A stretch of DNA of 64,000 bases. It comes from Mobula birostris (lineage: Eukaryota). Of the stretch, positions 1-64,000 are shown one piece after another. The notes beneath the pieces are model-generated. The model was not told the origin of the DNA, searched no databases, and saw only the letters and a program-made list of their open reading frames with translations. The stretch covers positions 54,919,433 to 54,983,432 of the forward strand of contig NC_092385.1 in assembly GCF_030028105.1 (NCBI RefSeq). The letters run 5' to 3'. Position numbers and translations under genes: made by a program. Position 1 is the stretch's first letter, and every line of letters starts with the position of its first letter.

Positions 1-1060
1 CCGCTGCAGTTTAGAAGAATGAGGAAGGATCGCGTTGAAACCCATCGAATATTCAAAGGCCTAGATAGAGTTCAAAGTTCAATGTAAATTTGTTATGTAA
101 GTACATATATGTCACCATATACAACCCTAAGGTTATTTTTCTTGTGGGCATTTGTGGTAAATCCGTAATAGAACCAATGAAGGACCACAGTAAATTGCAA
201 CCTTTGTGTGAAAGACAACAAAACTGTTCAAATACAAAATAAATAATAATAATAATAAATAAATAAGCAATAATTATCAAGAACATGAGATGAAGAGTCC
301 TTGCAAGTGAGTCCATAGATTGTGGGAACTTTTCAATGACAGGGCAAGTGAATTTGAGTGAAATTATTACCTTTGGTTCAAGAGGGGTAATAACTGTTCC
401 TGACCCTGGTGGTGTGAGTTCTGAGGCTCCTGTGCCTTCTTCCTGATGGCAGCAGTGAGAAAGAGGGTGGTGGGGGTCCTTGATGATGGATGCTGCTTTC
501 CTGGGACAATGCTTTGTGTAGATGTGCTACTGGTGGAAAGGGCTTTCCCTGTGCTGGACTGGGCTGTATCCACTACTTTTTGTAGGATTTTCTGTTCAAG
601 GGCATTGGTGTTCCCATACCAATCTGTGATGCAGCCAGTCAATATACTCTTCACTACACATCCATAGAAGTTTGTCAGAGTTTTAGATGTCATGCCAAAT
701 CTTTGCAAACTCCAAAGGAAGTGAACGTGGAGAGGGTGTTTCCTATTGTGGGGGGAGGAGTCTAGGACCAGAGGGCACAGCCTCAGAATAGAAGATTGGC
801 CCTTTAGAAGAGAGATAAGGAGGAATTTCTTCATGGCGAATCTGTGGAATCCATTGCTACAGATGGCTGTGGAGGCTGTGTCATTGGGCATATTTAAAAC
901 AGATGTTAATGGTTTATTGATTAGTAAGGACAGGGATGATCATGGAGAGAAGGCAGGAGAATGAGATTGAAAGGTATAACCAGCTATGATGGAATGGTCG
1001 TGTAGACACAATGGGCCGAATGGCCTAATTCTGCTTCTATATCCTATGGTCGTATGATCA
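1..1060 (+). mobile_element. CR1-clade LINE 3' fragment, split by a Rex1/Babar insertion at ~71-720
   Basis: 1-70 and 721-964 encode consecutive CR1 ORF2 C-terminal segments (..GLDR / V..ERVFP..ESRTRGHSLRIE..FRREIRRNFF..NLWN), followed by the 3' tail GGGCCGAATGGCCTAATTCTGCT. Confidence 0.85.
71..720 (-). mobile_element. Rex1/Babar-like LINE 3' fragment
   Basis: ORF 367-891 contains FGMTSKTLTNFYGCVVKSILTGCITDWYGN, typical of the Rex1/Babar RT C-terminus; TTGAACTTTGAA-type tail. Confidence 0.8.
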
Positions 1061-1339
1061 TTGTCTATGAACCAATTAGCTCACTGGGCTGGTTTAATTT
1101 GACTGCTGTGGTGAATCTGGCGTCAGGGATAAAGCCAGCACATTTCCTTTGCTGATGCTCCACAGGAGAATCTGATTATTATCATCAGCAGTCCAGTCAC
1201 TTTGAAGCCATCATTGCCAAAGACAGCAGTGTTGCTTTTAACTTCCAGATCATTAACAGAGATCATAGAGTCACAGAGATCACATAAACAGAATCCCCAC
1301 CAACTCTCAGCCATCTAAATATACTAATCCTACATTTTC

Positions 1340-2090
1340 CTCTTCTTATTTTCCATTCCCATTCTGGCTCCCTTCTTACCCATTCTCCTCACCTGTCTAA
1401 CACTCCCACTGGTGCCCCTCCTACTTGCTTTTCTCCCATGGTCCTCTCTCCTCTCCTATCAGATTCCTTCTTCTTTAGCCCTTTACCTTTTCCACCTATC
1501 ACCTTCCAGCTTCTTACTTCATCCCCCTCCCTTAACAATTTACCTTCCCCCTCACCTATCACCTTCTCACTTGTACTCCTTCCCCTGACCCACCTTCCAA
1601 TTCTGGCTCCTTCCCCTTTCCTTTCTAGTTTTGATGAAGGGCCTCACCCTGAAACAGTGTCTCTTTATCCCTCTCCATAGATGCTGCCTGAAGTGCAGAG
1701 TTCTGCCAGCATTTTGTGTATGTTATTCCAGATCTGCAGAATCTCTTGTGTTTATTAATCCCATAATTTAATCTCCCCACATTCTCATGAACTCCTTCCC
1801 CACTCCATCTATCACCTATAGTCTCCGGCACTATTCCTACTCTCCCCTCCTCCATTTGCCTATCACCCCTCCTTATCTGGATCTACCTATCGCCTGCTAG
1901 CCCCTGCTCCACCCTTTCCATCCAAATTTTTAGACTGATCAGCACCCCTCTTTCTTTCAGTCCTGATCAGGATCCCAACTTGAGACATTAACTGTCCATT
2001 TCTCTCTGTACATGTTGCCTGACCCACTGTGTTCCTAAAACATCTGGTGTGTTCCTCTAGATTACTAGTCTGGGAACCTAACTTCTGCAC
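1340..2090 (+). mobile_element. Two tandem Penelope-like element 3' ends (pLTR-like) with degenerate hammerhead motifs
   Basis: Pyrimidine-rich PLE tail followed by TTGATGAAGGG..CCCTGAAAC (~1626-1663), and a second decayed copy (~1958-1995); same tail as the PLE copies at 3965-4520 and 49165-49640. Confidence 0.7.
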
Positions 2091-2435
2091 CACCACCTCG
2101 TCTCTGGAGCTAGTTATGAAGTGGTAGAATCGAATTTTATCTCAAACAGTGCAGAAGACAAGTATTTATTTTGTCGTCCCATCATTCTGGCAAGCAAAGA
2201 CAGAGGGACAGAATGGTCTCCTCTTCTGTGCTATCAGTTTCTGTGATAAATGATGTCATTAAAAGGCAGAACCGGCTCAAGCTGATTGGCTCACTCTTGT
2301 CCCTGCATTCCTACCTGTTTAAAATAAATTAATAAAAGCATGTTATTTTGTTTAATTCCCCTGTTATTTTTCTCTGGATTTGACCAACAGTGTTCAAGAG
2401 CTCTTGGACAACAAAAAGTCGGATGTGCAGCATTT

Positions 2436-2657
2436 TAAGACCATAAGATATAGGAGTAGAATTAGGCATCGCCTCATAAGTGTCCTCCACTATTCCATCA
2501 TGGCTGATTCATTATCCTTCTCAATCCCTTCCCTTGCCTTTCCCTCGTAAACTTTGACGGCCTTACTAATCAAGAACCTATCAATGTCTGCTTTAAATAT
2601 ACCCAATGATTTGGCCTTCACAGCTGTCCGTGACAATGAATTCCACAGATTCACCAG
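2436..2657 (-). mobile_element. CR1 LINE 3' tail
   Basis: ACCATAAGATATAGGAG..AATTAGGC tail plus AATGAATTCCACAGATTCACC motif shared with other CR1 copies in the window. Confidence 0.8.
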
Positions 2658-2940
2658 TGTTGCCACTGGTTATGAGTGACTTTGGTTGTAATTCTCTGTT
2701 ACAGCATGACATCTAATTTTAATTTTCACAGAGCTTCAAGCACACAGAGACGCAGGACCTGAAGCCTTGCCTTCAATTAAATCAAAATGCTGAATTGAAA
2801 CTCATAAAATTAATGCTAAAATAATAAATAAAGCCAAAAGGTCTTCTTTTCTATACTACTGCTTAAGATGCTAACTTCTTATTCTCCTTCCCGGTGCCTG
2901 TTACCTGTTCCTGCATCCTGTCCTTTGTTGGAGTGTTTCA

Positions 2941-3037
2941 GTAGCACTGTGATATCCCTGGACCTGAAGTACACTTTCAAGTATATCAGTAGGACTGAGA
3001 TATCCCTGAACCTAAGCTACACCTTCAAGTAGTATCT
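2941..3037. repeat. Local tandem duplication, ~48 bp x2
   Basis: GTAGCACTGTGATATCCCTGGACCTGAAGTACACTTTCAAGTA vs GTAGGACTGAGATATCCCTGAACCTAAGCTACACCTTCAAGTA. Confidence 0.8.
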
Positions 3038-3042
3038 TGTAC

Positions 3043-3670
3043 TTCAAAGTTTCAAAGTTCAAAGTACATTTATTATCAAGGTATGCACACAGAATACAAC
3101 TCTGACATTTGTCCTCCCGCACGCAGACATGAAACAAAGAAACACCATGGAACTCTTTCAAGAAAACATCAAATATGAAACATGCAAAAAAAACAACAAA
3201 TTATGCAAACAGTGAAAAGCAACTGAACAGCACAGAGTAAGGAACAAGAAGAGTTTATTCAGCACGTAGAATATCAAATATCAATCCAGGAGTACATCAA
3301 ACGCAGATTAGTTCAGATCAGTGTCACGCCACTAGCCCACTACATTTTTCAGAACAAAACATTCTTTGCTGAAGCCCCAGACTGCATTCAGACCGTTCAA
3401 TAACAGCAAAAAAAGAGTAACCAGAGTTCAGGAAGACATGCAACGTGAACCTCAACGTCCCCCAAAACAAGTTCACAGCCTCTCCAATCAATCTTTGCGA
3501 CGCGGATACCAACAATCCTACAGTTTCCTGTGACAGTAGCAAGCAAGACGGAAAGGAAGACCGGTCAAACAGAGGCAGACAGCGTTGAACACCAGCCCGT
3601 CCTTTGCTCTCATCCTCATTGACTTCAGTCTTGCTCGACGCTTCAGTCAGAGAGAAGCAAAGCAGTCAAT
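3043..3670 (-). mobile_element. Non-autonomous element with Rex1/Babar-type 3' tail
   Basis: TTCAAAGTTTCAAAGTTCAAAGTACATTTATTATC tail shared with Rex copies; no RT coding sequence seen. Confidence 0.5.
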
Positions 3671-3964
3671 CAACCTGACCTGCTGAACATTTCTTGTATT
3701 TTCCATTTTAATTTCAGATGTCCAGCATCTCTAAAGTTTTTGCTTTGATTCCCTTTTTACTGAGGGTGTGCAGTGTTGCTGATGATGTCGACTTTCAGGT
3801 GGATGTTAAACCCAGGCCAATCCTGTCCTCAGGTGTCACTAATCCTCACCCCTCAGGAACCACTACTATGACAAATGGTCTGTTCATCTAGTGGGGATCA
3901 AACTTGTTTACAAACCGGTTCCTGTTTTTCTGATATGGTAACGGTTGTTATATATCAAGACACA

Positions 3965-4520
3965 TTTCAGGATCAGTACCTCATATTCTACCTGAGTAGT
4001 TTCCAAACCAATGGTATGAACATTGAATTTTGAATCTTCCAGTAACTGTTCCCTTTCTGTCCCTTTTCTCTTTTCGCTTTTCTTACTCCCCCCCCAATCG
4101 CTCTGTCTCTTCCCCTTTTGCCATCCTCTCCATCTGCCCATCACCCACACACTCCTCCCACTGGTTCCCCTCCCACCTCCCTCCCTTAATGTCAGGCTCC
4201 ACCTTACACTCCTATCAGCTTCCATCATTTTCAGCCATTTGTCACTTCCTGGCTTATGACACCATTCATGCCCTACTGCTCCCTTATCTGCCTAACATCT
4301 CCCCTTACCTCGATCCATCTGTCACCTACCAGCTCCTGACTCACCCCTTCCCTCCACCAATTTATACTGGCTATCTCCCCACTTTCTTTCAATACAGATG
4401 AAGTACTTTGACCCAAACATCGACTGTTCATTTCCCTCCATAGAGGCTGCCTGATCTGCTGAGTTCCTTCACCATTTTGTGTGTTGCTCCATATTTCTGG
4501 CATCTGCAGTTTTTTGAGTT
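3965..4520 (+). mobile_element. Penelope-like element 3' end
   Basis: QYLIFYLSSFQTNGMNIEF resembles the PLE GIY-YIG C-terminus (EQHLIFRLGSLQP.GMNIEF); followed by the pyrimidine-rich tail and a decayed hammerhead remnant at ~4395-4425. Confidence 0.75.
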
Positions 4521-4920
4521 TCTTTTCCTACCTGGCCTGTATGTAACTGCAGACCACTTGTGGATACTTGGTGAAATAACCCAGCGAATGACTCAGTTGA
4601 AGGGAAATTATAGAGGAGCGAATGATGGTCTATCCATTGACACCTAGATCCTGATGTCTGTGCCTCAATGCAGATGTGGGTCTAATCTAATTGGCTCACC
4701 CATTTGTTCGCCAGTGTTGAGTGTTAACATCATTTATGTGGGATAGTTTTGGTTAAGCTGAGGAGTCTAACAGGGATACAAGTGACTGCAGCAAAAGACA
4801 ATTTTCCTGAAACACTCAGTGAGCTGAGAAGTATCTTTTGGGGAGTCGGGGGAAGAAATTGGCAACGTTGTTGACAAAGCTGACATCAATGTGTCTTCAA
4901 CCTGTAGACCTCAGCTTGAG

Positions 4921-5380
4921 ATTCGGATTCAGATTTATTCATCACATGTAAAGAGAAACACACAGTGAAATGTATCATTTATATTAACAACTAGATGCGC
5001 TGGCGACAGTTCATTTGTGTCACCACACATTCTGACACCAGCATAGCATTCCACGATGCCCAGCAGAACAACACAGAACACAACAAGCAACAAAACAAGC
5101 ACCTTACCTCCCACCCACACACATGGACAGTCCTCCGTCCCCAGGACAGACCTCCAGTCTCCAAGCTTTGACCAATGGGCTTCAACTTCAGACTTTGATC
5201 TTTGGTACCGACCCCTGGACTAACCAATGATGAGACCGCGAACTCCAGGCTCGAACTAAGGACTCGCACCTGACCGGGCATCGTGTCTCCTTGGGTTTCC
5301 TGCACACATGGATATCTGACTCTGGGACCCAGTGACCTGGAACAGACCAACACCCAAGGATGTCCTTTGTCACCCATTGG
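4921..5380 (-). repeat. Dispersed non-coding retroposon family (other copies ~24896-25010, ~25530-25780, ~28680-29000)
   Basis: Shared block ACAGTGAAATG..TTAACAAC..GTCACCACACATTCTG.CACCA.CATAGCAT..CAGCAGAACAACACAGA in four places. Confidence 0.7.
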
Positions 5381-5743
5381 GTAGAAATGACTTTGGAGGA
5401 AGGATATACATGCTCAGAGAAGAAATATGATTATTCCCAATATTACTGTCCTCATCTAAACACATAATCCAGCATTGTTGTGACTTTATTAGGCTTGAAT
5501 TAGTGTATTTCAGATGTTATTCATTGGTGTTACCCCAACAAAATGTTAACACTTTTTATAGATGTTACTCAGTGTTATAATAAATTTCCCTGTGAATACT
5601 GGCACGATATTCTGCACTGCACTTTCTCTATAACAGTAATGGTAATACTATATTATGCATTCTGTTATTGCTTATCCCTTTGTACTGCCTCATGTTTTGA
5701 AATGATATTTAATGTTACGATAAACATTGGTCCGTTGAATGGA

Positions 5744-6185
5744 GTCAAAGTCAAAGTCAAGTTTACTGACATATGCACAAATACAAGTATGCACAGGGGG
5801 ACTGAAAAACAGACTCATAGTAACATATAAACAGCACTCTCAAGAAAAACACAAATTAAACATAAATCAGATACAATTTGTACAGGAAAGAACACAAAAC
5901 AGAACAAAATTACCCAAAAATTACCTAAGTGGTTATAGTGTTGCTACACTGAGGGAGTGATTAGGCTTGCGCAGGTTGTTTGCAGAACCGAACTGTTGAA
6001 GGGAAGGCACTGTTCTTGAACTTGGTGACGTGGAACGTCAAGTATGACTTGCCCGATGGTAGCTGCAAGATGGCATGGCTCAGGTAATGGGGACCCTTGA
6101 GGATAGATATTGCCTACTGGAGCAGCACCTCATGTGGATTGTACCAATGGTGGGGAGGAACGTGCCAGTGTTGTACTGGGCTGAA
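5744..6185 (-). mobile_element. Rex1/Babar-like LINE 3' fragment
   Basis: GTCAAAGTCAAAGTCAAG tail; CTGTTCTTGAACTTGGTG and GTACTGGGCTG motifs as in other Rex copies. Confidence 0.7.
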
Positions 6186-6748
6186 TCAGGAGCCGGGGCA
6201 GTCACGGGTCAAAGGAAACATGGGAATGGGACTCTGGAATGTGAAAGGGAATATGGGAACTGGAGTCTTGGTGAGTGGGTCAAGAGCATGGGGAACACTA
6301 CCTAGCAAGCCAGAGTCCATACATATGGGGTTACTGAATCATCAGCTAGCAGATTATCGGAGTTTTCACAGACTATCTGTTGGTTATCACCCTGTAGATT
6401 ACAAAAAGATTCATGGCTGGAGAATTTCTGCACCATTTCCTTAACACACATTAAAATCATAGCATCGACTAGGAAGTGATATGAACCATCTTGTTACGGA
6501 GGGGTCTGTGGAATTACAAGTCTATCTTTTGATTACATTATTGGAGCATACTCTTTGACCCTCATCCAATACCCATTACTAATTCCTGGTAACACATTCG
6601 CAACACAGTGGCCTGGGGCCAACGCCTATAGCACCTTGACCCTGCTTCTTTAGCTTTTGTGTCCAAGAGTTAAGCCTTCCCAGAGAAGCCAGCCAGCACT
6701 GGACGTGTTTCCGATGGTGTCATAACAAGCTCCTTCTGCAAACCATTT

Positions 6749-6996
6749 TGTTATGTTTGTAACTCCAAAACATTAAACTAATTCAAAAGGCAGACATGAG
6801 AGTCCAAAATGTGAGTTTAACTTTGTTCTTTTACTTTAAGTGATGTGCGCATATATCGCATGGGAGCATGATCATGTATGCGATTCACATATTTATACAT
6901 ATAATATAATAAATTATATAAACGAACAAAAATGCTTCATCAATGAACATATATACAAGATTACTTAAATATTACTGAAATATTAAATATACAACA
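6749..6996 (-). repeat. 3' LTR of the Gypsy element
   Basis: TGTTATGTTTGTAACTCCAAAACATT...GAAATATTAAATATACAACA; direct repeat of 10794-11000; PPT adjacent at 6997-7010. Confidence 0.9.
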
Positions 6997-7299
6997 CTCC
7001 TCCCTGCTTAGCTCTAAACTTCAACTTAATAGAGAATGCATGTTTATTCTTATACAGACCTCCACAGCATAGTGAGTTTTAAATTGTCCCATTTGGGCTG
7101 AAAGATTTCATTGCTGTGGAGGATTTCTTACTCTTGTGGGAAAGAGTCTTTCCTGACAAGTGGAATTCCATTGTTTGGCAGGTGTGGCTTGTGGCTGTGA
7201 AACAATCTTAGGTTCTGGGGCCTCCTCCGTGGTGGATGTAGGAATTGACTCTGAGATTGCAGGAAGTGGTTCTGACAGCTCTGGACACCTTTCCTCTCC

Positions 7300-7835
7300 T
7301 TCCTTTTACTTCTTCTAGTTTGTGCATCTTGATCTTGGGAAGGTGCATTTAGTTCACTGGAGTGTTCTTTTATTAATCCTCCTTTACGATTTGATCTCTC
7401 ATGGTTTCCTCATCCACAGCATCATCTGATGAAACTGGTTTTGTATCTCCATTGACTGCTTGTTTTTTGGCCTTCCATTCATCCAGCTGGCTTTGAACTT
7501 TACCTTTATTTTACAAGCAGCTTGTTCTCTCCCACTTGAAGGTCATGCAGTAACCTTAAAGCACACAAGGCAGATTATGGTTCTTTATACTCACAAAAGC
7601 CAAATGCCTGCAACTTTCCTGAAGCTCCTTGAACTCTCTGCCAGCTTAAAACAAGGCCATATTGCACAAGTAACTGCCTAATTAACATATCAGATGCTTT
7701 CTCAGATATGTTGCTAACAAAAACTGTTGTAGTTGGACCACTGCTTTTATCACTTTTACAATCCCTCTGGGCAACATGGTTCTTCCTTGGTACAATATGC
7801 TTTCCAACCAGACGCACAGAGGTTCACACCAACAC
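7300..7835 (-). pseudogene. RBM25: Partial processed pseudogene of RNA-binding motif protein 25 (RRM region)
   Basis: GPTTTVFVSNISEKASDMLIRQLLVQYGLVLSWQRVQGASGKLQAFGFCEYKEP*SALCALRLLHDLQVGENKLLVK..QLDEWKAKK..DEETMRDQIVK..LIKEHSSELNAPSQD matches the RBM25 N-terminal RRM and following region; collinear with no introns; contains stops and frameshifts. Confidence 0.9.
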
Positions 7836-7899
7836 CTGTTTGCCCTCTGTTGGGCAATGGTTCATGGTGTTCGGCATGGAGACTTGCTTTCAGTTGGCT

Positions 7900-8707
7900 T
7901 CATTGCAGGGAGTGTGGCATACAAATGGTGGGTGGATCTCCAATTTGTAGTTGCCTCAGCCAATCATGCCCCCACAATGCTGGACCTCGTACCTGCACAG
8001 GGCATGTGGGAAGTGGATTGATGTCTGTCACTGTCATGAATATCATTCCCACAGGAGTTATTTTTTCTCCAGTATAAGTTTTAGTAGGATATCTGCAGGC
8101 TTCAGTTCAGTATCTTTGAAATGCTGTTCAGCCTCATTCTTTGGAGTGACTGAAACAGCTAAATCCGTGTCCGATTCTATGTTAGTTAATTTGCCATTCA
8201 CTTCTGGTGTAAGCCCTATTGTTTGTCTATTGCTAGTCTTCACATTGTAAGTCTCAGGGCTACACAATCTTGTGTCACTCTCATCCTTATCAGATTTTTT
8301 TTATCAACAGCATGCAGTTTAGTGCTCTTTTTGAAACTTGACTTTTTAGCTTTTTCTCCTCTCTGAGCAGTCCATTTATTTTTTTCTGCTCAACATACTC
8401 TTTGTATGTGTCCTACTTTGTTGCATTTTCTTCAAGTTTCAATTTAAATCTGCACTTGGCCTGGTCTATGTGAGCCCATGCTACAACAGTAACACAATTT
8501 GTTCAGCCAGGCCAGTTTCTGTTTAGAAGTTGCAATTTTGTTTATTCCTGACTACAACTCAATTGCTTCTCTGTCTGCTGTTTCTATTGATACAGCAATT
8601 TCAACTGTCCTTTTAAATGTAAATTGTGCTTCAGTTAGGAGCCATTTTTGAATGCTTTCCGCAAAACAATCTCTCAGTGCACCATTAAGCCCATAACTGA
8701 ACTGACA
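7900..8707 (-). pseudogene. Gypsy gag C-terminus (zinc knuckles) and aspartic protease, decayed
   Basis: CQFSYGLNGALRD..ESIQKWLLTEAQFTFKRTVEIAVSIETA; CYCC..GSH..CRFK..CNKVGHIQRVC; ORF 8058-8267 protease-like. Confidence 0.8.
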
Positions 8708-10172
8708 TTGGTTGATTCTGACATGGTCCCAGAGGACTGGAAAATTTCAAATTTCACTCCACTCTTTAAGAAGGGAGGAAGAAAAAAGAAAGGAAATTAT
8801 AGGCCTGTTAGCCTAACCCCAGTGGTTGGGAAAGTGCTAGAGTCCATTATTAAGGACAAGGCTTTGGGGTACTTGGAGACTAATGTTAAATTAAGTCAAC
8901 GTCAGCATGGTTTCTGTAAAAGGAAATCCTGTTAGAATTCTGCAAAGAAGTAACAAGCAGGGTGGACAAAGGGGAGGCAGAAAGTGTCATTTACTTAGAT
9001 TTTCAGAAGGCATTTGATAAGGTGCTTCACATGAGACTGCTTAACAAGATGAAATCCCATGTCATTACAGGAAAGGTAATGCCATGGATAGAGGAAGGCT
9101 GACAGGCAAGAGGCGGCGAATGGGAATAAAAGGGGCCTTTTCTGGTTGGGGTACAGCGAGTAGTAGTGCTCCTCAAGGGACAGTATTGGGACCGTTACTT
9201 TTCACATAGTTTGCCAATGGTTTAGATAGTGGAATTGATGACTTTGTAGCAAAGTTTGTGGATGATATGAAGATAGATGGAGGGGTAGGTAGTGCTGAAC
9301 AATAATGTGATTGCAGAATGGGAGAATGGGAAAAATGGGCGAAAAAGTGGCAGGTGGAATACAGTATTGGGAAATGTATGATAATGCATTTTGGAGCAAT
9401 AGTGCAGACAATTATATAAATGGGGAGAAAATTCTCACATCAAAGGAGCAAAGGGACTTCAGAGTCCTTGTACAAGAATTCCAGAAGGTTAATTTACAAG
9501 TTGAGTTTGTGGTAAAGAAGGCAAATGCAATGTTGGCATTTTTTTGAATGGGAAGAGATATAAAAATAAGGAGATAATGCTGAAGCTTTATAAGATACTA
9601 GTCAGGCCACACTTAGAATATTGTCAACAGTTTTGGGCCCCATGTCTCAGAAAGGAGGTGTTGTCATTGGAGACCATCCAGAGGAAATTCACGAGGATGA
9701 TTCTGGGAATGAATGGGTCAACATCTGAGGTGCATTTGGTAGCTTGGGCCTGCAGTCATTGGAATTTAGAAAAATGCATTGGGATCTCATTGAAACCTAC
9801 CAAATGTTGAATGAACTAGGTAAGGTGGATGTGGAGAGGGTGTTTCCTCTGGTGGGGGCATTCCAAACTAGAGGGCACAGACTCAAAATTGAGGGGTGAC
9901 CTTTTAGAACAAAAGTAAAGAGGGATTCTTTTAGCCAAAGAGTGGTTAATCTGTGGAATGCTCTGTCTCAGACTACAGTGGAGGCCAAGTCCATAGGTAT
10001 ATTTAAAGTGGAAGATGATAGATCCCTGAATGGTCGGGGCATCAAGGGATAGGGTGAGAGGGCAGGTATATGGGGTTGGATGGGATCCAGGATCAGCCAT
10101 GATGAAATAGCTGAGCGGACTCGATTGACTGAATGGCCTAATTCTGCTCCTATGTCTTATGGTTTTTTGGTC
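8708..10172 (+). mobile_element. CR1 LINE, 5'-truncated, inserted in the Gypsy gag
   Basis: VPEDWKISNFTPLFKKGGRKKKGNYRPVSLT, YLDFQKAFDKV, LVRPHLEYCQQFWAP; CR1 tail; gag resumes either side (LSEH|CQF). Confidence 0.9.
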
Positions 10173-10174
10173 TA

Positions 10175-10520
10175 ATGCTCAGACAATCTCCTCAATTCAG
10201 CCACGTATGCTGAAATAGACTCCATTTGATTTTGCTTATGAAACCTAAAGCATTCTGTCATCAACAATGGCTTTGGTTCTAAATGTTCCTGCATCACTTT
10301 CACAATGCCAGCAAAGTTAATTTCAGAGGGCTGGGTTAGAGCACTTAAAACTCTAAGCAAATTGTATGCCTTTTATCCCAATGCATGCAACAAAATTGGT
10401 ATTTGTTTCTCATTATTTATTTCATTTGTTTCAAGATATTGTTCAATTAGCTTAGTATACATGAGCCAGTTATCTCTAGTGGAATCAAATGTGTTAACCT
10501 TTCTGGTGTAGCCAGCCATT
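10175..10520 (-). pseudogene. Gypsy gag N-terminal part, decayed
   Basis: ORFs 10373-10555 and 10172-10360: FDSTRDNWLMYTKLIEQYLETNEI..HLEPKPLL..FRFHKQNQ..ISAYVAELRRLSEH. Confidence 0.8.
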
Positions 10521-10793
10521 TCTGCTACTTTTTTGTGATTATTATTACCCGACACTCACTCTTTATGAACTTGTGAATTATTCTGTTTTCTGACTTTTAA
10601 ACAAACTCGACCATGCTTTCCCATCCAAAGAACATGCGCAGCACTGCTTTTTTAAAAACTCGGCCATCTCTGCACATGCTGGGTTGCATTTTTGACTCAC
10701 CGTTCCTCTCTCTTTTTTTACTTTGAACATCTCACTGTGCTTCAACAGGTCAGTAGCCATCTTGGGTACTTTTTTAAAATACCTTGTCACCGC

Positions 10794-11000
10794 TGTTCTG
10801 TTTGTAACTCCAAAACATTACACTAATTCAAAGGAAGACACAGGAGTCCGAAATGTGAGCCTAACTTTGTTCTTTTACTTTAAGCATATGCATTTATTGT
10901 ATTTATACATATAACTGTTAATGAAATGAACAAAAAAGCTTAATCAACCAACATATATACAAGATTACTCAAATATAACTGAAATATTAAATGTACAACA
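10794..11000 (-). repeat. 5' LTR of the Gypsy element
   Basis: TGTTCTGTTTGTAACTCCAAAACATT...GAAATATTAAATGTACAACA; ~40 bp shorter than the other LTR; PBS-like sequence at 10781-10793. Confidence 0.9.
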
Positions 11001-11847
11001 TATTTCAGCTCGTGTCAAAGGTCACAGAGTGTGTCACTCTTCACTTTGCCCTGCCTTCCTACACCATTCAGAAAGCTTCATTGTTTGATTGTGTGACAGT
11101 TGTCAAGTAATATTTTTCCTTATCTACAATACTTTTAGAACTATAAAATGATAGATTTTGGAGCAAATTTGTAGCCAACTATATCCTTAGAATATTTCTG
11201 CAGCTTTTCTCTGGCACTGATCACAGGAGTCTGTAGGAAATTAGTTTTACTTCTACTGATAAGCAGAGGGTATTCATTAAGAAGTGTTGCAGACTTCCTC
11301 ACTTTCATCACAGGAACTAAAAAAAATAAAAATGAAACAAATTAACTCCAGCACCAATTGTACCCAGCTTGATCTAAGAAGAAAATGGCCCACTAAAATG
11401 AAAATGTTAATGGGGATCAGAATTTTTCTGGGAAGTGTCTCTAGAAAGATCTTTTTGGCAACCGTGATAAGGTGGATGCAGTTAATTTTGGTTCTCCCTT
11501 TTGATAGCTTGTGAAAACAGAGCAGCAAACTTTCATTTTGAATTTTACAATGCCTTTATCTGCTTGAAGCAGCTGTGAGTCAGAAAGTGCGCTTTGCGAT
11601 AAATTGCCTCTAAGCTAAAAGTCCGCATGGTCCAGGAGAGGCTGTGTAATTGTTCATTCTCTGCACACTCGTGCACATGATGTTGAAGATGAAGGCCTGT
11701 CAGAACCACGAGATGTGTCTGTCAGTCAGTGCCTCTCCTACCTGATGCTCTGTGTAAAGCTGCAACAGATCTGCCTGAAAGAACAAATGGAACAGTCTCA
11801 GCCAGCCAAACAAAATGAGCAGGATTTCTATTTATTTAGAGGCTTTC

Positions 11848-12170
11848 ATGTTCAAGTTGAAGTTTATCGTCATCTGACTGTACATGTATAAAACCAACCA
11901 AAACCGTGTTCCTCCTGACCATGGTGCACCCACAATATATATATCACACACACAGCATATACAATCAAATATTATCACAATTAATAAAATATAATTCATG
12001 TGAAGTATGCAGCACAGATAAACTGTAAACAGTACAGTAAACAGCTTGCTGTCATAGTGACGAGACCTCGAGGGTGACAGGTTCTTCATTAGTTTTACAG
12101 CCTGGGGGAAGAAGCTGTTACCCAGTCTGGCAGTCCCAGTCCTGATGTTTCTCTAACTCCTTCCTGACAG
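11848..12170 (-). mobile_element. Rex1/Babar-like 3' tail
   Basis: TTCAAGTTGAAGTTTATCGTCAT tail; ACAGCCTGGGGGAAGAAGCTG and TTCCTGACAGTAG motifs. Confidence 0.65.
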
Positions 12171-12234
12171 TAGTCCAGCGTGTCCTAAAGTTTCAAAGCA
12201 ATTGAAGTATTGTTAGTAAGTAATCAGAACATAG

Positions 12235-13005
12235 GAAATACTGCAGCATACGGTAAAGAAGGCATATTGCATGCTTGCCCTTATTAATAAAGGCATGAAG
12301 TTCAAAAGCAACGCATGCAAATTGCTGGAGGAACTCAGCAGGTCAGGCATTGGCTGTGGAAAGTAAAGAAGAGTCAATGTTTCAGGGAGACCCTTCATCA
12401 GGAATTAAGTTCAAGAATCAGGAAGTTAGACTGCAGCTTTATAAAACTCTAGGTAGGCTGCATCTGGGGTATTGCATTCAATTCTGGTCACTCCATTAAG
12501 GAAGGATGTGGAGACCTTAGAGAGGGTGCAAAGAGGTTTACCAAGAATGCTGTATGGAGTATAGGACATGTGCTATAATGAGAAGTCGGACAAATCTGGG
12601 TTGTTTTCTCTGGTGGAGGGTGAGGAGAGACCTGATTATAAGAGTATGAGAGGATTAGGTTGAATAAGCAACCAGTGTCTTTTTCCCAGGGTCAAAATGT
12701 TTAATATTAGAGGCATACCCTTAAGGAGGGAAGGAGTAATGTTAGGGGAGCTGTTCAGGTCATGTTTTCTACACAGGCCATGGCGGTTGCTTGTACTGTG
12801 CTGTCAGGGATGGTAGTGGAGGCAAATACATTCGAGGTTTCCAAGAGGCCCGGAGAGGGGCACATGATTGTGAGAGAACTAGAAGGATGTAGACATTGTG
12901 CAGGCAGACAGATTAATTTAGTTGGGCATTTACTTACTAGTTTAATTAATTTGGCACAGCATCTTGGGCCAAAAAGCCTGTTGCTGTGTTGTACTGTTCT
13001 AGTCC
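12235..13005 (+). mobile_element. CR1 LINE 3' fragment interrupted by a PLE end (~12310-12403)
   Basis: Decayed ..KKAY.MLA..EFK..LQLYKTL..RKDVE.LERVQ coding remnants and CR1 tail. Confidence 0.75.
12371..12403 (-). ncRNA. Minimal type I hammerhead ribozyme motif (PLE-associated), stem I truncated
   Basis: Minus strand TC-CTGATGA-AGGG TCT CCCT-GAAA-CATT-GACTC. Confidence 0.55.
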
Positions 13006-13449
13006 TACAACTGCACAGCAAGATCAAGCTATCCACAGTGTGAAAGCAACCAATGGCTTGATTTTAGCAGGAATGACCGAGGGATAAATAATTCCTACAA
13101 TACTGGCGCTAATAGCAACTCTGTAGACTTCGTGCTATCTCTGCCGTGTGGGTGTGTGATGGGAACTTTACCTGTATTTGACCCTTTGATTCTGGAATTT
13201 ACATTTTAATTTGCAACTGCTATACATCAAGACATAGTACCATAACAGTCCAATGTGCAGGATGGTCCCATGATCAGTGTCCCAGACATGCTCTGTCCCT
13301 GCCCTGGGTATATACATTGGGACAGTGCAGAGGGAGCTTTACTCTGTGTCTGACCTATGCTGTTTCTGCCCTGGGTGTGTTTCCAGGAACAGCCTGTCCC
13401 TGAACTTTGGTACTTCTGACCTGGGAATGTTTGATAGGAACTTTATATT

Positions 13450-14095
13450 TCACAGTGTTCTGTTCTGGTTACCTCATCATTGAAAGAATATGGAGGCTTT
13501 AAGGAGATTTACCAGAATGTTGGCTGGATTAGAGAGCATGTCTTATGAGGAAAGGCTGAGCGAGTGAAGGAGTATGAGAGACAACTTGATAAAAGTGTAC
13601 AAGATGAGGAGAGGCACATTGAGTGGATTGTCAGAAACTTTTCCCCAGGGCAGAGCATGCCAACTCAAGGGAGAATAATTTTAAGGTATTACTTCTAAGG
13701 AAAGTAATTTAAAGGTATAACTTTTAAGGAAAGTAGTTTTAAGATATGACTTTTAAGGAAAGTAATTCTAAGGTATAACTTTTAAGGAAAGCAATTTTAA
13801 GGTATAACTTCTAAGGAATGCCATGTTAAGGTACAACTTTTAAGAAAAAATTCAGGAAATTACAGGGGGGATATCAGCGGTAAGTTTTTATACAGTGAGT
13901 GATGGGTGTGTGGAACAACCCGTTCGAGACAGATTCACCACGGATATTTAAAATCTCTTAGATAGGCACGTGGATGATGGAAAAATGGAGAGCTATGTAG
14001 GAGGGAGAGGTTTAGGTTGATCATAGAGTAGGTTAAAAGGTTGGAGCAACATTGTTGGCCGCAAGGTCTGTACTGCGCTGTAGTGTTGTATGTTT
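13450..14095 (+). mobile_element. CR1 LINE 3' fragment
   Basis: TTCTGGTTACCTCATCATTGAAAGAATATGGAGGCTTT..; CR1 tail TGTACTGCGCTGTAGTGTTG. Confidence 0.75.
13678..13845. repeat. 29-bp minisatellite, ~6 copies, inside a CR1
   Basis: Unit TTTTAAGGTATAACTTTTAAGGAAAGTAA recurs at 29-bp period (13684, 13713, 13742, 13771, 13800, 13829). Confidence 0.85.
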
Positions 14096-14259
14096 TGTTT
14101 AACCCTTGCTGTACTCATCAAGTGATTGTTTGAGGCACATTGTCAAGGGAGGGCTGTTAGATTTGGGTACTGCTACCTAATATTTGGTGGGTCGCTACAG
14201 AAGAATCCTAGAGTTAAGCCTGAGCTGTACATGATCTGGTATTTCATGATAACTATTAA

Positions 14260-14826
14260 GACCATAAACCATTCAGCCCATTGAATATGTTCCATTATTT
14301 GATCTTGGCTGATCCATTTCCCTCTTAACCCCATTCTCCTGCCCTGTCCCCATAACCTTTCACTCACTGACTAATCCAGAACCTACCAACTTCCACATTA
14401 AATGCACTCAGTGACCTGGCCTCTTCAGCCACTTGTGGCAATGAATTCCACAGATTTACTACCCTCTGGCTAAAGAAATTCTTCCTCATCTCTGTTCTAA
14501 ATAGATGTCCCTCTATTTTAAGGCTGTGCCATCTGGTCCTGGACTTCTCCACCAAAAGAAACATCCTCTTTACATCCACTCTATCTAGACCTTTCAATAT
14601 TTGATAGGTTTCAATGAGATGCCCCCTCATTCTTCTAAATTCCAGTGAGTACAGGCCCAGAGCCTTCAATTATTGCTCATATGGTAACCCTTTCATTCCC
14701 AGAATCATTTTTGTAAACCTTTCCTGGACCCTCTCCAATGTCAGCATATCTTTTCTTAAATAAGGGGCCCAAAACCACTCACAATACTCCAAGCGAGGCC
14801 TCACCGGTGGCTTATGAAACCTCAGT
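14260..14826 (-). mobile_element. CR1 LINE 3' fragment
   Basis: ORFs 14364-14669 and 14670-14963: VRPRLEYCEWFWAPYLRKD..LGLYSLEFRRMRG..FFSQRVVNLWNSLP. Confidence 0.9.
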
Positions 14827-15520
14827 ATGTACATGTAGTGTGGTCTGTCATCAGATAACCTGATAACCGGGCATGTGAAGTATAAGATAAACATTATGAC
14901 TTTGACCACCGTCACACTAATAAGTACAACAAAAACCTCCGGAAAGGAATATAAATTGTGCAACTGCCTTTAAAATGGAAAGCTGGCAGAGACTGGAAGC
15001 TGGGGACACTTCCTTCAGACAGGTCTATCTTGTATTAGTAGGCACCCTGAGGGTTTGCGTGCTGGGCACTGGCAGGGAACTTCAGAATCCATCCATGGTC
15101 AGTCACAGTGCTGTTGATTGGAGGACAAAGGCAGGATAAAGACCAGTTGCTCATGAATTGTTCGACTGCAGCAGCATGCTGAAGTCCAGCCTAAGCAGCA
15201 CTGCCATGCGATTTGTATCTATTAGCTTGACATTTCCAGGAGATGCATTTGACTATTCTCTCCTGCCTTGGTGCTCAGCAGAGTATGCAAAGGCCTCTGG
15301 GTGAGTTGGACTCTACACCAGCAAGATGAGGCAGGCGATGGTCAGTCAGGAATACTCTGCATTTAAAAGCAGCTGAAAAGAAATTGTGTTTTGGGAGCCT
15401 TCCACGTCTCCATTACCTCCTGAATTCATTATAGAAACATAGAAAATAGGTGCAGGAGTAGGCCATTCGGCCCTTCGAGCCTGCACCGCCTTTTATTATG
15501 ATCATGGCTGATCATCCAAC

Positions 15521-17200
15521 TCAGAACACCGCCCCAGCCTTCCCTCCATACCCCCTGACCCCCGTAGCCACAAGGGCCATATCTAACTCCCTCTTAAATA
15601 TAGCCAATGAACTGGCCTCAACTGTTTCCTGTGGCAGAGAATTCCACAGATTCACCACTCTCTGTGTGAAGTAGTTTTTCCTAATCTCGGTCCTAAAAGG
15701 TTTCCCCTCTATCCTCAAACTGTGACCCCTCGTTCTGGACTTCCCCAACATCGAGAACAATCTTCCTGCATCTAGCCTATCCAATCCCTTTAGGATCTTA
15801 TACGTTTCAATCAGATCCCCCCTCAATCTTCTAAATTCCAACGAGTACAAGCCCAGTTCATCCAGTCTTTCTTCATATGAAAGTCCTGCCATCCCAGGAA
15901 TCAATCTGGTGAACTTTCTTTGTACTCCCTCTATGGCAAGGATGTCTTTCCTCAGATTAGGGGACCAAAACTGCACACAATACTCCAGGTGTGGTCTCAC
16001 CAAGGCCTTGTACAACTGCAGTAGTACCTCCCTGCTCCTGTACTCGAATCCTCTCGCTATAAATGCCAGCATACCATTCGCCTTTTTCACCGCCTGCTGT
16101 ACCTGCATGCCCACTTTCAATGACTGGTGTATAATGACACCCAGGTCTCGTTGCACCTCCCCTTTTCCTAATCGGCCACCATTCAGATAATAATCTGTTT
16201 TCCTATTTTTGCCACCAAAGTGGATAACTTCACATTTATCCACATTAAATTGCATCTGCCATGAATTTGCCCACTCACCCAACCTATCCAAGTCACCCTG
16301 CATCCTCTTAGCATCCTCCTCACAGCTAACACTGCCACCCAGCTTCGTGTCATCCGCAAACTTGGAGATGCTGCATTTAATTCCCTCATCCAAGTCATTA
16401 ATATATATTGTAAACAACTGGGGTCCCAGCACTGAGCCTTGCGGTACCCCACTAGTCACCGCCTGCCATTCTGAAAAGGTCCCGTTTATTCCCACTCTTT
16501 GCTTCCTGTCTGCTAACCAACTCTCCACCCACACCAATACCTTACCCCCAATACCGTGTGCTTTAAGTTTGCACACTAATCTCCTGTGTGGGACCTTGTC
16601 AAAAGCCTTTTGAAAATCCAAATATACCACATCCACTGGTTCTCCCCTATCCACTCTACTAGTTACATCCTCAAAAAATTCTATGAGATTCGTCAGACAT
16701 GATTTTCCTTTCACAAATCCATGCTGACTTTGTCCGATCATTTCACCGCTTTCCAAATGTGCTGTTATCACATCCTTGATAACTGACTCCAGCAGTTTCC
16801 CCACCATCGACGTTAGGCTAACCGGTCTATAATTCCCCGGTTTCTCTCTCCCTCCTTTTTTAAAAAGTGGAGTTACATTAGCCACCCTCCAATCCTTAGG
16901 AACTAGTCCAGAATCTAACGAGTTTTGAAAAATTATCACTAATGCATCCACTATTTCTTGGGCTACTTCCTTAAGCACCCTGGGATGCAGACCATCTGGC
17001 CCTGGGGATTTATCTGCCTTCAATCCCTTCAATTTACCTAACACCACTTCCCCACTAACATGTATTTCGCTCAGTTCCTCCATCTCACTGGACCCTCTGT
17101 CCCCTACTATTTCTGGAAGATTATTTATGTCCTCCTTAGTGAAGACAGAACCAAAGTAATTATTCAATTGGTCTGCCATGTCCTTGCTCCCCATAATCAA
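15521..17200 (-). CDS. CR1 ORF2 reverse transcriptase region (559 aa open segment)
   Basis: KSPGPDG, NYRPVSLTS, YLDFQKAFDKV, GVPQGSVLGP, KFADDTKL motifs. Confidence 0.9.
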   Translation of the reverse strand: MIMGSKDMADQLNNYFGSVFTKEDINNLPEIVGDRGSSEMEELSEIHVSGEVVLGKLKGLKADKSPGPDGLHPRVLKEVAQEIVDALVIIFQNSLDSGLVPKDWRVANVTPLFKKGGREKPGNYRPVSLTSMVGKLLESVIKDVITAHLESGEMIGQSQHGFVKGKSCLTNLIEFFEDVTSRVDRGEPVDVVYLDFQKAFDKVPHRRLVCKLKAHGIGGKVLVWVESWLADRKQRVGINGTFSEWQAVTSGVPQGSVLGPQLFTIYINDLDEGIKCSISKFADDTKLGGSVSCEEDAKRMQGDLDRLGEWANSWQMQFNVDKCEVIHFGGKNRKTDYYLNGGRLGKGEVQRDLGVIIHQSLKVGMQVQQAVKKANGMLAFIARGFEYRSREVLLQLYKALVRPHLEYCVQFWSPNLRKDILAIEGVQRKFTRLIPGMAGLSYEERLDELGLYSLEFRRLRGDLIETYKILKGLDRLDAGRLFSMLGKSRTRGHSLRIEGKPFRTEIRKNYFTQRVVNLWNSLPQETVEASSLAIFKRELDMALVATGVRGYGGKAGAVF

Positions 17201-17238
17201 TTCACCTGTTTCTGTCTGTAGGGGACCTACATTTGTCT

Positions 17239-18012
17239 TTACCAGTCTTTTCTTTTTACATATCTATAAAAGCTTTTACAGTCCGTTTTTATGTTGCCTG
17301 CCAGTTTTCTCTCATAATCTTTTTTCCCCTTCCTAATTAAGCCCTTTGTCCTCCTCTGCTGAACTCTGAATTTCTCCCAGTCCTCAGGTGAGCCACTTTT
17401 TCTGGCTAATTTGTATGCTTCTTCTTTGGAATTGATACTATCCCTAATTTCTCTTGTCAGCCACGGGTGCACTACCTTCCTTGATTTATTCTTTTGCCAA
17501 ACTGGGATGAACATTTGTTGCAGTTCATCCATGCAACCTTTAAATGCTTGCCATTGCATATCCACCGTCAATCCTTTAAGTGTCATTTGCCAGTCTATCT
17601 TAGCTAATTCACGTCTCATACCTTCAAAGTTACCCCTCTTTAAGTTCAGAACTTTTGTTTCTGAATTAACTATGTCACTCTCCATCTTAATGAAGAATTC
17701 CACCATATTATGGTCACTCTTACCCAAGGAGCCTCTCACGACAAGATTGCTAATTAACCCTTCCTCATTGCTCAAAACCCAGTCCAGAATAGCCTGCTCT
17801 CTAGTCGGTTCCTCGACATGTTGGTTCAAAAAACCATCCCGCATACATTCCAAGAAATCCTTTTCCTCAGCACCTTTACCAATTTGGTTCACCCAATCTA
17901 CATGTAGATTGAAGTCACCCATTATAACTGCTGTTCCTTTATTGCACACATTTCTAATTTCATGTTTAATACCATCTCCGACCTCACTACTACTGTTAGG
18001 TGGCCTGTACAC
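17239..18012 (-). CDS. CR1 ORF2 APE endonuclease C-terminal half and linker (frameshifted from the RT segment)
   Basis: YRPPN, IMGDFN, ILDWVLSN, SDHNMV motifs. Confidence 0.85.
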   Translation of the reverse strand: MYRPPNSSSEVGDGIKHEIRNVCNKGTAVIMGDFNLHVDWVNQIGKGAEEKDFLECMRDGFLNQHVEEPTREQAILDWVLSNEEGLISNLVVRGSLGKSDHNMVEFFIKMESDIVNSETKVLNLKRGNFEGMRRELAKIDWQMTLKGLTVDMQWQAFKGCMDELQQMFIPVWQKNKSRKVVHPWLTREIRDSINSKEEAYKLARKSGSPEDWEKFRVQQRRTKGLIRKGKKDYERKLAGNIKTDCKSFYRYVKRKDW

Positions 18013-18032
18013 AACTCACAACTAGATACACA

Positions 18033-19680
18033 ACCAATGAGAGGGAACTTGATGACAGTGAGGACAATATGATTGAGGTTGATGTTCTGGAGCATGTTGA
18101 TATTAAGGGAGAGGAGGTGTTGGAGTTGTTAAAATACATTAGGATGGATAAGTTCCCGGGGCCTGATGGAATATTCCCCAGGCTGCTCCACAAGGTGAGG
18201 GAAGAGATTGCTGAGCCTCTGGCTAGGATCTTTATGTCCTCGTTGTCCATGGGAATGGTACCAGAGGATTGAAGGGAGGCGAACGTTGTCCCCTTGTTCA
18301 AAAAAGGTAGTAGGTATACTCCAGGTAATTATAGATGAGTGAGCCTTACATCTAGAGTGGGAAAGCTATTGGAAAAGATTCTTAGAGATAGGATCTATGG
18401 GCATTTAGAGAGTCATGATCTGATCAGGGACAGTCAGCATGGCTTTGTGAAGGGCAGATCGTGTCTAACAAGCCTGATAGAGTTCTTTGAGGAGGTGACC
18501 AGGCATATAGATGAGGGTAGTGCAGTGGATGTGATCTACATGGATTTTAGTGAGGCACTTGACAAGGTTCCACACGGTAGGCTTATTCAGAAAGTCAGAA
18601 GGCATGGGATCCAGGGAAGTTTGACCAGGTAGATTCAGAATTGGCTTGCCTGCAGAAAGCAGGGGTCCATGGTGGCAGGAATACATTTGGATTGGAGGAT
18701 TGTGACTAGTCATGTCCCACAAGGATCGGTTTTGGGACCTCTACCTTTCGTGATTTTTATTAATGACCTGGATGTGGGAGCAGAGGGGTGGGTTGGCAAG
18801 TTTGCAGACAACACAAAGGTTGGTGGTGTTGTGGATAGTGTAGAGGATTGTCGAAAATTGCAGAGTGACATTGATAGGATGCAGAAGTGGGCTGAGAAGT
18901 GGCAGGTGGAGTTCAACCTGGAGAAGTGTGAGGTGGTACACTTTGGAAGGACAAATTCCAAGGTAGAGTACAAAGTAAATGGCAGGATACTTGGTAGTGT
19001 GGAGGAGCAGAGGGACCTGGGGGTACATGTCCACAGATCCCTGAAAGTTGCCTCACAGGTGGATAGGGTAGTTAGGAAAGCTTATGGGGTGTTAGCTTTC
19101 ATAATTCGGGGGATAGAGTTTAAGAGTTGTGAGGTAATGATGCAGCTGTATAAAACTCTGGTTAGGCCACACTTGGAGTACTGTGTCCATTTCTGGTCGC
19201 CTCACTATAGGAAGGATGTGGAAGCATTGGAAAGGGTACAGAGGAGATTTACCAGGATGCTGCCCGGTTTAGAGAGTATGGATTATGATCAGAGATTAAG
19301 GGAGCTAGGGCTTTACTCTTTGGAGAGAAGGAGGATGAGAGGAGACATGATAGAGGTGTACAAGATAATAAGAGGAATAGATAGAGTGGATAGCCAGCGC
19401 CTCTTCCCCAGGGCACCACTGCTCAGTACAAGAGGACATGACTTTAAGGTAAGGGGTGGGAAGTTCAAGGGGGATATTAGAGGAAGGTTTTTTACTCAGA
19501 GAGTGGTTGGCGTGTGGAATGCACTGCCTGCGTCAGTGGTGGAGGCAGATACACTAGTGAAATTTAAGAGACTAGTAGACAGGTATATGGAGGAATTTAA
19601 TGTGGGGGGTTATATGGGAGGCAGGGTTTGAGGGTCAGCACAACATTGTGGGCCGAAGGGTCTGTACGGAGCTGTACTAT
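18033..19680 (+). mobile_element. CR1 LINE of a second subfamily, 5'-truncated, several stops
   Basis: KFPGPDGIFPR, QHGFVKGRSCLT, VPQGSVLGP, KFADNTK, FFTQRVVGVWNALP; tail GGGCCGAAGGGTCTGTAC..CTGTACTAT. Confidence 0.92.
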
Positions 19681-19996
19681 ATAAAAAAAATTAAAAAGAT
19701 ATTATCTGAAGAAATTTATTGCAGAATCAGGAATTGACTAGAGGATTGGGCTCTCACAAGGATCAGTGAAACAGGTAACTGGATAATCTATTTTTTGTTG
19801 ATGTTTACTGAGAGCTAAATACAAGGCAAGACGTCAGGGAAACACCGTCAGTCCTTTTTTTTTGCTCATTTGTGTCATTTACAGCCAACTGAGAGGGCAG
19901 ACAAAATGTCAGATTTAATGTCATTTGTAGTCTGTCTTTACTTTCACGATTGGAGTGTTGACCCTCAGAGTTGGTTTGGGCTGGAATTTCATGTTC

Positions 19997-21460
19997 TGTG
20001 GCAGTGCTCCCCCTGACAGTGCTCCCTCTGACAGTGCTGCCCCTGACAGTGCTCCCTGTGGCAGTGCTGTCCCTGACAGTGCTCCCCCTGACAGTGCTCC
20101 CCCTGACAGTACTCTCTCTGACAGTGCTCACTCTGGCAGTGCTCCCCCTAACAGTGCTCCCTATGGTAGTGCTCCACCTGACAGTGCTCCCTGTGTCAGT
20201 GCTCCCCCTGACAGTGCTCCCTGTGTCAGTGCTCCCCCTGACAGTGCTCCCTCTGACAGTGCTCTCTCTGACAGTACACCCTTTGACAGTGCTCACTCTG
20301 ACAGTGCTCCCCTGGCAGTGCTCCCTGTGGCAGTGCTCCCCCTGACAATGCTCCCCCGGCAGTGCTCCCCCTGACAGTGCTCCCTGTGGCAGTGCTCCCC
20401 CTGACAGTGCTCCCTGTGTCAGTGCTCTCCCTGACAGTGCTCCCCCTGACAGTGCTCTCTGTGACAGTACACCCTCTGACAGTGCTCACTCTGACAGTGC
20501 TGCCCCGGCAGTGCTCACTCTGACACTGTCAGTGCACACTCTGACTGTGCTCCCTTTGATAGTGCTCTCTCGGCAGTGCTCATTCGGCAGTTCTCCCCCT
20601 GACAGTGCTCACTCTATGGCAATACTCACTGTGACACTGCTCACTCTAGCAGTGTTCACTCTGACAGTGCTCTCTCTGGCAGTGCTCACTCTGACTGTGT
20701 TCCCTTTGACAGTGCTCACTCGGCAGTGCTCATTCGGCAGTTCTCCCCCTGACAGTGCTCACTCTATGGCAATACTCACTGTGACACTGCTCACTCTGGC
20801 AGTGTTCACTCTGACTGTGTTCCCTTTGACAGTGCTCACTCGGCAGTGCTCCCCCTGACCGTGCTCACTCTGGCAGTGCTTCCTTTGACAGTGCTCCCTC
20901 TGACAGTGCTCCCTCGGCAGTGCTCCCCCTGACGTGCTCACTCTGGCAGTGTTCACTCTGACAGTGCTCATTCTGGCAGTGCTCCCTCTGACTGTGCTCC
21001 CTTTGACAGTGCTCACTCTGACAGTGCTCCCCCGGCAGTGCTCCCCCTGACGGGCTCACTCTGGCAGTGTTCACTCTGACTCTGCTCCCTTTGACAATGC
21101 TTACTTGGCAGTGCTAATTCGGCAGTGCTCCCCCTGACCGTGTTCACTCTGGCAGTGCTTCCTTTGACAGTGCTCCCTCTGACAGTGCTCACTCTGACAG
21201 TGCTCACTCTGGGAGTGCATACTCTACCAGTGCTCACTCTGTGGCAATACGTATTCTGACAGTGCTCACTCTGGTGGTGCACACTCTGGCAGTGCTTACT
21301 CTGACAGTGTTCACACTGCAGTGTACACTCTGACAGTGCTCACTCTATGGCAATACATGCTCTGTTAGTGCTCTCTCTGGCAGTGTACATACTGTGGCAG
21401 TACTTACTCTGGCAGTGCTCCCTCTGACAGTGCCAACTCTGACAGTGCTCACTCTGTGGC
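19997..21460. repeat. 15-bp minisatellite (CAGTGCTCCCCCTGA / CAGTGCTCACTCTGA)
   Basis: Roughly 95-100 tandem units with variant blocks; explains the TVLPL/STVRG repetitive ORFs. Confidence 0.95.
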
Positions 21461-22325
21461 ATGTGAATCACTTCTGGGTGTAGACCATGCTGGTGCTAGT
21501 TGCATACAGGGAGAAGTGACACTGGTCTCCCACCCCCTCCTTTAGTAACCCTGACACCAGAAAGTTGAGTGGGCAGAAACCTTGGCCTCAACCGTCAGAG
21601 TGAATCAAGTAGGGGTATACACCCTGAATTTAGGTCACTGTGACATTTAATTATGTAAACTAAAGCAATTAGCTTTGGACAATCTTCGCTGCTTGGAGAG
21701 TTGGTATAGGTGTGGATCCCCACAGATCATAGGAGGATATGGTCTTTGGTTGAATGCCATGATCGTAGGCCCACCGTCCTCTGCTCCATTTGGAAGTCTA
21801 CTAAGCACCATTCCATATGTATCCACTACAGGGAGTATCCAAGGTCTTACGGAGAGGCAGAGCACAGTAGAGATCTCACTAGTGATTGGTACAGGTCTTA
21901 GAGCAGGCAGACAGTCTCTGTAATGTGCACACGACAGTGTAATTGTCCTGTTTACCGACTCTGGAAACCCTGTTTGTTCATGAGTGTCCAATGACAGGCA
22001 GGCTTTGGAAAAGCATCCGTGGCTCCTGCAAATCAGTGTCACATGATGATTAATTTTCATAGACGTGTGTCTCTGCTGGAATACATCACCCAAAGGTAAT
22101 CTTGGTGGGAAGTGTCCAATTATATCTCTGATTGAAGCAGGATCCAAAGGCAATTTGGCTGCAAAGGTTTAATTCCTAAATGAGTAGCTGTGAAGTAAAT
22201 GGTGCTGTGTGAATAAAATAGTGTTTTACAATGCTGCTTGATCATGAGTCCATCTTCATTCAGAGCTGATCGAACTCTGCTCTCTCTGCTGGTTTGGAAA
22301 AAATGTTTAGATTAGATTGAGGATC

Positions 22326-22883
22326 ATAAGACCATAGGAGCAGAGGTAGGTCCTTCGGCCCATCAAGTCTGTTCTGTCAGTCCATCTTGGTGGATTTATT
22401 ATCCCTCTCAACCCCGTCCTCCTGCCTTCTCCTTGTAACCTTTGATGACCTTACTAGCCAAGAACCTCGCAACCTCCACTTTAAATATATCCAATGATTT
22501 GGCCTCCACAGCCATCTGTGGCAATAGATTCCATAGATACAGCACCCTCTGGCTCAAGAAATTCCTCCTTATCTCTGTGCTAAAGAGAGGCATCATTGTA
22601 TTCTGAGGCTGTGCCTTCTGGTTCAAGACTCCCCCACTGTAGGAAGCATCCTCTCTAAGCCCACACGACCTAGGCCTTTCAATATTTAATAGGTTTCATT
22701 AAGATCCCCCCCTTATTCTTCTAAACTCTCATGAGTACAGGCCCAGAGTCTTCAAACACTCCTCAAAGATTAACCCTTTCATTCCTGTGATTATCCTTGT
22801 GAGCCTCCTCTGGACCCTCCCCAATGCCAGCACATCATTTCTTAGAAAAGTGGCCCCAAACTGCTCACAATACTCCAACTGTG
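22326..22883 (-). mobile_element. CR1 LINE 3' fragment
   Basis: QLEYCEQFGATFLRNDVLALGRVQRRLTR..; CATAAGACCATAGGAGCAG tail. Confidence 0.85.
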
Positions 22884-23024
22884 GATAGCTGAGGTAGCCC
22901 AGGAAAGGAGACCATTTGGCCCTACCTGGGTACAGGAAGGATGTCAGAAAGCTGGAAAGGGTGTAGTGAAGTTTCACAAGGATGTTGCCAGGACTTGAAG
23001 ACTTGAGCTATCAGGATAGGCTGG

Positions 23025-23193
23025 CAACACACACCAAAAGGCAGAAGGAACTTGGTAGGCCAGGCAGCATCAATGGAAAAGAGTATCGTTGGCATTTCGG
23101 ACCGAGACGCTTCAGCAGGGCTAATGAAGCTCCTCCGTTCTTCTGGTGTGTGTTACTTGGTTTTCTAGCATCCACAGATTATCTTGTTTGTGT
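23025..23193 (-). mobile_element. Palindromic PLE-derived mini-element with hammerhead-like core
   Basis: Perfect 14-bp TSD TCAGGATAGGCTGG (23011-23024, 23194-23207); inverted arms; minus-strand CTGCTGAAGCGTCTCGGTCCGAAATG. Confidence 0.75.
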
Positions 23194-23487
23194 TCAGGAT
23201 AGGCTGGGACTGTTTTCCCAGAAGCACCAGAGGCTAAAAGATGACTTTATCGAGGTTCATAAAATCACAAGGACATAGATTAGACGAAAAATTGCAGCCC
23301 ATTTTCCAGGTAGGGGGTCTAAAACTAGAAGATACAAGTTTAAGGTGTGCGGGGAAAGATTAAGAGGAACCTGATGGGTAAGTTTGTCACATTGTGAATA
23401 GGTGGAAGGAAGTGCCCGAGGATGTAGCAGAAGCATGTACAATTAAAAGGCATTTAATCAGGTAACGTGGATGGGAAAGGTTTAGAG

Positions 23488-23565
23488 CAGGGGTTTCCAA
23501 CCTCTTTAATGGATGGATCCTCCCATTAACCAAGGTGTCCATGGACTCCAGGTTGGGAACCCCTG
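23488..23565. mobile_element. hAT-type MITE (78 bp)
   Basis: TIRs CAGGGGTTTCCAACCT / AGGTTGGGAACCCCTG; 8-bp TSD GTTTAGAG/GTGTAGAG. Confidence 0.85.
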
Positions 23566-23789
23566 GTGTAGAGGGATATTGGACAAATGCGGGGTCGTGA
23601 GACTAGCTCGAGTAGACAGCTTGATGAACACAGATGAGTTGGGCCAAAGGGGCTGTTTCTCTGCTGTATAACCATATGACTCCTGGACTCTAACCGTACA
23701 TAAGATGTGATACTGGCCTGGTAATTTGTTTTAGATACTGGTTAAGCTAACAGGACAGCCAGGGGTAACTCCCCACCCCCCCGTCCCAT

Positions 23790-24101
23790 CAGCCTCCTGA
23801 ACCAGCATGGATAGCTTCACTCTCCTCAACACTGAATTGGTTCCACAACTTATGGACTTACTTTCAAGGACTCTTCATCTCATGTTCTCAATATTTATTT
23901 ATTATTAGTTTTTTTTTTGTATTTTGCACAGTTAGTCTTCTTTTGCACATTGGTTGTCCATCTTTCTTTGTGTATAGTTTTTCATTGATTCCATTGTGTT
24001 TGTTTTTATCTACTGTGACGGCCTGCAGGAAAATTAATCTCAGGATGGTTACATATATGTACTTTAGTGATAGATTTACTTTGAATTTAGTTTGAACTTT
24101 G
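23790..24101 (+). mobile_element. Rex1/Babar-like 3' UTR
   Basis: Homologous to the reverse complement of 71-400; ends TTTACTTTGAATTTAGTTTGAACTTTG. Confidence 0.75.
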
Positions 24102-26059
24102 AGTAGAACTGTCTGCAGGGCTATGGGGACCTGATATTTCCCTGTTGATCTTGAATTTGAACTACTGGGTGTCTAATATCTTTAAGAGGATTTTGTGATT
24201 AAGAGCAGAGCAATGAACCTAGACAAAGTAAAAAATGTTGGTGTTGGCTAATTCTAACTTTCAATACTCCTTCCAGATCAAGCAATGAATTCAGAGTAGC
24301 TGAACAGAGTCAATGGGAAGTACCTAATGTTTCTCACTTCACAGATACTGTTGACCTGCTGAATATTTCCAGATTTTTAATTTCAGATTTCCAGTGGTTT
24401 GCTTACCATTATCATGATCAAAGGGATTGATTCTATATAATGAGCCTCCCACTCTGACAGTTATAGAGCTTTGAAAGCTCCCATTGTGTGTGTACCAGGC
24501 TGCGTCAGAGGCAGCTTCCGATGACTGTAGAAGGCTGAGAGCACTATTGTTGAGCGAATAATATAGTGCCAAATGTCCACATTGATCTAAATTTTGGATG
24601 CTCCCAGACTGTAGGCAGAAAGCTGCTGACTTCACTGCAAAGAGAAAAGAATGCACACTTTGACAATTTATTACATGTTAGCTTTGGCGCATTTTTAGCC
24701 AGAACTAAAGTGCAAATCGCTGGTGAGAAATTGGCAAGCAGCAGAAAATAGGCACATTGCAAGGTACCACCGCAAATGAGGTGCAAGGTGAAGTGACACT
24801 GTTTTGCAACAGTCAGAAAATCAGTTCCATTAGTTTATTGCCCAGCTCATAAAGACGATCTACAAGTATTATCTCCCCGGTTTTGTTCTTCCTGCGGATT
24901 CAGATTCACTTATTTATCACACGTACATCGAAACATACAGTGAAATGTTTCATTTGCATTAACAACCAACACAAGGATGTGCTGGGGGCAGCCCACGAGT
25001 GTCGACACACAGTTAGCAGCTTGTGGGATCTTTACAATTCTGTCCTGCTGTTTCAGAGTCATTGGAACGTAATCTGTCCTGTCTAGATTTTAGCCAAGTA
25101 TCACGTAGATCCTATTGATTCACATTCTTGGACCTCAGCTTGTAAACTAAGATTATATGGATTTATTCTCAGAGCTTGCCAATAAACTGGATCTCATCTG
25201 CCTTTTACCCAGCAGAATTTCAAATTTCAGATGACTTGGAGGTAACAGATGGTGCTTATTGGGGGACAATATCTTTCATTCAAGTGCTCTGTAAGTAGGC
25301 AGCTTGAACACACCTGGGTACTTAAAGGAACAGTGCTGTCATTCAAGATAGCTCATCAGCAAATATCTGCGTCTATGCCGCAAAGTGGGAAATTGCTAAT
25401 TGAATTATTTTTGTTACTTGTACCACAAAACAGCGAAAAACTTTGTTTTGCATACCATCCGTATTGATTGTTCCATCAATAAAGGGAAAAGTAACAATAG
25501 AACACCAGAATGCAAAAAATTCACAATTGAAGATTTAAGTTTGTCATGTGTACATCAAAACATACAGTAAGATCCATCCTTTGTGTTAACAACCAGCACA
25601 CCCAAGGTGGGTGCATCCCGCAAATGTCGCCACACATTCTGGTGCCAACATGGCATGCCCGCAATGCTCAGCAGAACAGCACAGAAAACACAGAAACCAA
25701 TAACAGCTAAACAACCCCCATTCCTCCTTCCCACCCATACACATCCACATTCCTCTAATACCAGGCCAGGCATTCAGCACAACCCCATACTCCTGCCCTC
25801 TCCCTGTAACCTTTGATGCCCTGACTAATGACAGACTTATCAACCTCCAGCTTAAATGTACTCCATAGCCATGTCATTACCCACTCTGGGTAATGAAGTC
25901 TTTGAAGGTCATCCAAGCCAGATGAAATTCAGCATTTAGAACAGCTGTGCTGTTTTGTGCAGTCCAAGGCATTAAAGCTGCACGGCTTACTATGGGTGCC
26001 AATGATTTGAAGCTTTCTCGCTGAACCTGGAAGGTGAGGCAGGAGTTTTCTATAGTGGG

Positions 26060-26250
26060 AAGCTAGAACCAGAGGCCATGGTCTCAGAATAGAGGGACGT
26101 CCCTTTAGAACAGAGACAAGGAGGAATTTCTTTAGCCAGAGGGTGTTGAGTCTGTGGAATTCTTTGCCTCAGATGGTTGATAGGCCAAGTCATTGGGTAT
26201 ATACCCAACTGGAGTTTGATAGTCTCATGATTAGTAAGGGCGGCATGATC
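26060..26250 (+). mobile_element. CR1 fragment
   Basis: CTAGAACCAGAGGCCAT..AGGAGGAATTTCTTTAGCCAGAGGGTG. Confidence 0.75.
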
Positions 26251-26304
26251 TTTCCACAAGATCTTCCAATCTACTGGTAGGACAAGAGGGACAACATCAG
26301 CACC

Positions 26305-26790
26305 ACAGCATTACACTCAACCAACTACAGCAGGTGGGCCACCTCGTTTATCTGCCTGGCACTCTGGCAGAAGAGATTACCAAGTGGAGAGAGGAAAGAA
26401 ATCAAGGACGTTCTCAGTCACTCCTAGGAAAGATGTAACATTATATCTAACTTGGGGAATCCATGGCCCATGAACGCTCAAGCTGGAGGAGTGTTTGTAA
26501 ACGAGCAAATAGGACTAGCTTGGATGCAACCGGCATCAGTCTAGATGGGCACCTTGGTCAGCATGGATCATGTGGGCTGAAGGATCTGTTTGTGCTGTCT
26601 GAATCTATGGTTCTAACTGAGTCCATTCATGGGGAAAAGTTGGCTAGTCAAGTGAAGGACCAGATCACTCTCTAACTGATCCAACCGCCCGCACTATCAA
26701 ACTCCTCCTGCCCTACCTGCAACACAGTCTGCAGGACTCACACTTCTCTCATCAGCCACGGAACTGGAGTGTAAACAAACCATTCTTGGC
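26305..26790 (+). mobile_element. Old RTE-clade LINE 3' fragment (interrupted)
   Basis: Decayed QL..AGH..RLP.G.RK..KDVL..SL..CNI..W..AHERSSWR. Confidence 0.5.
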
Positions 26791-28140
26791 CACCTGAGGC
26801 ATGGAGTCATGGAAAAATAGAGCACAGAAACAGGCCCTTTGGCCCATCTAGTCCATGCCAAACCACTTAAACTGCCTATTCCCATCGACCTACACCGGAA
26901 TCATAGTCCTCCATACCCAAACCATCCATGTACCTATCCAACAGAGAGTGATCAATCACTGACACAATAGCTAATTGGATCCTGCCATAGACTCTGTAGA
27001 AATCATGGACTCTTGCGATGATGGCCAGAGCCTTACAAAGGGCGGACTCTGAGCTGCTCCATGTTCTCCTGTGCTCCTCTACAACAGCATGTGTTACACA
27101 GAACCCTGCCAGTCTTTGTAGAAGTGTAAATAAAAGAGTAGCAAGGTGTATTTATGACATGTAATTCCAGGAACTCCTCAACAGACATGGACTAGCCATG
27201 ATCACCTGAGTACTTTTCGTATTTTTCTCTCTTATTAAACATGGAGTTTTGCCCTTTTCATGCATTCTTGGGGCAGGGTGTGGATTAAGAAGTGTTGGTC
27301 CGTAGTTTCAGTATTAGTTAGGGTGAACTTTGCTCTACCCGACTCAATACCATGCTGTAGCTTAAAACTATCCTCACCATCTACGGCAACACAAGTTTTT
27401 GTATCATCTACTTCGATCAGTTGCTTGGAAGGCAGGTATGCTCACCATAGTACAACCATCATAACAGTCTTGCATTCCTTTATCAGTGTGCTGGAAATCA
27501 GTGCATTCGAGTTGAGACGGAAAAGAAAAACATTGAAACTAAAAGGCTGAAGAATTTTGTATCGAACTATTCATTTGGTTGCTAATAATGTACTGATTTC
27601 ATCCCAGGATCCTGCTATCTTTAATTGGTAGGGTTGAGTTATTTAGTTAGATATTGCATTACAAGTATTTGCTGTAAAAATAAATCACAATAGTCAACCT
27701 ATAAGATCATTGTCTATTCTTGTTTGAGGCCTTTCTTCTACCTTTTTCCATCTATTTCCCCAGTAGTGCACCCTTGCCTCATATTTTATCCAGATGTCTA
27801 TAAAATAGAGAATAAGACTCTGTTCTGTACATAGTTCCAGAGAGATCTAGTAAATATCCATATAAGTTTGCAAAGCGTTTCATTTAGATACATGAAATCA
27901 CACACAGTGCTTTCTGTTAATGAATTCTGTTATGTTAATAATGGTCTTCAATTTTAATGAATTTATTAACATGCAATGCTACTTTTAACCATTTGTGTTC
28001 AAGTAGTATCCTCTGGTGCAGAACCGGATTGGGATGTTTATTTCCTGAGGGATGTGTGCCTCTGTACTTTCCCCACTGATCTTACTGCATTGCATTTACC
28101 CTTAAGTTAATTTGCCATCTGGGAATCCATTCTGAATTTG

Positions 28141-28345
28141 TTTCTTTCTTTATTAATCTTTTTATTGATTTAAAAGGAACATAAATGCAAACAAGAGGAG
28201 AATTATCTCAAATATATATATCAGTAACAATACGAACAGAGATTGAAATAGACATCAAAATCATACATAGTGTTAAGCTAGTATATAATACATAATAAAA
28301 AAGAAAACAGCAATTCTCCTCTTATCAGTTCATAAGAGGAAAGAA
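28141..28345 (-). mobile_element. L1-clade 3' UTR remnant
   Basis: T-rich start with TTTTTATTGATTT resembling the tail of the L1 at 47895-48663. Confidence 0.4.
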
Positions 28346-30526
28346 TTTAATATCTGCCTGATTCTTGTTAAATTATCCACAGTATTAACTATAGATAACC
28401 CCAGTTTGTAGTTTGCAAATTTTGACATTGTGCTTTCAGTTTCTATGTGCATATCATATACATAGTGAACAATGGGATTCCAGCACTGATCTTTATAGAA
28501 CAGTACCTGTCACCGCTTTCTCTGCCTCCTATTCTCTACTATAGATACATTGTTAAATTTTGTCTGTTCTCAAGGTTGGGCATCACTGGCATGGCTAGCT
28601 TTTATTGCCTGTGAGAAGGTAATGGTAAGCTTGTACTGCTGCAGACCTTCTGGTGATGGTGCTGTTGGGAAGGGAGAACTAGATTTTATTCATTTTATTT
28701 CTCACATGTACGTACACCAAAACATAGAGTGAAATCCGTTGTCTGCGTTAACAAGGATGTGCTTGGGGCAACCTGCAAGTCTTGCCACATATTCCAGGGC
28801 CAACGTAGCACGTCCACAATGCTCGGCAGAATAAGCACAGAGTACAACAAGCAGCAAAACAACAACATCGAAACAAGCCCCGTTCCTTCCTCCCACTCAC
28901 GCACCCAAGCCCATTCACTGTCCTCCAGCCCCAGGCCAGGCGGTCTCTGGCCTCCAGCCTCCCGTGGACTTGCAGGTTTGCAGACATTGGGCTTTGAGAT
29001 GATGGCAAAATGGAAATATATTTTTCCAAGCAAGAATCATTTGCATCTTGTGGGAAACATGTAGCTGGTGCTGTCCAATTCTCCTCTTCTTTCTTGCTTT
29101 CTTTGTTGTGAGATCCCAGGTTTGCGAGTTACCGTTAGGGTAACCTGGCGCGGTAACTGTAGATGAAACAGTACAGTCAGATCGGTCAGAGGTGGAGACA
29201 ATGCGTGTTTAGGGTGGATGGTGTAGTTCTGATTGTCCTGGATGCTGAGCCTTTTGATACACTTGGGCTATGCTCATCCAGAGAAGTGCAGAGTGTTCTG
29301 TCATGGTCCTGACTTGTGCCTTCTAGATGGTGGGAAAGGTATGAGATGTCAAGAAGTGAGTTATTGAGTGCATTATACCCAGTCTCCAGTCTGTTTTTAT
29401 GGACAGTTCCAATTGAGCTTCTGATTACTGGTGGGGAGCTTGGCACTGGTTAACCTAGCTGTATTATATCCATCGAGCCATCATTATCATATGTCAGCCA
29501 GTTCCTTAACAATATTCCCTTAACTAATGATTTTTATTTAACTATAATAGTGTCCCTGTTATCTCATATCTAATTTTGAATACATATAAATCCAATCCAC
29601 CTTGTTCAGTGGATTTATCCTTTTCAAATTTGATTAATTTATCAATTATCTCCTGGGTACTATCTTGGCATTATTGATCTAATGTCATGCCTGCCATGTT
29701 AGTCTCGCTGGTAAACACTAAGGCAATATTATGTGTTCAAAATTATTTAATATTATGGTAAATATATCATGAATTAAGAGCACACAGATATCTGCATCTA
29801 CCCTGGAGACTGATCTTTTTCTGTTACTGATGAGCCTGCCGAATGCTTTACTATTTCGTTATGTTTTTATATAACTTTGCAATTTGTCTTTGCGTTCTAT
29901 GTTTTTCATTTTTCTTCTTCATAATCCATTTTCTCAATGTGCAGAGAACATGTCTTTCTCGTTCTGTCTTTTTTCTTTGTCAATGATATGCTATTACTCC
30001 TTGGTATGTTCTTGATTTTCAGGGATTAAAATCGCTTATTGACCATGTTTATAGATATTGCCGCCGTTCTGTTCCTTTTTATCATTAACTTTTTCCAGTT
30101 TATTTGCCCTAGTTCCATTCTCTAGCCTCATTCGTTTTGGTCTCTTGCTTACTATTCTCATTTTTTTTTTGTCTTAAACCTTACTGTGCATTGTTTGTTA
30201 TTGCAGATGCTATCTTTCATCTCTGGTTGCCCTCCATCAGTGCTCCCTCACTTAACATTGTTATATATTGGATAAGAAAGCTCCGTTTCTTGCATCCACA
30301 CCAGATCACTGCTCCTAACCTGAATTTGACAAACAAGACAATGAAATAGCCTGGTATCACTCTCTCTCTTTTCACTTATATACTAGGGGAAAATCCAATG
30401 GTTGAAGAATCTCTTTGTACCAAGTCTGTTACATGCATGAAAGGTTTATTGTTTATCATTGGTAAAGATAACACTCAGACAACTTCTGCAAAGGACAGAG
30501 GAAGTTACCTATTATTATACCATAAG

Positions 30527-31886
30527 TGTCACATGGTAGGGCTTTGGGAGCAAGGGTGGACCCAAATGCAAGACACATCGTGTGAGGTTAAGTAAATTGA
30601 GTTTATTGTTTGATACCAGGAGAGCAAGGCAGGAGCAGGAATAGTGAATTGGACAAGGACTCAGGACTACCACTAGGCTGGGACTAAGGGACTGGGCTAG
30701 GACGCGGAATTGGATCCCAAAACTAGAGGTGACATGAAGAGGCTACGGTATGGACTCCAAGCCAGAGACTGGGCAAAGACCCAGTACCTGGCTCTTGCCT
30801 CGGGCTCGGACCCCAGAATCAGGCATGGACTAGGGAGAGGAGGAACATGGAAAAACAGAGGCTCGGTCTCGGGAGAGCAGGTACATAGAACCATGGACAC
30901 ATACACAGAACACAGAGTCGGGACCCCTCCTTGGGTACAGGACATAGGACCGGGACTCATAACCCCCCCGCGGGGCAACGGAAGACGGCCTGACTTACCC
31001 CACGGAGGCAAGGACAAGACAAGACAAGACATGACCCCCTGCGGGGCAACGGCAAGATGACCTGACTTACCCCACGGAGGTGAGGACAAGACAAGGCAAG
31101 ACATGACCCCCTGCGGGGCAACGGCAAGGCGGCCAGACTTACCCCACGGAGGTGAGGACAAGACAAGACCAACATGAAAGAACACCAGACAGTACCTATC
31201 TAGCTCCGGTGATAGAACTAGATGGAGGTGCAGGTGAGAGGGGCAGAGAAGGGATTCAGACAGCGGGGTAGGACAGGAATCACAGACCGCCAAGGCCAGG
31301 ACTTGACTCGGAACTTGGATGCTGCCAGGGCCAGGACTCGACTCGGAACTTGGATGCCGCCAGGGCTGGGACTTGACTCGGAACTTGGATGCCGCCAGGG
31401 CCGGGACTTGACTCGGTACGTGGATGCCCCCAGAGCTAGGACTTGACTTGGAGCCTCCAGGTAGTGGTGAGCTCTCGACTCGGCCCGGGAACAGTAGACA
31501 GCGGTTCTTGATTCCCTCCGGCGGGTTAACTGACGGACCCACCTCAGTGAGGAAACTTTGCAGGCTCGCTTTGGCAAGGTAACTTGACAGGGTTGCTCCG
31601 GTGAGGAAAGGGAAATTACTGGCACTCGCTTCGGGCGGAGACTAGGCTTGCTCCGGCCGGATGACATTGGCACACTGTACCTTCGGTGAGTTTGCAGACG
31701 CTCTCGTGCTGAACGGCTGAAAGTGGGAGACTATAAACTACCGGTTCAGTCGAGAGTAAATTGCCTCCAATCACCAAAGCCGAAGGACATGGGAAAACAG
31801 GGAACCAAAGGGAAACAGGGAGTCAACAGTCTGGATCGTAACATAAACAAAGTAAATTTAAAGGGACCCCGATCCGGACCGTGACA
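30527..31886 (-). mobile_element. Probable solo LTR (1360 bp) with internal tandem repeats
   Basis: Termini TGTCAC...GTGACA, perfect 5-bp TSD ATAAG, minus-strand AATAAA near 30603, GC/CpG-rich; ~72-bp x3 and 35-bp x5 internal repeats. Confidence 0.8.
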
Positions 31887-31904
31887 ATAAGGCAGTACAG
31901 TGAA

Positions 31905-32470
31905 GGGGTAGAATTAGGCCATTGGGTCTGTTAAGTCCACTGCCATTCTGCCATGCCATGGCTGCATTTGCTTTAATAAACCTATCTTCTCCCCTAACCC
32001 TTAACCCCATTACCATTCAAGATCTTATAGCAGCTTCCAAAGCCCATTAAGCTACACATTTTACCACACTTTGGCTAAAGAAATTCCTCTTCATTTCAGT
32101 TCTAAAGGGGATGTCCTTTATTCTGAAACTGTGCCGTTGGATCCAAGACTCTCCTGCCAATGGAAACATCCTCTCCATGTCAGCTGTAGCCAGGCCTTTC
32201 AGTATTTGATGGGTGTCTATGAGATTCCCCTCTCATTCTGGACTCCATCAAGTACAGGCGCAGAGCCCTCAAAGGTTCCTCATACATCACACCTTTCATT
32301 CCTGGGATTAGATCATTCTTGTGAACTTCCTCTCAACCCTGCCTAGGGACGCCAAATTCTTCCTCAGGCAGAGGTCCCAAAATTTCTCAATATTCCAAAT
32401 ACAGTCTGACCAACACATTACAAAGCTAAAGTAGTACATCCTTGCTTTTATATTCTATTCCTCTTGAAAT
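31905..32470 (-). mobile_element. CR1 LINE 3' fragment
   Basis: AAGAAATTCCTC..CTGGACTCCATCAAGTACAGGC..AATATTCCAA..GTCTGACCAA motifs as in other CR1 copies. Confidence 0.8.
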
Positions 32471-32889
32471 GTATGTACGTTAATATTGAAGAACCATTCT
32501 GGTTTATTCTTGGCTGGCTACAGACAAGTAATATGAACAATTAAATGCCTGCATTCCATGCATATCCAGCAAGATGTCCAATAAGTTTAATCATCTTATG
32601 GACAGCTAACAGACAACCCTGGATGTCTGAGCTAAAAAATGGCTCAAGTATTCTGAGACCTTATGTATCTAGCTCAGACTGTTTTAGTGCTAATAAGCAG
32701 AGGAGCAGAGGTCCAACTAATCAGTTCTATCCATGAGATCACAGAGAAACAATGTGGTCAAGTCCCATAATAATGTCAGTTCTACAATTTGTAACATATC
32801 TACTTTTGCTAATCGACATGTCTCCTTCTGCAATGTTGCCATTGGCCTGGCCCATTTCTAAAAGGTGTACTGTAAAATAAATACAACAT

Positions 32890-33255
32890 GCATTGAAAGG
32901 CCCAGATGGAGTGGACACGGAGAGAATGTATCCTACAGTTGGATTGTCTAGGACCAGTGGATACAGCCTCAGAATAGAAGGATGTTCCTTTAAAACAGAA
33001 ATGAGAAGGAATTTCTTTCGTCAAAGTGTGGTGAATCTGTGGCATTCATTGCCACAGGCAACTGTGGGGGCCAAGTCATAGGGTACATTTAAAGTGGAGG
33101 TTGATAGATCCTTGATTAGTACGGGCGCCAAACGTTACGGGGAGAAGGCAGGAGAATGGGGTTGAGAGGGATAATAAAATCAGTGATGATGAACGGTGGA
33201 GCAGACTTGATAGGCTGAATGGCCTAATTCTGTCCCTGTGATTTATAACCTTATC
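32890..33255 (+). mobile_element. CR1 LINE 3' end
   Basis: SRTSGYSLRIEG..FKTEMRRNFF..VVNLW; CR1 tail. Confidence 0.85.
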
Positions 33256-34414
33256 TCTTCTAACCACGCCACTCCTTGTTTGGCTTATTTCCCCATCTCA
33301 GGCAGATGGGAAGTGATTGTCCTTGCAGCAAACTGCAGTGTTCACACTGTGGAACTGTCTGAACTCTAGCTAGGGAATCTGCAAGTTACAAAATATTACA
33401 GTGTTGGAACTGATCACTTAGTGGAGTGAATTCTAATTCCTTGGTGTTTAAGCAGTGTGGTTTCCTGGATATGATATGCCTTTCTCCTGGGCTGGCCCAC
33501 CTCAGCAGACTAGGGGAAGGAGAATTTGCACTTGTTTAACATTTTTCACAATGACAGAATGCTCTAAGATGGTTCAAAGACAATAAAATGCTTTTGAACT
33601 AATGAAGCAAACATTTAAATATGTGCTCTGCATTTTCCACAATTAGCATTGCAATAATGATTCCATAATTGCCTAGATATTTGACCAGGCTGCAGTTTCT
33701 TCAGCACTATTGGTCTGAAAATCAGTATAAGCTGGATTAAGTCTCAAACGTGTCCACTTGCCAGCCATCATCTCAACTGGGGATTTCAGTCAAACACCTC
33801 TTTTAACTAACTGCATTGTGGTTTCTAAACTAGGAATACAAGTGACAGCAATGTCTCATGCATTGATCCTTTCAAAGCACAGTGGGAGAACTTGGATCAT
33901 TTTTGGCATTCCCAGGATAGTGTAGTCTTAAAACAAACTGAGAGACTTGCAGTTGTTTACCAACATTTGTTATCCTTTCCAGAACCCTACCACGCCATCC
34001 CTTAGCTTCCAGCCTGATTGCCAACGGTTGATATCTGCCTCAGCTTTGCTGGTGCTCCAGACCATTCTTCTGCAATCCCATTCTCATGTTGTCTTCCCAT
34101 TCCCAACCATACTTCCGTACCCCCAAATGATATTCCATCCTTTGCCACCCAAGTCGCAAGTCAACTCCATCCCTCCTATAACTACCCCCCACCTGATGAA
34201 TTCCAATGCAAATGCAGACCAATCCCTTCACCTCCTCACCCTCTCCCATTTGACGACCTGTCATAAGAAGACGGACTGATGGGATGCCACTGGCCTTCAG
34301 AGCTCTTGATCCAAGACATTTTCCCCACTACCACTTTTGGCTACAGGGAAGTCGAAAATACATAAACCAAAGTTATGAGTCAAACTGTCAAGTACACTCA
34401 GATTTCTGGACTGG

Positions 34415-34812
34415 GTACTGTTGCGAACCGTGTGGTGGGGTGGAGATATGTCTCTACCAAAGGAGGTGTAAGGCACTCCTTCTCTCCGCCAGCCTCCAGG
34501 TCACTCTTGGGCAAGGTGCAGCACATGCTTAGCCCCCATTCAGGGTCTGTTGACGCCACGAGAGCAGGTGGTGGATGAGTGCATGAGCAGCTGGTGCATA
34601 GCACACGTCCTGGTTATGCAACCACTGACACCAGGCAGACAATCTCTGAAGAGTTTTGGTAATGGCTGGGGTCACCCGCCTTGTAAAGACACTGTTCAGA
34701 AGAAGGCAATGGCAAACCACTTCTGTAGAAAACTTTGCCAAGAACAATCACGGTCACGGAAAGACCATGATCGCCCACGTCATACGACATGGCACTTAAT
34801 GAACGAACGAAT
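34415..34812 (+). mobile_element. Non-autonomous RTE-derived retroposon (Bov-A-like), copy 1
   Basis: GAAGAAGGCAATGGCAAACCACTTCTGTAG resembles the RTE/BovB 5' UTR motif; short tandem tail; second copy at 49989-50356. Confidence 0.65.
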
Positions 34813-34879
34813 TAGTGAGAATCCTTCCATTGGTTCTTGGAACAGTGCCATAGAATGTTTACATAACCGCGTCTTATAG

Positions 34880-35230
34880 AGTGACAGAGAGGTACACTAT
34901 GGATCAGGCCTTTAGGCACAGCCTCCATACTGATCAGCAGCCACTCACTTACACTCACCTTCCATCCATCACATGTTATTTTCCACATTTTTATTCATTT
35001 CTGCCAGGTTCTACCACTTACATACATACTGGGAGCAATTTGCAGCAGCCAACGAACCCACCACCTACATGTCTTTGGGAAGTGAGAAGAAACTGGAGCA
35101 CCCAGGGGAAACTCAGTCAGAGGGAGAATGTGCAAACTGCAGAGACGGAGGTCAGGATTGAACCCAGGTCTCTGGTGGTGGGGGAGCTGGTAGGTGGCAT
35201 GGAGTTGACAGTCTTACTAAGTGTGCCAAA
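34880..35230 (-). mobile_element. tRNA-derived V-SINE (HE1-like), decayed
   Basis: CATGTCTTTGGGA..GAAACTGGAGCACCCAGGGGAAAC is the reverse complement of the V-domain; GGATTGAACCC is a B box. Confidence 0.7.
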
Positions 35231-35873
35231 GTGCAATCCCCTTATATCTCATTCTGAGATGTTCCTTAGTAACTGGAGCAGCATCGGCAATCTCCCTAAT
35301 ACTCATTTAAAAAAAACTCTAAAGCAAGACATAAAAGTTGTTGGCAATGATTTCAAAACTTATGCTTATGTGCTGCCCCATGTACCACTAAACTTTTTAG
35401 GAACAGCAAGCATTAGGAGCTGAATTTCCTATATTGACAATGCCTTTCCTTACAGCTGTGAATTCACAAAGAAATCCTTCAAGTTTTAGATCACAATGTA
35501 CCTCGCACCCTTTCAGCTATTGGGGAGTGCTGGTAAAGAAAGAGTGGGTGGAAGGGAGGCCCTCCTGAAGGGCAGAGGAATGTCTGAAGATCACTGTGCT
35601 CAGGAGAGAAGAGCTTCCTTATGTCAACGACAAATGGGAGGATATTGTTTCTGGAAATCCCAGTAACAGCGTGAGTGCCCTTAATGAGTGGCTGGGCTTT
35701 TGACTGCCCTTTAATGCAGCCTAGTGCCTCATCCAGATGTGAATACAGCAGTCACATTGACCAAAAATAAACATAAAGTCAGGTAAATTTATTATCAAAG
35801 TATGTACATGGCACCATAAACTACCTTGAGATTCATTTTCTTAGAGGAATTTACAGGGAAATAAAGAAATATG

Positions 35874-35908
35874 CAGCACTGTGCAAAGGTCCTTAGGCGC
35901 GCGCGCGC

Positions 35909-35954
<46 letters not shown>

Positions 35955-36403
35955 GGTGGCTGAGACTTCTGCACAGTACTGTAGTAATTTTATGTATTAC
36001 ACTGTACTGCTGTCCCAAAAACAAACATATTTCATAACAGATATGAGTGATGATAAACCTGATTCTGATATGGGTCTGTATTGTGGCCCGAGAGTGGGAA
36101 GGGGAATCATGGTTGGGAAAAGGGGAAGGAGTGGGAAGCACCAGAGAGACATTCTATAAGGATTCATAAACCAACTGTTTGGCATCAAATGACCCTGCCT
36201 GGTGTCTCAGGGCTGGCTGCCTTCTCTGCCACCTGTCCCACACCCTGTCCTGGTGCTCTGCCCTCACCATTCCCAATATCTTTTGCTCCTGCCAGCTTTG
36301 CAAACTCGCTCTCCGCTCCACATTGACAAATACAGTACTGTACAAAAGCTTTAGGTACCATAGCTTTATATATATATATGCCTAAGACTTTTATACATTA
36401 CTG
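35874..36403. mobile_element. Composite Tc1/mariner-type non-autonomous element bounded by two mini-MITEs
   Basis: TIR CAGTACTGTGCAAAAGTCTTAGGC-like pairs at 35874-35981 (with (CA)n spacer) and 36333-36403 (with (TA)n spacer); TA flanks at most ends. Confidence 0.7.
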
Positions 36404-36829
36404 TAATAGAATTTATGAAAAGCTCTATACATAAATGAAGACTGGCAAACAACTGATGTCCAAAAGAAGGCAAAGTGTGCAAATATAAAAAAAACTACCC
36501 TGAACTTGAGCTGGAGAATCAGGTCAGGACAGGAATATTCTAAGAAAGGTTCCCTGCTCCAAAACACAGGCTTGTTTCTCTTTCACAAAAGCTACTTCAC
36601 AGGCTGAGTACTTCCAACATTTCCATTTTTTGTTTTGGATTCATTCATTTGAAATTTTCTTTGTTCCCCCGAGCACCCATTTACTCAAATTTCATTTTAT
36701 TGTATTTTTCCCTTTAACGCCCCTCAGATTCGATCACTCATCGACACACTAAGGGCAACTTGCAGTGGCTAATTAATTTAGCAGCCCATAGGAAGGTGTG
36801 GGGAAACTGGATACAGGGAGAATCAGAAC

Positions 36830-38015
36830 CTGGCTTGTTAACACTGACATATCTTGTGAAATTTGTTGTTTTGTGGCAGCAGTGCTTTGAGTGTGTGTCT
36901 TCAGGCTCCTGTACCTTCTCCCTGATGTTAATAATGAGAAGAGGGCATGTCCTGGCTGGTGGGGTCCTGAATGATGGCTGCTGCCTTCTTGAGGCGTTGC
37001 CTTTTGAAGATATCCTCGATGGTGGTGGCTAGCATCATGATGAATCTGACTGAATTTACAACCCTCTGCAGCTTTTTTTCCCATCCTGTGCGGTGGCCCT
37101 TCCATACCAGGTGGTGGTGCAGCTGTAAAAATTTGCTAGTCTCTGGTAACATACAGTATCTCCTCAAACTCCTAATGAAATATAGTCACTGGCATGTCCT
37201 CTTTGTAATTGCATCAATATGTTGAGCCCAGGATAGATGTTGACCCCACTGAAACTGCTCACTCTTTTGACCAGTGACTTCTCGATAAGGACTGGTGTGT
37301 GTTCCCTCGACATCCAGTTCCTGAAGTTCACAATCAGTTCTTTGACATTGAGTACAAGAATACTCTCATCCAGTTGATCTGTCTCCTGTACACTTCATCA
37401 GCATTTGAGATGAGATTCTGCCGTTAACAGTTTGTAATAGTAGGCAGCCGTCGATCCCAAGGGATCATGGGTTTGCACCTCTGGTGGACTGTGTCCTCTC
37501 CCGGGCGCAAACCTGGGTGGGAAGATTTGAAGAACCGGCTGTTGCCCATGCAGCGGGTTCCCCCTCTCCACATCACTGATGTAGTCCAAGGGAAGGGTAA
37601 GCACTGATACAGCTCGGCACCAGTGTCATCGCAGAGGTTGCCAGAGTGAAGTTGTAAACAACAGCAAACTGTCTCAGGGACCCCGGCTCTGGATTTCTTC
37701 CTTGGGGTTTACTCCTGAAGCCCTTCCCGTGGGTGGGTAAGGCTGCAAGGCAACGAAGGTTTAAAATCAGAGCTTTCCTTCTCCTGGACAGGCTGCCATC
37801 CAATACTGATGAGCCCCACCTGCCAGAAGCAACTGGTTTTGAGGCGCCAGTGGTCCACCTTTGCCCCTTCTCTTGTCAGTAGAAACAGTTCCACTGGATG
37901 CGAATTTATAGATGCTGTTGGCGCTGTGGCTAGCCTAACAGACATGGGTGTAGAGAGAGCAGAGCAGCGTATTAAGGATGCATCTTTGAGGTGCAGTTAC
38001 GTTAATTGTCAGTAA
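36830..38015 (-). mobile_element. Rex1/Babar-like LINE fragment interrupted at ~37436-37900
   Basis: KKLQRVVN..IEDIFKRQRLKKAAAIIQDP.HPGHALFSLL.SGRRYRSL; upstream KELIVNFRN. Confidence 0.8.
37436..37900 (-). mobile_element. Non-autonomous RTE-type retroposon
   Basis: GGATGGCAGCCTGTCCAGGAGAAGGAAAGCTCTGATTTTAAACC (RTE 5' UTR-like); 3' part shared with the SINE at 58125-58438. Confidence 0.6.
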
Positions 38016-38809
38016 ATCAGAATCGAATTTAATATCACCAGCATATGTCATGAAATTTGTTGTCTTTGTGGCAGCAGTACGATGCAATACCTAATAATAG
38101 AGAAAAATAGTTAAATTAAATAAGTAGTGCAAAAATAAAAATTTTAAAAAGACATAGTGAGGTGGTGTTTATGGGAGTGAGGTTGTGGTCATGGGAGTGA
38201 GATGTTGAGACTCCACTCAGATGGCACTGGAGGTCAAGATTGACCCTGAGTAACTGGAACTGTGTAGCAGAAGGTCTTCTAGCTGTGCCACTGTGCCATC
38301 CTGGTCATGTTGGAATTAATCAGAAATAAAGAGGAGGGAGGAATAAATATGAGTGGCAAAAAAGCACATTGTTACAGATACACAATTATATCCTGCAACA
38401 GCACTATCAGAGAGTAGCTTTCCATAACCTGGGATTAGATTCCAGCCTGCACCACAGACAATGGCATGCATTACTACCTATTGATTCCTCTCTGTGACTC
38501 TCTCTCAGAAATCCATATTGCACATAGAGAGTAGCCATTTACCAAAATCATTATCATTCTTTGCTGATAGCTGTGTTAGGTTAGAAACAGATGTAGCAAA
38601 GTGAGAAAGGAAATCGTTTCTTATTCAGTTGTGTGTAATCACTCTACATGATGGGCTTTGTTATGAAGTACTTCTCCCACATTATCTTTGATCGAATCGC
38701 CAGGCAATTAATATCAGGTGATGGGGAGTATTGATGAAACCTCAGAATGACTCAAGAAAGTTCAGCAGAGGATGTACTTCTTGTGGTAGTTGGTAAAGTT
38801 CCATCTTCC

Positions 38810-39432
38810 CCGGAATATACTGGTGCGATTCCACACTGCCATCATAGAGAGCATCGTCACATCAGCCATTGCTGTCCGGTTTGGTACAGTATCCTGTCAT
38901 GATATACGATAATTACTGTCGATAGCCGAAAAGGTCATTGGGTGCAGTGTACCATCGGTGCAGAATGTATATGTTTCAAGGACAAAGAAGCAGGCAGGGC
39001 AAAATCATTGTGGACATTACCCACCCAGGAAACTGCCTTTTCCAAAGGCTCTCTTCTTTCAAGTGCTATAGGGCTATTAAAACAAAAGTTTCATGCCACC
39101 TTAACAGTTTCTTTCCCCAGGCAGTTAATTATCATATCCTAACCCCCTCCCCCTCGATCTATTACCCCAGTCAGTGCACTGCACTGCACTGAAAACACTT
39201 TAAACTACTTCTTATAATGCTGTTTACATTGTTAATTCATGTTGGCATTTATGTATTTACGCACATTTTATACCATATCTGTACATCTGTACTTAGTATA
39301 ATTTATAATTCTTCATAATTGTTGAATATTGTTTTTTTATTGCATGTCATGCTCTGAACAAAGTACCACAGCAAACTCCAAATCTATGTAAATATATATG
39401 GTGAATAAAGTTAATCCTTGATCCTTGATCCT
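38810..39432 (+). mobile_element. Rex1/Babar-like 3' fragment
   Basis: AIIESI.TS.I.V.FG; KIIVDITHPGNCLFQRL..YRAIKTK..NSFFPQAV; tail ATCCTTGATCCTTGATCC. Confidence 0.75.
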
Positions 39433-39574
39433 CGAATGTGTTTTATTTTGGTGGCAAGAGGCAACTTGCTAGAGATAAAACCAGCAGAAAGTTGGCAAGG
39501 CTCACAGGGAACATGAGGATGTGAGGTTGAAAATGTTGAAAATGAAGACTAGCGATTTCCTCATTTCATGGAAT

Positions 39575-39765
39575 CACATTGTTATGTTGAAAAGTTCCAT
39601 GGTTTGTAAGCTACCCAAGCAAAACATGAGATGAGGTTCTGCCAAATTGCATTTAGCCGCTCTATAGCAATGGAAAAGACCGATGGCAGACGGGCCATGG
39701 TCAGGGTGGGAAGAAGTGTTAAAAATGAATGCAACCAGAAGTTTGAGATGGTCATTTGGGGCTGA
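39575..39765 (-). mobile_element. PLE GIY-YIG C-terminal fragment
   Basis: LVAFIFNTSSH..AIGLFHCY..KCNLAEPHLMFCLGSLQ. Confidence 0.7.
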
Positions 39766-40184
39766 GCACATGTGTTTCAGAAAATAGTCACCCTTTCAAG
39801 TGTTCCTCCCTTCTTTAGTGCTGCTCATAACATGCAGTCTTTCCTCTTCTCCCTCAGTCCTTGAACATTGACATTCTCCTCCACAAATGCTGCTTCATCT
39901 GCTGAGTTCTTCCACCATTCCGTGTTTCCGTTCCTGATTTCAGCATTAACAACCTCTTTTGTCTAGGATTCCAGTTCCCTAGGGTGTGGTTAAATGTCTG
40001 TTGCTGCTCCATGGAGCTGCGGTGGATGCAGGTTCTGATCAACACATCTTACACCAAGTTACTTCACATTTGGAGATTTGCAAGACTTTGGAAACAAAGG
40101 CTCTTATGAAGACTGGTAGGCATTCTCAAGAAGCAAAATTGTGCAGAAGGTGCAAATCTGAAATAAGTGCTCCAACTACTCAAT

Positions 40185-40890
40185 GTTCAAAGTTCAGAGT
40201 AAATTTATGATTGACGTTGGTATATGTCATTAAATACTACCCTGAGATTCATTTTCTTGGAGTCATTTACGGTAGAAAAAAGAAATGCAATAGCATCAGT
40301 GAAAGTCTACACGCAAAGACTGACAAGCAATCAATGTGCAATAGAAGACAAACTTTGTAAATACACAAAAAATAAAAAGATAGACGGATAGATAAATAAA
40401 TAAATAATATTATTGAGAACAGGAAATGTAGAGTTGTTGAAAGTGAGTCCATAGGTTGTGTTCAGTATTGTGGTGAGTGAAGTCATCCACTCTGGTTCTG
40501 TAGCTCATGGCTGAAGGGTAATAACTGTTTCTGAACTTGGTGGTATGGAACCTACCTCCTTCCCAATGGTAGTAGCAAGAAGAGAGTGTAGCCTGGATGG
40601 TTGACGTCCTTGATGATGGGTTCTGCTTTCCTGTGGCAGTGCTCTTTGTGAACGTGCTCAAGGTTGGGAGGGCTTTGCTTGTGAATAACGCAGCAGTTTC
40701 CACCACTTGTAGGCTTTTCTGCGCTTGGGCATTGGTGTTTCCAGGCTATGAAGTAACCAGTCAAGATACTCTCCACTGTGCACCTATAGAAAGAAATTTG
40801 TCAAAGTTTTAGATGACATGCTGAATCTGTGCAAGCTTCTAAGAAGGTAGAGGCATTGCTTTGCCTTCTTTGAAATGATACTTAGTGTGC
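40185..40890 (-). mobile_element. Rex1/Babar-like LINE 3' fragment
   Basis: ESILTGY..KEHCHRKAEPIIKDVNHPGYTLFLLLP.GRR; TTCAAAGTTCAGAG tail. Confidence 0.8.
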
Positions 40891-41963
40891 TGATCAGCAG
40901 GCTAGTCAGCATCTGTGGATAAAGGAACAGCGTTAATGCTTCAGGTCAATGACGTTTTCAGGTCAATCAGGTACTCTCTTTCAGTGTATCAAGCTGCACC
41001 AGCTAGATACACTGCCTATTACAACACCAGATACTGGCCTGAAAAGAACCTATTGCAATTATGCTTGAAACTAGCTAGGCTTTGATTGTTTACAGTGGGT
41101 TATCCGAGACACTAAGCCACATTTAATTCTGAACTTAAACATTGAACTGCATTTGACAAGTCAGACTTTCAAATCATAGGTTTGCTGATCAGCTCACTTT
41201 ATCTTCTTGAGGCTTGGGTTCACTCAAATGACCCTATGACCACTAGATAATTATATTCATCAAAAATAGAATTAATGGAATCAAACTTCATGGAAAATTA
41301 TCTCATTCCCAATCCTAGTTTGGGTCATTACTCCTGCCTTGGCTCGTTTGTACTCATTACTGCACCCCAAAGGTGTTTAGAATACAACTAATGTACAAGC
41401 CACGGTAACAGCCTTATCTTTCTCTGAGAGGTCATAATTATGCAAGGTCTTATTGAAATGGTGAAGAGGATCTCCAGGTGAATTAACCTGATCTGCTCTG
41501 GGCCAGCTACAGGTTAAATAATATTGAGGATCAATAGGGAGATAAGATCGAAGTATTCCTTAGCAGTTTTTAAAAATTCTGGCAAGTGGTTTGAAGGTAA
41601 TTTATGTAGCCAATTCACATTTCTTTTGAATGAAAACCCGTGGATTTTAGTGTCTTTAGTGCAGCACCAGGGCAGCCGAGGTGTAACAATAGACTCTAAT
41701 TCTTAGTAACAGGAGAGTTTCTGGCTGTACGTTGTATGACATTGCTAAAAAACACTTGTGCGTACAGAAAGCCTTATTTCAATGTGTGCAAAAGCATTCT
41801 GCAGCCTATGAGCTGCTTTGGAAGGGATTCAGAATTAAAAATTCAAGATTGTTTATTGTCATTCTTCGGTACACAAGTGAAAGAGATCAAAATGATTGTT
41901 ACTCCAGATCTGATGCAGCATTAAAAAATCAGTAAGCATAAAGAACACAAAAAAAATCAATAA

Positions 41964-42790
41964 AGTTTCAAAGGTTCAATTTAATGTCAGAGAAATGTAT
42001 ACAAAATACATCCTGAAATGCTTTTTCTGCACAACCGTCCACGAAAACAGAGGAGTGCTCCAAAGAATGAATGATAGTTAAACGTTAGAACCCCAAAGTC
42101 CCTCCAGCTCCCCCCCCCGCGCGTAAACGGCAGCAAGCAACAATCCCCCCTCCCCCCACCATCAGCACTCACCACTGAGCACTCAAGCGTGAGCAAAGCA
42201 GTAGGAAAGACACAGACGCAGTTACTCCAAAGACTTTGCGTCTCACCCAGCATTCGACATACCATAGGTTCTCTCTCTCCCTAATAAGGGAGAAGGAGGT
42301 GTCTCCATTTTTTCCCTAGCGAGTGGGGAGACATAACGGACAACTCGCTGGTATACGATGTTAAAAGTCCGTTACGTCGCTTTTTCCGAGCTCTGTTCCA
42401 AAAGATCTCAAAGATCCCGGGTCTTTGGGCACACAGCAGAAGATTTTCTGACTCCCCCAATGACACACGGGTCTCCTGCTGTGACACCGCCCCTCGGACC
42501 ACCCGTCTCCAGATCCGCGAGATCTTAGGCTTCCAAATCCGAGCCGGACTCTCAGGTCTCTTGGCGTGCCGAACAACACTCCCTTGGTGTGCCGAACAAC
42601 AGCCAGTCCTGAAACCCCGAGAACGGGTCCCCTTCCCACAAAGAACCGAAGTCAGCATGTAACTCCAGGTTAGGGTCTTCAAAAGAATCCTGAAAGGGAA
42701 AAATAAAGATATTAAAGATGGAAATAGAGCTGCTTCCGAAGATGCTAGCACAGGAGTCGCCGTTTAGCGCTATCTTGACTTTGTTCCGCC
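41964..42790 (-). mobile_element. Apparently full-length non-coding retroposon with a Rex-type tail
   Basis: CpG-rich; 5' end GTCAAGATAGCGC; 3' tail TGAACCTTTGAA; nested in another tail remnant. Confidence 0.55.
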
Positions 42791-43130
42791 TCTCAGTAAG
42801 TATAAATATAAATGCAATCCTATAAAACACAATGTACAAGTAAATGTATAAGTGAATTTTGAAGAGACCCTCTGGATGCTTGCTTTGTAGATATTGTTAA
42901 TCTCTTGGTATTAGCACTTGGAGGGTGGGAGTAGGTAATGGGACCACTGTTTCACTGTTCTTCTGTAGATGAATAATGCAGACTGAGAGAGTGTTGCAAT
43001 CTCCAACGCATAAACAAATAATTAACCGGATAATTTGCTTGCTGGGGATAGCTGGTGAGGTAAGCGTTGACCAGGACACAGGTGGAAATGCATGTCCTTA
43101 CTTGGTGACTACAGTGAGATATATTATGTC

Positions 43131-43993
43131 CACTCAGTGGCCACATTATTAGGTACACCTGTACACCTGTTTCATAATGCAGATATCTGATCAGCCAATC
43201 ATGTGGCAGCAACTTGATACATGAAAGCACGCAGACAGCATGGGCGCCACAGTAGTGTAGCGGTTAGTGAGACGCTATTACAGTTTGCCATGTCGGAGTT
43301 AAGAGTTCAACCTCAGAGTCCTGTCTAGAGTACGCATGTCCTGCCCGTGGAATGCATGGGTTTCCTCTGGATGATCTGATTTCCTGCCGCAGTCCAAAGA
43401 CATACTGGTTGGTAGGTCAATTGGTCATTGTAAGTTGTGTCATGATGAGGCCAGGATTAAATTAGTAGGTTGCTGGGTGAGATGGCTCAGAGGATCAGGA
43501 GGGCTTATTCCACTCTGTATCTTTGAATAAATAAAATAAATAAGTAAAAACACGGTCAAGATGTTCAGTTGTTGTTCAGTCCAAACATCATAATAGGGGA
43601 AGGAATGTAACCTAAGTTACTTTGACCCAGGAATGATTGTTGTTGGTTTGAGTATTTCAAAAACTGCTGATCTCCTGGAAGTTTCACACACAACAGTCTC
43701 TAGAGCTGGCAGAACAAGGTGCAGGACACAAAAAAAACATCCAGCGAGTTGCAGTTCTGTGGGCAAAAACGCCCTGTTAATGAGAGAGGTCAGAGGAGAA
43801 TGGCCGGACTGGTTCAAGCTGATAGGAAGGTGACAGTAAATAAGCTCGTGTTATAACATGTGCAGAAGAACATCTCTGAATGCGCAACACCTTGAAATTG
43901 GAAGTGGACGGGTTACAGAAGCAGACTATGGACATACAATCAATGGCCACGTTATTTGGTGCAGGAGGTATCTAATAATGTGGCCGCTGAGTA
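43131..43993 (+). mobile_element. Tc1/mariner internally deleted transposon
   Basis: TIRs CACTCAGTGGCCACATTATTAGGTAC / GTATCTAATAATGTGGCCGCTGAGT; transposase HTH remnant MIV..GLSISKTADLL..SHTTVSR. Confidence 0.88.
43240..43548 (+). mobile_element. tRNA-derived V-SINE inserted in the Tc1
   Basis: A box TAGTGTAGCGG, B box GAGTTCAAC, V-domain GGGTTTCCTCTGGATG..TTTCCTGCCGCAGTCCAAAGAC, (AATA)n tail. Confidence 0.8.
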
Positions 43994-45239
43994 TATATTT
44001 CAGTTTCTATGTTATTGCTGGCATTTTGCCCTCCAATATATAAAAAAAACTGTTAAACAAACTTGTCATTTTGACGTTATCTATTACAATCTCATCGGTA
44101 TCACTCCTTACTGTGTCTACAATTATGACATCACACTTCTTTTGATTATAATAGCTTATACACTTGCCAAAAAGGAAACTGCTAAATGGCAATTTAACTG
44201 TTCTGTCTCCCATTTTTTTAAAATTTCAGATTCTCAGCAATTTGCTTTTACCTAAATAATCTATTGGTATGAGAATTTCGCACATAATTGAATCCCATTT
44301 ATTTCAGAAACTCAAGAGTTTTGATTCTGGGAAGTCATTTTTAACAGTGAAGGAGTTGCCTTCAATTCAAACGTAATTATCCTTCCTCATTAAGATTCTA
44401 TTACTTCAAAGGTTAAACACTTTCTATTTGTCACAATGATTTCTCTCTTGAGTTTTGGGATATGGTGACTCATGCTTTGTTGAATAGCCAACTTGCTTTT
44501 GCCACCAGCCAGGATTTGTTGATTTCATGTCAGACACAGGTATCCAGGTCAGATCCTTCCCTGCATTTTTAAAATCAACACTGCTTCTTCATGCAAACAG
44601 TATGAATAATTAAACGGTGTTCATGATTACTTATAGGTAGTCCGCTAATGTATGGCAGTTGAAAACAGATCACCTATTCTTTGACCTGATTAGAAGTGCT
44701 GAATACAATTATAGATTAATTAACATTTGGTGGGATTTGGAGAGCAATTTCCTTTTGATTATATTAGCCAGATTGAAGCAGAAGTGAAGTAACATATTAA
44801 TGCTTCAGTCTGGAATTCAAATGATGAAATCACTCTGCTGCAAAACCAAATGCTGTTTTAAAAGATACAGAGAATGATGTGAAATAACGGTGGGCCCATT
44901 AACATCTGCTAGGACAGAGGAGGGAGTGGATTCTCAGGCACCTGGACACAGAGCCTATTCATGAGAGTTTATTTCTCAAAAATAAGGCTTCAGTGCTGGT
45001 AGATGCAGCTTCCTGGCAGACACTGAAATTCCTCCCATTTGGTCCCACGTTTAAATCAGGCACTGCTGAAAATATCCTCAAGGATCATATTAGGACATTG
45101 CAAGAACTTGAGGAAATAGGAGCAGTCGTAGGCCAGAAGACCCTCAATCCTGCCTGCCGGTTTTCTATATGATTGGGACTAAACTATGATGGCTTCCCCA
45201 TTACCCTCAATTCCTCCGTTTATCATAAATGGTCAAGTT

Positions 45240-45505
45240 CCCCAGCACGGAAACAGGCCTTTGAGTCCTCCCAGTTTGCATCCGTTTACACTAAAATGAT
45301 TTATTTTACCCACAATTCTCCCCAGATTCTACCGCTCAGCTACACATTAGGAGCAATTTACGGCGGCCAATTGAACTTCTAATCCACATGACTTTGGAAT
45401 GTTGGGGTAAACCAGAGAAGAGCCGTGTGGTCACATGGAGAGGACACAGACAGCACCAGAGGCCAGGACTGGAAGTATGAAGCAGCAGCTCAACTACTGG
45501 CACCA
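45240..45505 (-). mobile_element. V-SINE, decayed
   Basis: GCAATTTAC..GCCAATT..CATGACTTTGGAATGT..AAACCAGAG. Confidence 0.6.
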
Positions 45506-46400
45506 CTCTATCACCCTCATTTCCTAACCAAAAGTCTATTAATGAACCAACCAAACTTTAAAAAGAATCTGAAAGCTGAGCCTTCAGTTTACAGGTACTA
45601 GTTTTTATAGACAGATACATGGGTTGGAAAGGTTTAGGAGGTTATGTGTTGGCAAATGGGATTAGTTTGGATTGGACATCCAAGGGTGTCAAGGGTTATG
45701 GGGAGAAGGCAGGAGAATGGGGTTGAGAATTGGCCTTGATGGAATGGCAGTGCAGACTCAGTGGGCCTAATTCTGCTCCTATGTTTTATGGTCTTATTTT
45801 TACCCTTGCTGTATCTATTTCAACTTAATCTAAATTATGAAATCGATCATGGCGGGATATTCCAGTTTCTCCGTATTATTACTTCAGTCCCTGTCCGTAT
45901 GGGCTGAGCAGAGACAGGAGAAAGTTGCTCTCGTACATTTGTGACCTCCATCACGACGTGTCACTGAAAAAATCGATGTTGCAAGCGGCAAAGGACAATG
46001 TGGGATGCCAGCCAGTTCCCTGCAGCAGCCAGTTACCCTTTAGGTCACGAACTATCATTCCCACCAGGAATGAGATTGATGGTGCATAGATCAAACTGGC
46101 ACTAAATCTATGGCATCTGTTCTTGTTATGGACTAAGGAATTAACTACTTTGGATGTGAATAAAATAGCACCTGAGGCTCCCTAACCTTGCTGCTGTAGG
46201 TATCAGTTACTTGATCTGTTGAGCAGCAGCATTGCAAGCCATCACTTCATTTTACTTGACGGAGCTTTGACGATGCTGTGGTAATAATCCAGACTTTCAG
46301 TCCTTTGCCTACACAGAGCTGTTGCAGAGTGCAGTCCTGGCATTTAACCTTGCCTGCTGCAAGATGGTTACGCACCTGGGCTGATGTCAGTGTTGAGTTT

Positions 46401-47850
46401 ATAGAACACAGAACATAGAAATCTGCAGCACATTACAGGCCCTTCGGCCCATGATGTTGTGCTGGCCATGTAACCTACTCTAGAAACTGACTAGAATTCC
46501 CTTACTGTATAGCCCTCTATTTTTCTAAGCTCCACGTACCTAAGAGTCTCTTATAAGACTATTGTATCCACCTCTATCACTGTCACTGGCAGTACATTCT
46601 ATGCACCCACCACTCTCTGTGTAAAGAAGTTAGCTCTGACATCCCACTTGTACCTACTTCCAAGCACCTTAAAACTATGCCCCCTCGTGTTAGCCATTTT
46701 AGCCCTGGGGAAAAAGCCTCTGGCTATCCACATATCAATGTCTCTCATCATCTTATACACCTATGTCAGGTCACCTCTCATCCTCCACCACTCCAAGGAG
46801 AAAAGGCCAAGTTCACTCAGCCTATTCTCATCAGGCATGCTCTCCAATCTAGGCAACATCCTTGTAAATCTCCTCTGCACTCTGTCTATATAACCATGAC
46901 TGTGCGGATAGGCATAGCTCAAATACCATCTATAAATTTGTTGGTAGAATCTCAGATGGTGACAAGATGGCGTACAGGAGCGAGATATGCCAACTAGTGG
47001 AGTGGTGTCGCAGCAATAGTCTTACACTCAACATCAGTAAGACGAAAGAGCTGATTGTGGACTTCAGGAAGGGTAAGATGAAGGAACACATACCAATCCT
47101 CATAGAGGGATCAGAAGTGAAGAGAGTGAGCAGTTTCAAGTTCCTCGGTGTCAAGATCTCTGAGAATCTAACCTGGTCCCAACTATTGATGCAGGTATAA
47201 AGAAGGCAAGACAGTGGCTATGCTTTATTAGGAGTTTGAAGAGATTTGGTATGTCAACAAATACTCTCAAAAACTTCTGTAGATGTACCATGGAGAGCAT
47301 TCTGACAGGTTGTCTGGTATGGGGGGGGGGGTGCTACCACATAGGACCTAAAAAAGCTGAAGAGTGTTGTAAATTTAGTTGGCTTCATCTTGGGTACTGG
47401 CCTACAAAGTACCCAAGACATCTTCAAGGAGCAGTGTCTCAGAAAGGCAGCGTCCATATTAAGGACCTCCAGCACCCAGGGCATGCCCTTTTCTCACTGT
47501 TACCATCAGGTAGGAGGTACAGAAGCCTGAAGGCTCACACTCATCGATTCAGGAACAGCTTCTTCCCTTCTGCCACCTGATTTCTAAATGGACAATGAAC
47601 CCTTGGACTTTTTAAATATATATTATTTACATTTTTTTTGCATGATTTTTAATCTATTCAATATATGTATATCGCAATTTATTTATATATTTATTTATTT
47701 ATTATTATTTTGGTTTTCTTCTATATTATGTATTGCATTGAACTGCTGCTAAGTTAACAAATTTCATGACACATGCCGGTGATAATAAACCTGATTCTGA
47801 TTCTATACTATCCACATCCTTCCTGTAGTGAGGTGACCAGAATTGAATAT
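46401..47850 (-). mobile_element. CR1 3' fragment split by a Rex1/Babar insertion
   Basis: ATAGAACACAGAACATAGAA tail; CR1 resumes at ~47807 (TCCACATCCTTCCTGTAGTGAGGTGACCAGAA). Confidence 0.8.
46895..47806 (+). mobile_element. Rex1/Babar-like LINE, 5'-truncated
   Basis: LVEWCRSNSLTLNISKTKELIVDFRK..FKFLGV; HPGHALFSLLPSGRRYRSL..RFRNSFFPSA; (TGATTC)n tail; TSD TCTATA. Confidence 0.88.
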
Positions 47851-47894
47851 ATTTACTTATTTTTTATTTATTATAATTTACATATTTATTTTTA

Positions 47895-48663
47895 TTTTTA
47901 TTTCTTTTCCAATATTTTTTATTGATTTCTGTATAGAATACAGAGTTCAAGAGAATACATATTATAAAACAAAAGAAAAAATATAGTAATACCAGATACA
48001 GTATATTGAATCACATTAACGAACTCTTTACTCTATATTCATATGGATTATATTAGAATATAAACAATTTCATTAAAAAAAGGATCTACACCCACTACCA
48101 AAGTCTAAGCTGTTTGTGAAAAAAAGAAAAAAGCTTATCAGATAATAAAATGTACTATTAACCAAAATAAGTCAAAGATTATGAAAATAATTTAAAAATG
48201 GCCCCCAAAAATTTTGAAAACCTTGGTTAGATTCAGAAATTGAGCAACGAATCTTTTCTAAATTTAGGCATGCCATAACATCCCGTAACCACTCAGCATG
48301 ATTAGGCGGAACAGTATCCTTCCATTTAAACAAAAGTGCCCTCCTAGCCATAAGAGAGATAAAAGCCGGAATATGCAAATCAGATGTCTTCAAAATGATA
48401 TCCTTCCTTCCAACAATACCAAATAGGGGAGTCAAAGGATTTGGCTTAAAATTTACTTTAAAGGGTACAGAAAAAGTTTGGAATACTTCCTTCCAATATT
48501 TTCCAAGACTTGGGCACGTCCAAAACATATGAATAAGTGAAGCTTCTCCATTGTTACACCTATCACAGTAGGGAGATATGTCCCTGTAAAAACGAGATAA
48601 CTTATCCTTGGTCATATAAGCCCTATGAACCACTTTAACTTGTAGGAGGGAATGAAGAGCACA
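47895..48663 (-). mobile_element. L1-clade LINE 3' end
   Basis: ORF 48172-48633: VHRAY..CDRC..ASLIHMFWTCPSL (L1 C-terminal Cys-rich domain); A-rich tail on the minus strand. Confidence 0.88.
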
Positions 48664-48679
48664 TTTTATTTTTTATTTA

Positions 48680-48895
48680 GAAATTCAACACAGTAAAAGG
48701 CTCTTCCGGCCCAATGAGCCCACGCCACCCAATTACACCCACGTGATCAATTAACCTACTAACCCCTGTGTCTTTGGAACGTATGAAAACCTGGAGGAAA
48801 TTCATGTGGTCACGGAGAGAATGTGTAATCTCCTTACGGACAGTAGTGGGAATTGAACCTGGGTTGCTGGTGTTGTAATAATGTTGCCATAACAT
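48680..48895 (-). mobile_element. tRNA-derived V-SINE
   Basis: GGGAATTGAACCTGGG (B box, reverse), GTCTTTGGAA..CCTGGAGGAAA V-domain. Confidence 0.7.
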
Positions 48896-49164
48896 TCATC
48901 CTCTGCTGTAAGTTTCACACAAAGATGTGCTGCTAGGTAAATGGGTACTGTAAGTTGTCTTGGTGTATGTGGGTGGTGGGAGAATTGAGAAGCATTAATT
49001 GGCAAGTGGGAGGGAATGGGATACAGGGAAATAAGTTGGGGAGGGTGGGGGGGGTGCGCGAAGGAATGGGATTGTCCACTGGGCAGAGCAACCTCCTTCT
49101 ATGTCATAAGAAAATATGTAAACATTGGGGCATGTTCTGCCAAAAGCACAATTTTCTGATGATC

Positions 49165-49640
49165 AAATATCATAATTCCGATCTGCATTCCCACTGGGAC
49201 ATGTCAGTCCTTGGCCTCCTCTTTTGCCACGATGAGGCCACTCTCAGGGTGGAGGAGCAACTCCTCTTATTCTGTCTGGGTAATGCCCAATCTGATGGCA
49301 CAGGCATCAATTTCTCCTTCCCCCCAAAAAATTCCCAACCCCTTCCCTCTTCTTCTCTGGCCTCTCATCTCTTCTCTTCACCTGCCCTCCTTCTTCCCTT
49401 TCTCTCATGGTCCACTCTCTTCTCCAATCAGGACCTTTCTTCTCCAGCCCTTTACCTTTCCCACTCACCTGACTTCACCTATCACCTTCAAACTAGTCCT
49501 CCTTCTCCTTCCCCCAACCTTTTTATTCTGGTGTCTTCCCCCTTACTTTCCAGTCCTGAGGAAGGGTCTCAGCCTGAAACATTGACTGGTAATTCATTTC
49601 TGTAGATACTGCCTAACTTCCTCCAGTGTTTTGTGTGTGT
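49165..49640 (+). mobile_element. Penelope-like element 3' end with hammerhead
   Basis: HSHWDMSVLGLLFCHDEATLRVEEQLLLFCLG..Q.DG..INFS, then the pyrimidine-rich tail. Confidence 0.85.
49551..49588 (+). ncRNA. Minimal type I hammerhead ribozyme motif
   Basis: CAGTC-CTGAGGA-AGG GTCTCAG CCT-GAAA-CATT-GACTG; stem I CAGTC/GACTG; CGTCG decayed to CATTG by CpG deamination. Confidence 0.7.
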
Positions 49641-49799
49641 TATTAGTTAATATCCTCTGAGCAAGATGTTTCAAAAGTGGAGCTAGACTGTTTTCTTTTG
49701 CAGGTAGTTTACAATGTATGCGTTAGTAAAAATACTAATTGAACTTCGCGCTCCCTGTAAGACTGATGTGACCATTTTTTTCAAATGCCTTCATCAGTC

Positions 49800-50715
49800 A
49801 AGTCAATGAGTATATAAATTGGGATGTCACATTGCAGCTGTATAAATCTTTGATTCGGCCTCATTTGGCGTATAGTGTACAGTTGTGGTCATCACATTAC
49901 AGGAGGGATGTGGAGGCTTTGGAGAGGGTGCAGGAGATGTTTACCAGGTTTAGAGAGTATTACCAATAAAGGGAGTTTGGACAGATTTGTGGAGATACAG
50001 CTCCATCAAAGGAAGTGTAAGCTGCCCTTTCCCTCTGCTGGCCTGCAGGTCACACTTGGGCAAAGTTTAGTACCTGCTTAGCACCCACTCTCCCCTCGGA
50101 TCAGGGAAGCCATGGGATCAGGTGCTAGATGGTCATATGTAACTTGTGTATGTCACATGCCCCGGCTGTGCAACCACTAACATGAGGCAGACAATCTCCG
50201 AAGGGTATTGATGATGGCTGGGGTCACCCATCTTGTTAAGGCACTGCCCGGAGCAGGCAACATAAAACCATATCTGTCGACAAATTTGCCAAGAACAATC
50301 ATGGTCATGAGACCATGATCACCTCTGTCATACGAGACGGCACACAATGATGATGAGACAGACCTGGTTTGTTTTCTCCGGAGCATCAGTGGCTGAGGGG
50401 TGACCTGACAGAAGTATGCAAAATCATGAGTGGTGTAGCTCGAGTAGACAGCCAGAGTGTGTTTCCTCACGTTAAATACTGGAGTGATTTAGGGTGAGAG
50501 GGGAGAAGTTTAATTCTTTTTTATAATTGCTGTTACTCGTTTTTGTTGCATCTAGCACTCTGCCCAACACACTAGAGCAAATTCCTAATATATGTAAATG
50601 TATATGGGGAATAAAGATGATCCTTGATAGGGACATGGATTGGTAGATGGGATTAGCTGAAGTTTTCACAATGAGCCAAAGGGCCGAAGGCCTGTCCTGT
50701 GCTGTACTGTGTTAT
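49800..50715 (+). mobile_element. CR1 3' fragment with nested RTE-derived element
   Basis: LQLYKSLIRPHLAYSVQLWSSHYRRDVEALERVQ. Confidence 0.8.
49989..50356 (+). mobile_element. Non-autonomous RTE-derived retroposon (Bov-A-like), copy 2
   Basis: Homologous to 34440-34812; (TGA)n tail; TSD GACAGA. Confidence 0.7.
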
Positions 50716-50918
50716 ACTCTGATCCTGGTTACGACTTTCAGACTGAGCTAGACCCATCATGATTCCCTCTTCCTGGATTAAAGTCATGTTAGGGAAAGGC
50801 AGCATTCACACACAATGATATTACCGAGCTGCAGCTCTTCTCTTGATGTATCGACGACCAGATACAGTGATATACTGGACAACCAAAGTTCAGACTTTAG
50901 CCATCACTGGTTCTTAGC

Positions 50919-51120
50919 CACAAGGAGTTCTGCAGACGCTGGGAATCTAAAGCAACACACACAAAATTCTGGAAGAACTCAGCAGGCCAGGCAGCATCTA
51001 TAGAGGGGAATGAACAGTCATTTTCGGGTTATGAAGGGTCACGGCCTGAAGCATCTATTTTATTTCCTTGTGTGGATGCTCCTTGACTTGCCGAGTTCCT
51101 CTAGTATTTCTGTGTGTTGT
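50919..51120. mobile_element. Palindromic PLE-derived mini-element
   Basis: CAACACACACAAAATTCTGGAAGAACTCAGCAGG is inverted against GCCGAGTTCCTCTAGTATTTCTGTGTGTTG; central decayed ATGAAGGGTCACGGCCTGAA. Confidence 0.7.
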
Positions 51121-54100
51121 TTATTAGTTACAAAGTGCCTTTGGATGAGAAATGTACAAATCATTTCTTTGTATCCCCAAGTGAGTTAAGCCCTGTTAAT
51201 TATTCCTTAGGTAGAAAACAGTCACTTAGCTCTTCAGTGAAGTGTCAAACTCTGTGAATGGCAAACTTGTAGAATCAATAGTAGATTTGAGCAAGTGCTT
51301 ACAGGACATATTTAGCTCCCATGCCTGTCAATAATTTTCCATTACTGGAGTGAGTAATCCTGCTGTTAGTTTCTTTGCTGTATATTCTTCGATTAGTGGG
51401 CTTGATAGCCTCCTCCTTGTCATCAACATTTTTTGGTCTCAGTATCTGCCATGATCCACCAAGTCCACCAAGTGTCCGTCAGGCGGAATCTTTTCATAAC
51501 CTGCAGGGCTGAACAAATGGATAGCCTTTGCTTAAAAACGCTCTGGAAAACTGCAAATGACTGTCTGGTTCTGGGAGTTTCCATAAGACACAAGTTGTGT
51601 AAATGATAAGATGGTAACTGCAATCAGGCAAAGGGTCACTGAAGGTTGTTAGATTAATTATCCAGTATAATTCGCCACTAATGGAGGTGTATAGTTGAGT
51701 CTGAGGAAGGATGACGGATTTAGGGAGATAATAAATAGGATTACTGTTGGATTAGAATAAACGTGTGCTTAATTATTAATACAGGTTTGGTGAGCTGCAG
51801 GACCTATTCCATGACGCAGCAGAGACACGATGGGCTGAACTGCCTCCTGTGCCGCATGATGCTATGATAACCTCAATCTGTCTAGCATCATAGTATTGTC
51901 ACCCAAGCTTGGTGTCCAGGGACAGTTTTATGAAGTGAAGAGCAACATTACTCCTAGTTCTAACCTCCGGCTTCTCTTTCCAGCACATTCAAGCTTGTGT
52001 GCTATGTTTTTGTGTCCATCTGTATCCCTATTCATCATTTACCAACTGAACTGTTCTGCATTTCTAAATACTGAGTTCTGCCCACACAACCTCCCTGAAG
52101 ACCCACACTCAACAATTCAGAAACAGCCTCCTCCCTCCTGTCATCAGATTTATGAACAGCATGAACACCACCTTATAGTCATTTTTTTCAGCTGTTTGTA
52201 TATTTTTCTAATTGATAGAGGAGTCATGGAGTGATAAATAATTACAGCACAGTCCCAGACCCTTTGGCCCATCTAGTCCATGCTGAACTGTTACCCTGCC
52301 TAGTCCCATCGACCTGCAACTGGACCATAGCCTCCATAACCCTCCTCATCTGTGCACTTATACAAATTTTTCCTTAAGTGCTGTAATTGACCACTTCCAC
52401 TGGCAGCTCAACCCACCACGCTCTGAGTGAAAAAGTTCCCCTTAAATATTTCACCTTTTACCCTTAACCCTAGTCCCTAGTTCTAGTAATTGTATGTCTT
52501 TGCACTGCACTGTGCTGCTGCCACAGAACAATAAATTTCGTGTCATATAATCAATGATAAGACCACAAGACTTAAGAGCAGAGTTATGCCAATCCGCTCT
52601 GCCATTCCATCATGGCTGATTTATTATCCCCATTCACCTGCCCTTTCCCCATAACCTTTGATGCCCTTACTAAATAAGAATCTATAAATAAATCTGTTTC
52701 TGAATCTGATGCCCCTAATCACACAATTCTGTCGGGATCAAAGGTTACGATCTCCTCATGTTCTCAGCAAGACTGTGTTGAACTCACCCTTCCTTCCTCA
52801 GCTCTTGAAGCATCTGTCCTTCAATTCCAGCATTTATGGCAACTGGACTTTAATCTCTCCATCATCAGCAACAAATGTCTTTTGCCAGTAAAGCTCTAAA
52901 CCGTGACTTTCTTTTCCCAACTCTCGCCATGTTCATAACTCTTCCCTTTGTTGAGGTGGTCTTTTACATCCAAATATTTGACAGAGCTCTTGGTCATCTG
53001 TAGGATGTGATCCTCAGTCTCAAACATAAAGCTCATGAAAAGCCCTTTCGGACATGCTGCTACATCAAAAACTGTCACCTCTCAGTACTAACACCATCAG
53101 ACGGCATATTGTTTGCTGTTTGCCACCTCAAAATGCAGCTCAGATAACAGTAGAGAACTTCTCTACTGTTGTGTGTGGTATGCCAATAATACCTCATGTA
53201 CCACATGAAAATCTGCTCAGGCTTCCTGTCACAGACCCTGCAAGGGAAAGGGAGATGAATGCTATCATTCTATATTCCTGGCATGATACACAGATGCTTT
53301 AGTGGAATAGTTGTTATTTGTTTCACGCCTTTGAAAAGGTTGTACTGTATTCCACATGTTGTCTATCTCCTTCACAGTTCAAGGCCTTGAAAGCCAAAGT
53401 TGTTTATTGTCATCTGCACAAGTACATGAATGCAATGAAAGACATTGTTGCAGAGCATCACATGTTCAAAGCGTCATTTTAGCAATATTAACAAAAAACA
53501 TAAATTAAACATACTTTAAATAAAATTAAATAAAATTAATAAAACATTAAATAAAAGAACACAATTAGAACTAAAAAAAGTCCATTTTAGTCAAAGTTCC
53601 TTCAATTTTTTTTTGCAGCTGTGCAGACCAACCATTGTTCTGAGCAGGAAATTTTTACATGGCCTGAAACTCTGTGTGGTACTTTATTTATTTTTTTATG
53701 TAATATGCATTCTATGAATGTTTAGAATGCAAATTGGAAAATAGCATACTTTTTATTTTATTTATTAATTGAAGGATATAATGAAATACCGTACAACAAA
53801 GAAAATCTTTCATGTTCCGTAAACTTTTTCTAGCTGTGTCCAATTCCAGCTGCAAGGCAACGAAGGCTATGTGCGCAGGAGCATTTCAGTTACTGCAACG
53901 CTGCACACCGACGCTGTGGGTGATTTTAGTACTAAGTTATTAAAGTGGTCATAGTGTTGCCCATGATGTTGTGCTTATTCCACAATCAATCCAATCAATC
54001 TCCTAAATAGCCTATCACCGGCACACACACCTCCTTTTTCCCTTCATCCATGTGCCTATCTTAATTAAGAGTTTTTTTAAATGTTCCTGATATATCAGCC

Positions 54101-54246
54101 TCTACCACCACCCCGGCAGGCAATTCCAGGTAAAAAAATGTCCTCAGGTATCCTCCCTAAACCTTCCTCCACTTCACTTTAATGGTGTTTACTGCCCTGG
54201 GAAGAAGCTGCTGGTTGTCCACCTCTTGTAATCTTATACAACTCTG

Positions 54247-54418
54247 AAGCTGGACACACGAGAGATTCTGCAGATGCTGGAAATGCTGAGCAACACGCAC
54301 AAAATGCTGAAGGAACTGAGCAATCCTGATGAAGGGCTTTAGCCTGAAATGTTGACTGTTCATTTTCCTCCGTAGGTGCTGCCTGACCTGCTGAGTTCCT
54401 CCAGCATTTTGTCTGTGT
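54247..54418 (+). mobile_element. Palindromic PLE-derived mini-element
   Basis: TSD AACTCTG (54240-54246, 54419-54425); inverted arms CAAAATGCTGAAGGAACTGAGCA / TGCTGAGTTCCTCCAGCATTTTG. Confidence 0.75.
54321..54358 (+). ncRNA. Minimal type I hammerhead ribozyme motif (decayed)
   Basis: CAATC-CTGATGA-AGG GCTTTAG CCT-GAAA-TGTT-GACTG. Confidence 0.6.
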
Positions 54419-55649
54419 AACTCTGTTAACTCACCTAAGACCCTCCATCAGTTCAAAGACGAAAGCACTAAAGGTTGAACACTTAACCTTTCCTCATAAG
54501 CCAAGTTCTGTAATCCAGGCAGCAGCCTGGTAGATTCCTCTGCAAGCCCTCTAAGACTTCCATAGCCTTTGTATAATGAGGTGACCAGAGCTCTAAGTAT
54601 AGTATTAACCCGTTTTACAGAATTGCAACTTTACTTCATGGTCTGCTGAACTCAATCTTCTGACTAATGAAGGGTATTACACCATACACCTTCCTATAGG
54701 AGGTAGCTGTCCTTGAACTTGGTGGTGTGGGACTTCAGGCTTTTGGTTTCAGGCCTTCAAGAAGGAATTGGATAAATAAATGGTGGAGAAAAAATTGCGA
54801 TGACGAAAGGGCCTGAAAGTTGGAACTAGAGAATAAAAATAAGAATATTCGGATGTTGGAAATCTGAAATTTGGTATAGAATTGATGTGGGGCTGAATGA
54901 TCTTATCATTCCAGCCTTTAGTACCACAGACCTTGTCCCTACAGAGTAAGTGCCTCCCCTTCCTTTCTGGTCCTGTGTAACATGGTACAAAGCTGCTGAG
55001 CAGTACCATCATGAGTGGGAGAGTGGCTTACTGTTTATTCCCAAGTGTCGTTAAAAGTTAATGATGCCAAATGCACGGTGGGATTCTGCACAAATTTTCT
55101 GCTTCTGTCAGGTATGCGGTTTCACACCTGCCTCCTAGTGAAGAAAGTAAGCAAATAGTGACTCTTTGTGGTTCCAGTCCTATTGTGCCAAGATTTAGAC
55201 TCCAGGGGCCAAGGGAGCCCCTAGGGAATGGTCAATTTCAAGATTTCTTTTTCTTACAACGTGGAAAACTGTTGGCTGGAATTGTTGATTATACTGCAGC
55301 CCTGCACCTTCAGTGTGTCAAACATTCTTAACGAGTCCGCAGGGTTATCTGTTGAGCAAAGCTCTAATAGGTAACACAGCAGTTTTGACGTTGCAGTAGA
55401 TGTGTTATCACCAACTCTGCTTTTAGTCCTGCCAAAGCCTAGAACAAGGTTTTATCAGACACATTTGAGCCAGGAACACAAGAAATTGTCCTTAGCAGAG
55501 TAGGCCTGACTCCTCAGGATGCATTATTCAGGAAATACAATGTTCTTTATTTCATCACTGTAGCAATATTATTTCAGGTCCTTTCCACAGAACAGACTTG
55601 GAATGTGTTTGATTCTGTTGATCTGGCTGGAGAAGTGAGAATCATTTTC

Positions 55650-56287
55650 CAGACATTCCACCCTGCAAACACTCATTTCAGGGAGGTAGCAGCCCCGCCC
55701 CCTGCAACCTCATATTTCCTCCCCCCCCCCCCCCGGTCGACCTCCAAGGGTGTATGTAATACTTTGTTTAGTGATTTTGTCTAATCTGTAGATCAAGTTG
55801 GGTATATGCAGAAAATGTGACATTAAAATATGTACATATATTATATTATCATGTTTATTCTATTACAACTTTAAGCAAGTCTACAGGGAGTTTGGCGTCA
55901 TCACGTAGGACATCAATAGAGTAGCTCCTTAGCAGCCAGCCAGCTAGTTTAAATAACGTTAGCTATGCTAATGAATGAATGACACCTGTTAAACTCACCT
56001 CAACATGTCTTTTACATTTTAACCCACCATGGGCAAACGAAAAGTCACTGTTGCCAACAGTGCAGCGAGCAACACTGTCATTATTTTTGAGGTCAACTGT
56101 AAAGCCCACCCACAAAGAAAACTGATAGGTCTACTTAGCACAAAGAGAGACCAATCAGGATGCTCACTCTCCCTCTCCCTCTCAAAAAAATCGCTTTGTG
56201 GGATATTGTATATAATTTCCGGGCATCAGGGAGCCGCTATTAATATGCGGGAGACTCCCAGAACTTCCAGGAGAGGTGGGATGTCTG
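55650..56287. mobile_element. Non-autonomous TIR DNA transposon
   Basis: TIRs CAGACATTCCACC / GGTGGGATGTCTG; 6-bp TSD ATTTTC. Confidence 0.75.
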
Positions 56288-56589
56288 ATTTTCATTCCTT
56301 GTTTCCTGCTGGACTTTGTTAAGGTAAAGTCTTATGACTCAGTTTGTTTAAAGTTCAAGGTTCAAACTAAATTTATTATAAAAGCACGGATCTGACACTG
56401 TATACTACCCTGAGTTTCATTTTCTTGTGGGCATTCACAGTAGGTACAAAGAAATACAATGGAATCTTTGACAAACTACACAGACAAACAACCAATGTTG
56501 AAAAGAAGATAAAATGGGCAAAAACAAATAATAATAATACATAAATAATATTGCTTATTATTTGCTTTAATTCAGAACAATGAGGCTGA

Positions 56590-57310
56590 ATAATGTATAA
56601 AGGACAAGTGGAATTTAATTTGGACAAGTACAAAGCAAAGCAATTTGGAACTTAAATGTTGGCAGGTAAAGTGCAATAAAGGCAGGGACCAAAGGACTGT
56701 TAATCTATCAAAAGACTTTGGGTGCCTAGTTCCCTAAAAATAGTGGATAGCGTAGTGAAGAAAGCATTTGGCATGTTTGCCCTCATAGACTGAGGCGCTG
56801 AACATAGAGATGGAATACCAAGTTACAGCTGTGTAAAACCACTCTTCAAACATTGTGCACCGTTCTGTAGTCTATTCACTGTTGTGCACCAGACTACAGG
56901 AAGGATGTAGAAGGATGTAGAAGGATGTAGGAAGGATGTGGTTTTTAACCTCACTGGAACATAGGAGCCTGTGGGGAGACCAGATAGAGGTTTGCAAGAT
57001 TTTGAAGGGCATAGATAGTCACAGAGTTTCACCCTGGGCTGATGAGTCTAGAGGGGATGGGTTTAACGTGACAGGGGAGAAATTTTAATGAGACCCAAAG
57101 GATATGTTTCTCACACACTGGTTGGTGATTATCTGGGACAAGGTAGTGGAGTTAGAAGTATTTACAACATTGAAAAGGCATTTGATCAGATACTTGGACA
57201 GGAAAGGTGTGGAGGAACACAGGCCTAATAGAGGCAGGTGAGTTGAATGTTGATAGGCATGGACTAATTGGACCAAAGAGGCCATTTCTATGCTGTGCTG
57301 ATTCTGAGAC
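56590..57310 (+). mobile_element. Old CR1 3' fragment
   Basis: QVEFNLDK..VVKKAFGMFA..YRKDV with local (AGGATGTAGA)n expansion at ~56895-56940; CR1 tail. Confidence 0.7.
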
Positions 57311-57429
57311 TCTATAACACTTAAAGGGCCATTGTTAGGACTCCAGATTCCTTGCATAATAGACTTACTTCTCTGAATTTTATCCACCTTCCACCTCACC
57401 AAAATTAACGTTCATCGCACTGTAGAACA

Positions 57430-57745
57430 AAGGATGCTATGGAAAATCCTGGCACTTCTGGACAATGTTTCTCACCTGCATGCCACCTTGGCTAGAAGGA
57501 GCAGCACTTTCAGTGATAGACTAAGACAACTGTGCTGCTCCAAAGAGCACTATATGAGGTCATTCTTACCCTCAGCTATTAGTCAACCTATAACTGGGCA
57601 AGTGATGACTCCTTCCTGTTTGACTGTTTGTGGTAACTTATTTTTTTTATTCATTCTGCTTCTGATATTTATATCTGTGCACTTGTAAAGCTACTGTGAC
57701 ACTGTAATTTTCTCTGGGATCAATAAAGTATCTATCTATCTATTT
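57430..57745 (+). mobile_element. Rex1/Babar-like 3' end
   Basis: LDNVSH..LHATL..FSDRLRQLCCSKE..RSFLPSAI; GGGATCAATAAAG(TATC)n tail. Confidence 0.75.
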
Positions 57746-57950
57746 TGCCTCCCCAAGCAACAGCTCATAAAGAACAAGGAACGTCAGTTGTCTTAGACAA
57801 GTTGAATGGACTAGGAAGTCCTTTTTTGCCTGTTATTGAACACAAGAACAGTATTTTCATAAACAAGAGAAAATCTGCAGATGCTGGAAGTCCACACATA
57901 CAAAATGCTGGAGGAACTCAGCAGGCGGGCAGCATCTATAGAAAAGAGGA

Positions 57951-57988
57951 CAGTCGACGTTTCGGGCTGAGACCCTTCAGCAGGACTG
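57951..57988 (-). ncRNA. Best-preserved minimal type I hammerhead motif (A6C core variant), in a PLE end at 57861-57990
   Basis: Minus strand CAGTC-CTGCTGA-AGGG TCTCAG CCC-GAAA-CGTC-GACTG; GUC cleavage triplet; palindromic ACGT stem III. Confidence 0.7.
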
Positions 57989-58124
57989 GAGAAATAAATG
58001 CTTTCATGGGTGTTATGGATGTGGACATCGTATACATGCCAAGCTCTATTTCAATATGATAAATCTTTCTGCCTCCATCACTGGTTCCACATGCCAGTGA
58101 GCTTTTGTAACAGGATAATAATAA

Positions 58125-58438
58125 ATAATAAAGGCATCCGTTAGTCTTGCGAGACCATGGATCTGCACCTGGAAAGTCTTCACTCTCCAGGGCGCAGGCC
58201 TGGGCAAGGTTGTATGGAAGACCGGCAGTTGCCCACGCTGCAAGTCTCCCCTCTCCACGACACCGATGTTGTCCAAGGGAAGGGCAAGGGCCGATACAAC
58301 TTGGCACCAGTGTCGTCGCAGAGCAATGTGTGGTTAAGTGCCTTGCTCAAGGACACAACATGCTGCCTCGGCTGGGTCTCGAACTCACAACCTTTAGGTT
58401 GCTAGTCGAATGCCTTAACCACTTGGCTACGTGCCCAC
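58125..58438 (-). mobile_element. tRNA-headed SINE with CORE-like segment and RTE-type tail
   Basis: A box TAGCCAAGTGG, B box GTTCGAGACCC, TGTGTCCTTGAGCAAGGCACTTAAC, tail shared with 37436-37635. Confidence 0.8.
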
Positions 58439-58494
58439 ACTATAATAAGATATCTCTCCTCTAAATCCTTTCACCAATTACTTTAAATTGTCTT

Positions 58495-59630
58495 CCGTTC
58501 TGGTTGCCTCATTATAGAAAGGATGTAGAAGCTTTAGAGAGGGTGTAGAGGAGATCTACCAGGATGCCGTCTTGATTAGAATGCATGCCTTATGAGGATA
58601 GGTTGAGCAAGCTGGTGCTTTTCTCTTTGGAATGAGAAAGGTGAAAGGAGAAGGGATGAAAGGTGGCTTGATAGAGGTGTACAAGATGATAAGAGGCGTG
58701 GATCGAGTGGATAGCCAGAGACTTTTCCCCAAGGCATAAGTGGCTAATGCGAGGGGGCATAATTTTAAGGTGATTGGGGGAAAGTATAGCGGTAAGCTCT
58801 TTACACAGAGAGTGGCAGGTGCATGGAGCACCCTGCCCTGATGGTGTAGGAGGTACATTAGGAGCATTTAAGAAACTTTTAAATAGCGACACAGATGATA
58901 GAAAAATGGAGGGTTATCCAGGAGGGGAAACTATAATAGCAAGGGGAATAGAAGATAAAAGCGAGATAATGCTGAGGCTTTATTAGACACCAGTCAGGTC
59001 GAACTTGGAGTATTGTCAACAGTTTTGAACCCCATATCTCTGAAAGGATGTGTTGTCATTGGAGAGAGTCCAGAGGAGGTTCACAAGGATGATTCCGGGA
59101 ATGGAGAGGTTAACATATGAGGAGTGTTTGGCAGCTTTGGGCCTGTACTCACTGGAGTTTAGAATAATGTGTGGGAATCTCATTGAAACCTACCGAATGT
59201 TGAAAGGACTGGATAGGGTGGATGTGGAGAGGATGTTTCCTATGGTGGGCATATCTAGAACTAGAGGGCACAGCCTTAAAATTGAGGGGTGACCCTTTAG
59301 AACAGAGGTAAGGAGGAATTTTTTTCAGCCAGAGAGTAGTGAATCTATGGAATGCTCTGCCACAGACTGTGGTGGAAGCCAAGTCCATGAGTATATTTAA
59401 AGCGGAAGTTGATAGTTTCCTGATTGGTCAAGGCATCAAGGGATATGGTGAGAAGGCAGGTATATGGGGTTGAGTGGGATCCAGGATCAGCCATGATGGA
59501 ATGGCAGAGCAGACTCAATGGGCTGAATGGCCTAATTCTACCCCTATATCTTATGGTCTTAAGGGTTAGATTAATCTTAAGGTTGGCTAAAAGGTCATTA
59601 CAACATCATGGCCCAAAGGGCTGTACTGCT
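58495..59630 (+). mobile_element. Nested CR1 fragments (58930-59560 inserted in the tail of another subfamily)
   Basis: Two successive CR1 C-terminal segments; the outer 3' UTR resumes at ~59561 (AAGGGTTAGATT). Confidence 0.8.
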
Positions 59631-59804
59631 AAAATATATATCTGATTCCTGTGACCCCTCTTCTGAGTGAAAAGGGTACTTCCTACTTGTTTTGTTTGGA
59701 TCCAATAAAAAGCCTTCTGGTGTGCTGGGTGATATGAGATTAGTTTAGATTGATATTGGACCATTCTGGGTCCACTGTTGCTCCTTTGGAAGCCATGAAA
59801 ATAG

Positions 59805-60170
59805 GAAAATGGAAGCAGAAATAGGTCGTCTGTACCCTAACTTTCAAAATGATCATGTCTGATCTTAACTCCTCTTCCATGCCCGTTCCCCATAACCGTC
59901 AATTCCATGATCTTTCAAGTACCTATCTATCTCCATCTTAAATACATCTGATGATCCAACCTCCAGCACTTTCAGGGGCAGAGAGATCCAGAGATTCACT
60001 ACCCTCTGACAGAAGAATTTTCTGTGCATCTCAGTCTTAAATGATAAGTCCTTTATTTTGCAACTATGACCTCTTGTTCATGACTGTCCCACTAGTGCAA
60101 ACATCTCAACATCTACCCATTTAGCTGTCAAGCCATTTACGATCTTATATATTTAAATAAGGTTGCCCCT
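59805..60170 (-). mobile_element. CR1 3' end
   Basis: GGGGCAGAGAGATCCAGAGATTCACTACCCTCTG..AATTTTC motif and tail. Confidence 0.75.
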
Positions 60171-61189
60171 ACTTTAGCTTGGGCTGTTGGTGCTTATTCA
60201 TACTACCCATTCTAGCTATGTTGGCCAGATGTTTAATTCCCAAAAGACTCAGGGAGAATTCTCAATGCTGCAAGTTTCACCAACAAACCCTTCCAATGGT
60301 GTCCAGTTTAGGAGAGGCAAATTACTGTAAATCTGCCAAAATCTTAGCAAAAATAAATGCTCAAAAGTTTTCATTCGCATACTTTGGCCATGTTTATATG
60401 CAAGTCGCTGTGGGTTTCTTTGTTATTGAGGTATTACAAGCAGAGCTGGCCACAGTGCAATCATCATCGTACAGCCAGACTTCTGTTCCACACCATTTCC
60501 TTTCTGCAGCGTGTGCCTCGATAGGAATAGCATTGAGTTCACTAGGGGTGGGAGTTATGTTGCGATGCTGCCAGGCTGCAGGACTAGAGACTGAGATACC
60601 AGCTGTGAGCATTGAGTGGGAAACTGATTGGGATTACTACCAGCTTGGCAGTCTGACATCTTATTTTAACAGAGAGTTGGCATCTGCTAAGAACTGATAT
60701 TAAATACAAAATGATAATGGCTGAAGCAGGGTTCTTGTGGCAACTTCCAGCATCTTCAGTCTCTTGTGTCTCCATAGTGACAAATGGGTAGATTTTACAA
60801 ACTTACAGCATTTCAAGTTCTTTGGAGAAAGCGAAAAATATTTCCTCTTTAGTCTGTAAAGATAACTGCCAATTTCCAAGCAAGAAACGAGTTTTCAACC
60901 ATGTGATATTATTTGACAAACTAACATTGTTCTGGATGATGAGGGAAATTTTGCCTTTCCCATACCACATTGGTATTCAGTTCTGGACCAACTGCTTATA
61001 GTATCTCACCATGGTGAATGGTCCGATCATGTAGCACTTCCTCATTGCTTGCTGAATATTTTTTTAATGTTCTAAATCAATTTTCTCCCTTATATACACA
61101 AAACTTCCACTGATACCTGGCACCCCTCAGTTAAATGACAGCGCCCCTTTCCAGAAGGGCACTGCTTGTGTGAATATCTGGAATGTAGT

Positions 61190-62020
61190 TCATACCTTTG
61201 ATATACTGAGGGATCTTGGGGTCTAAGTCGATAACGCCCTGAAAGTGGCTGCACAGGTTGACAGGGTGGTAAAGAAGGTGTGTGGTACGTTTTTCTGTAT
61301 GAGGCAAAGCATTGAGTTCAAGGGTCAGGAAGTTGTGTTGCAGTTTATACATGTGGTTAGGCCGCTGCTGGAATATTGTGCTCAGGTCTGGTCACCTAAG
61401 TAAGAGAAGGATGTGGGGACTTCGGACAGGGTGTAGAAGAGGCTTGTCTGGATTGTTCCTGGATTAGAAGGCGTGTGCCATGGAGAAGGGCTGGACACGC
61501 CTGGCTTGTTACCTGTGGACTGATGGAGGCTGAAGTGTGACTTGATTGAATTTTATAGGGAGGCACAGATAGAGTAGATAGCTGGTATCGTTTTCCCAGG
61601 GTCGAAAAATCTAATGCTAGCTGGCATGCATTTACTGTAGTGTGAGAGAGGGATACTTCAAAGGAGATTAAAACCATAAGACATAGGAGCAGAAGTAGGC
61701 CATTCAGCCCATTGGGCCTGCTCTGCCATTCCATCATGGCTGATTTATTATCCCTCTCAACTCCATTCTCCTGCCTTGTACAGGAAGGAGCAAGGATTCA
61801 CACAGAGAGCGGCGGATATCTGGAATGCACTGCCCTGGGATGGTAGTGGAAGCTAAATGATAGAGCTAGTTACGAGGCCTTAGATAGGCACATGGATGTG
61901 CAGAAAATGGAGGAATATGGACATTGTATCAGCAGAAGGGATCAATTCAGTTGCTAGTTAAATTAGTCCAGCACAACACTATGGGCCTAAGGGCCTGTTC
62001 CTGTATTTTACCGTTCAATG
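61190..62020 (+). mobile_element. CR1 3' fragment with an antisense CR1 tail nested at ~61670-61778
   Basis: RDLGV..LKVAAQVDRVVKK..IEFKGQEVVLQ..VRPLLEYCAQVWSP. Confidence 0.8.
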
Positions 62021-63039
62021 TTCTAGGACTACAGGACTCAAAATCATCTTTCTGATGTTTAATGTTCATTGAAAAATCATATTTTCTGAAAAATATAATT
62101 CCCTTCATTGTGTTTTCAGTGTCATTATGGCATATGTTAAAAATGAAGATGCTTCCATGATTGTGTGCAGTTGCAATCAAGGAGTTGAGCATGTTCCTCA
62201 AAGCTCCAGGTGTTGCTGCTCATCCCCACGTGCTTGCAATGGTTTTACATTTCACCTGATGCTGTCAGGTTGAATCGAACTCCATACGTCCGGAATGCGC
62301 AGACTCACAGTTCTGTCTCTGAACACCATGTAGATGACAAACCACAGAACTAGGTCTTCTGCGATTTCTTAGAATTTAGTTGGGAATTTTTATCTCTTCA
62401 ATCCCAAAACAAGCCACCCACACTCAGCCCTCCAGATCAATGTCAAAGTTGAGTTGATTGTCATAAGCCCAAGTACAGAGGAGCAATGGAAAACTTCCCA
62501 GCAGCATCATAGATACAGAGCTTCATTTTCATAACGTTCAGAAGGAAAACATAAATGATCCACGTTTTCCAGGAAAGAAGTCGGTCAGGACAAAAATAAA
62601 CAGTGTTTATTATAATGCATAGTGTTGCAAAACTGCAGTGATGAGATCAATGCAGGTTGGTTGAAAGGAAATAGCTGTTCTTGATACTTTGTTGCAGGAC
62701 TTCAGACTCATATTACGCCTGTTTTAAAGTACTCAACTGGAAAGTAATGAGGACATGAAAGCCGGCAAGTTAATTATTTATTTTCGACTTATTTCATGGA
62801 GGTGTTTTAATGAGAAACTTGATGGTTTCAGTTAATTTGTTCTCATATCTCAATTCTGCTGAAGCATTTCTTTAAAAATTGTATGCACCAATTTTAATAT
62901 TTTTAAAATGAATATCACAGGGAATTAAATACCTTAGTAAGAAGATGATCAGATTGACAGGAGTATTGCTGCTTATCATTTTGATCTCTCATAGTGTAGC
63001 ATTCCTTCAATACCACACTATCCCTCCCTTAGTAACATA

Positions 63040-64000
63040 CCACTGACAGTGCACCACCCCCTCTCACTCAGTACCACACAGTGACAGTGTGTCACTCCCT
63101 CAGTACCACACACTCATAGTGTATCACCCACTCGGTACCACACACTGACAGTGTATCACTCCCTCAGTACAACACACTCACAGTGTATCACTCCCTCCGT
63201 ACCACACACCGACAGTGTATCACTCCCTCAGTACCACACACTGACAGTGCATCACTCCCTCAGTACCACAAACTGACAGTGTATCACTCCCTCAGTACCA
63301 CAAACTGACAGTGTACCACTCCCTCGGCACCACATACTGACAGTGTATCACTCCCTCAGTAACACACACTGACAGTGTATCACTCCCACCGTTCCACACA
63401 CTGACAGTGTATCACTCCCTCAGTACCACACACTGACAGTGTATCACTCCCTCAGTAACATACACTGACAGTGTATCACTCCCTCAGTAACACAAACTGA
63501 CAGTGTATCACCCCCTCGGTAACACACAGTGACAGTGTATCACTCCCTCAGTACCACACAGTGACAGTGTATCACTCACTCAGTACCACACACTCACAGT
63601 GTATCACTCCCTCAGTACCACACACTGACAGTGTATCACCCACTCGGTACCACACACTGACGGTGTATCACTCCCTCAGTACAACACACTCACAGTGTAT
63701 CACTCCCTCAGTACCACACACTGACAGTGTATCACTCCCTCAGTAACACACACTGACAGTGTATCACTCCCTCGGTACAACACACTCACAGTGTATCACT
63801 CCCACCGTACCACACACTGACAGTGTATCACTCCCTCAGTACCACACACTGACAGTGTATCACTCCCACCGTACCACACACTGACAGTGTATCACTCCCT
63901 CAGTACCACACACTGACAGTGTATCACTCCCTCAGTAACATACACTGACAGTGTATCACTCCCTCAGTAACACAAACTGACAGTGTATCACCCCCTCGGT
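63040..64000. repeat. 32-bp minisatellite (CACTCCCTCAGTACCACACACTGACAGTGTAT), runs off the window end
   Basis: About 30 tandem units at 32-bp period. Confidence 0.95.

Follow-up and report, generated by a model that had tools for sequence, protein, structure and literature searches.

Introduction

The capture of host mRNA by LTR retrotransposons has been described in animals, and the survey of Tan et al. (2016; PMC5131818) provides the closest known systems. In the cases described there, a partial spliced mRNA replaces an internal open reading frame of an element that keeps both LTRs, microsimilarity (median 6 bp) is found at both switches, and the insert has neither a poly(A) tail nor a target-site duplication (TSD). 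The same text reports nine Drosophila retrocopies at 18 insertion sites and few cases per vertebrate, proposes re-mobilisation from a few multi-site cases, and cites maize Bs1, with three captured genes, and the human FAM8A1/HERV-K chimeras, in which host mRNA fragments likewise lie in a defective LTR element. The plant TR-GAG elements (Chaparro et al., 2015; PMC4350172) are mobilised in trans and are shorter than 4 kb, organised as LTR-PBS-gag(-CCHC)-PPT-LTR without reverse transcriptase (RT), RNaseH, or integrase, and present in at most about 1,000 copies; the screen that recovered them excluded protease. In Pxyfem, the W-linked Masculinizer retrocopies (bioRxiv 10.1101/2022.04.04.486979), partial cDNAs present in multiple copies, for which LTR elements are the likely source, give rise to silencing RNAs that target the parent gene.

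The locus described here lies in a window of 64,000 nucleotides of Mobula birostris DNA and belongs to a family that shares with the animal retrocopies a spliced partial mRNA, a replaced and discontinuous reading frame, two microsimilarities, and the absence of poly(A) and TSD from the insert. Bs1 and the FAM8A1/HERV-K chimeras, which resemble the family in carrying host mRNA fragments, have low copy numbers; a single gene, RBM25, was captured here, against three in Bs1. Unlike the cases of Tan et al. (2016), the RBM25 capture is found in thousands of copies, among which a series of nested deletions and signs of recombination are seen; the switch-back site reused by the Gypsy element BLASTOPIA in that source is comparable to the common landing site of the RBM25 family. 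TR-GAG elements have a similar overall plan, but they are plant elements and contain no host mRNA, whereas the RBM25 family keeps protease and an integrase tail; the window copy, with both of these present and its gag broken, falls outside the TR-GAG definition of a single intact gag frame without protease, RT, or integrase. The likeness to Pxyfem lies in the multi-copy partial cDNAs, and the RBM25 family is known from DNA sequence, in contrast to the silencing RNAs reported in that preprint.

Our literature search found no paper on an RBM25-carrying family; supplements and Repbase/Dfam lay outside that search, and the family may be catalogued there. RBM25 is absent from the available main text of 10.64898/2026.06.26.734816 and of PMC13320880, whose supplements may list it, and the accessible part of the Squalomix preprint holds nothing on the family. 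The mechanism of capture is already known (Tan et al., 2016); it is the scale and the completeness of the fossil record that are unusual. We conclude, with a probability of about 0.86, that the window holds a decayed non-autonomous Gypsy copy whose RT–RNaseH–integrase core has been replaced by spliced RBM25 mRNA, likely in one capture by two microhomology-guided template switches, and that the pol-bearing parent family then likely supplied the enzymes that copied the chimera in trans to an estimated 2,400–2,800 sites.

Results

Architecture of the Element

A single decayed LTR element occupies the minus strand of the window from 11000 to 6749 (Table 1). The first-pass annotation had placed both LTRs, the primer binding site (PBS), the polypurine tract (PPT), gag, CCHC knuckles, protease, and an integrase tail in normal order, and all of these were located; the succession of PBS, gag, knuckles, protease, integrase tail, and PPT is the Gypsy order. 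The LTRs have TG...CA termini and are separated by a K2P distance of 0.11–0.13. The 5-bp TSD, previously called near-perfect, is indeed present, with agreement at four of five positions (AAATA/AAATG). The earlier description of gag was incomplete, for it made no mention of a 1,463-nt antisense LINE fragment, which may be flanked by a 4-bp duplication and is presumably CR1/L2-like. Among the siblings, zf-CCHC gives a weak match in L074 (E = 0.005) and RVP a match in L053 (E = 0.002).

Table 1. Features of the chimeric element and its flanks, in window coordinates
Feature	Position	Strand	Remarks
5' TSD copy, AAATA	11001..11005	-	flank letters
5' LTR, 207 bp	10794..11000	-	
PBS, decayed	10782..10793	-	family form complementary to tRNA-Ser(GCT)
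gag, 5' part	10174..10519	-	stops and frameshifts; gag start 10519
LINE fragment, 5'-truncated	8711..10173	+	later insertion inside gag, antisense to element; RVT_1 E = 2e-4
gag, 3' part	8300..8710	-	broken; two CCHC-like knuckles near 8494-8390
Aspartic protease and linker	7884..8299	-	broken; protease site near 8170
RBM25 cassette exon, 48 nt, in frame	7836..7883	-	host C1:154450900-154450947
RBM25 exons 4-7 (our numbering), spliced	7322..7835	-	RRM; stops and frameshifts; 79-89% identity to host exons
Remnant: RBM25 exon 9 start and exon-10 microhomology	7290..7321	-	left by nested deletions; 3' switch site
C-terminal tail of integrase plus 3' untranslated sequence	7009..7289	-	
PPT	6997..7008	-	
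3' LTR, 248 bp	6749..6996	-	
3' TSD copy, AAATG	6744..6748	-	flank letters

Siblings that bear pol encode RT, RNaseH, and integrase past the shared word TGCCACA, and in one of them (L074) the Pfam families RVT_1, RT_RNaseH(_2), and Integrase_H2C2 are matched in that order. The arrangement protease–RT–RNaseH–integrase, together with RT similarity and matches named Gypsy/K02A2.6-like, identifies the parent as Ty3/Gypsy. By protein identity, the parent RT matches the best K02A2.6-like fish Gypsy proteins at 65–69%, and these have the same domain order. Judging from protein names, two knuckles, the 5-bp TSD, and the tRNA-Ser PBS, the parent may be a Mag-type Gypsy family.

The RBM25 Segment and Its Donor Gene

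RBM25 coding sequence lies between protease and integrase tail (7883–7290), as the first-pass annotation had recognised, and its length is 594 nt rather than the ~540 bp given there. Pfam RRM_1 is matched in this piece with E = 4e-6, and the best of 252 protein matches is a shark RBM25-like protein (79%). The host RBM25 gene was located near 154.48 Mb of another contig, C1, where three exons were matched by a C-terminal RBM25 query; these were its only three matches, and the PWI-coding end was found nowhere else. A genome search with the PWI family did not recover RBM25 and matched exons of other genes, which we take to be SRRM1-like and PRPF3-like.

Compared with 160 kb around the C1 site, the window piece aligns end to end with five separate host exons (79–92% identity), and the introns of 1.7–4.8 kb are missing. 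It had been proposed that the piece would cross exon junctions, and it does so, instead of matching one local exon: the window copy spans four junctions plus the exon 9/10 remnant, and the family as a whole spans eight. The cassette exon, which lies between exons 3 and 4 and has AG/GT ends in the host gene, is present in just one of the 125 RBM25 proteins that were retrieved, namely the shark protein. Since the introns are gone and the cassette exon is present, the insert derives from spliced RNA of a particular RBM25 isoform. A role of the cassette as a poison exon was ruled out, its 48 nt being in frame and free of stops.

Junctions and the Original Capture

Siblings picked by gag–protease sequence (n = 29) run on into RBM25 in 21 cases and into pol in 8. 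The two kinds diverge after TGCCACA, a word that also occurs in the terminal 10 nt of exon 3 (7-nt microhomology). Those 10 nt form the 5' start in 100 of 120 sampled chimeric copies, the other 20 starting further in, and in many copies the join is in frame with protease. Long chimeric copies also contain exons 8 and 9 and reach exon 10, where they are joined to the integrase tail at GAGAAGAAA, a 9-nt microhomology present in both exon 10 and the tail; the integrase frame is not kept across this 3' join. Pol-bearing siblings thus part exactly at the RBM25 boundaries, in keeping with the expectation that these would be the endpoints of the pol deletion.

The original capture, as reconstructed from other copies, comprised about 1.07 kb (~1,070 nt) from the end of exon 3 to exon 10, with eight splice junctions, and replaced about 2.5 kb of RT–RNaseH–integrase sequence (junction to tail, 2,397 nt in L073 and 2,546 nt in L075, the fullest siblings). 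In the family, the 5' junction is set 10 nt within exon 3 and the 3' junction ~29 nt within exon 10, and neither has a GT donor. No poly(A) tail or separate TSD was found at either end of the window RBM25 piece, as previously noted, and the location of both ends inside exons, combined with the lack of poly(A), argues against splicing or LINE insertion. Of the hallmarks of a LINE-made processed pseudogene, the third, an mRNA 3' end, is also missing; the 3' end falls in exon 10.

The window copy has been modified further. About 30 nt are deleted across its protease/RBM25 junction, and it is because of this private, secondary deletion that its RBM25 piece starts exactly at the cassette edge. The purine-rich 3' junction, which had been suggested as the microhomology used in the switch, does contain the exon-10 microhomology but is a composite with exon 7 and the exon 9 start, left by later deletions. 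The locus is not the capture event itself, as it was first taken to be, but one late, trimmed member of a family.

Trimming, Recombination, and a Second Derivative

Both anchors were found in 76 copies, of which 48 are short like the window copy and 28 retain varied longer parts of the purine-rich exons 7–10; none keeps exons 7–10 in full. The exons from the cassette to exon 7, with the RRM, are retained in 107–113 of 120 copies, whereas exons 8 and 9 are mostly lost (retained in 14/120 and 7/120). Some deletion lengths recur across several copies, which implies that the deletions arose in lineages still replicating. The commonest short form lacks a multiple of three nt (29 of the 38 copies of that length class), and the 28 longer forms are spread 9/10/9 over the three reading frames. 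In the 51 of 120 copies that were scored, the short or long 3' form shows no linkage to a 5' subfamily marker (16/9 vs 18/8, p = 0.77), a pattern suggesting that chimeric RNAs packaged together have recombined.

A second, cargo-free derivative has also been amplified. It has lost ~770 nt of the integrase core at a 6-nt microhomology, with the same 3' landing word, and of 16 pol-class loci that have a tail, 5 show this deletion. Motif matches number 152 for this derivative and 236 for the undeleted tail, and among 30 loci without the deletion, 11 have its donor word upstream. Either the reused 3' landing site is a hotspot for switching, or it marks the limit of a 3' region required in cis.

Family Size and Dispersal

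With the RBM25 piece and both flanks as query, 4,049 first-look candidates were obtained, 40 of which were scored: the window copy and 39 others, 77–84% identical, on many contigs. Element sequence surrounds the RBM25 piece in 19 fetched siblings as well. The genome-wide search for further chimeric copies, which the first-pass annotation had called for, was carried out by motif counts. The exact chimeric 5'-junction 18-mer gave 237 matches (control, 0), the corresponding pol-bearing junction word 455 (control, 0), and the exon 6/7 junction 20-mer, with at most one mismatch, 484 (control, 1). Calibrated by the share of independently chosen copies that bear each word (6/71 for the 5' junction and 18/90 for exon 6/7, in samples biased toward better-kept copies), these counts correspond to 2,800 (95% 1,350–7,500) and 2,400 (1,600–3,900) copies, respectively.

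When loci were picked by the exon junction alone, protease or integrase tail adjoined it in 29 of 30, and the remaining one (L141) has no neighbouring element sequence. Dispersed copies have TSDs of their own (5/5 positions in L081, 4/5 in L082, as in the window), and the PBS pattern is found in 12 of 21 chimeric copies that have an LTR end. Retention of LTRs, PBS, and PPT with loss of RT, RNaseH, and integrase characterises these dispersed copies as non-autonomous LTR elements. That the chimera could be mobilised in trans, as had been proposed, is borne out by its large-scale dispersal, likely by the pol-bearing parent.

Contigs from four runs, each under a different organism label (X3, X9, X10, X14), all stack over the RBM25 part, where summed depth is not equivalent to copy number; the single-copy flank is fully covered by X3 only, and X9 contigs show the chimeric junction letters. 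Judged from these contigs, the family clearly occurs beyond this one species label. As regards co-transcription with the LTR, junction letters are also seen in contigs of runs only guessed to be RNA and lacking a silent control.

Age and Selection

The median LTR–LTR K2P distance is 0.23 for 20 chimeric pairs versus 0.21 for 6 pol-bearing pairs (p = 0.70), values that include several doubtful alignments, with pairs obtained from only 6 of 26 pol-bearing loci. The protease-region p-distance is 0.253 within chimeric copies, 0.248 within others, and 0.252 between them (90 chimeric and 33 other copies), and the protease tree is star-like, with diagnostic columns at 1 of 529. This equidistance and the star-like tree indicate that both kinds were amplified in one old burst; equal age and indistinguishable protease are as expected if the chimera was mobilised in trans. 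Chimeric copies do not form one clade in the protease tree (26 changes vs a shuffled mean of 29), a result that is uninformative on single origin, and it is the shared junctions that support a single origin.

Across 67 copies, identity of the RBM25 part to the host gene is 87%; frameshifting gaps average 4.4 per copy, and most host CpG sites have decayed. Low-frequency changes strike non-synonymous, synonymous, and stop-creating sites alike, and neither the intact frame nor the purifying selection of a functional retrogene was found. Differences from the present host gene that are common to at least 36 copies number 17, all synonymous (unpolarised), whereas those common to 16–35 copies are 6 non-synonymous and 2 synonymous. 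The simplest reading is that the 17 reflect silent-site drift of the host gene after capture, with the cargo unselected. L060, which has a 344-codon open frame over both junctions, was considered as an intact fusion and rejected: its gag is broken upstream, its RRM is partly deleted, and no RRM profile match was found in it. A search with the L060 frame returned 47 proteins; those with names are RBM25-like or hypothetical, and none is named as a fusion.

Discussion

Established retroelement biology suggests how the chimera might have formed. RBM25 mRNA would have been packaged together with element RNA, and reverse transcriptase would have jumped onto the RBM25 mRNA in exon 10 and returned to the element from exon 3. 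The shorter chimeric product may then have been copied by enzymes of the parent family, and co-packaged chimeric RNAs may have recombined. An LTR-mediated retrocopy made by two template switches, the interpretation of the first-pass annotation, is supported by the observations that the RBM25 piece lacks poly(A) and a TSD of its own, does not match a single exon of a local gene, and ends where the pol deletion ends.

The RBM25 piece is most likely a passenger. It is improbable that the cargo was selected, with an in-frame Gag–protease–RBM25 RRM fusion, or the RBM25 RNA, aiding export, packaging, or copying. The in-frame 5' join in many copies and the frame-preserving dominant short form would equally arise under selection, and retention of the RRM exons while exons 8 and 9 were mostly lost, as well as the synonymous nature of the near-fixed differences from the host, could be read in the same way. 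But an in-frame join has a one-in-three chance of arising by accident, the differences at intermediate frequency are mainly non-synonymous, and the longer forms show no preference among frames; loss of exons 8 and 9 is accounted for by short direct repeats there, and the cargo-free deletion derivative was amplified too. A wider non-neutral scenario, which we also regard as unlikely, is that the purine-rich integrase-tail site made this Gypsy family a repeat-use capture vector, that the chimera owed part of its spread to the in-frame Gag–protease–RRM fusion or to the RBM25 RNA, and that the thousands of RBM25-like loci left behind could have been a source of silencing RNAs directed at a core splicing factor in a lineage of cartilaginous fishes.

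Microhomology alone is no proof of a switch at the RNA level, since it also serves DNA repair, and the 3' word is rich in purines. Given that LINEs are abundant in this genome, one might suppose that microhomology-mediated DNA repair placed an RBM25 pseudogene of LINE origin, or a free cDNA, in a Gypsy copy that was then amplified. This is very improbable: both ends lie in coding exons without poly(A), the piece is in sense orientation, and the C-terminal RBM25 query matched the real gene only. The independent pol deletion, with its own microhomology at the same 3' site, fits polymerase jumps. Splicing could in principle have joined element and gene through read-through from an element in an RBM25 intron into host exons, and the start of the window piece at the first base of the cassette exon would seem to favor such an event. 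That edge, however, is the product of the private 30-nt deletion, and with family junctions inside exons 3 and 10 and no GT donor, splice-mediated capture was rejected as having almost no chance of being correct.

The present case shows that, in a vertebrate, a single captured fragment of coding mRNA can grow into a transposon family of thousands of copies, a possibility previously raised on the basis of a handful of cases. Archived in the copies is an old RBM25 isoform that includes a rare cassette exon, and the 17 synonymous differences from present RBM25 provide an internal clock. The copies also record the behaviour of reverse transcriptase, in the common landing site, the nested trimming, and the unlinked markers. 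In these genomes, families of this kind skew counts of retrocopies, the masking of repeats, and the mapping of RBM25 reads.

Derivatives of the Gypsy family

The RBM25 chimera is not the only amplified derivative of its Gypsy family. A second one, which is without the integrase core, is joined at the same 3′ landing word, the site in the integrase tail where the captured RBM25 piece rejoins the element. One sibling of the chimera (L060:1983-3014; L092:5931-6965) carries a 344-codon open frame that spans both junctions; despite this frame, its gag is broken and its RRM is partly deleted.

Exact matches to the 3′-end motif of tRNA-Ser(GCT), the tRNA complementary to the primer-binding site of the family, fall mostly on a single contig, G000:C17 (73 of 85; 0.17-85 Mb; L165, L166), and are evenly distributed over its full length. 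They may be copies of the tRNA in a dispersed array, or else belong to a repeat that carries the tRNA and is restricted to one chromosome.

Host gene and surrounding sequence

The host RBM25 gene includes a cassette exon with two in-frame ATGs, which is found in the shark protein P0001 and is absent from all 124 other RBM25 proteins retrieved. Two LTR matches of the family also lie upstream of exon 2 of this gene. In the window, a scan of 55 long frames outside the Gypsy element revealed no host-gene domains.

Features of the host RBM25 gene, the Gypsy family and the window
Feature	Location	Orientation	Remarks
RBM25 cassette exon	G000:C1:154450900-154450947		48 nt, in-frame
Gypsy-family LTR match	G000:C1:154378696-154378934	antisense to RBM25	upstream of RBM25 exon 2
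Gypsy-family LTR match	G000:C1:154406325-154406559	antisense to RBM25	upstream of RBM25 exon 2
Integrase-core-deleted derivative	L207-L214, L187, L190, L200, L076, L078		
LINE	window 15524-18015	minus	long endonuclease and RT frames
Second RT fragment	window 18633-19628	plus	
Tandem repeat	window 13641-13872		29-bp unit, six copies

In cartilaginous fishes, MIPOL1, SUDS3, SDF2L1, SLU7, and ZNF276 are named as top retrocopy parents in one report (10.64898/2026.06.26.734816). Their retrocopies might also be transposon-borne cargo.

What the first reader, a model, noticed from the sequence alone, without database searches (positions are those of the whole stretch)
57951..57988. Dispersed minimal hammerhead ribozymes in Penelope-like ends
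At least eight related motifs occur (~1626, ~1958, 12371, ~23090, 49551, ~51030, 54321, 57951). The consensus CAGTC-CTGATGA-AGGG..CCC-GAAACGTC-GACTG gives stem I (CAGTC/GACTG), the CUGANGA and GAAA boxes, stem II and a GUC site. Stem III is the loopless palindrome ACGU, so it can only pair between two copies. Established: PLE pLTRs carry minimal type I hammerheads thought to act as dimers. This copy is the least decayed but has CUGCUGA, as does the 23 kb copy, suggesting a subfamily core variant rather than random decay.
Basis: partly seen in the sequence, partly recalled or inferred. Interest (0 to 1): 0.7.

Follow-up and report, generated by a model that had tools for sequence, protein, structure and literature searches.

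The report
Penelope lineage with altered hammerhead core
This is the tiny hammerhead RNA motif already known from Penelope-type jumping genes, but it belongs to a branch that spread to an estimated tens of thousands of copies with a core letter changed (A to C) that would likely cripple self-cutting, which suggests these elements can spread without the cut.

Summary
Confirmed. Window 57951-57988 (minus strand) is a minimal type I hammerhead motif in the pseudo-LTR of a Neptune/Nematis-type Penelope-like retroelement. A full-length relative (L276) has a motif on each side of an RT + GIY-YIG frame. This arrangement is published (Cervera 2014). The A6C core is inherited, not decay. With this copy's flank the genome holds 2,937 exact C6 matches, 1,249 A6 and 285 G6/T6. 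With a longer lineage flank, 92 of the first 100 listed are C6. C6 is 10 of 101 core-covering copies in 770 kb of unselected DNA (about 50,000 genome-wide), about 9% diverged, with an open majority frame. Published A6C hammerheads cut poorly in Mg2+. In unselected DNA 101 of 111 copies span the cut site, so templates were uncut or re-ligated. Best reading: the lineage amplified with a weakened ribozyme. The youngest family carries A6 and may have reverted; the tree favours this without proving it (AU p 0.11). Cleavage is untested, and the stems show no real covariation. The scan noted A6C and A6U Penelope subfamilies before in other genomes; I found no paper reporting one.

The parts
57951..57988 (-). 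Minimal type I hammerhead motif with A6C core. Stem I 57988-57984 / 57955-57951; box CUGCUGA 57983-57977 (C6 = 57980); extra A 57976; stem II 57975-57964; GAAA 57963-57960; self-complementary ACGU 57960-57957; predicted cut between 57956 and 57955
   Evidence: sequence; fold
57858..57998 (-). Whole insertion: a 5'-truncated pLTR end of a Penelope-like element, starting about 10 nt before the motif and ending with the 30-40 nt tail
   Evidence: 81% identity over 139 nt to full-length L276; two peaks of 3' ends in the family
23011..23127 (-). Second C6 copy, with the short C6-type segment after stem I; starts at the motif's front edge
49045..49640 (+). Older A6-type copy: GIY-YIG remnant (49045-49317), pLTR, hammerhead at 49551
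   Evidence: tblastn E 2.8e-14 and blastn to L276
1543..1755 (+). Old decayed A6 copy with upstream pLTR; motif at about 1626
1956..2052 (+). Old decayed copy; motif at 1958
3969..4514 (+).
12304..12406 (-). A6 copy starting at the motif's front edge; stem II shortened by 2 nt
50922..51122 (.). Inverted pair of truncated pLTR ends; core box broken at the inversion joint
54256..54419 (.). A6 copy (plus strand, motif at 54321) preceded by an inverted piece of the tail region

Best explanation
The motif is the minimal hammerhead in the terminal repeat of a Neptune-type Penelope-like retroelement, and this copy belongs to a source lineage that fixed A6C in the core and kept spreading, likely because insertion uses RNA that is intact at the ribozyme and does not need efficient cutting. 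Shown: motif anatomy; its place about 300 nt after the stop codon and 139 nt before the first AUG in a full-length relative; C6 as the inherited state of a lineage of intermediate age; copies that span the cut site. Inferred: the RNA of tandem copies is reverse-transcribed from the tail 60-105 nt downstream of the cut site, back across the motif, so the template is uncut (or cut and re-ligated). Inferred from published mutants: C6 slows cleavage strongly in Mg2+. In A6 lineages the motif would cut slowly, as a two-copy (double) hammerhead with protein help, trimming tandem transcripts to units of about 3.5 kb. That step would be helpful but not required.
For: Inheritance: exact genome counts with flank TTCTCCAG are C6 2,937, A6 1,249, G6+T6 285. 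With the longer lineage flank there are 1,855 matches; the first 100 listed are 92 C, 6 T, 2 A. With the young family's flank C6 (141) does not exceed T6 (212), so there C6 is plain mutation. In unselected DNA C6 is 8 of 15 in one flank class against 2 of 86 elsewhere (Fisher p 1e-6). PLE context: RT (YVDD) and GIY-YIG remnants lie upstream of C6 copies. L276 is motif-ORF-motif with a 1,267-bp direct repeat. The C6 majority frame has no stop in 399 compared codons, and dN/dS against the young family is 0.09. Templates: 101 of 111 unselected copies and 29 of 30 copies picked only by sequence 3' of the cut extend 5' across the cut site; starts at the site (4 of 111) are not above background. Literature: A6C lowered a consensus hammerhead from 0.3 to 3.55e-6 per min in 0.3 mM Mg2+ (PMC7151607). 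Hammerhead mutants did not reduce insertion by the anole PLE in vitro (PMC11167929). Naiads spread widely without canonical hammerheads (PMC8557442).
Against: No cleavage was measured. The A6C data come from non-PLE ribozymes, and natural C6 Bcep176 still cut at 0.051 per min in 3 mM Mg2+ and 0.31 per min in 1 mM Mn2+. The C6 lineage kept stems I and II, GAAA and GUC, which suggests continued selection on the fold or on cutting, although its time span may be too short to lose them. Copies that span the cut site fit a re-ligated circle as well as uncut RNA. The youngest family is A6, as expected if cutting matters in the long run. The dN/dS of 0.09 mostly measures the young family's stem, so autonomy of the C6 sources rests only on the open majority frame over the 3' 1.3 kb; no full-length C6 copy was found (longest seen about 2.0 kb). 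Other notes of this scan report rare joints at the cut site in this genome; my sample was too small to test that by subfamily.
Confidence: 0.62

Rival explanations
1. C6 is tolerated: in the dimer, with the element's protein or with Mn2+, it still cuts fast enough, and cutting remains part of the cycle (for example cut, circularise, reverse-transcribe across the joint).
For: The anole PLE hammerhead cleaves only with its protein. C6 Bcep176 is active in Mn2+. Everything else in the motif is kept in the C6 lineage. PLE minimal hammerheads are slow even with A6.
Against: A loss of about five orders of magnitude for A6C in Mg2+ in a consensus ribozyme. No pile-up of copy starts at the cut site. 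No RNA ends at the site in the anole data.
Confidence: 0.2
2. C6 RNAs lost their own enzyme half but were cut in trans. In the double hammerhead the CUGANGA box of one molecule cuts the GUC of the other, so A6 RNA from the far more numerous A6 copies would cut C6 RNA in a mixed dimer.
For: The active two-copy structure needs stems I and III between molecules and can be drawn without a pseudoknot for C6 x A6 (-15.7 kcal/mol). The substrate arm is the same in the subfamilies. A6 copies are 84 of 101.
Against: The active form is not the predicted most stable one in any pairing (C6 x C6 -19.9 against -24.3; mixed -15.7 against -27.0). Pairing between separate molecules needs high local RNA levels. 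There is no RNA evidence.
Confidence: 0.12
3. C6 is random decay or a mutation hot spot in dead copies.
For: Some C6 copies are independent mutants: 7 of 30 exact-core C6 loci have young-family flanks, and 2 of the 10 unselected C6 copies fall outside the C6 flank class.
Against: A transversion that reaches 92 of 100 in one flank class and stays at background in another cannot be decay.
Confidence: 0.02

Closest known systems
Minimal hammerheads (min-HHR) in pLTRs of metazoan Penelope-like elements (Cervera and de la Pena 2014, PMC4209133; parts 1-2 of 4 read, 2 of 3 supplement files searched)
   Same: Type I, 5-bp stem I, extra base between 9 and 10.1, G10.1-C11.1, palindromic 15.2-16.2 without loop, place in the pLTR, mostly dispersed single copies.
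   Different: C at position 6 fixed in a lineage; the core variant described in the parts I read is U3-A8. Stem II is 4 bp here. Copy number is far higher: about 500,000 core-covering copies by extrapolation, against thousands found by their descriptor.
A6C hammerhead of phage Bcep176 (Perreault 2011, PMC3088659, passages; Naghdi 2020, PMC7151607, part 1 of 4)
   Same: The same CUGCUGA core; predicted weak in Mg2+ and better in Mn2+.
   Different: A single phage locus against a multi-copy animal retroelement lineage. Here the motif also lacks a monomeric stem III and has not been assayed.
PAc, Poseidon element of Anolis carolinensis (Frangieh 2024, PMC11167929; passages and second half of the main text)
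   Same: Hammerhead at the pLTR-ORF junction; two 3' end positions (tail); insertion from RNA that is intact at the motif.
   Different: In PAc the ORF starts in stem II; in L276 the first AUG lies 139 nt after the cut site. This element has the CX4CxxC linker that Poseidon lacks.
Neptune/Nematis EN+ Penelope-like elements (Craig 2021, PMC8557442, passages)
   Same: RT, CX2-5CxxC linker, C-terminal GIY-YIG, partial tandem pLTR, inverted 5' copies, 30-40 bp tail.
   Different: Neptune versus Nematis not resolved (no RT tree against references).
Non-LTR retrozymes (Li 2026, bioRxiv 10.64898/2026.07.22.740005; part 1 of 5 and passages)
   Same: Type I hammerhead related to PLE pLTRs.
   Different: Copies here are truncated ends of a coding element, not tandem non-coding units.

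Membership tests
Minimal type I hammerhead of PLEs | CUGANGA box with A6 | tested here: not met
   This copy and its lineage have C6; the family at large has A6 (84 of 101)
Minimal type I hammerhead of PLEs | GAAA box, NUH site, stems I and II, G10.1-C11.1, extra base after A9 | tested here: met
Minimal type I hammerhead of PLEs | Palindromic, loopless stem III that forms only between two copies | tested here: met
   ACGU; a double-hammerhead structure can be drawn but is not the predicted lowest-energy dimer
Minimal type I hammerhead of PLEs | Compensatory changes in the stems across copies | tested here: inconclusive
   0-5 double changes per pair among 71-100 copies, explained by CpG decay; neutral copies of near-identical sources give little power
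Minimal type I hammerhead of PLEs | Location in both pLTRs of a PLE | tested here: met
   L276 has same-strand motifs 3,513 nt apart around the ORF. For C6 only the 3' position was seen
Minimal type I hammerhead of PLEs | Self-cleavage at GUC | not testable with these tools
   needs an assay
Rfam hammerhead families | Covariance-model match | tested here: not met
   no hammerhead family among 9 matches at E<=10
EN+ PLE, Neptune/Nematis type | RT followed by C-terminal GIY-YIG | tested here: met
   L276: GIY-YIG 23.1 bits (cut-off 22.6); RVT_1 E 6.5e-4, below its cut-off; YIDD at aa 689
EN+ PLE, Neptune/Nematis type | CX2-5CxxC linker before the endonuclease | tested here: met
   aa 910-918 of L276; also in frames upstream of C6 copies L007 and L005
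EN+ PLE, Neptune/Nematis type | Partial tandem pLTR, inverted 5' copies, 30-40 bp tail | tested here: met
   1,267-bp direct and 208-bp inverted repeats in L276; 3' ends peak at 95-109 and 130-144, also in C6 copies
EN+ PLE, Neptune/Nematis type | RT phylogeny with named reference elements | not tested
   no reference sequences on hand
Non-LTR retrozyme | Tandem non-coding units, each with a hammerhead | tested here: not met
   window copies are single or inverted pairs, 5'-truncated at varied points, and continue into the ORF when long

The most novel reading that the evidence does not exclude
One retroelement lineage lost a catalytic-core base of its ribozyme (A6 to C), made about 50,000 copies in that state, and its descendant, the youngest family, regained A6. 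This would be a fossil record of loss and reversion, showing that cutting is dispensable for insertion but selected over the long run, with Mn2+, the element's protein or A6 partner RNAs bridging the gap. For: the young family shares the AAATCT flank and C7 with late C6 sources, whose copies are 92 C / 6 T / 2 A of 100; 6 of 10 diagnostic columns side with C6 and 2 with the older A6 group; the nested tree is better by 16 log-likelihood units. Against: C6 monophyly is not rejected (AU p 0.66, 0.11); the young stem is long; no C6 intermediates with the young flank were found.
Probability: 0.38. Interest if true: 0.65.

Novelty: new variant of a known kind. Interest (0 to 1): 0.45.

Why it matters
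What the hammerhead does for Penelope-like elements is an open question; Craig 2021 even asks whether it merely parasitises them. A lineage that amplified with a core change known to slow cleavage is a natural experiment in an animal genome, and it agrees with the in vitro result that cleavage is not needed for insertion. It supplies matched natural A6 and C6 sequences for one cheap assay. It may also be the first multi-copy natural family with the Mn-preferring core. The motif itself, at this locus, is an ordinary dead copy.

Tried and rejected
Rfam scan: no hammerhead hit. Folding z-score not significant; two other stretches in that call were given on poorly chosen strands or ranges and were not used. 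PDB sequence search with the ORF: only 2 unrelated matches at E about 0.6. Pfam missed RT in the partial frames. No RNA holder listed by the run search; this is no evidence on expression. Raw-read run X23 laid 0 reads, so it gave no test. In one search the C6 site lay too near the end of the stretch to be read, so one search repeated the test on L147. Search for a full-length C6 element among fetched loci: none found; no copy was aligned past about 166 nt downstream into the ORF start (that test did not include L268-L287), and the longest C6 upstream match was about 2.0 kb. Cut-site joints by subfamily: too few to judge (the ungapped matcher also miscalls copies with indels). Reversion: two AU tests failed to reject the alternative. 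My first label, Penelope/Poseidon, was dropped for Neptune/Nematis. Lunse 2017 is not held, so I know it only through a review's passages (PMC6765202); it and its supplements may list C6 variants. One of three supplement files of PMC4209133 could not be searched, and bioRxiv supplements are closed. Searches behind 'no paper found'.

Full report
Observation. The minus strand of window 57951-57988 is a complete minimal hammerhead scaffold with CUGCUGA in place of CUGANGA. It folds into stems I and II with both boxes unpaired (-10.5 kcal/mol), though not better than shuffles (z -0.98, 34 of 200 as good). Rfam gave no hammerhead match. The window lies on contig C20 of a 4.0-Gb genome. That it is a cartilaginous fish, likely a ray, is my recollection of such repeats plus earlier notes of the scan; I did not test it.

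What carries it. Longer copies continue upstream into frames with RT and GIY-YIG motifs, for A6 copies and for C6 copies. In the window a GIY-YIG remnant (49045-49317, E 2.8e-14) precedes the motif at 49551. L276 (G000:C23:41543500-41551500) is full length: motif, a 1,043-codon open frame (first Met at codon 28), motif, with cut sites 3,513 nt apart, the first 139 nt before the AUG, a 1,267-bp direct repeat and a 208-bp inverted copy. Pfam gives GIY-YIG above its cut-off and RVT_1 below it. A CX4CxxC linker precedes the endonuclease, which marks Neptune/Nematis and is absent in Penelope/Poseidon (PMC8557442, passages). The 3' ends peak at 95-109 and 130-144 nt from the motif start, the 30-40 bp PLE tail. 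The finding's copy is a 140-nt 5'-truncated end with tail.

How common. I fetched 77 stretches of 10 kb at round-number positions on large contigs (80 asked, 3 did not exist). They hold 168 hits to a profile of the element end and the reversed sequence holds 0. Of these 101 cover the core box; the other 67 were dropped for this count. Position 6 is A 84, C 10, G 4, T 3. Extrapolation gives about 530,000 core-covering copies and about 52,000 C6 copies (95% interval 25,000-96,000); 8 of the 10 have C6-lineage flanks. Fifteen of the 101 are fully intact A6 motifs and none is intact apart from C6.

C6 is inherited. In the unselected sample C6 is 8 of 15 in one flank class and 2 of 86 in the rest (p 1.2e-6; classes were defined after seeing the data). 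Whole-genome exact counts with the flank TTCTCCAG: C6 2,937, A6 1,249, G6 or T6 285. With the longer flank of the later sources there are 1,855 matches, and the first 100 listed end in C 92, T 6, A 2. With the young family's flank C6 is 141 and T6 212, so no excess. For the fully intact 34-nt core the counts are A6 6,617, C6 151, G6/T6 138; 7 of 30 fetched C6 loci of that set are young-family point mutants and 23 are not. Flanks order the sources in steps: stage 1 has 31 A and 1 C of 35, stage 2 has 5 A and 4 C, stage 3 has 47 C and 2 A of 49; 56 copies were too short or too decayed to stage, and this set includes loci chosen for C6 or A6. Position 7 goes from T in the A6 group (98 of 100 listed) to a T/C mix in C6 (29 of 100 C), as expected for a later CUGCCGA source with CpG decay. 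A UUCG version of loop II is in 32 of 100 listed C6 cores and 2 of 100 A6 cores.

Age and coding state. Median non-CpG divergence from group majority: oldest A6 0.175 (9 copies), intermediate A6 0.114 (12), C6 0.088-0.097 (33), young A6 0.046 (46). The C6 majority frame over the last 1.3 kb of the ORF has no stop in 399 compared codons; against the young family there are 85 synonymous and 29 non-synonymous differences (dN/dS 0.09). A linker length difference is -9 nt in 4 of 7 measurable C6 copies, thus in frame. Most of that divergence lies on the young family's stem, so it does not prove that the C6 sources were autonomous. Other organisms: at the C6 site of L147, contigs read A6 in 53% of depth in organism C, 63% in D, 96% in E and 97% in H, and only C and D cover the C6-type upstream flank (summed contig depths, biased towards the C6 reference). 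The C6 wave is therefore shared by some related organisms and not seen in others.

Did the young family revert? A tree of 71 copies without core columns 6-7 and CpG sites put the young A6 clade inside the C6 radiation on a long stem. A first AU test did not reject keeping it outside (p 0.66, and the constrained tree scored higher than the quick free tree). On 68 copies (14 of 47 young ones used) the nested constraint was better by 16.1 log-likelihood units, but the alternative stood (p 0.107). Of 10 columns that separate late C6 from intermediate A6, the young family matches C6 at 6, A6 at 2 and neither at 2 (636 comparable columns, several of the 10 in a pyrimidine tract that aligns poorly). 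Reversion is favoured but open.

Mechanism. Published: minimal PLE hammerheads do not cut as monomers and cut weakly as dimers (PMC4209133). In the anole element the ribozyme needs the protein, core mutants still insert, and reverse transcription starts internally at the tail (PMC11167929). A6C costs one or two hydrogen bonds (PMC3088659) and slows cleavage in Mg2+ far more than in Mn2+ (PMC7151607). Here, 101 of 111 unselected copies with a mappable 5' end (of the hits that reach the 3' part and scored at least 70) and 29 of 30 copies chosen only by sequence 3' of the cut extend across the cut site. Four of 111 start at it, no more than background (p 0.71), while 24 of 111 and 9 of 30 start within 5 nt of the motif's front edge (p 1e-6 and 0.006). 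For old copies part of that pile-up may be an alignment artefact of the variable tract upstream; 6 of 33 young hits show it by eye. So the templates were intact across GUC: uncut, or cut and re-ligated. The active double hammerhead can be drawn with stems I and III between molecules, so that one molecule's CUGANGA box cuts the other's GUC. It is 4 to 19 kcal/mol less stable than inactive dimers in the three pairings tried, which fits slow, protein-assisted cutting. I commit to this reading: the C6 lineage spread with a weakened ribozyme because insertion does not need the cut (0.62). The rivals are tolerated C6 (0.20), cutting in trans by A6 RNAs (0.12) and decay (0.02).

Against my reading. 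There is no assay and no RNA data. The stems show no real covariation. The rest of the motif was kept in the C6 lineage. The youngest family is A6. Other notes of the scan report rare joints at the cut bond in this genome, which I could not test by subfamily.

Novelty. Hammerheads in PLE pLTRs are known. Seven literature searches found natural A6C only in phage Bcep176, but Lunse 2017 and some supplements were not readable and may list it. The scan has noted A6C and A6U Penelope subfamilies in other genomes; these are unchecked notes, not support. Verdict: a real feature and a new variant of a known kind; interest 0.45.

Noticed in passing
L031-L107 (e.g. L055:6260 -, L032:3250 -, L062:4317 +, L077:2793 -): 9 of 101 unselected copies have C at position 9 (mostly CUGAUGC-A); they are among the most decayed, so an older lineage may have had a second core variant.
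   Followed up: no
window 12406, 23120, 54321 and genome-wide: Copy 5' ends pile up at the front edge of stem I (24 of 111; 9 of 30), not at the cut site. This may mark an RNA start or an RT stop.
   Followed up: partly
L095:3579 +, L118:507 +, L086:2697 -: A separate, fairly young A6 lineage (tips 0.04, stem 0.26) with a different loop II and a shorter segment after stem I.
   Followed up: no
G000:C23:41543500-41551500 (L276): Full-length young element with an open frame of 1,043 codons; several other young copies keep frames of 650-960 codons, so the family may have been active recently.
   Followed up: partly
window 58369-58431 (-): Weak tRNA-like match (23 bits, below the gathering score) about 380 nt from the finding; probably the head of a tRNA-derived SINE (recalled, untested).
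   Followed up: no
window 19964-21471, 62967-63970, 31252-31461, 13641-13872: Tandem arrays with units of 15, 32, 35 and 29 nt.
   Followed up: no
window 9535-10166, 14291-15988, 22334-23029, 58489-59562 and others: Many dispersed copies of another repeat family on both strands; they look like CR1-type LINE ends (recalled, untested).
   Followed up: no
L012 / L025 (G000:C6:1691097 and 2338436): A 99.5%-identical duplicated segment holding a C6 copy that reads CUGCUGA in one and CUGCCGA in the other: CpG decay caught in the act.
   Followed up: no
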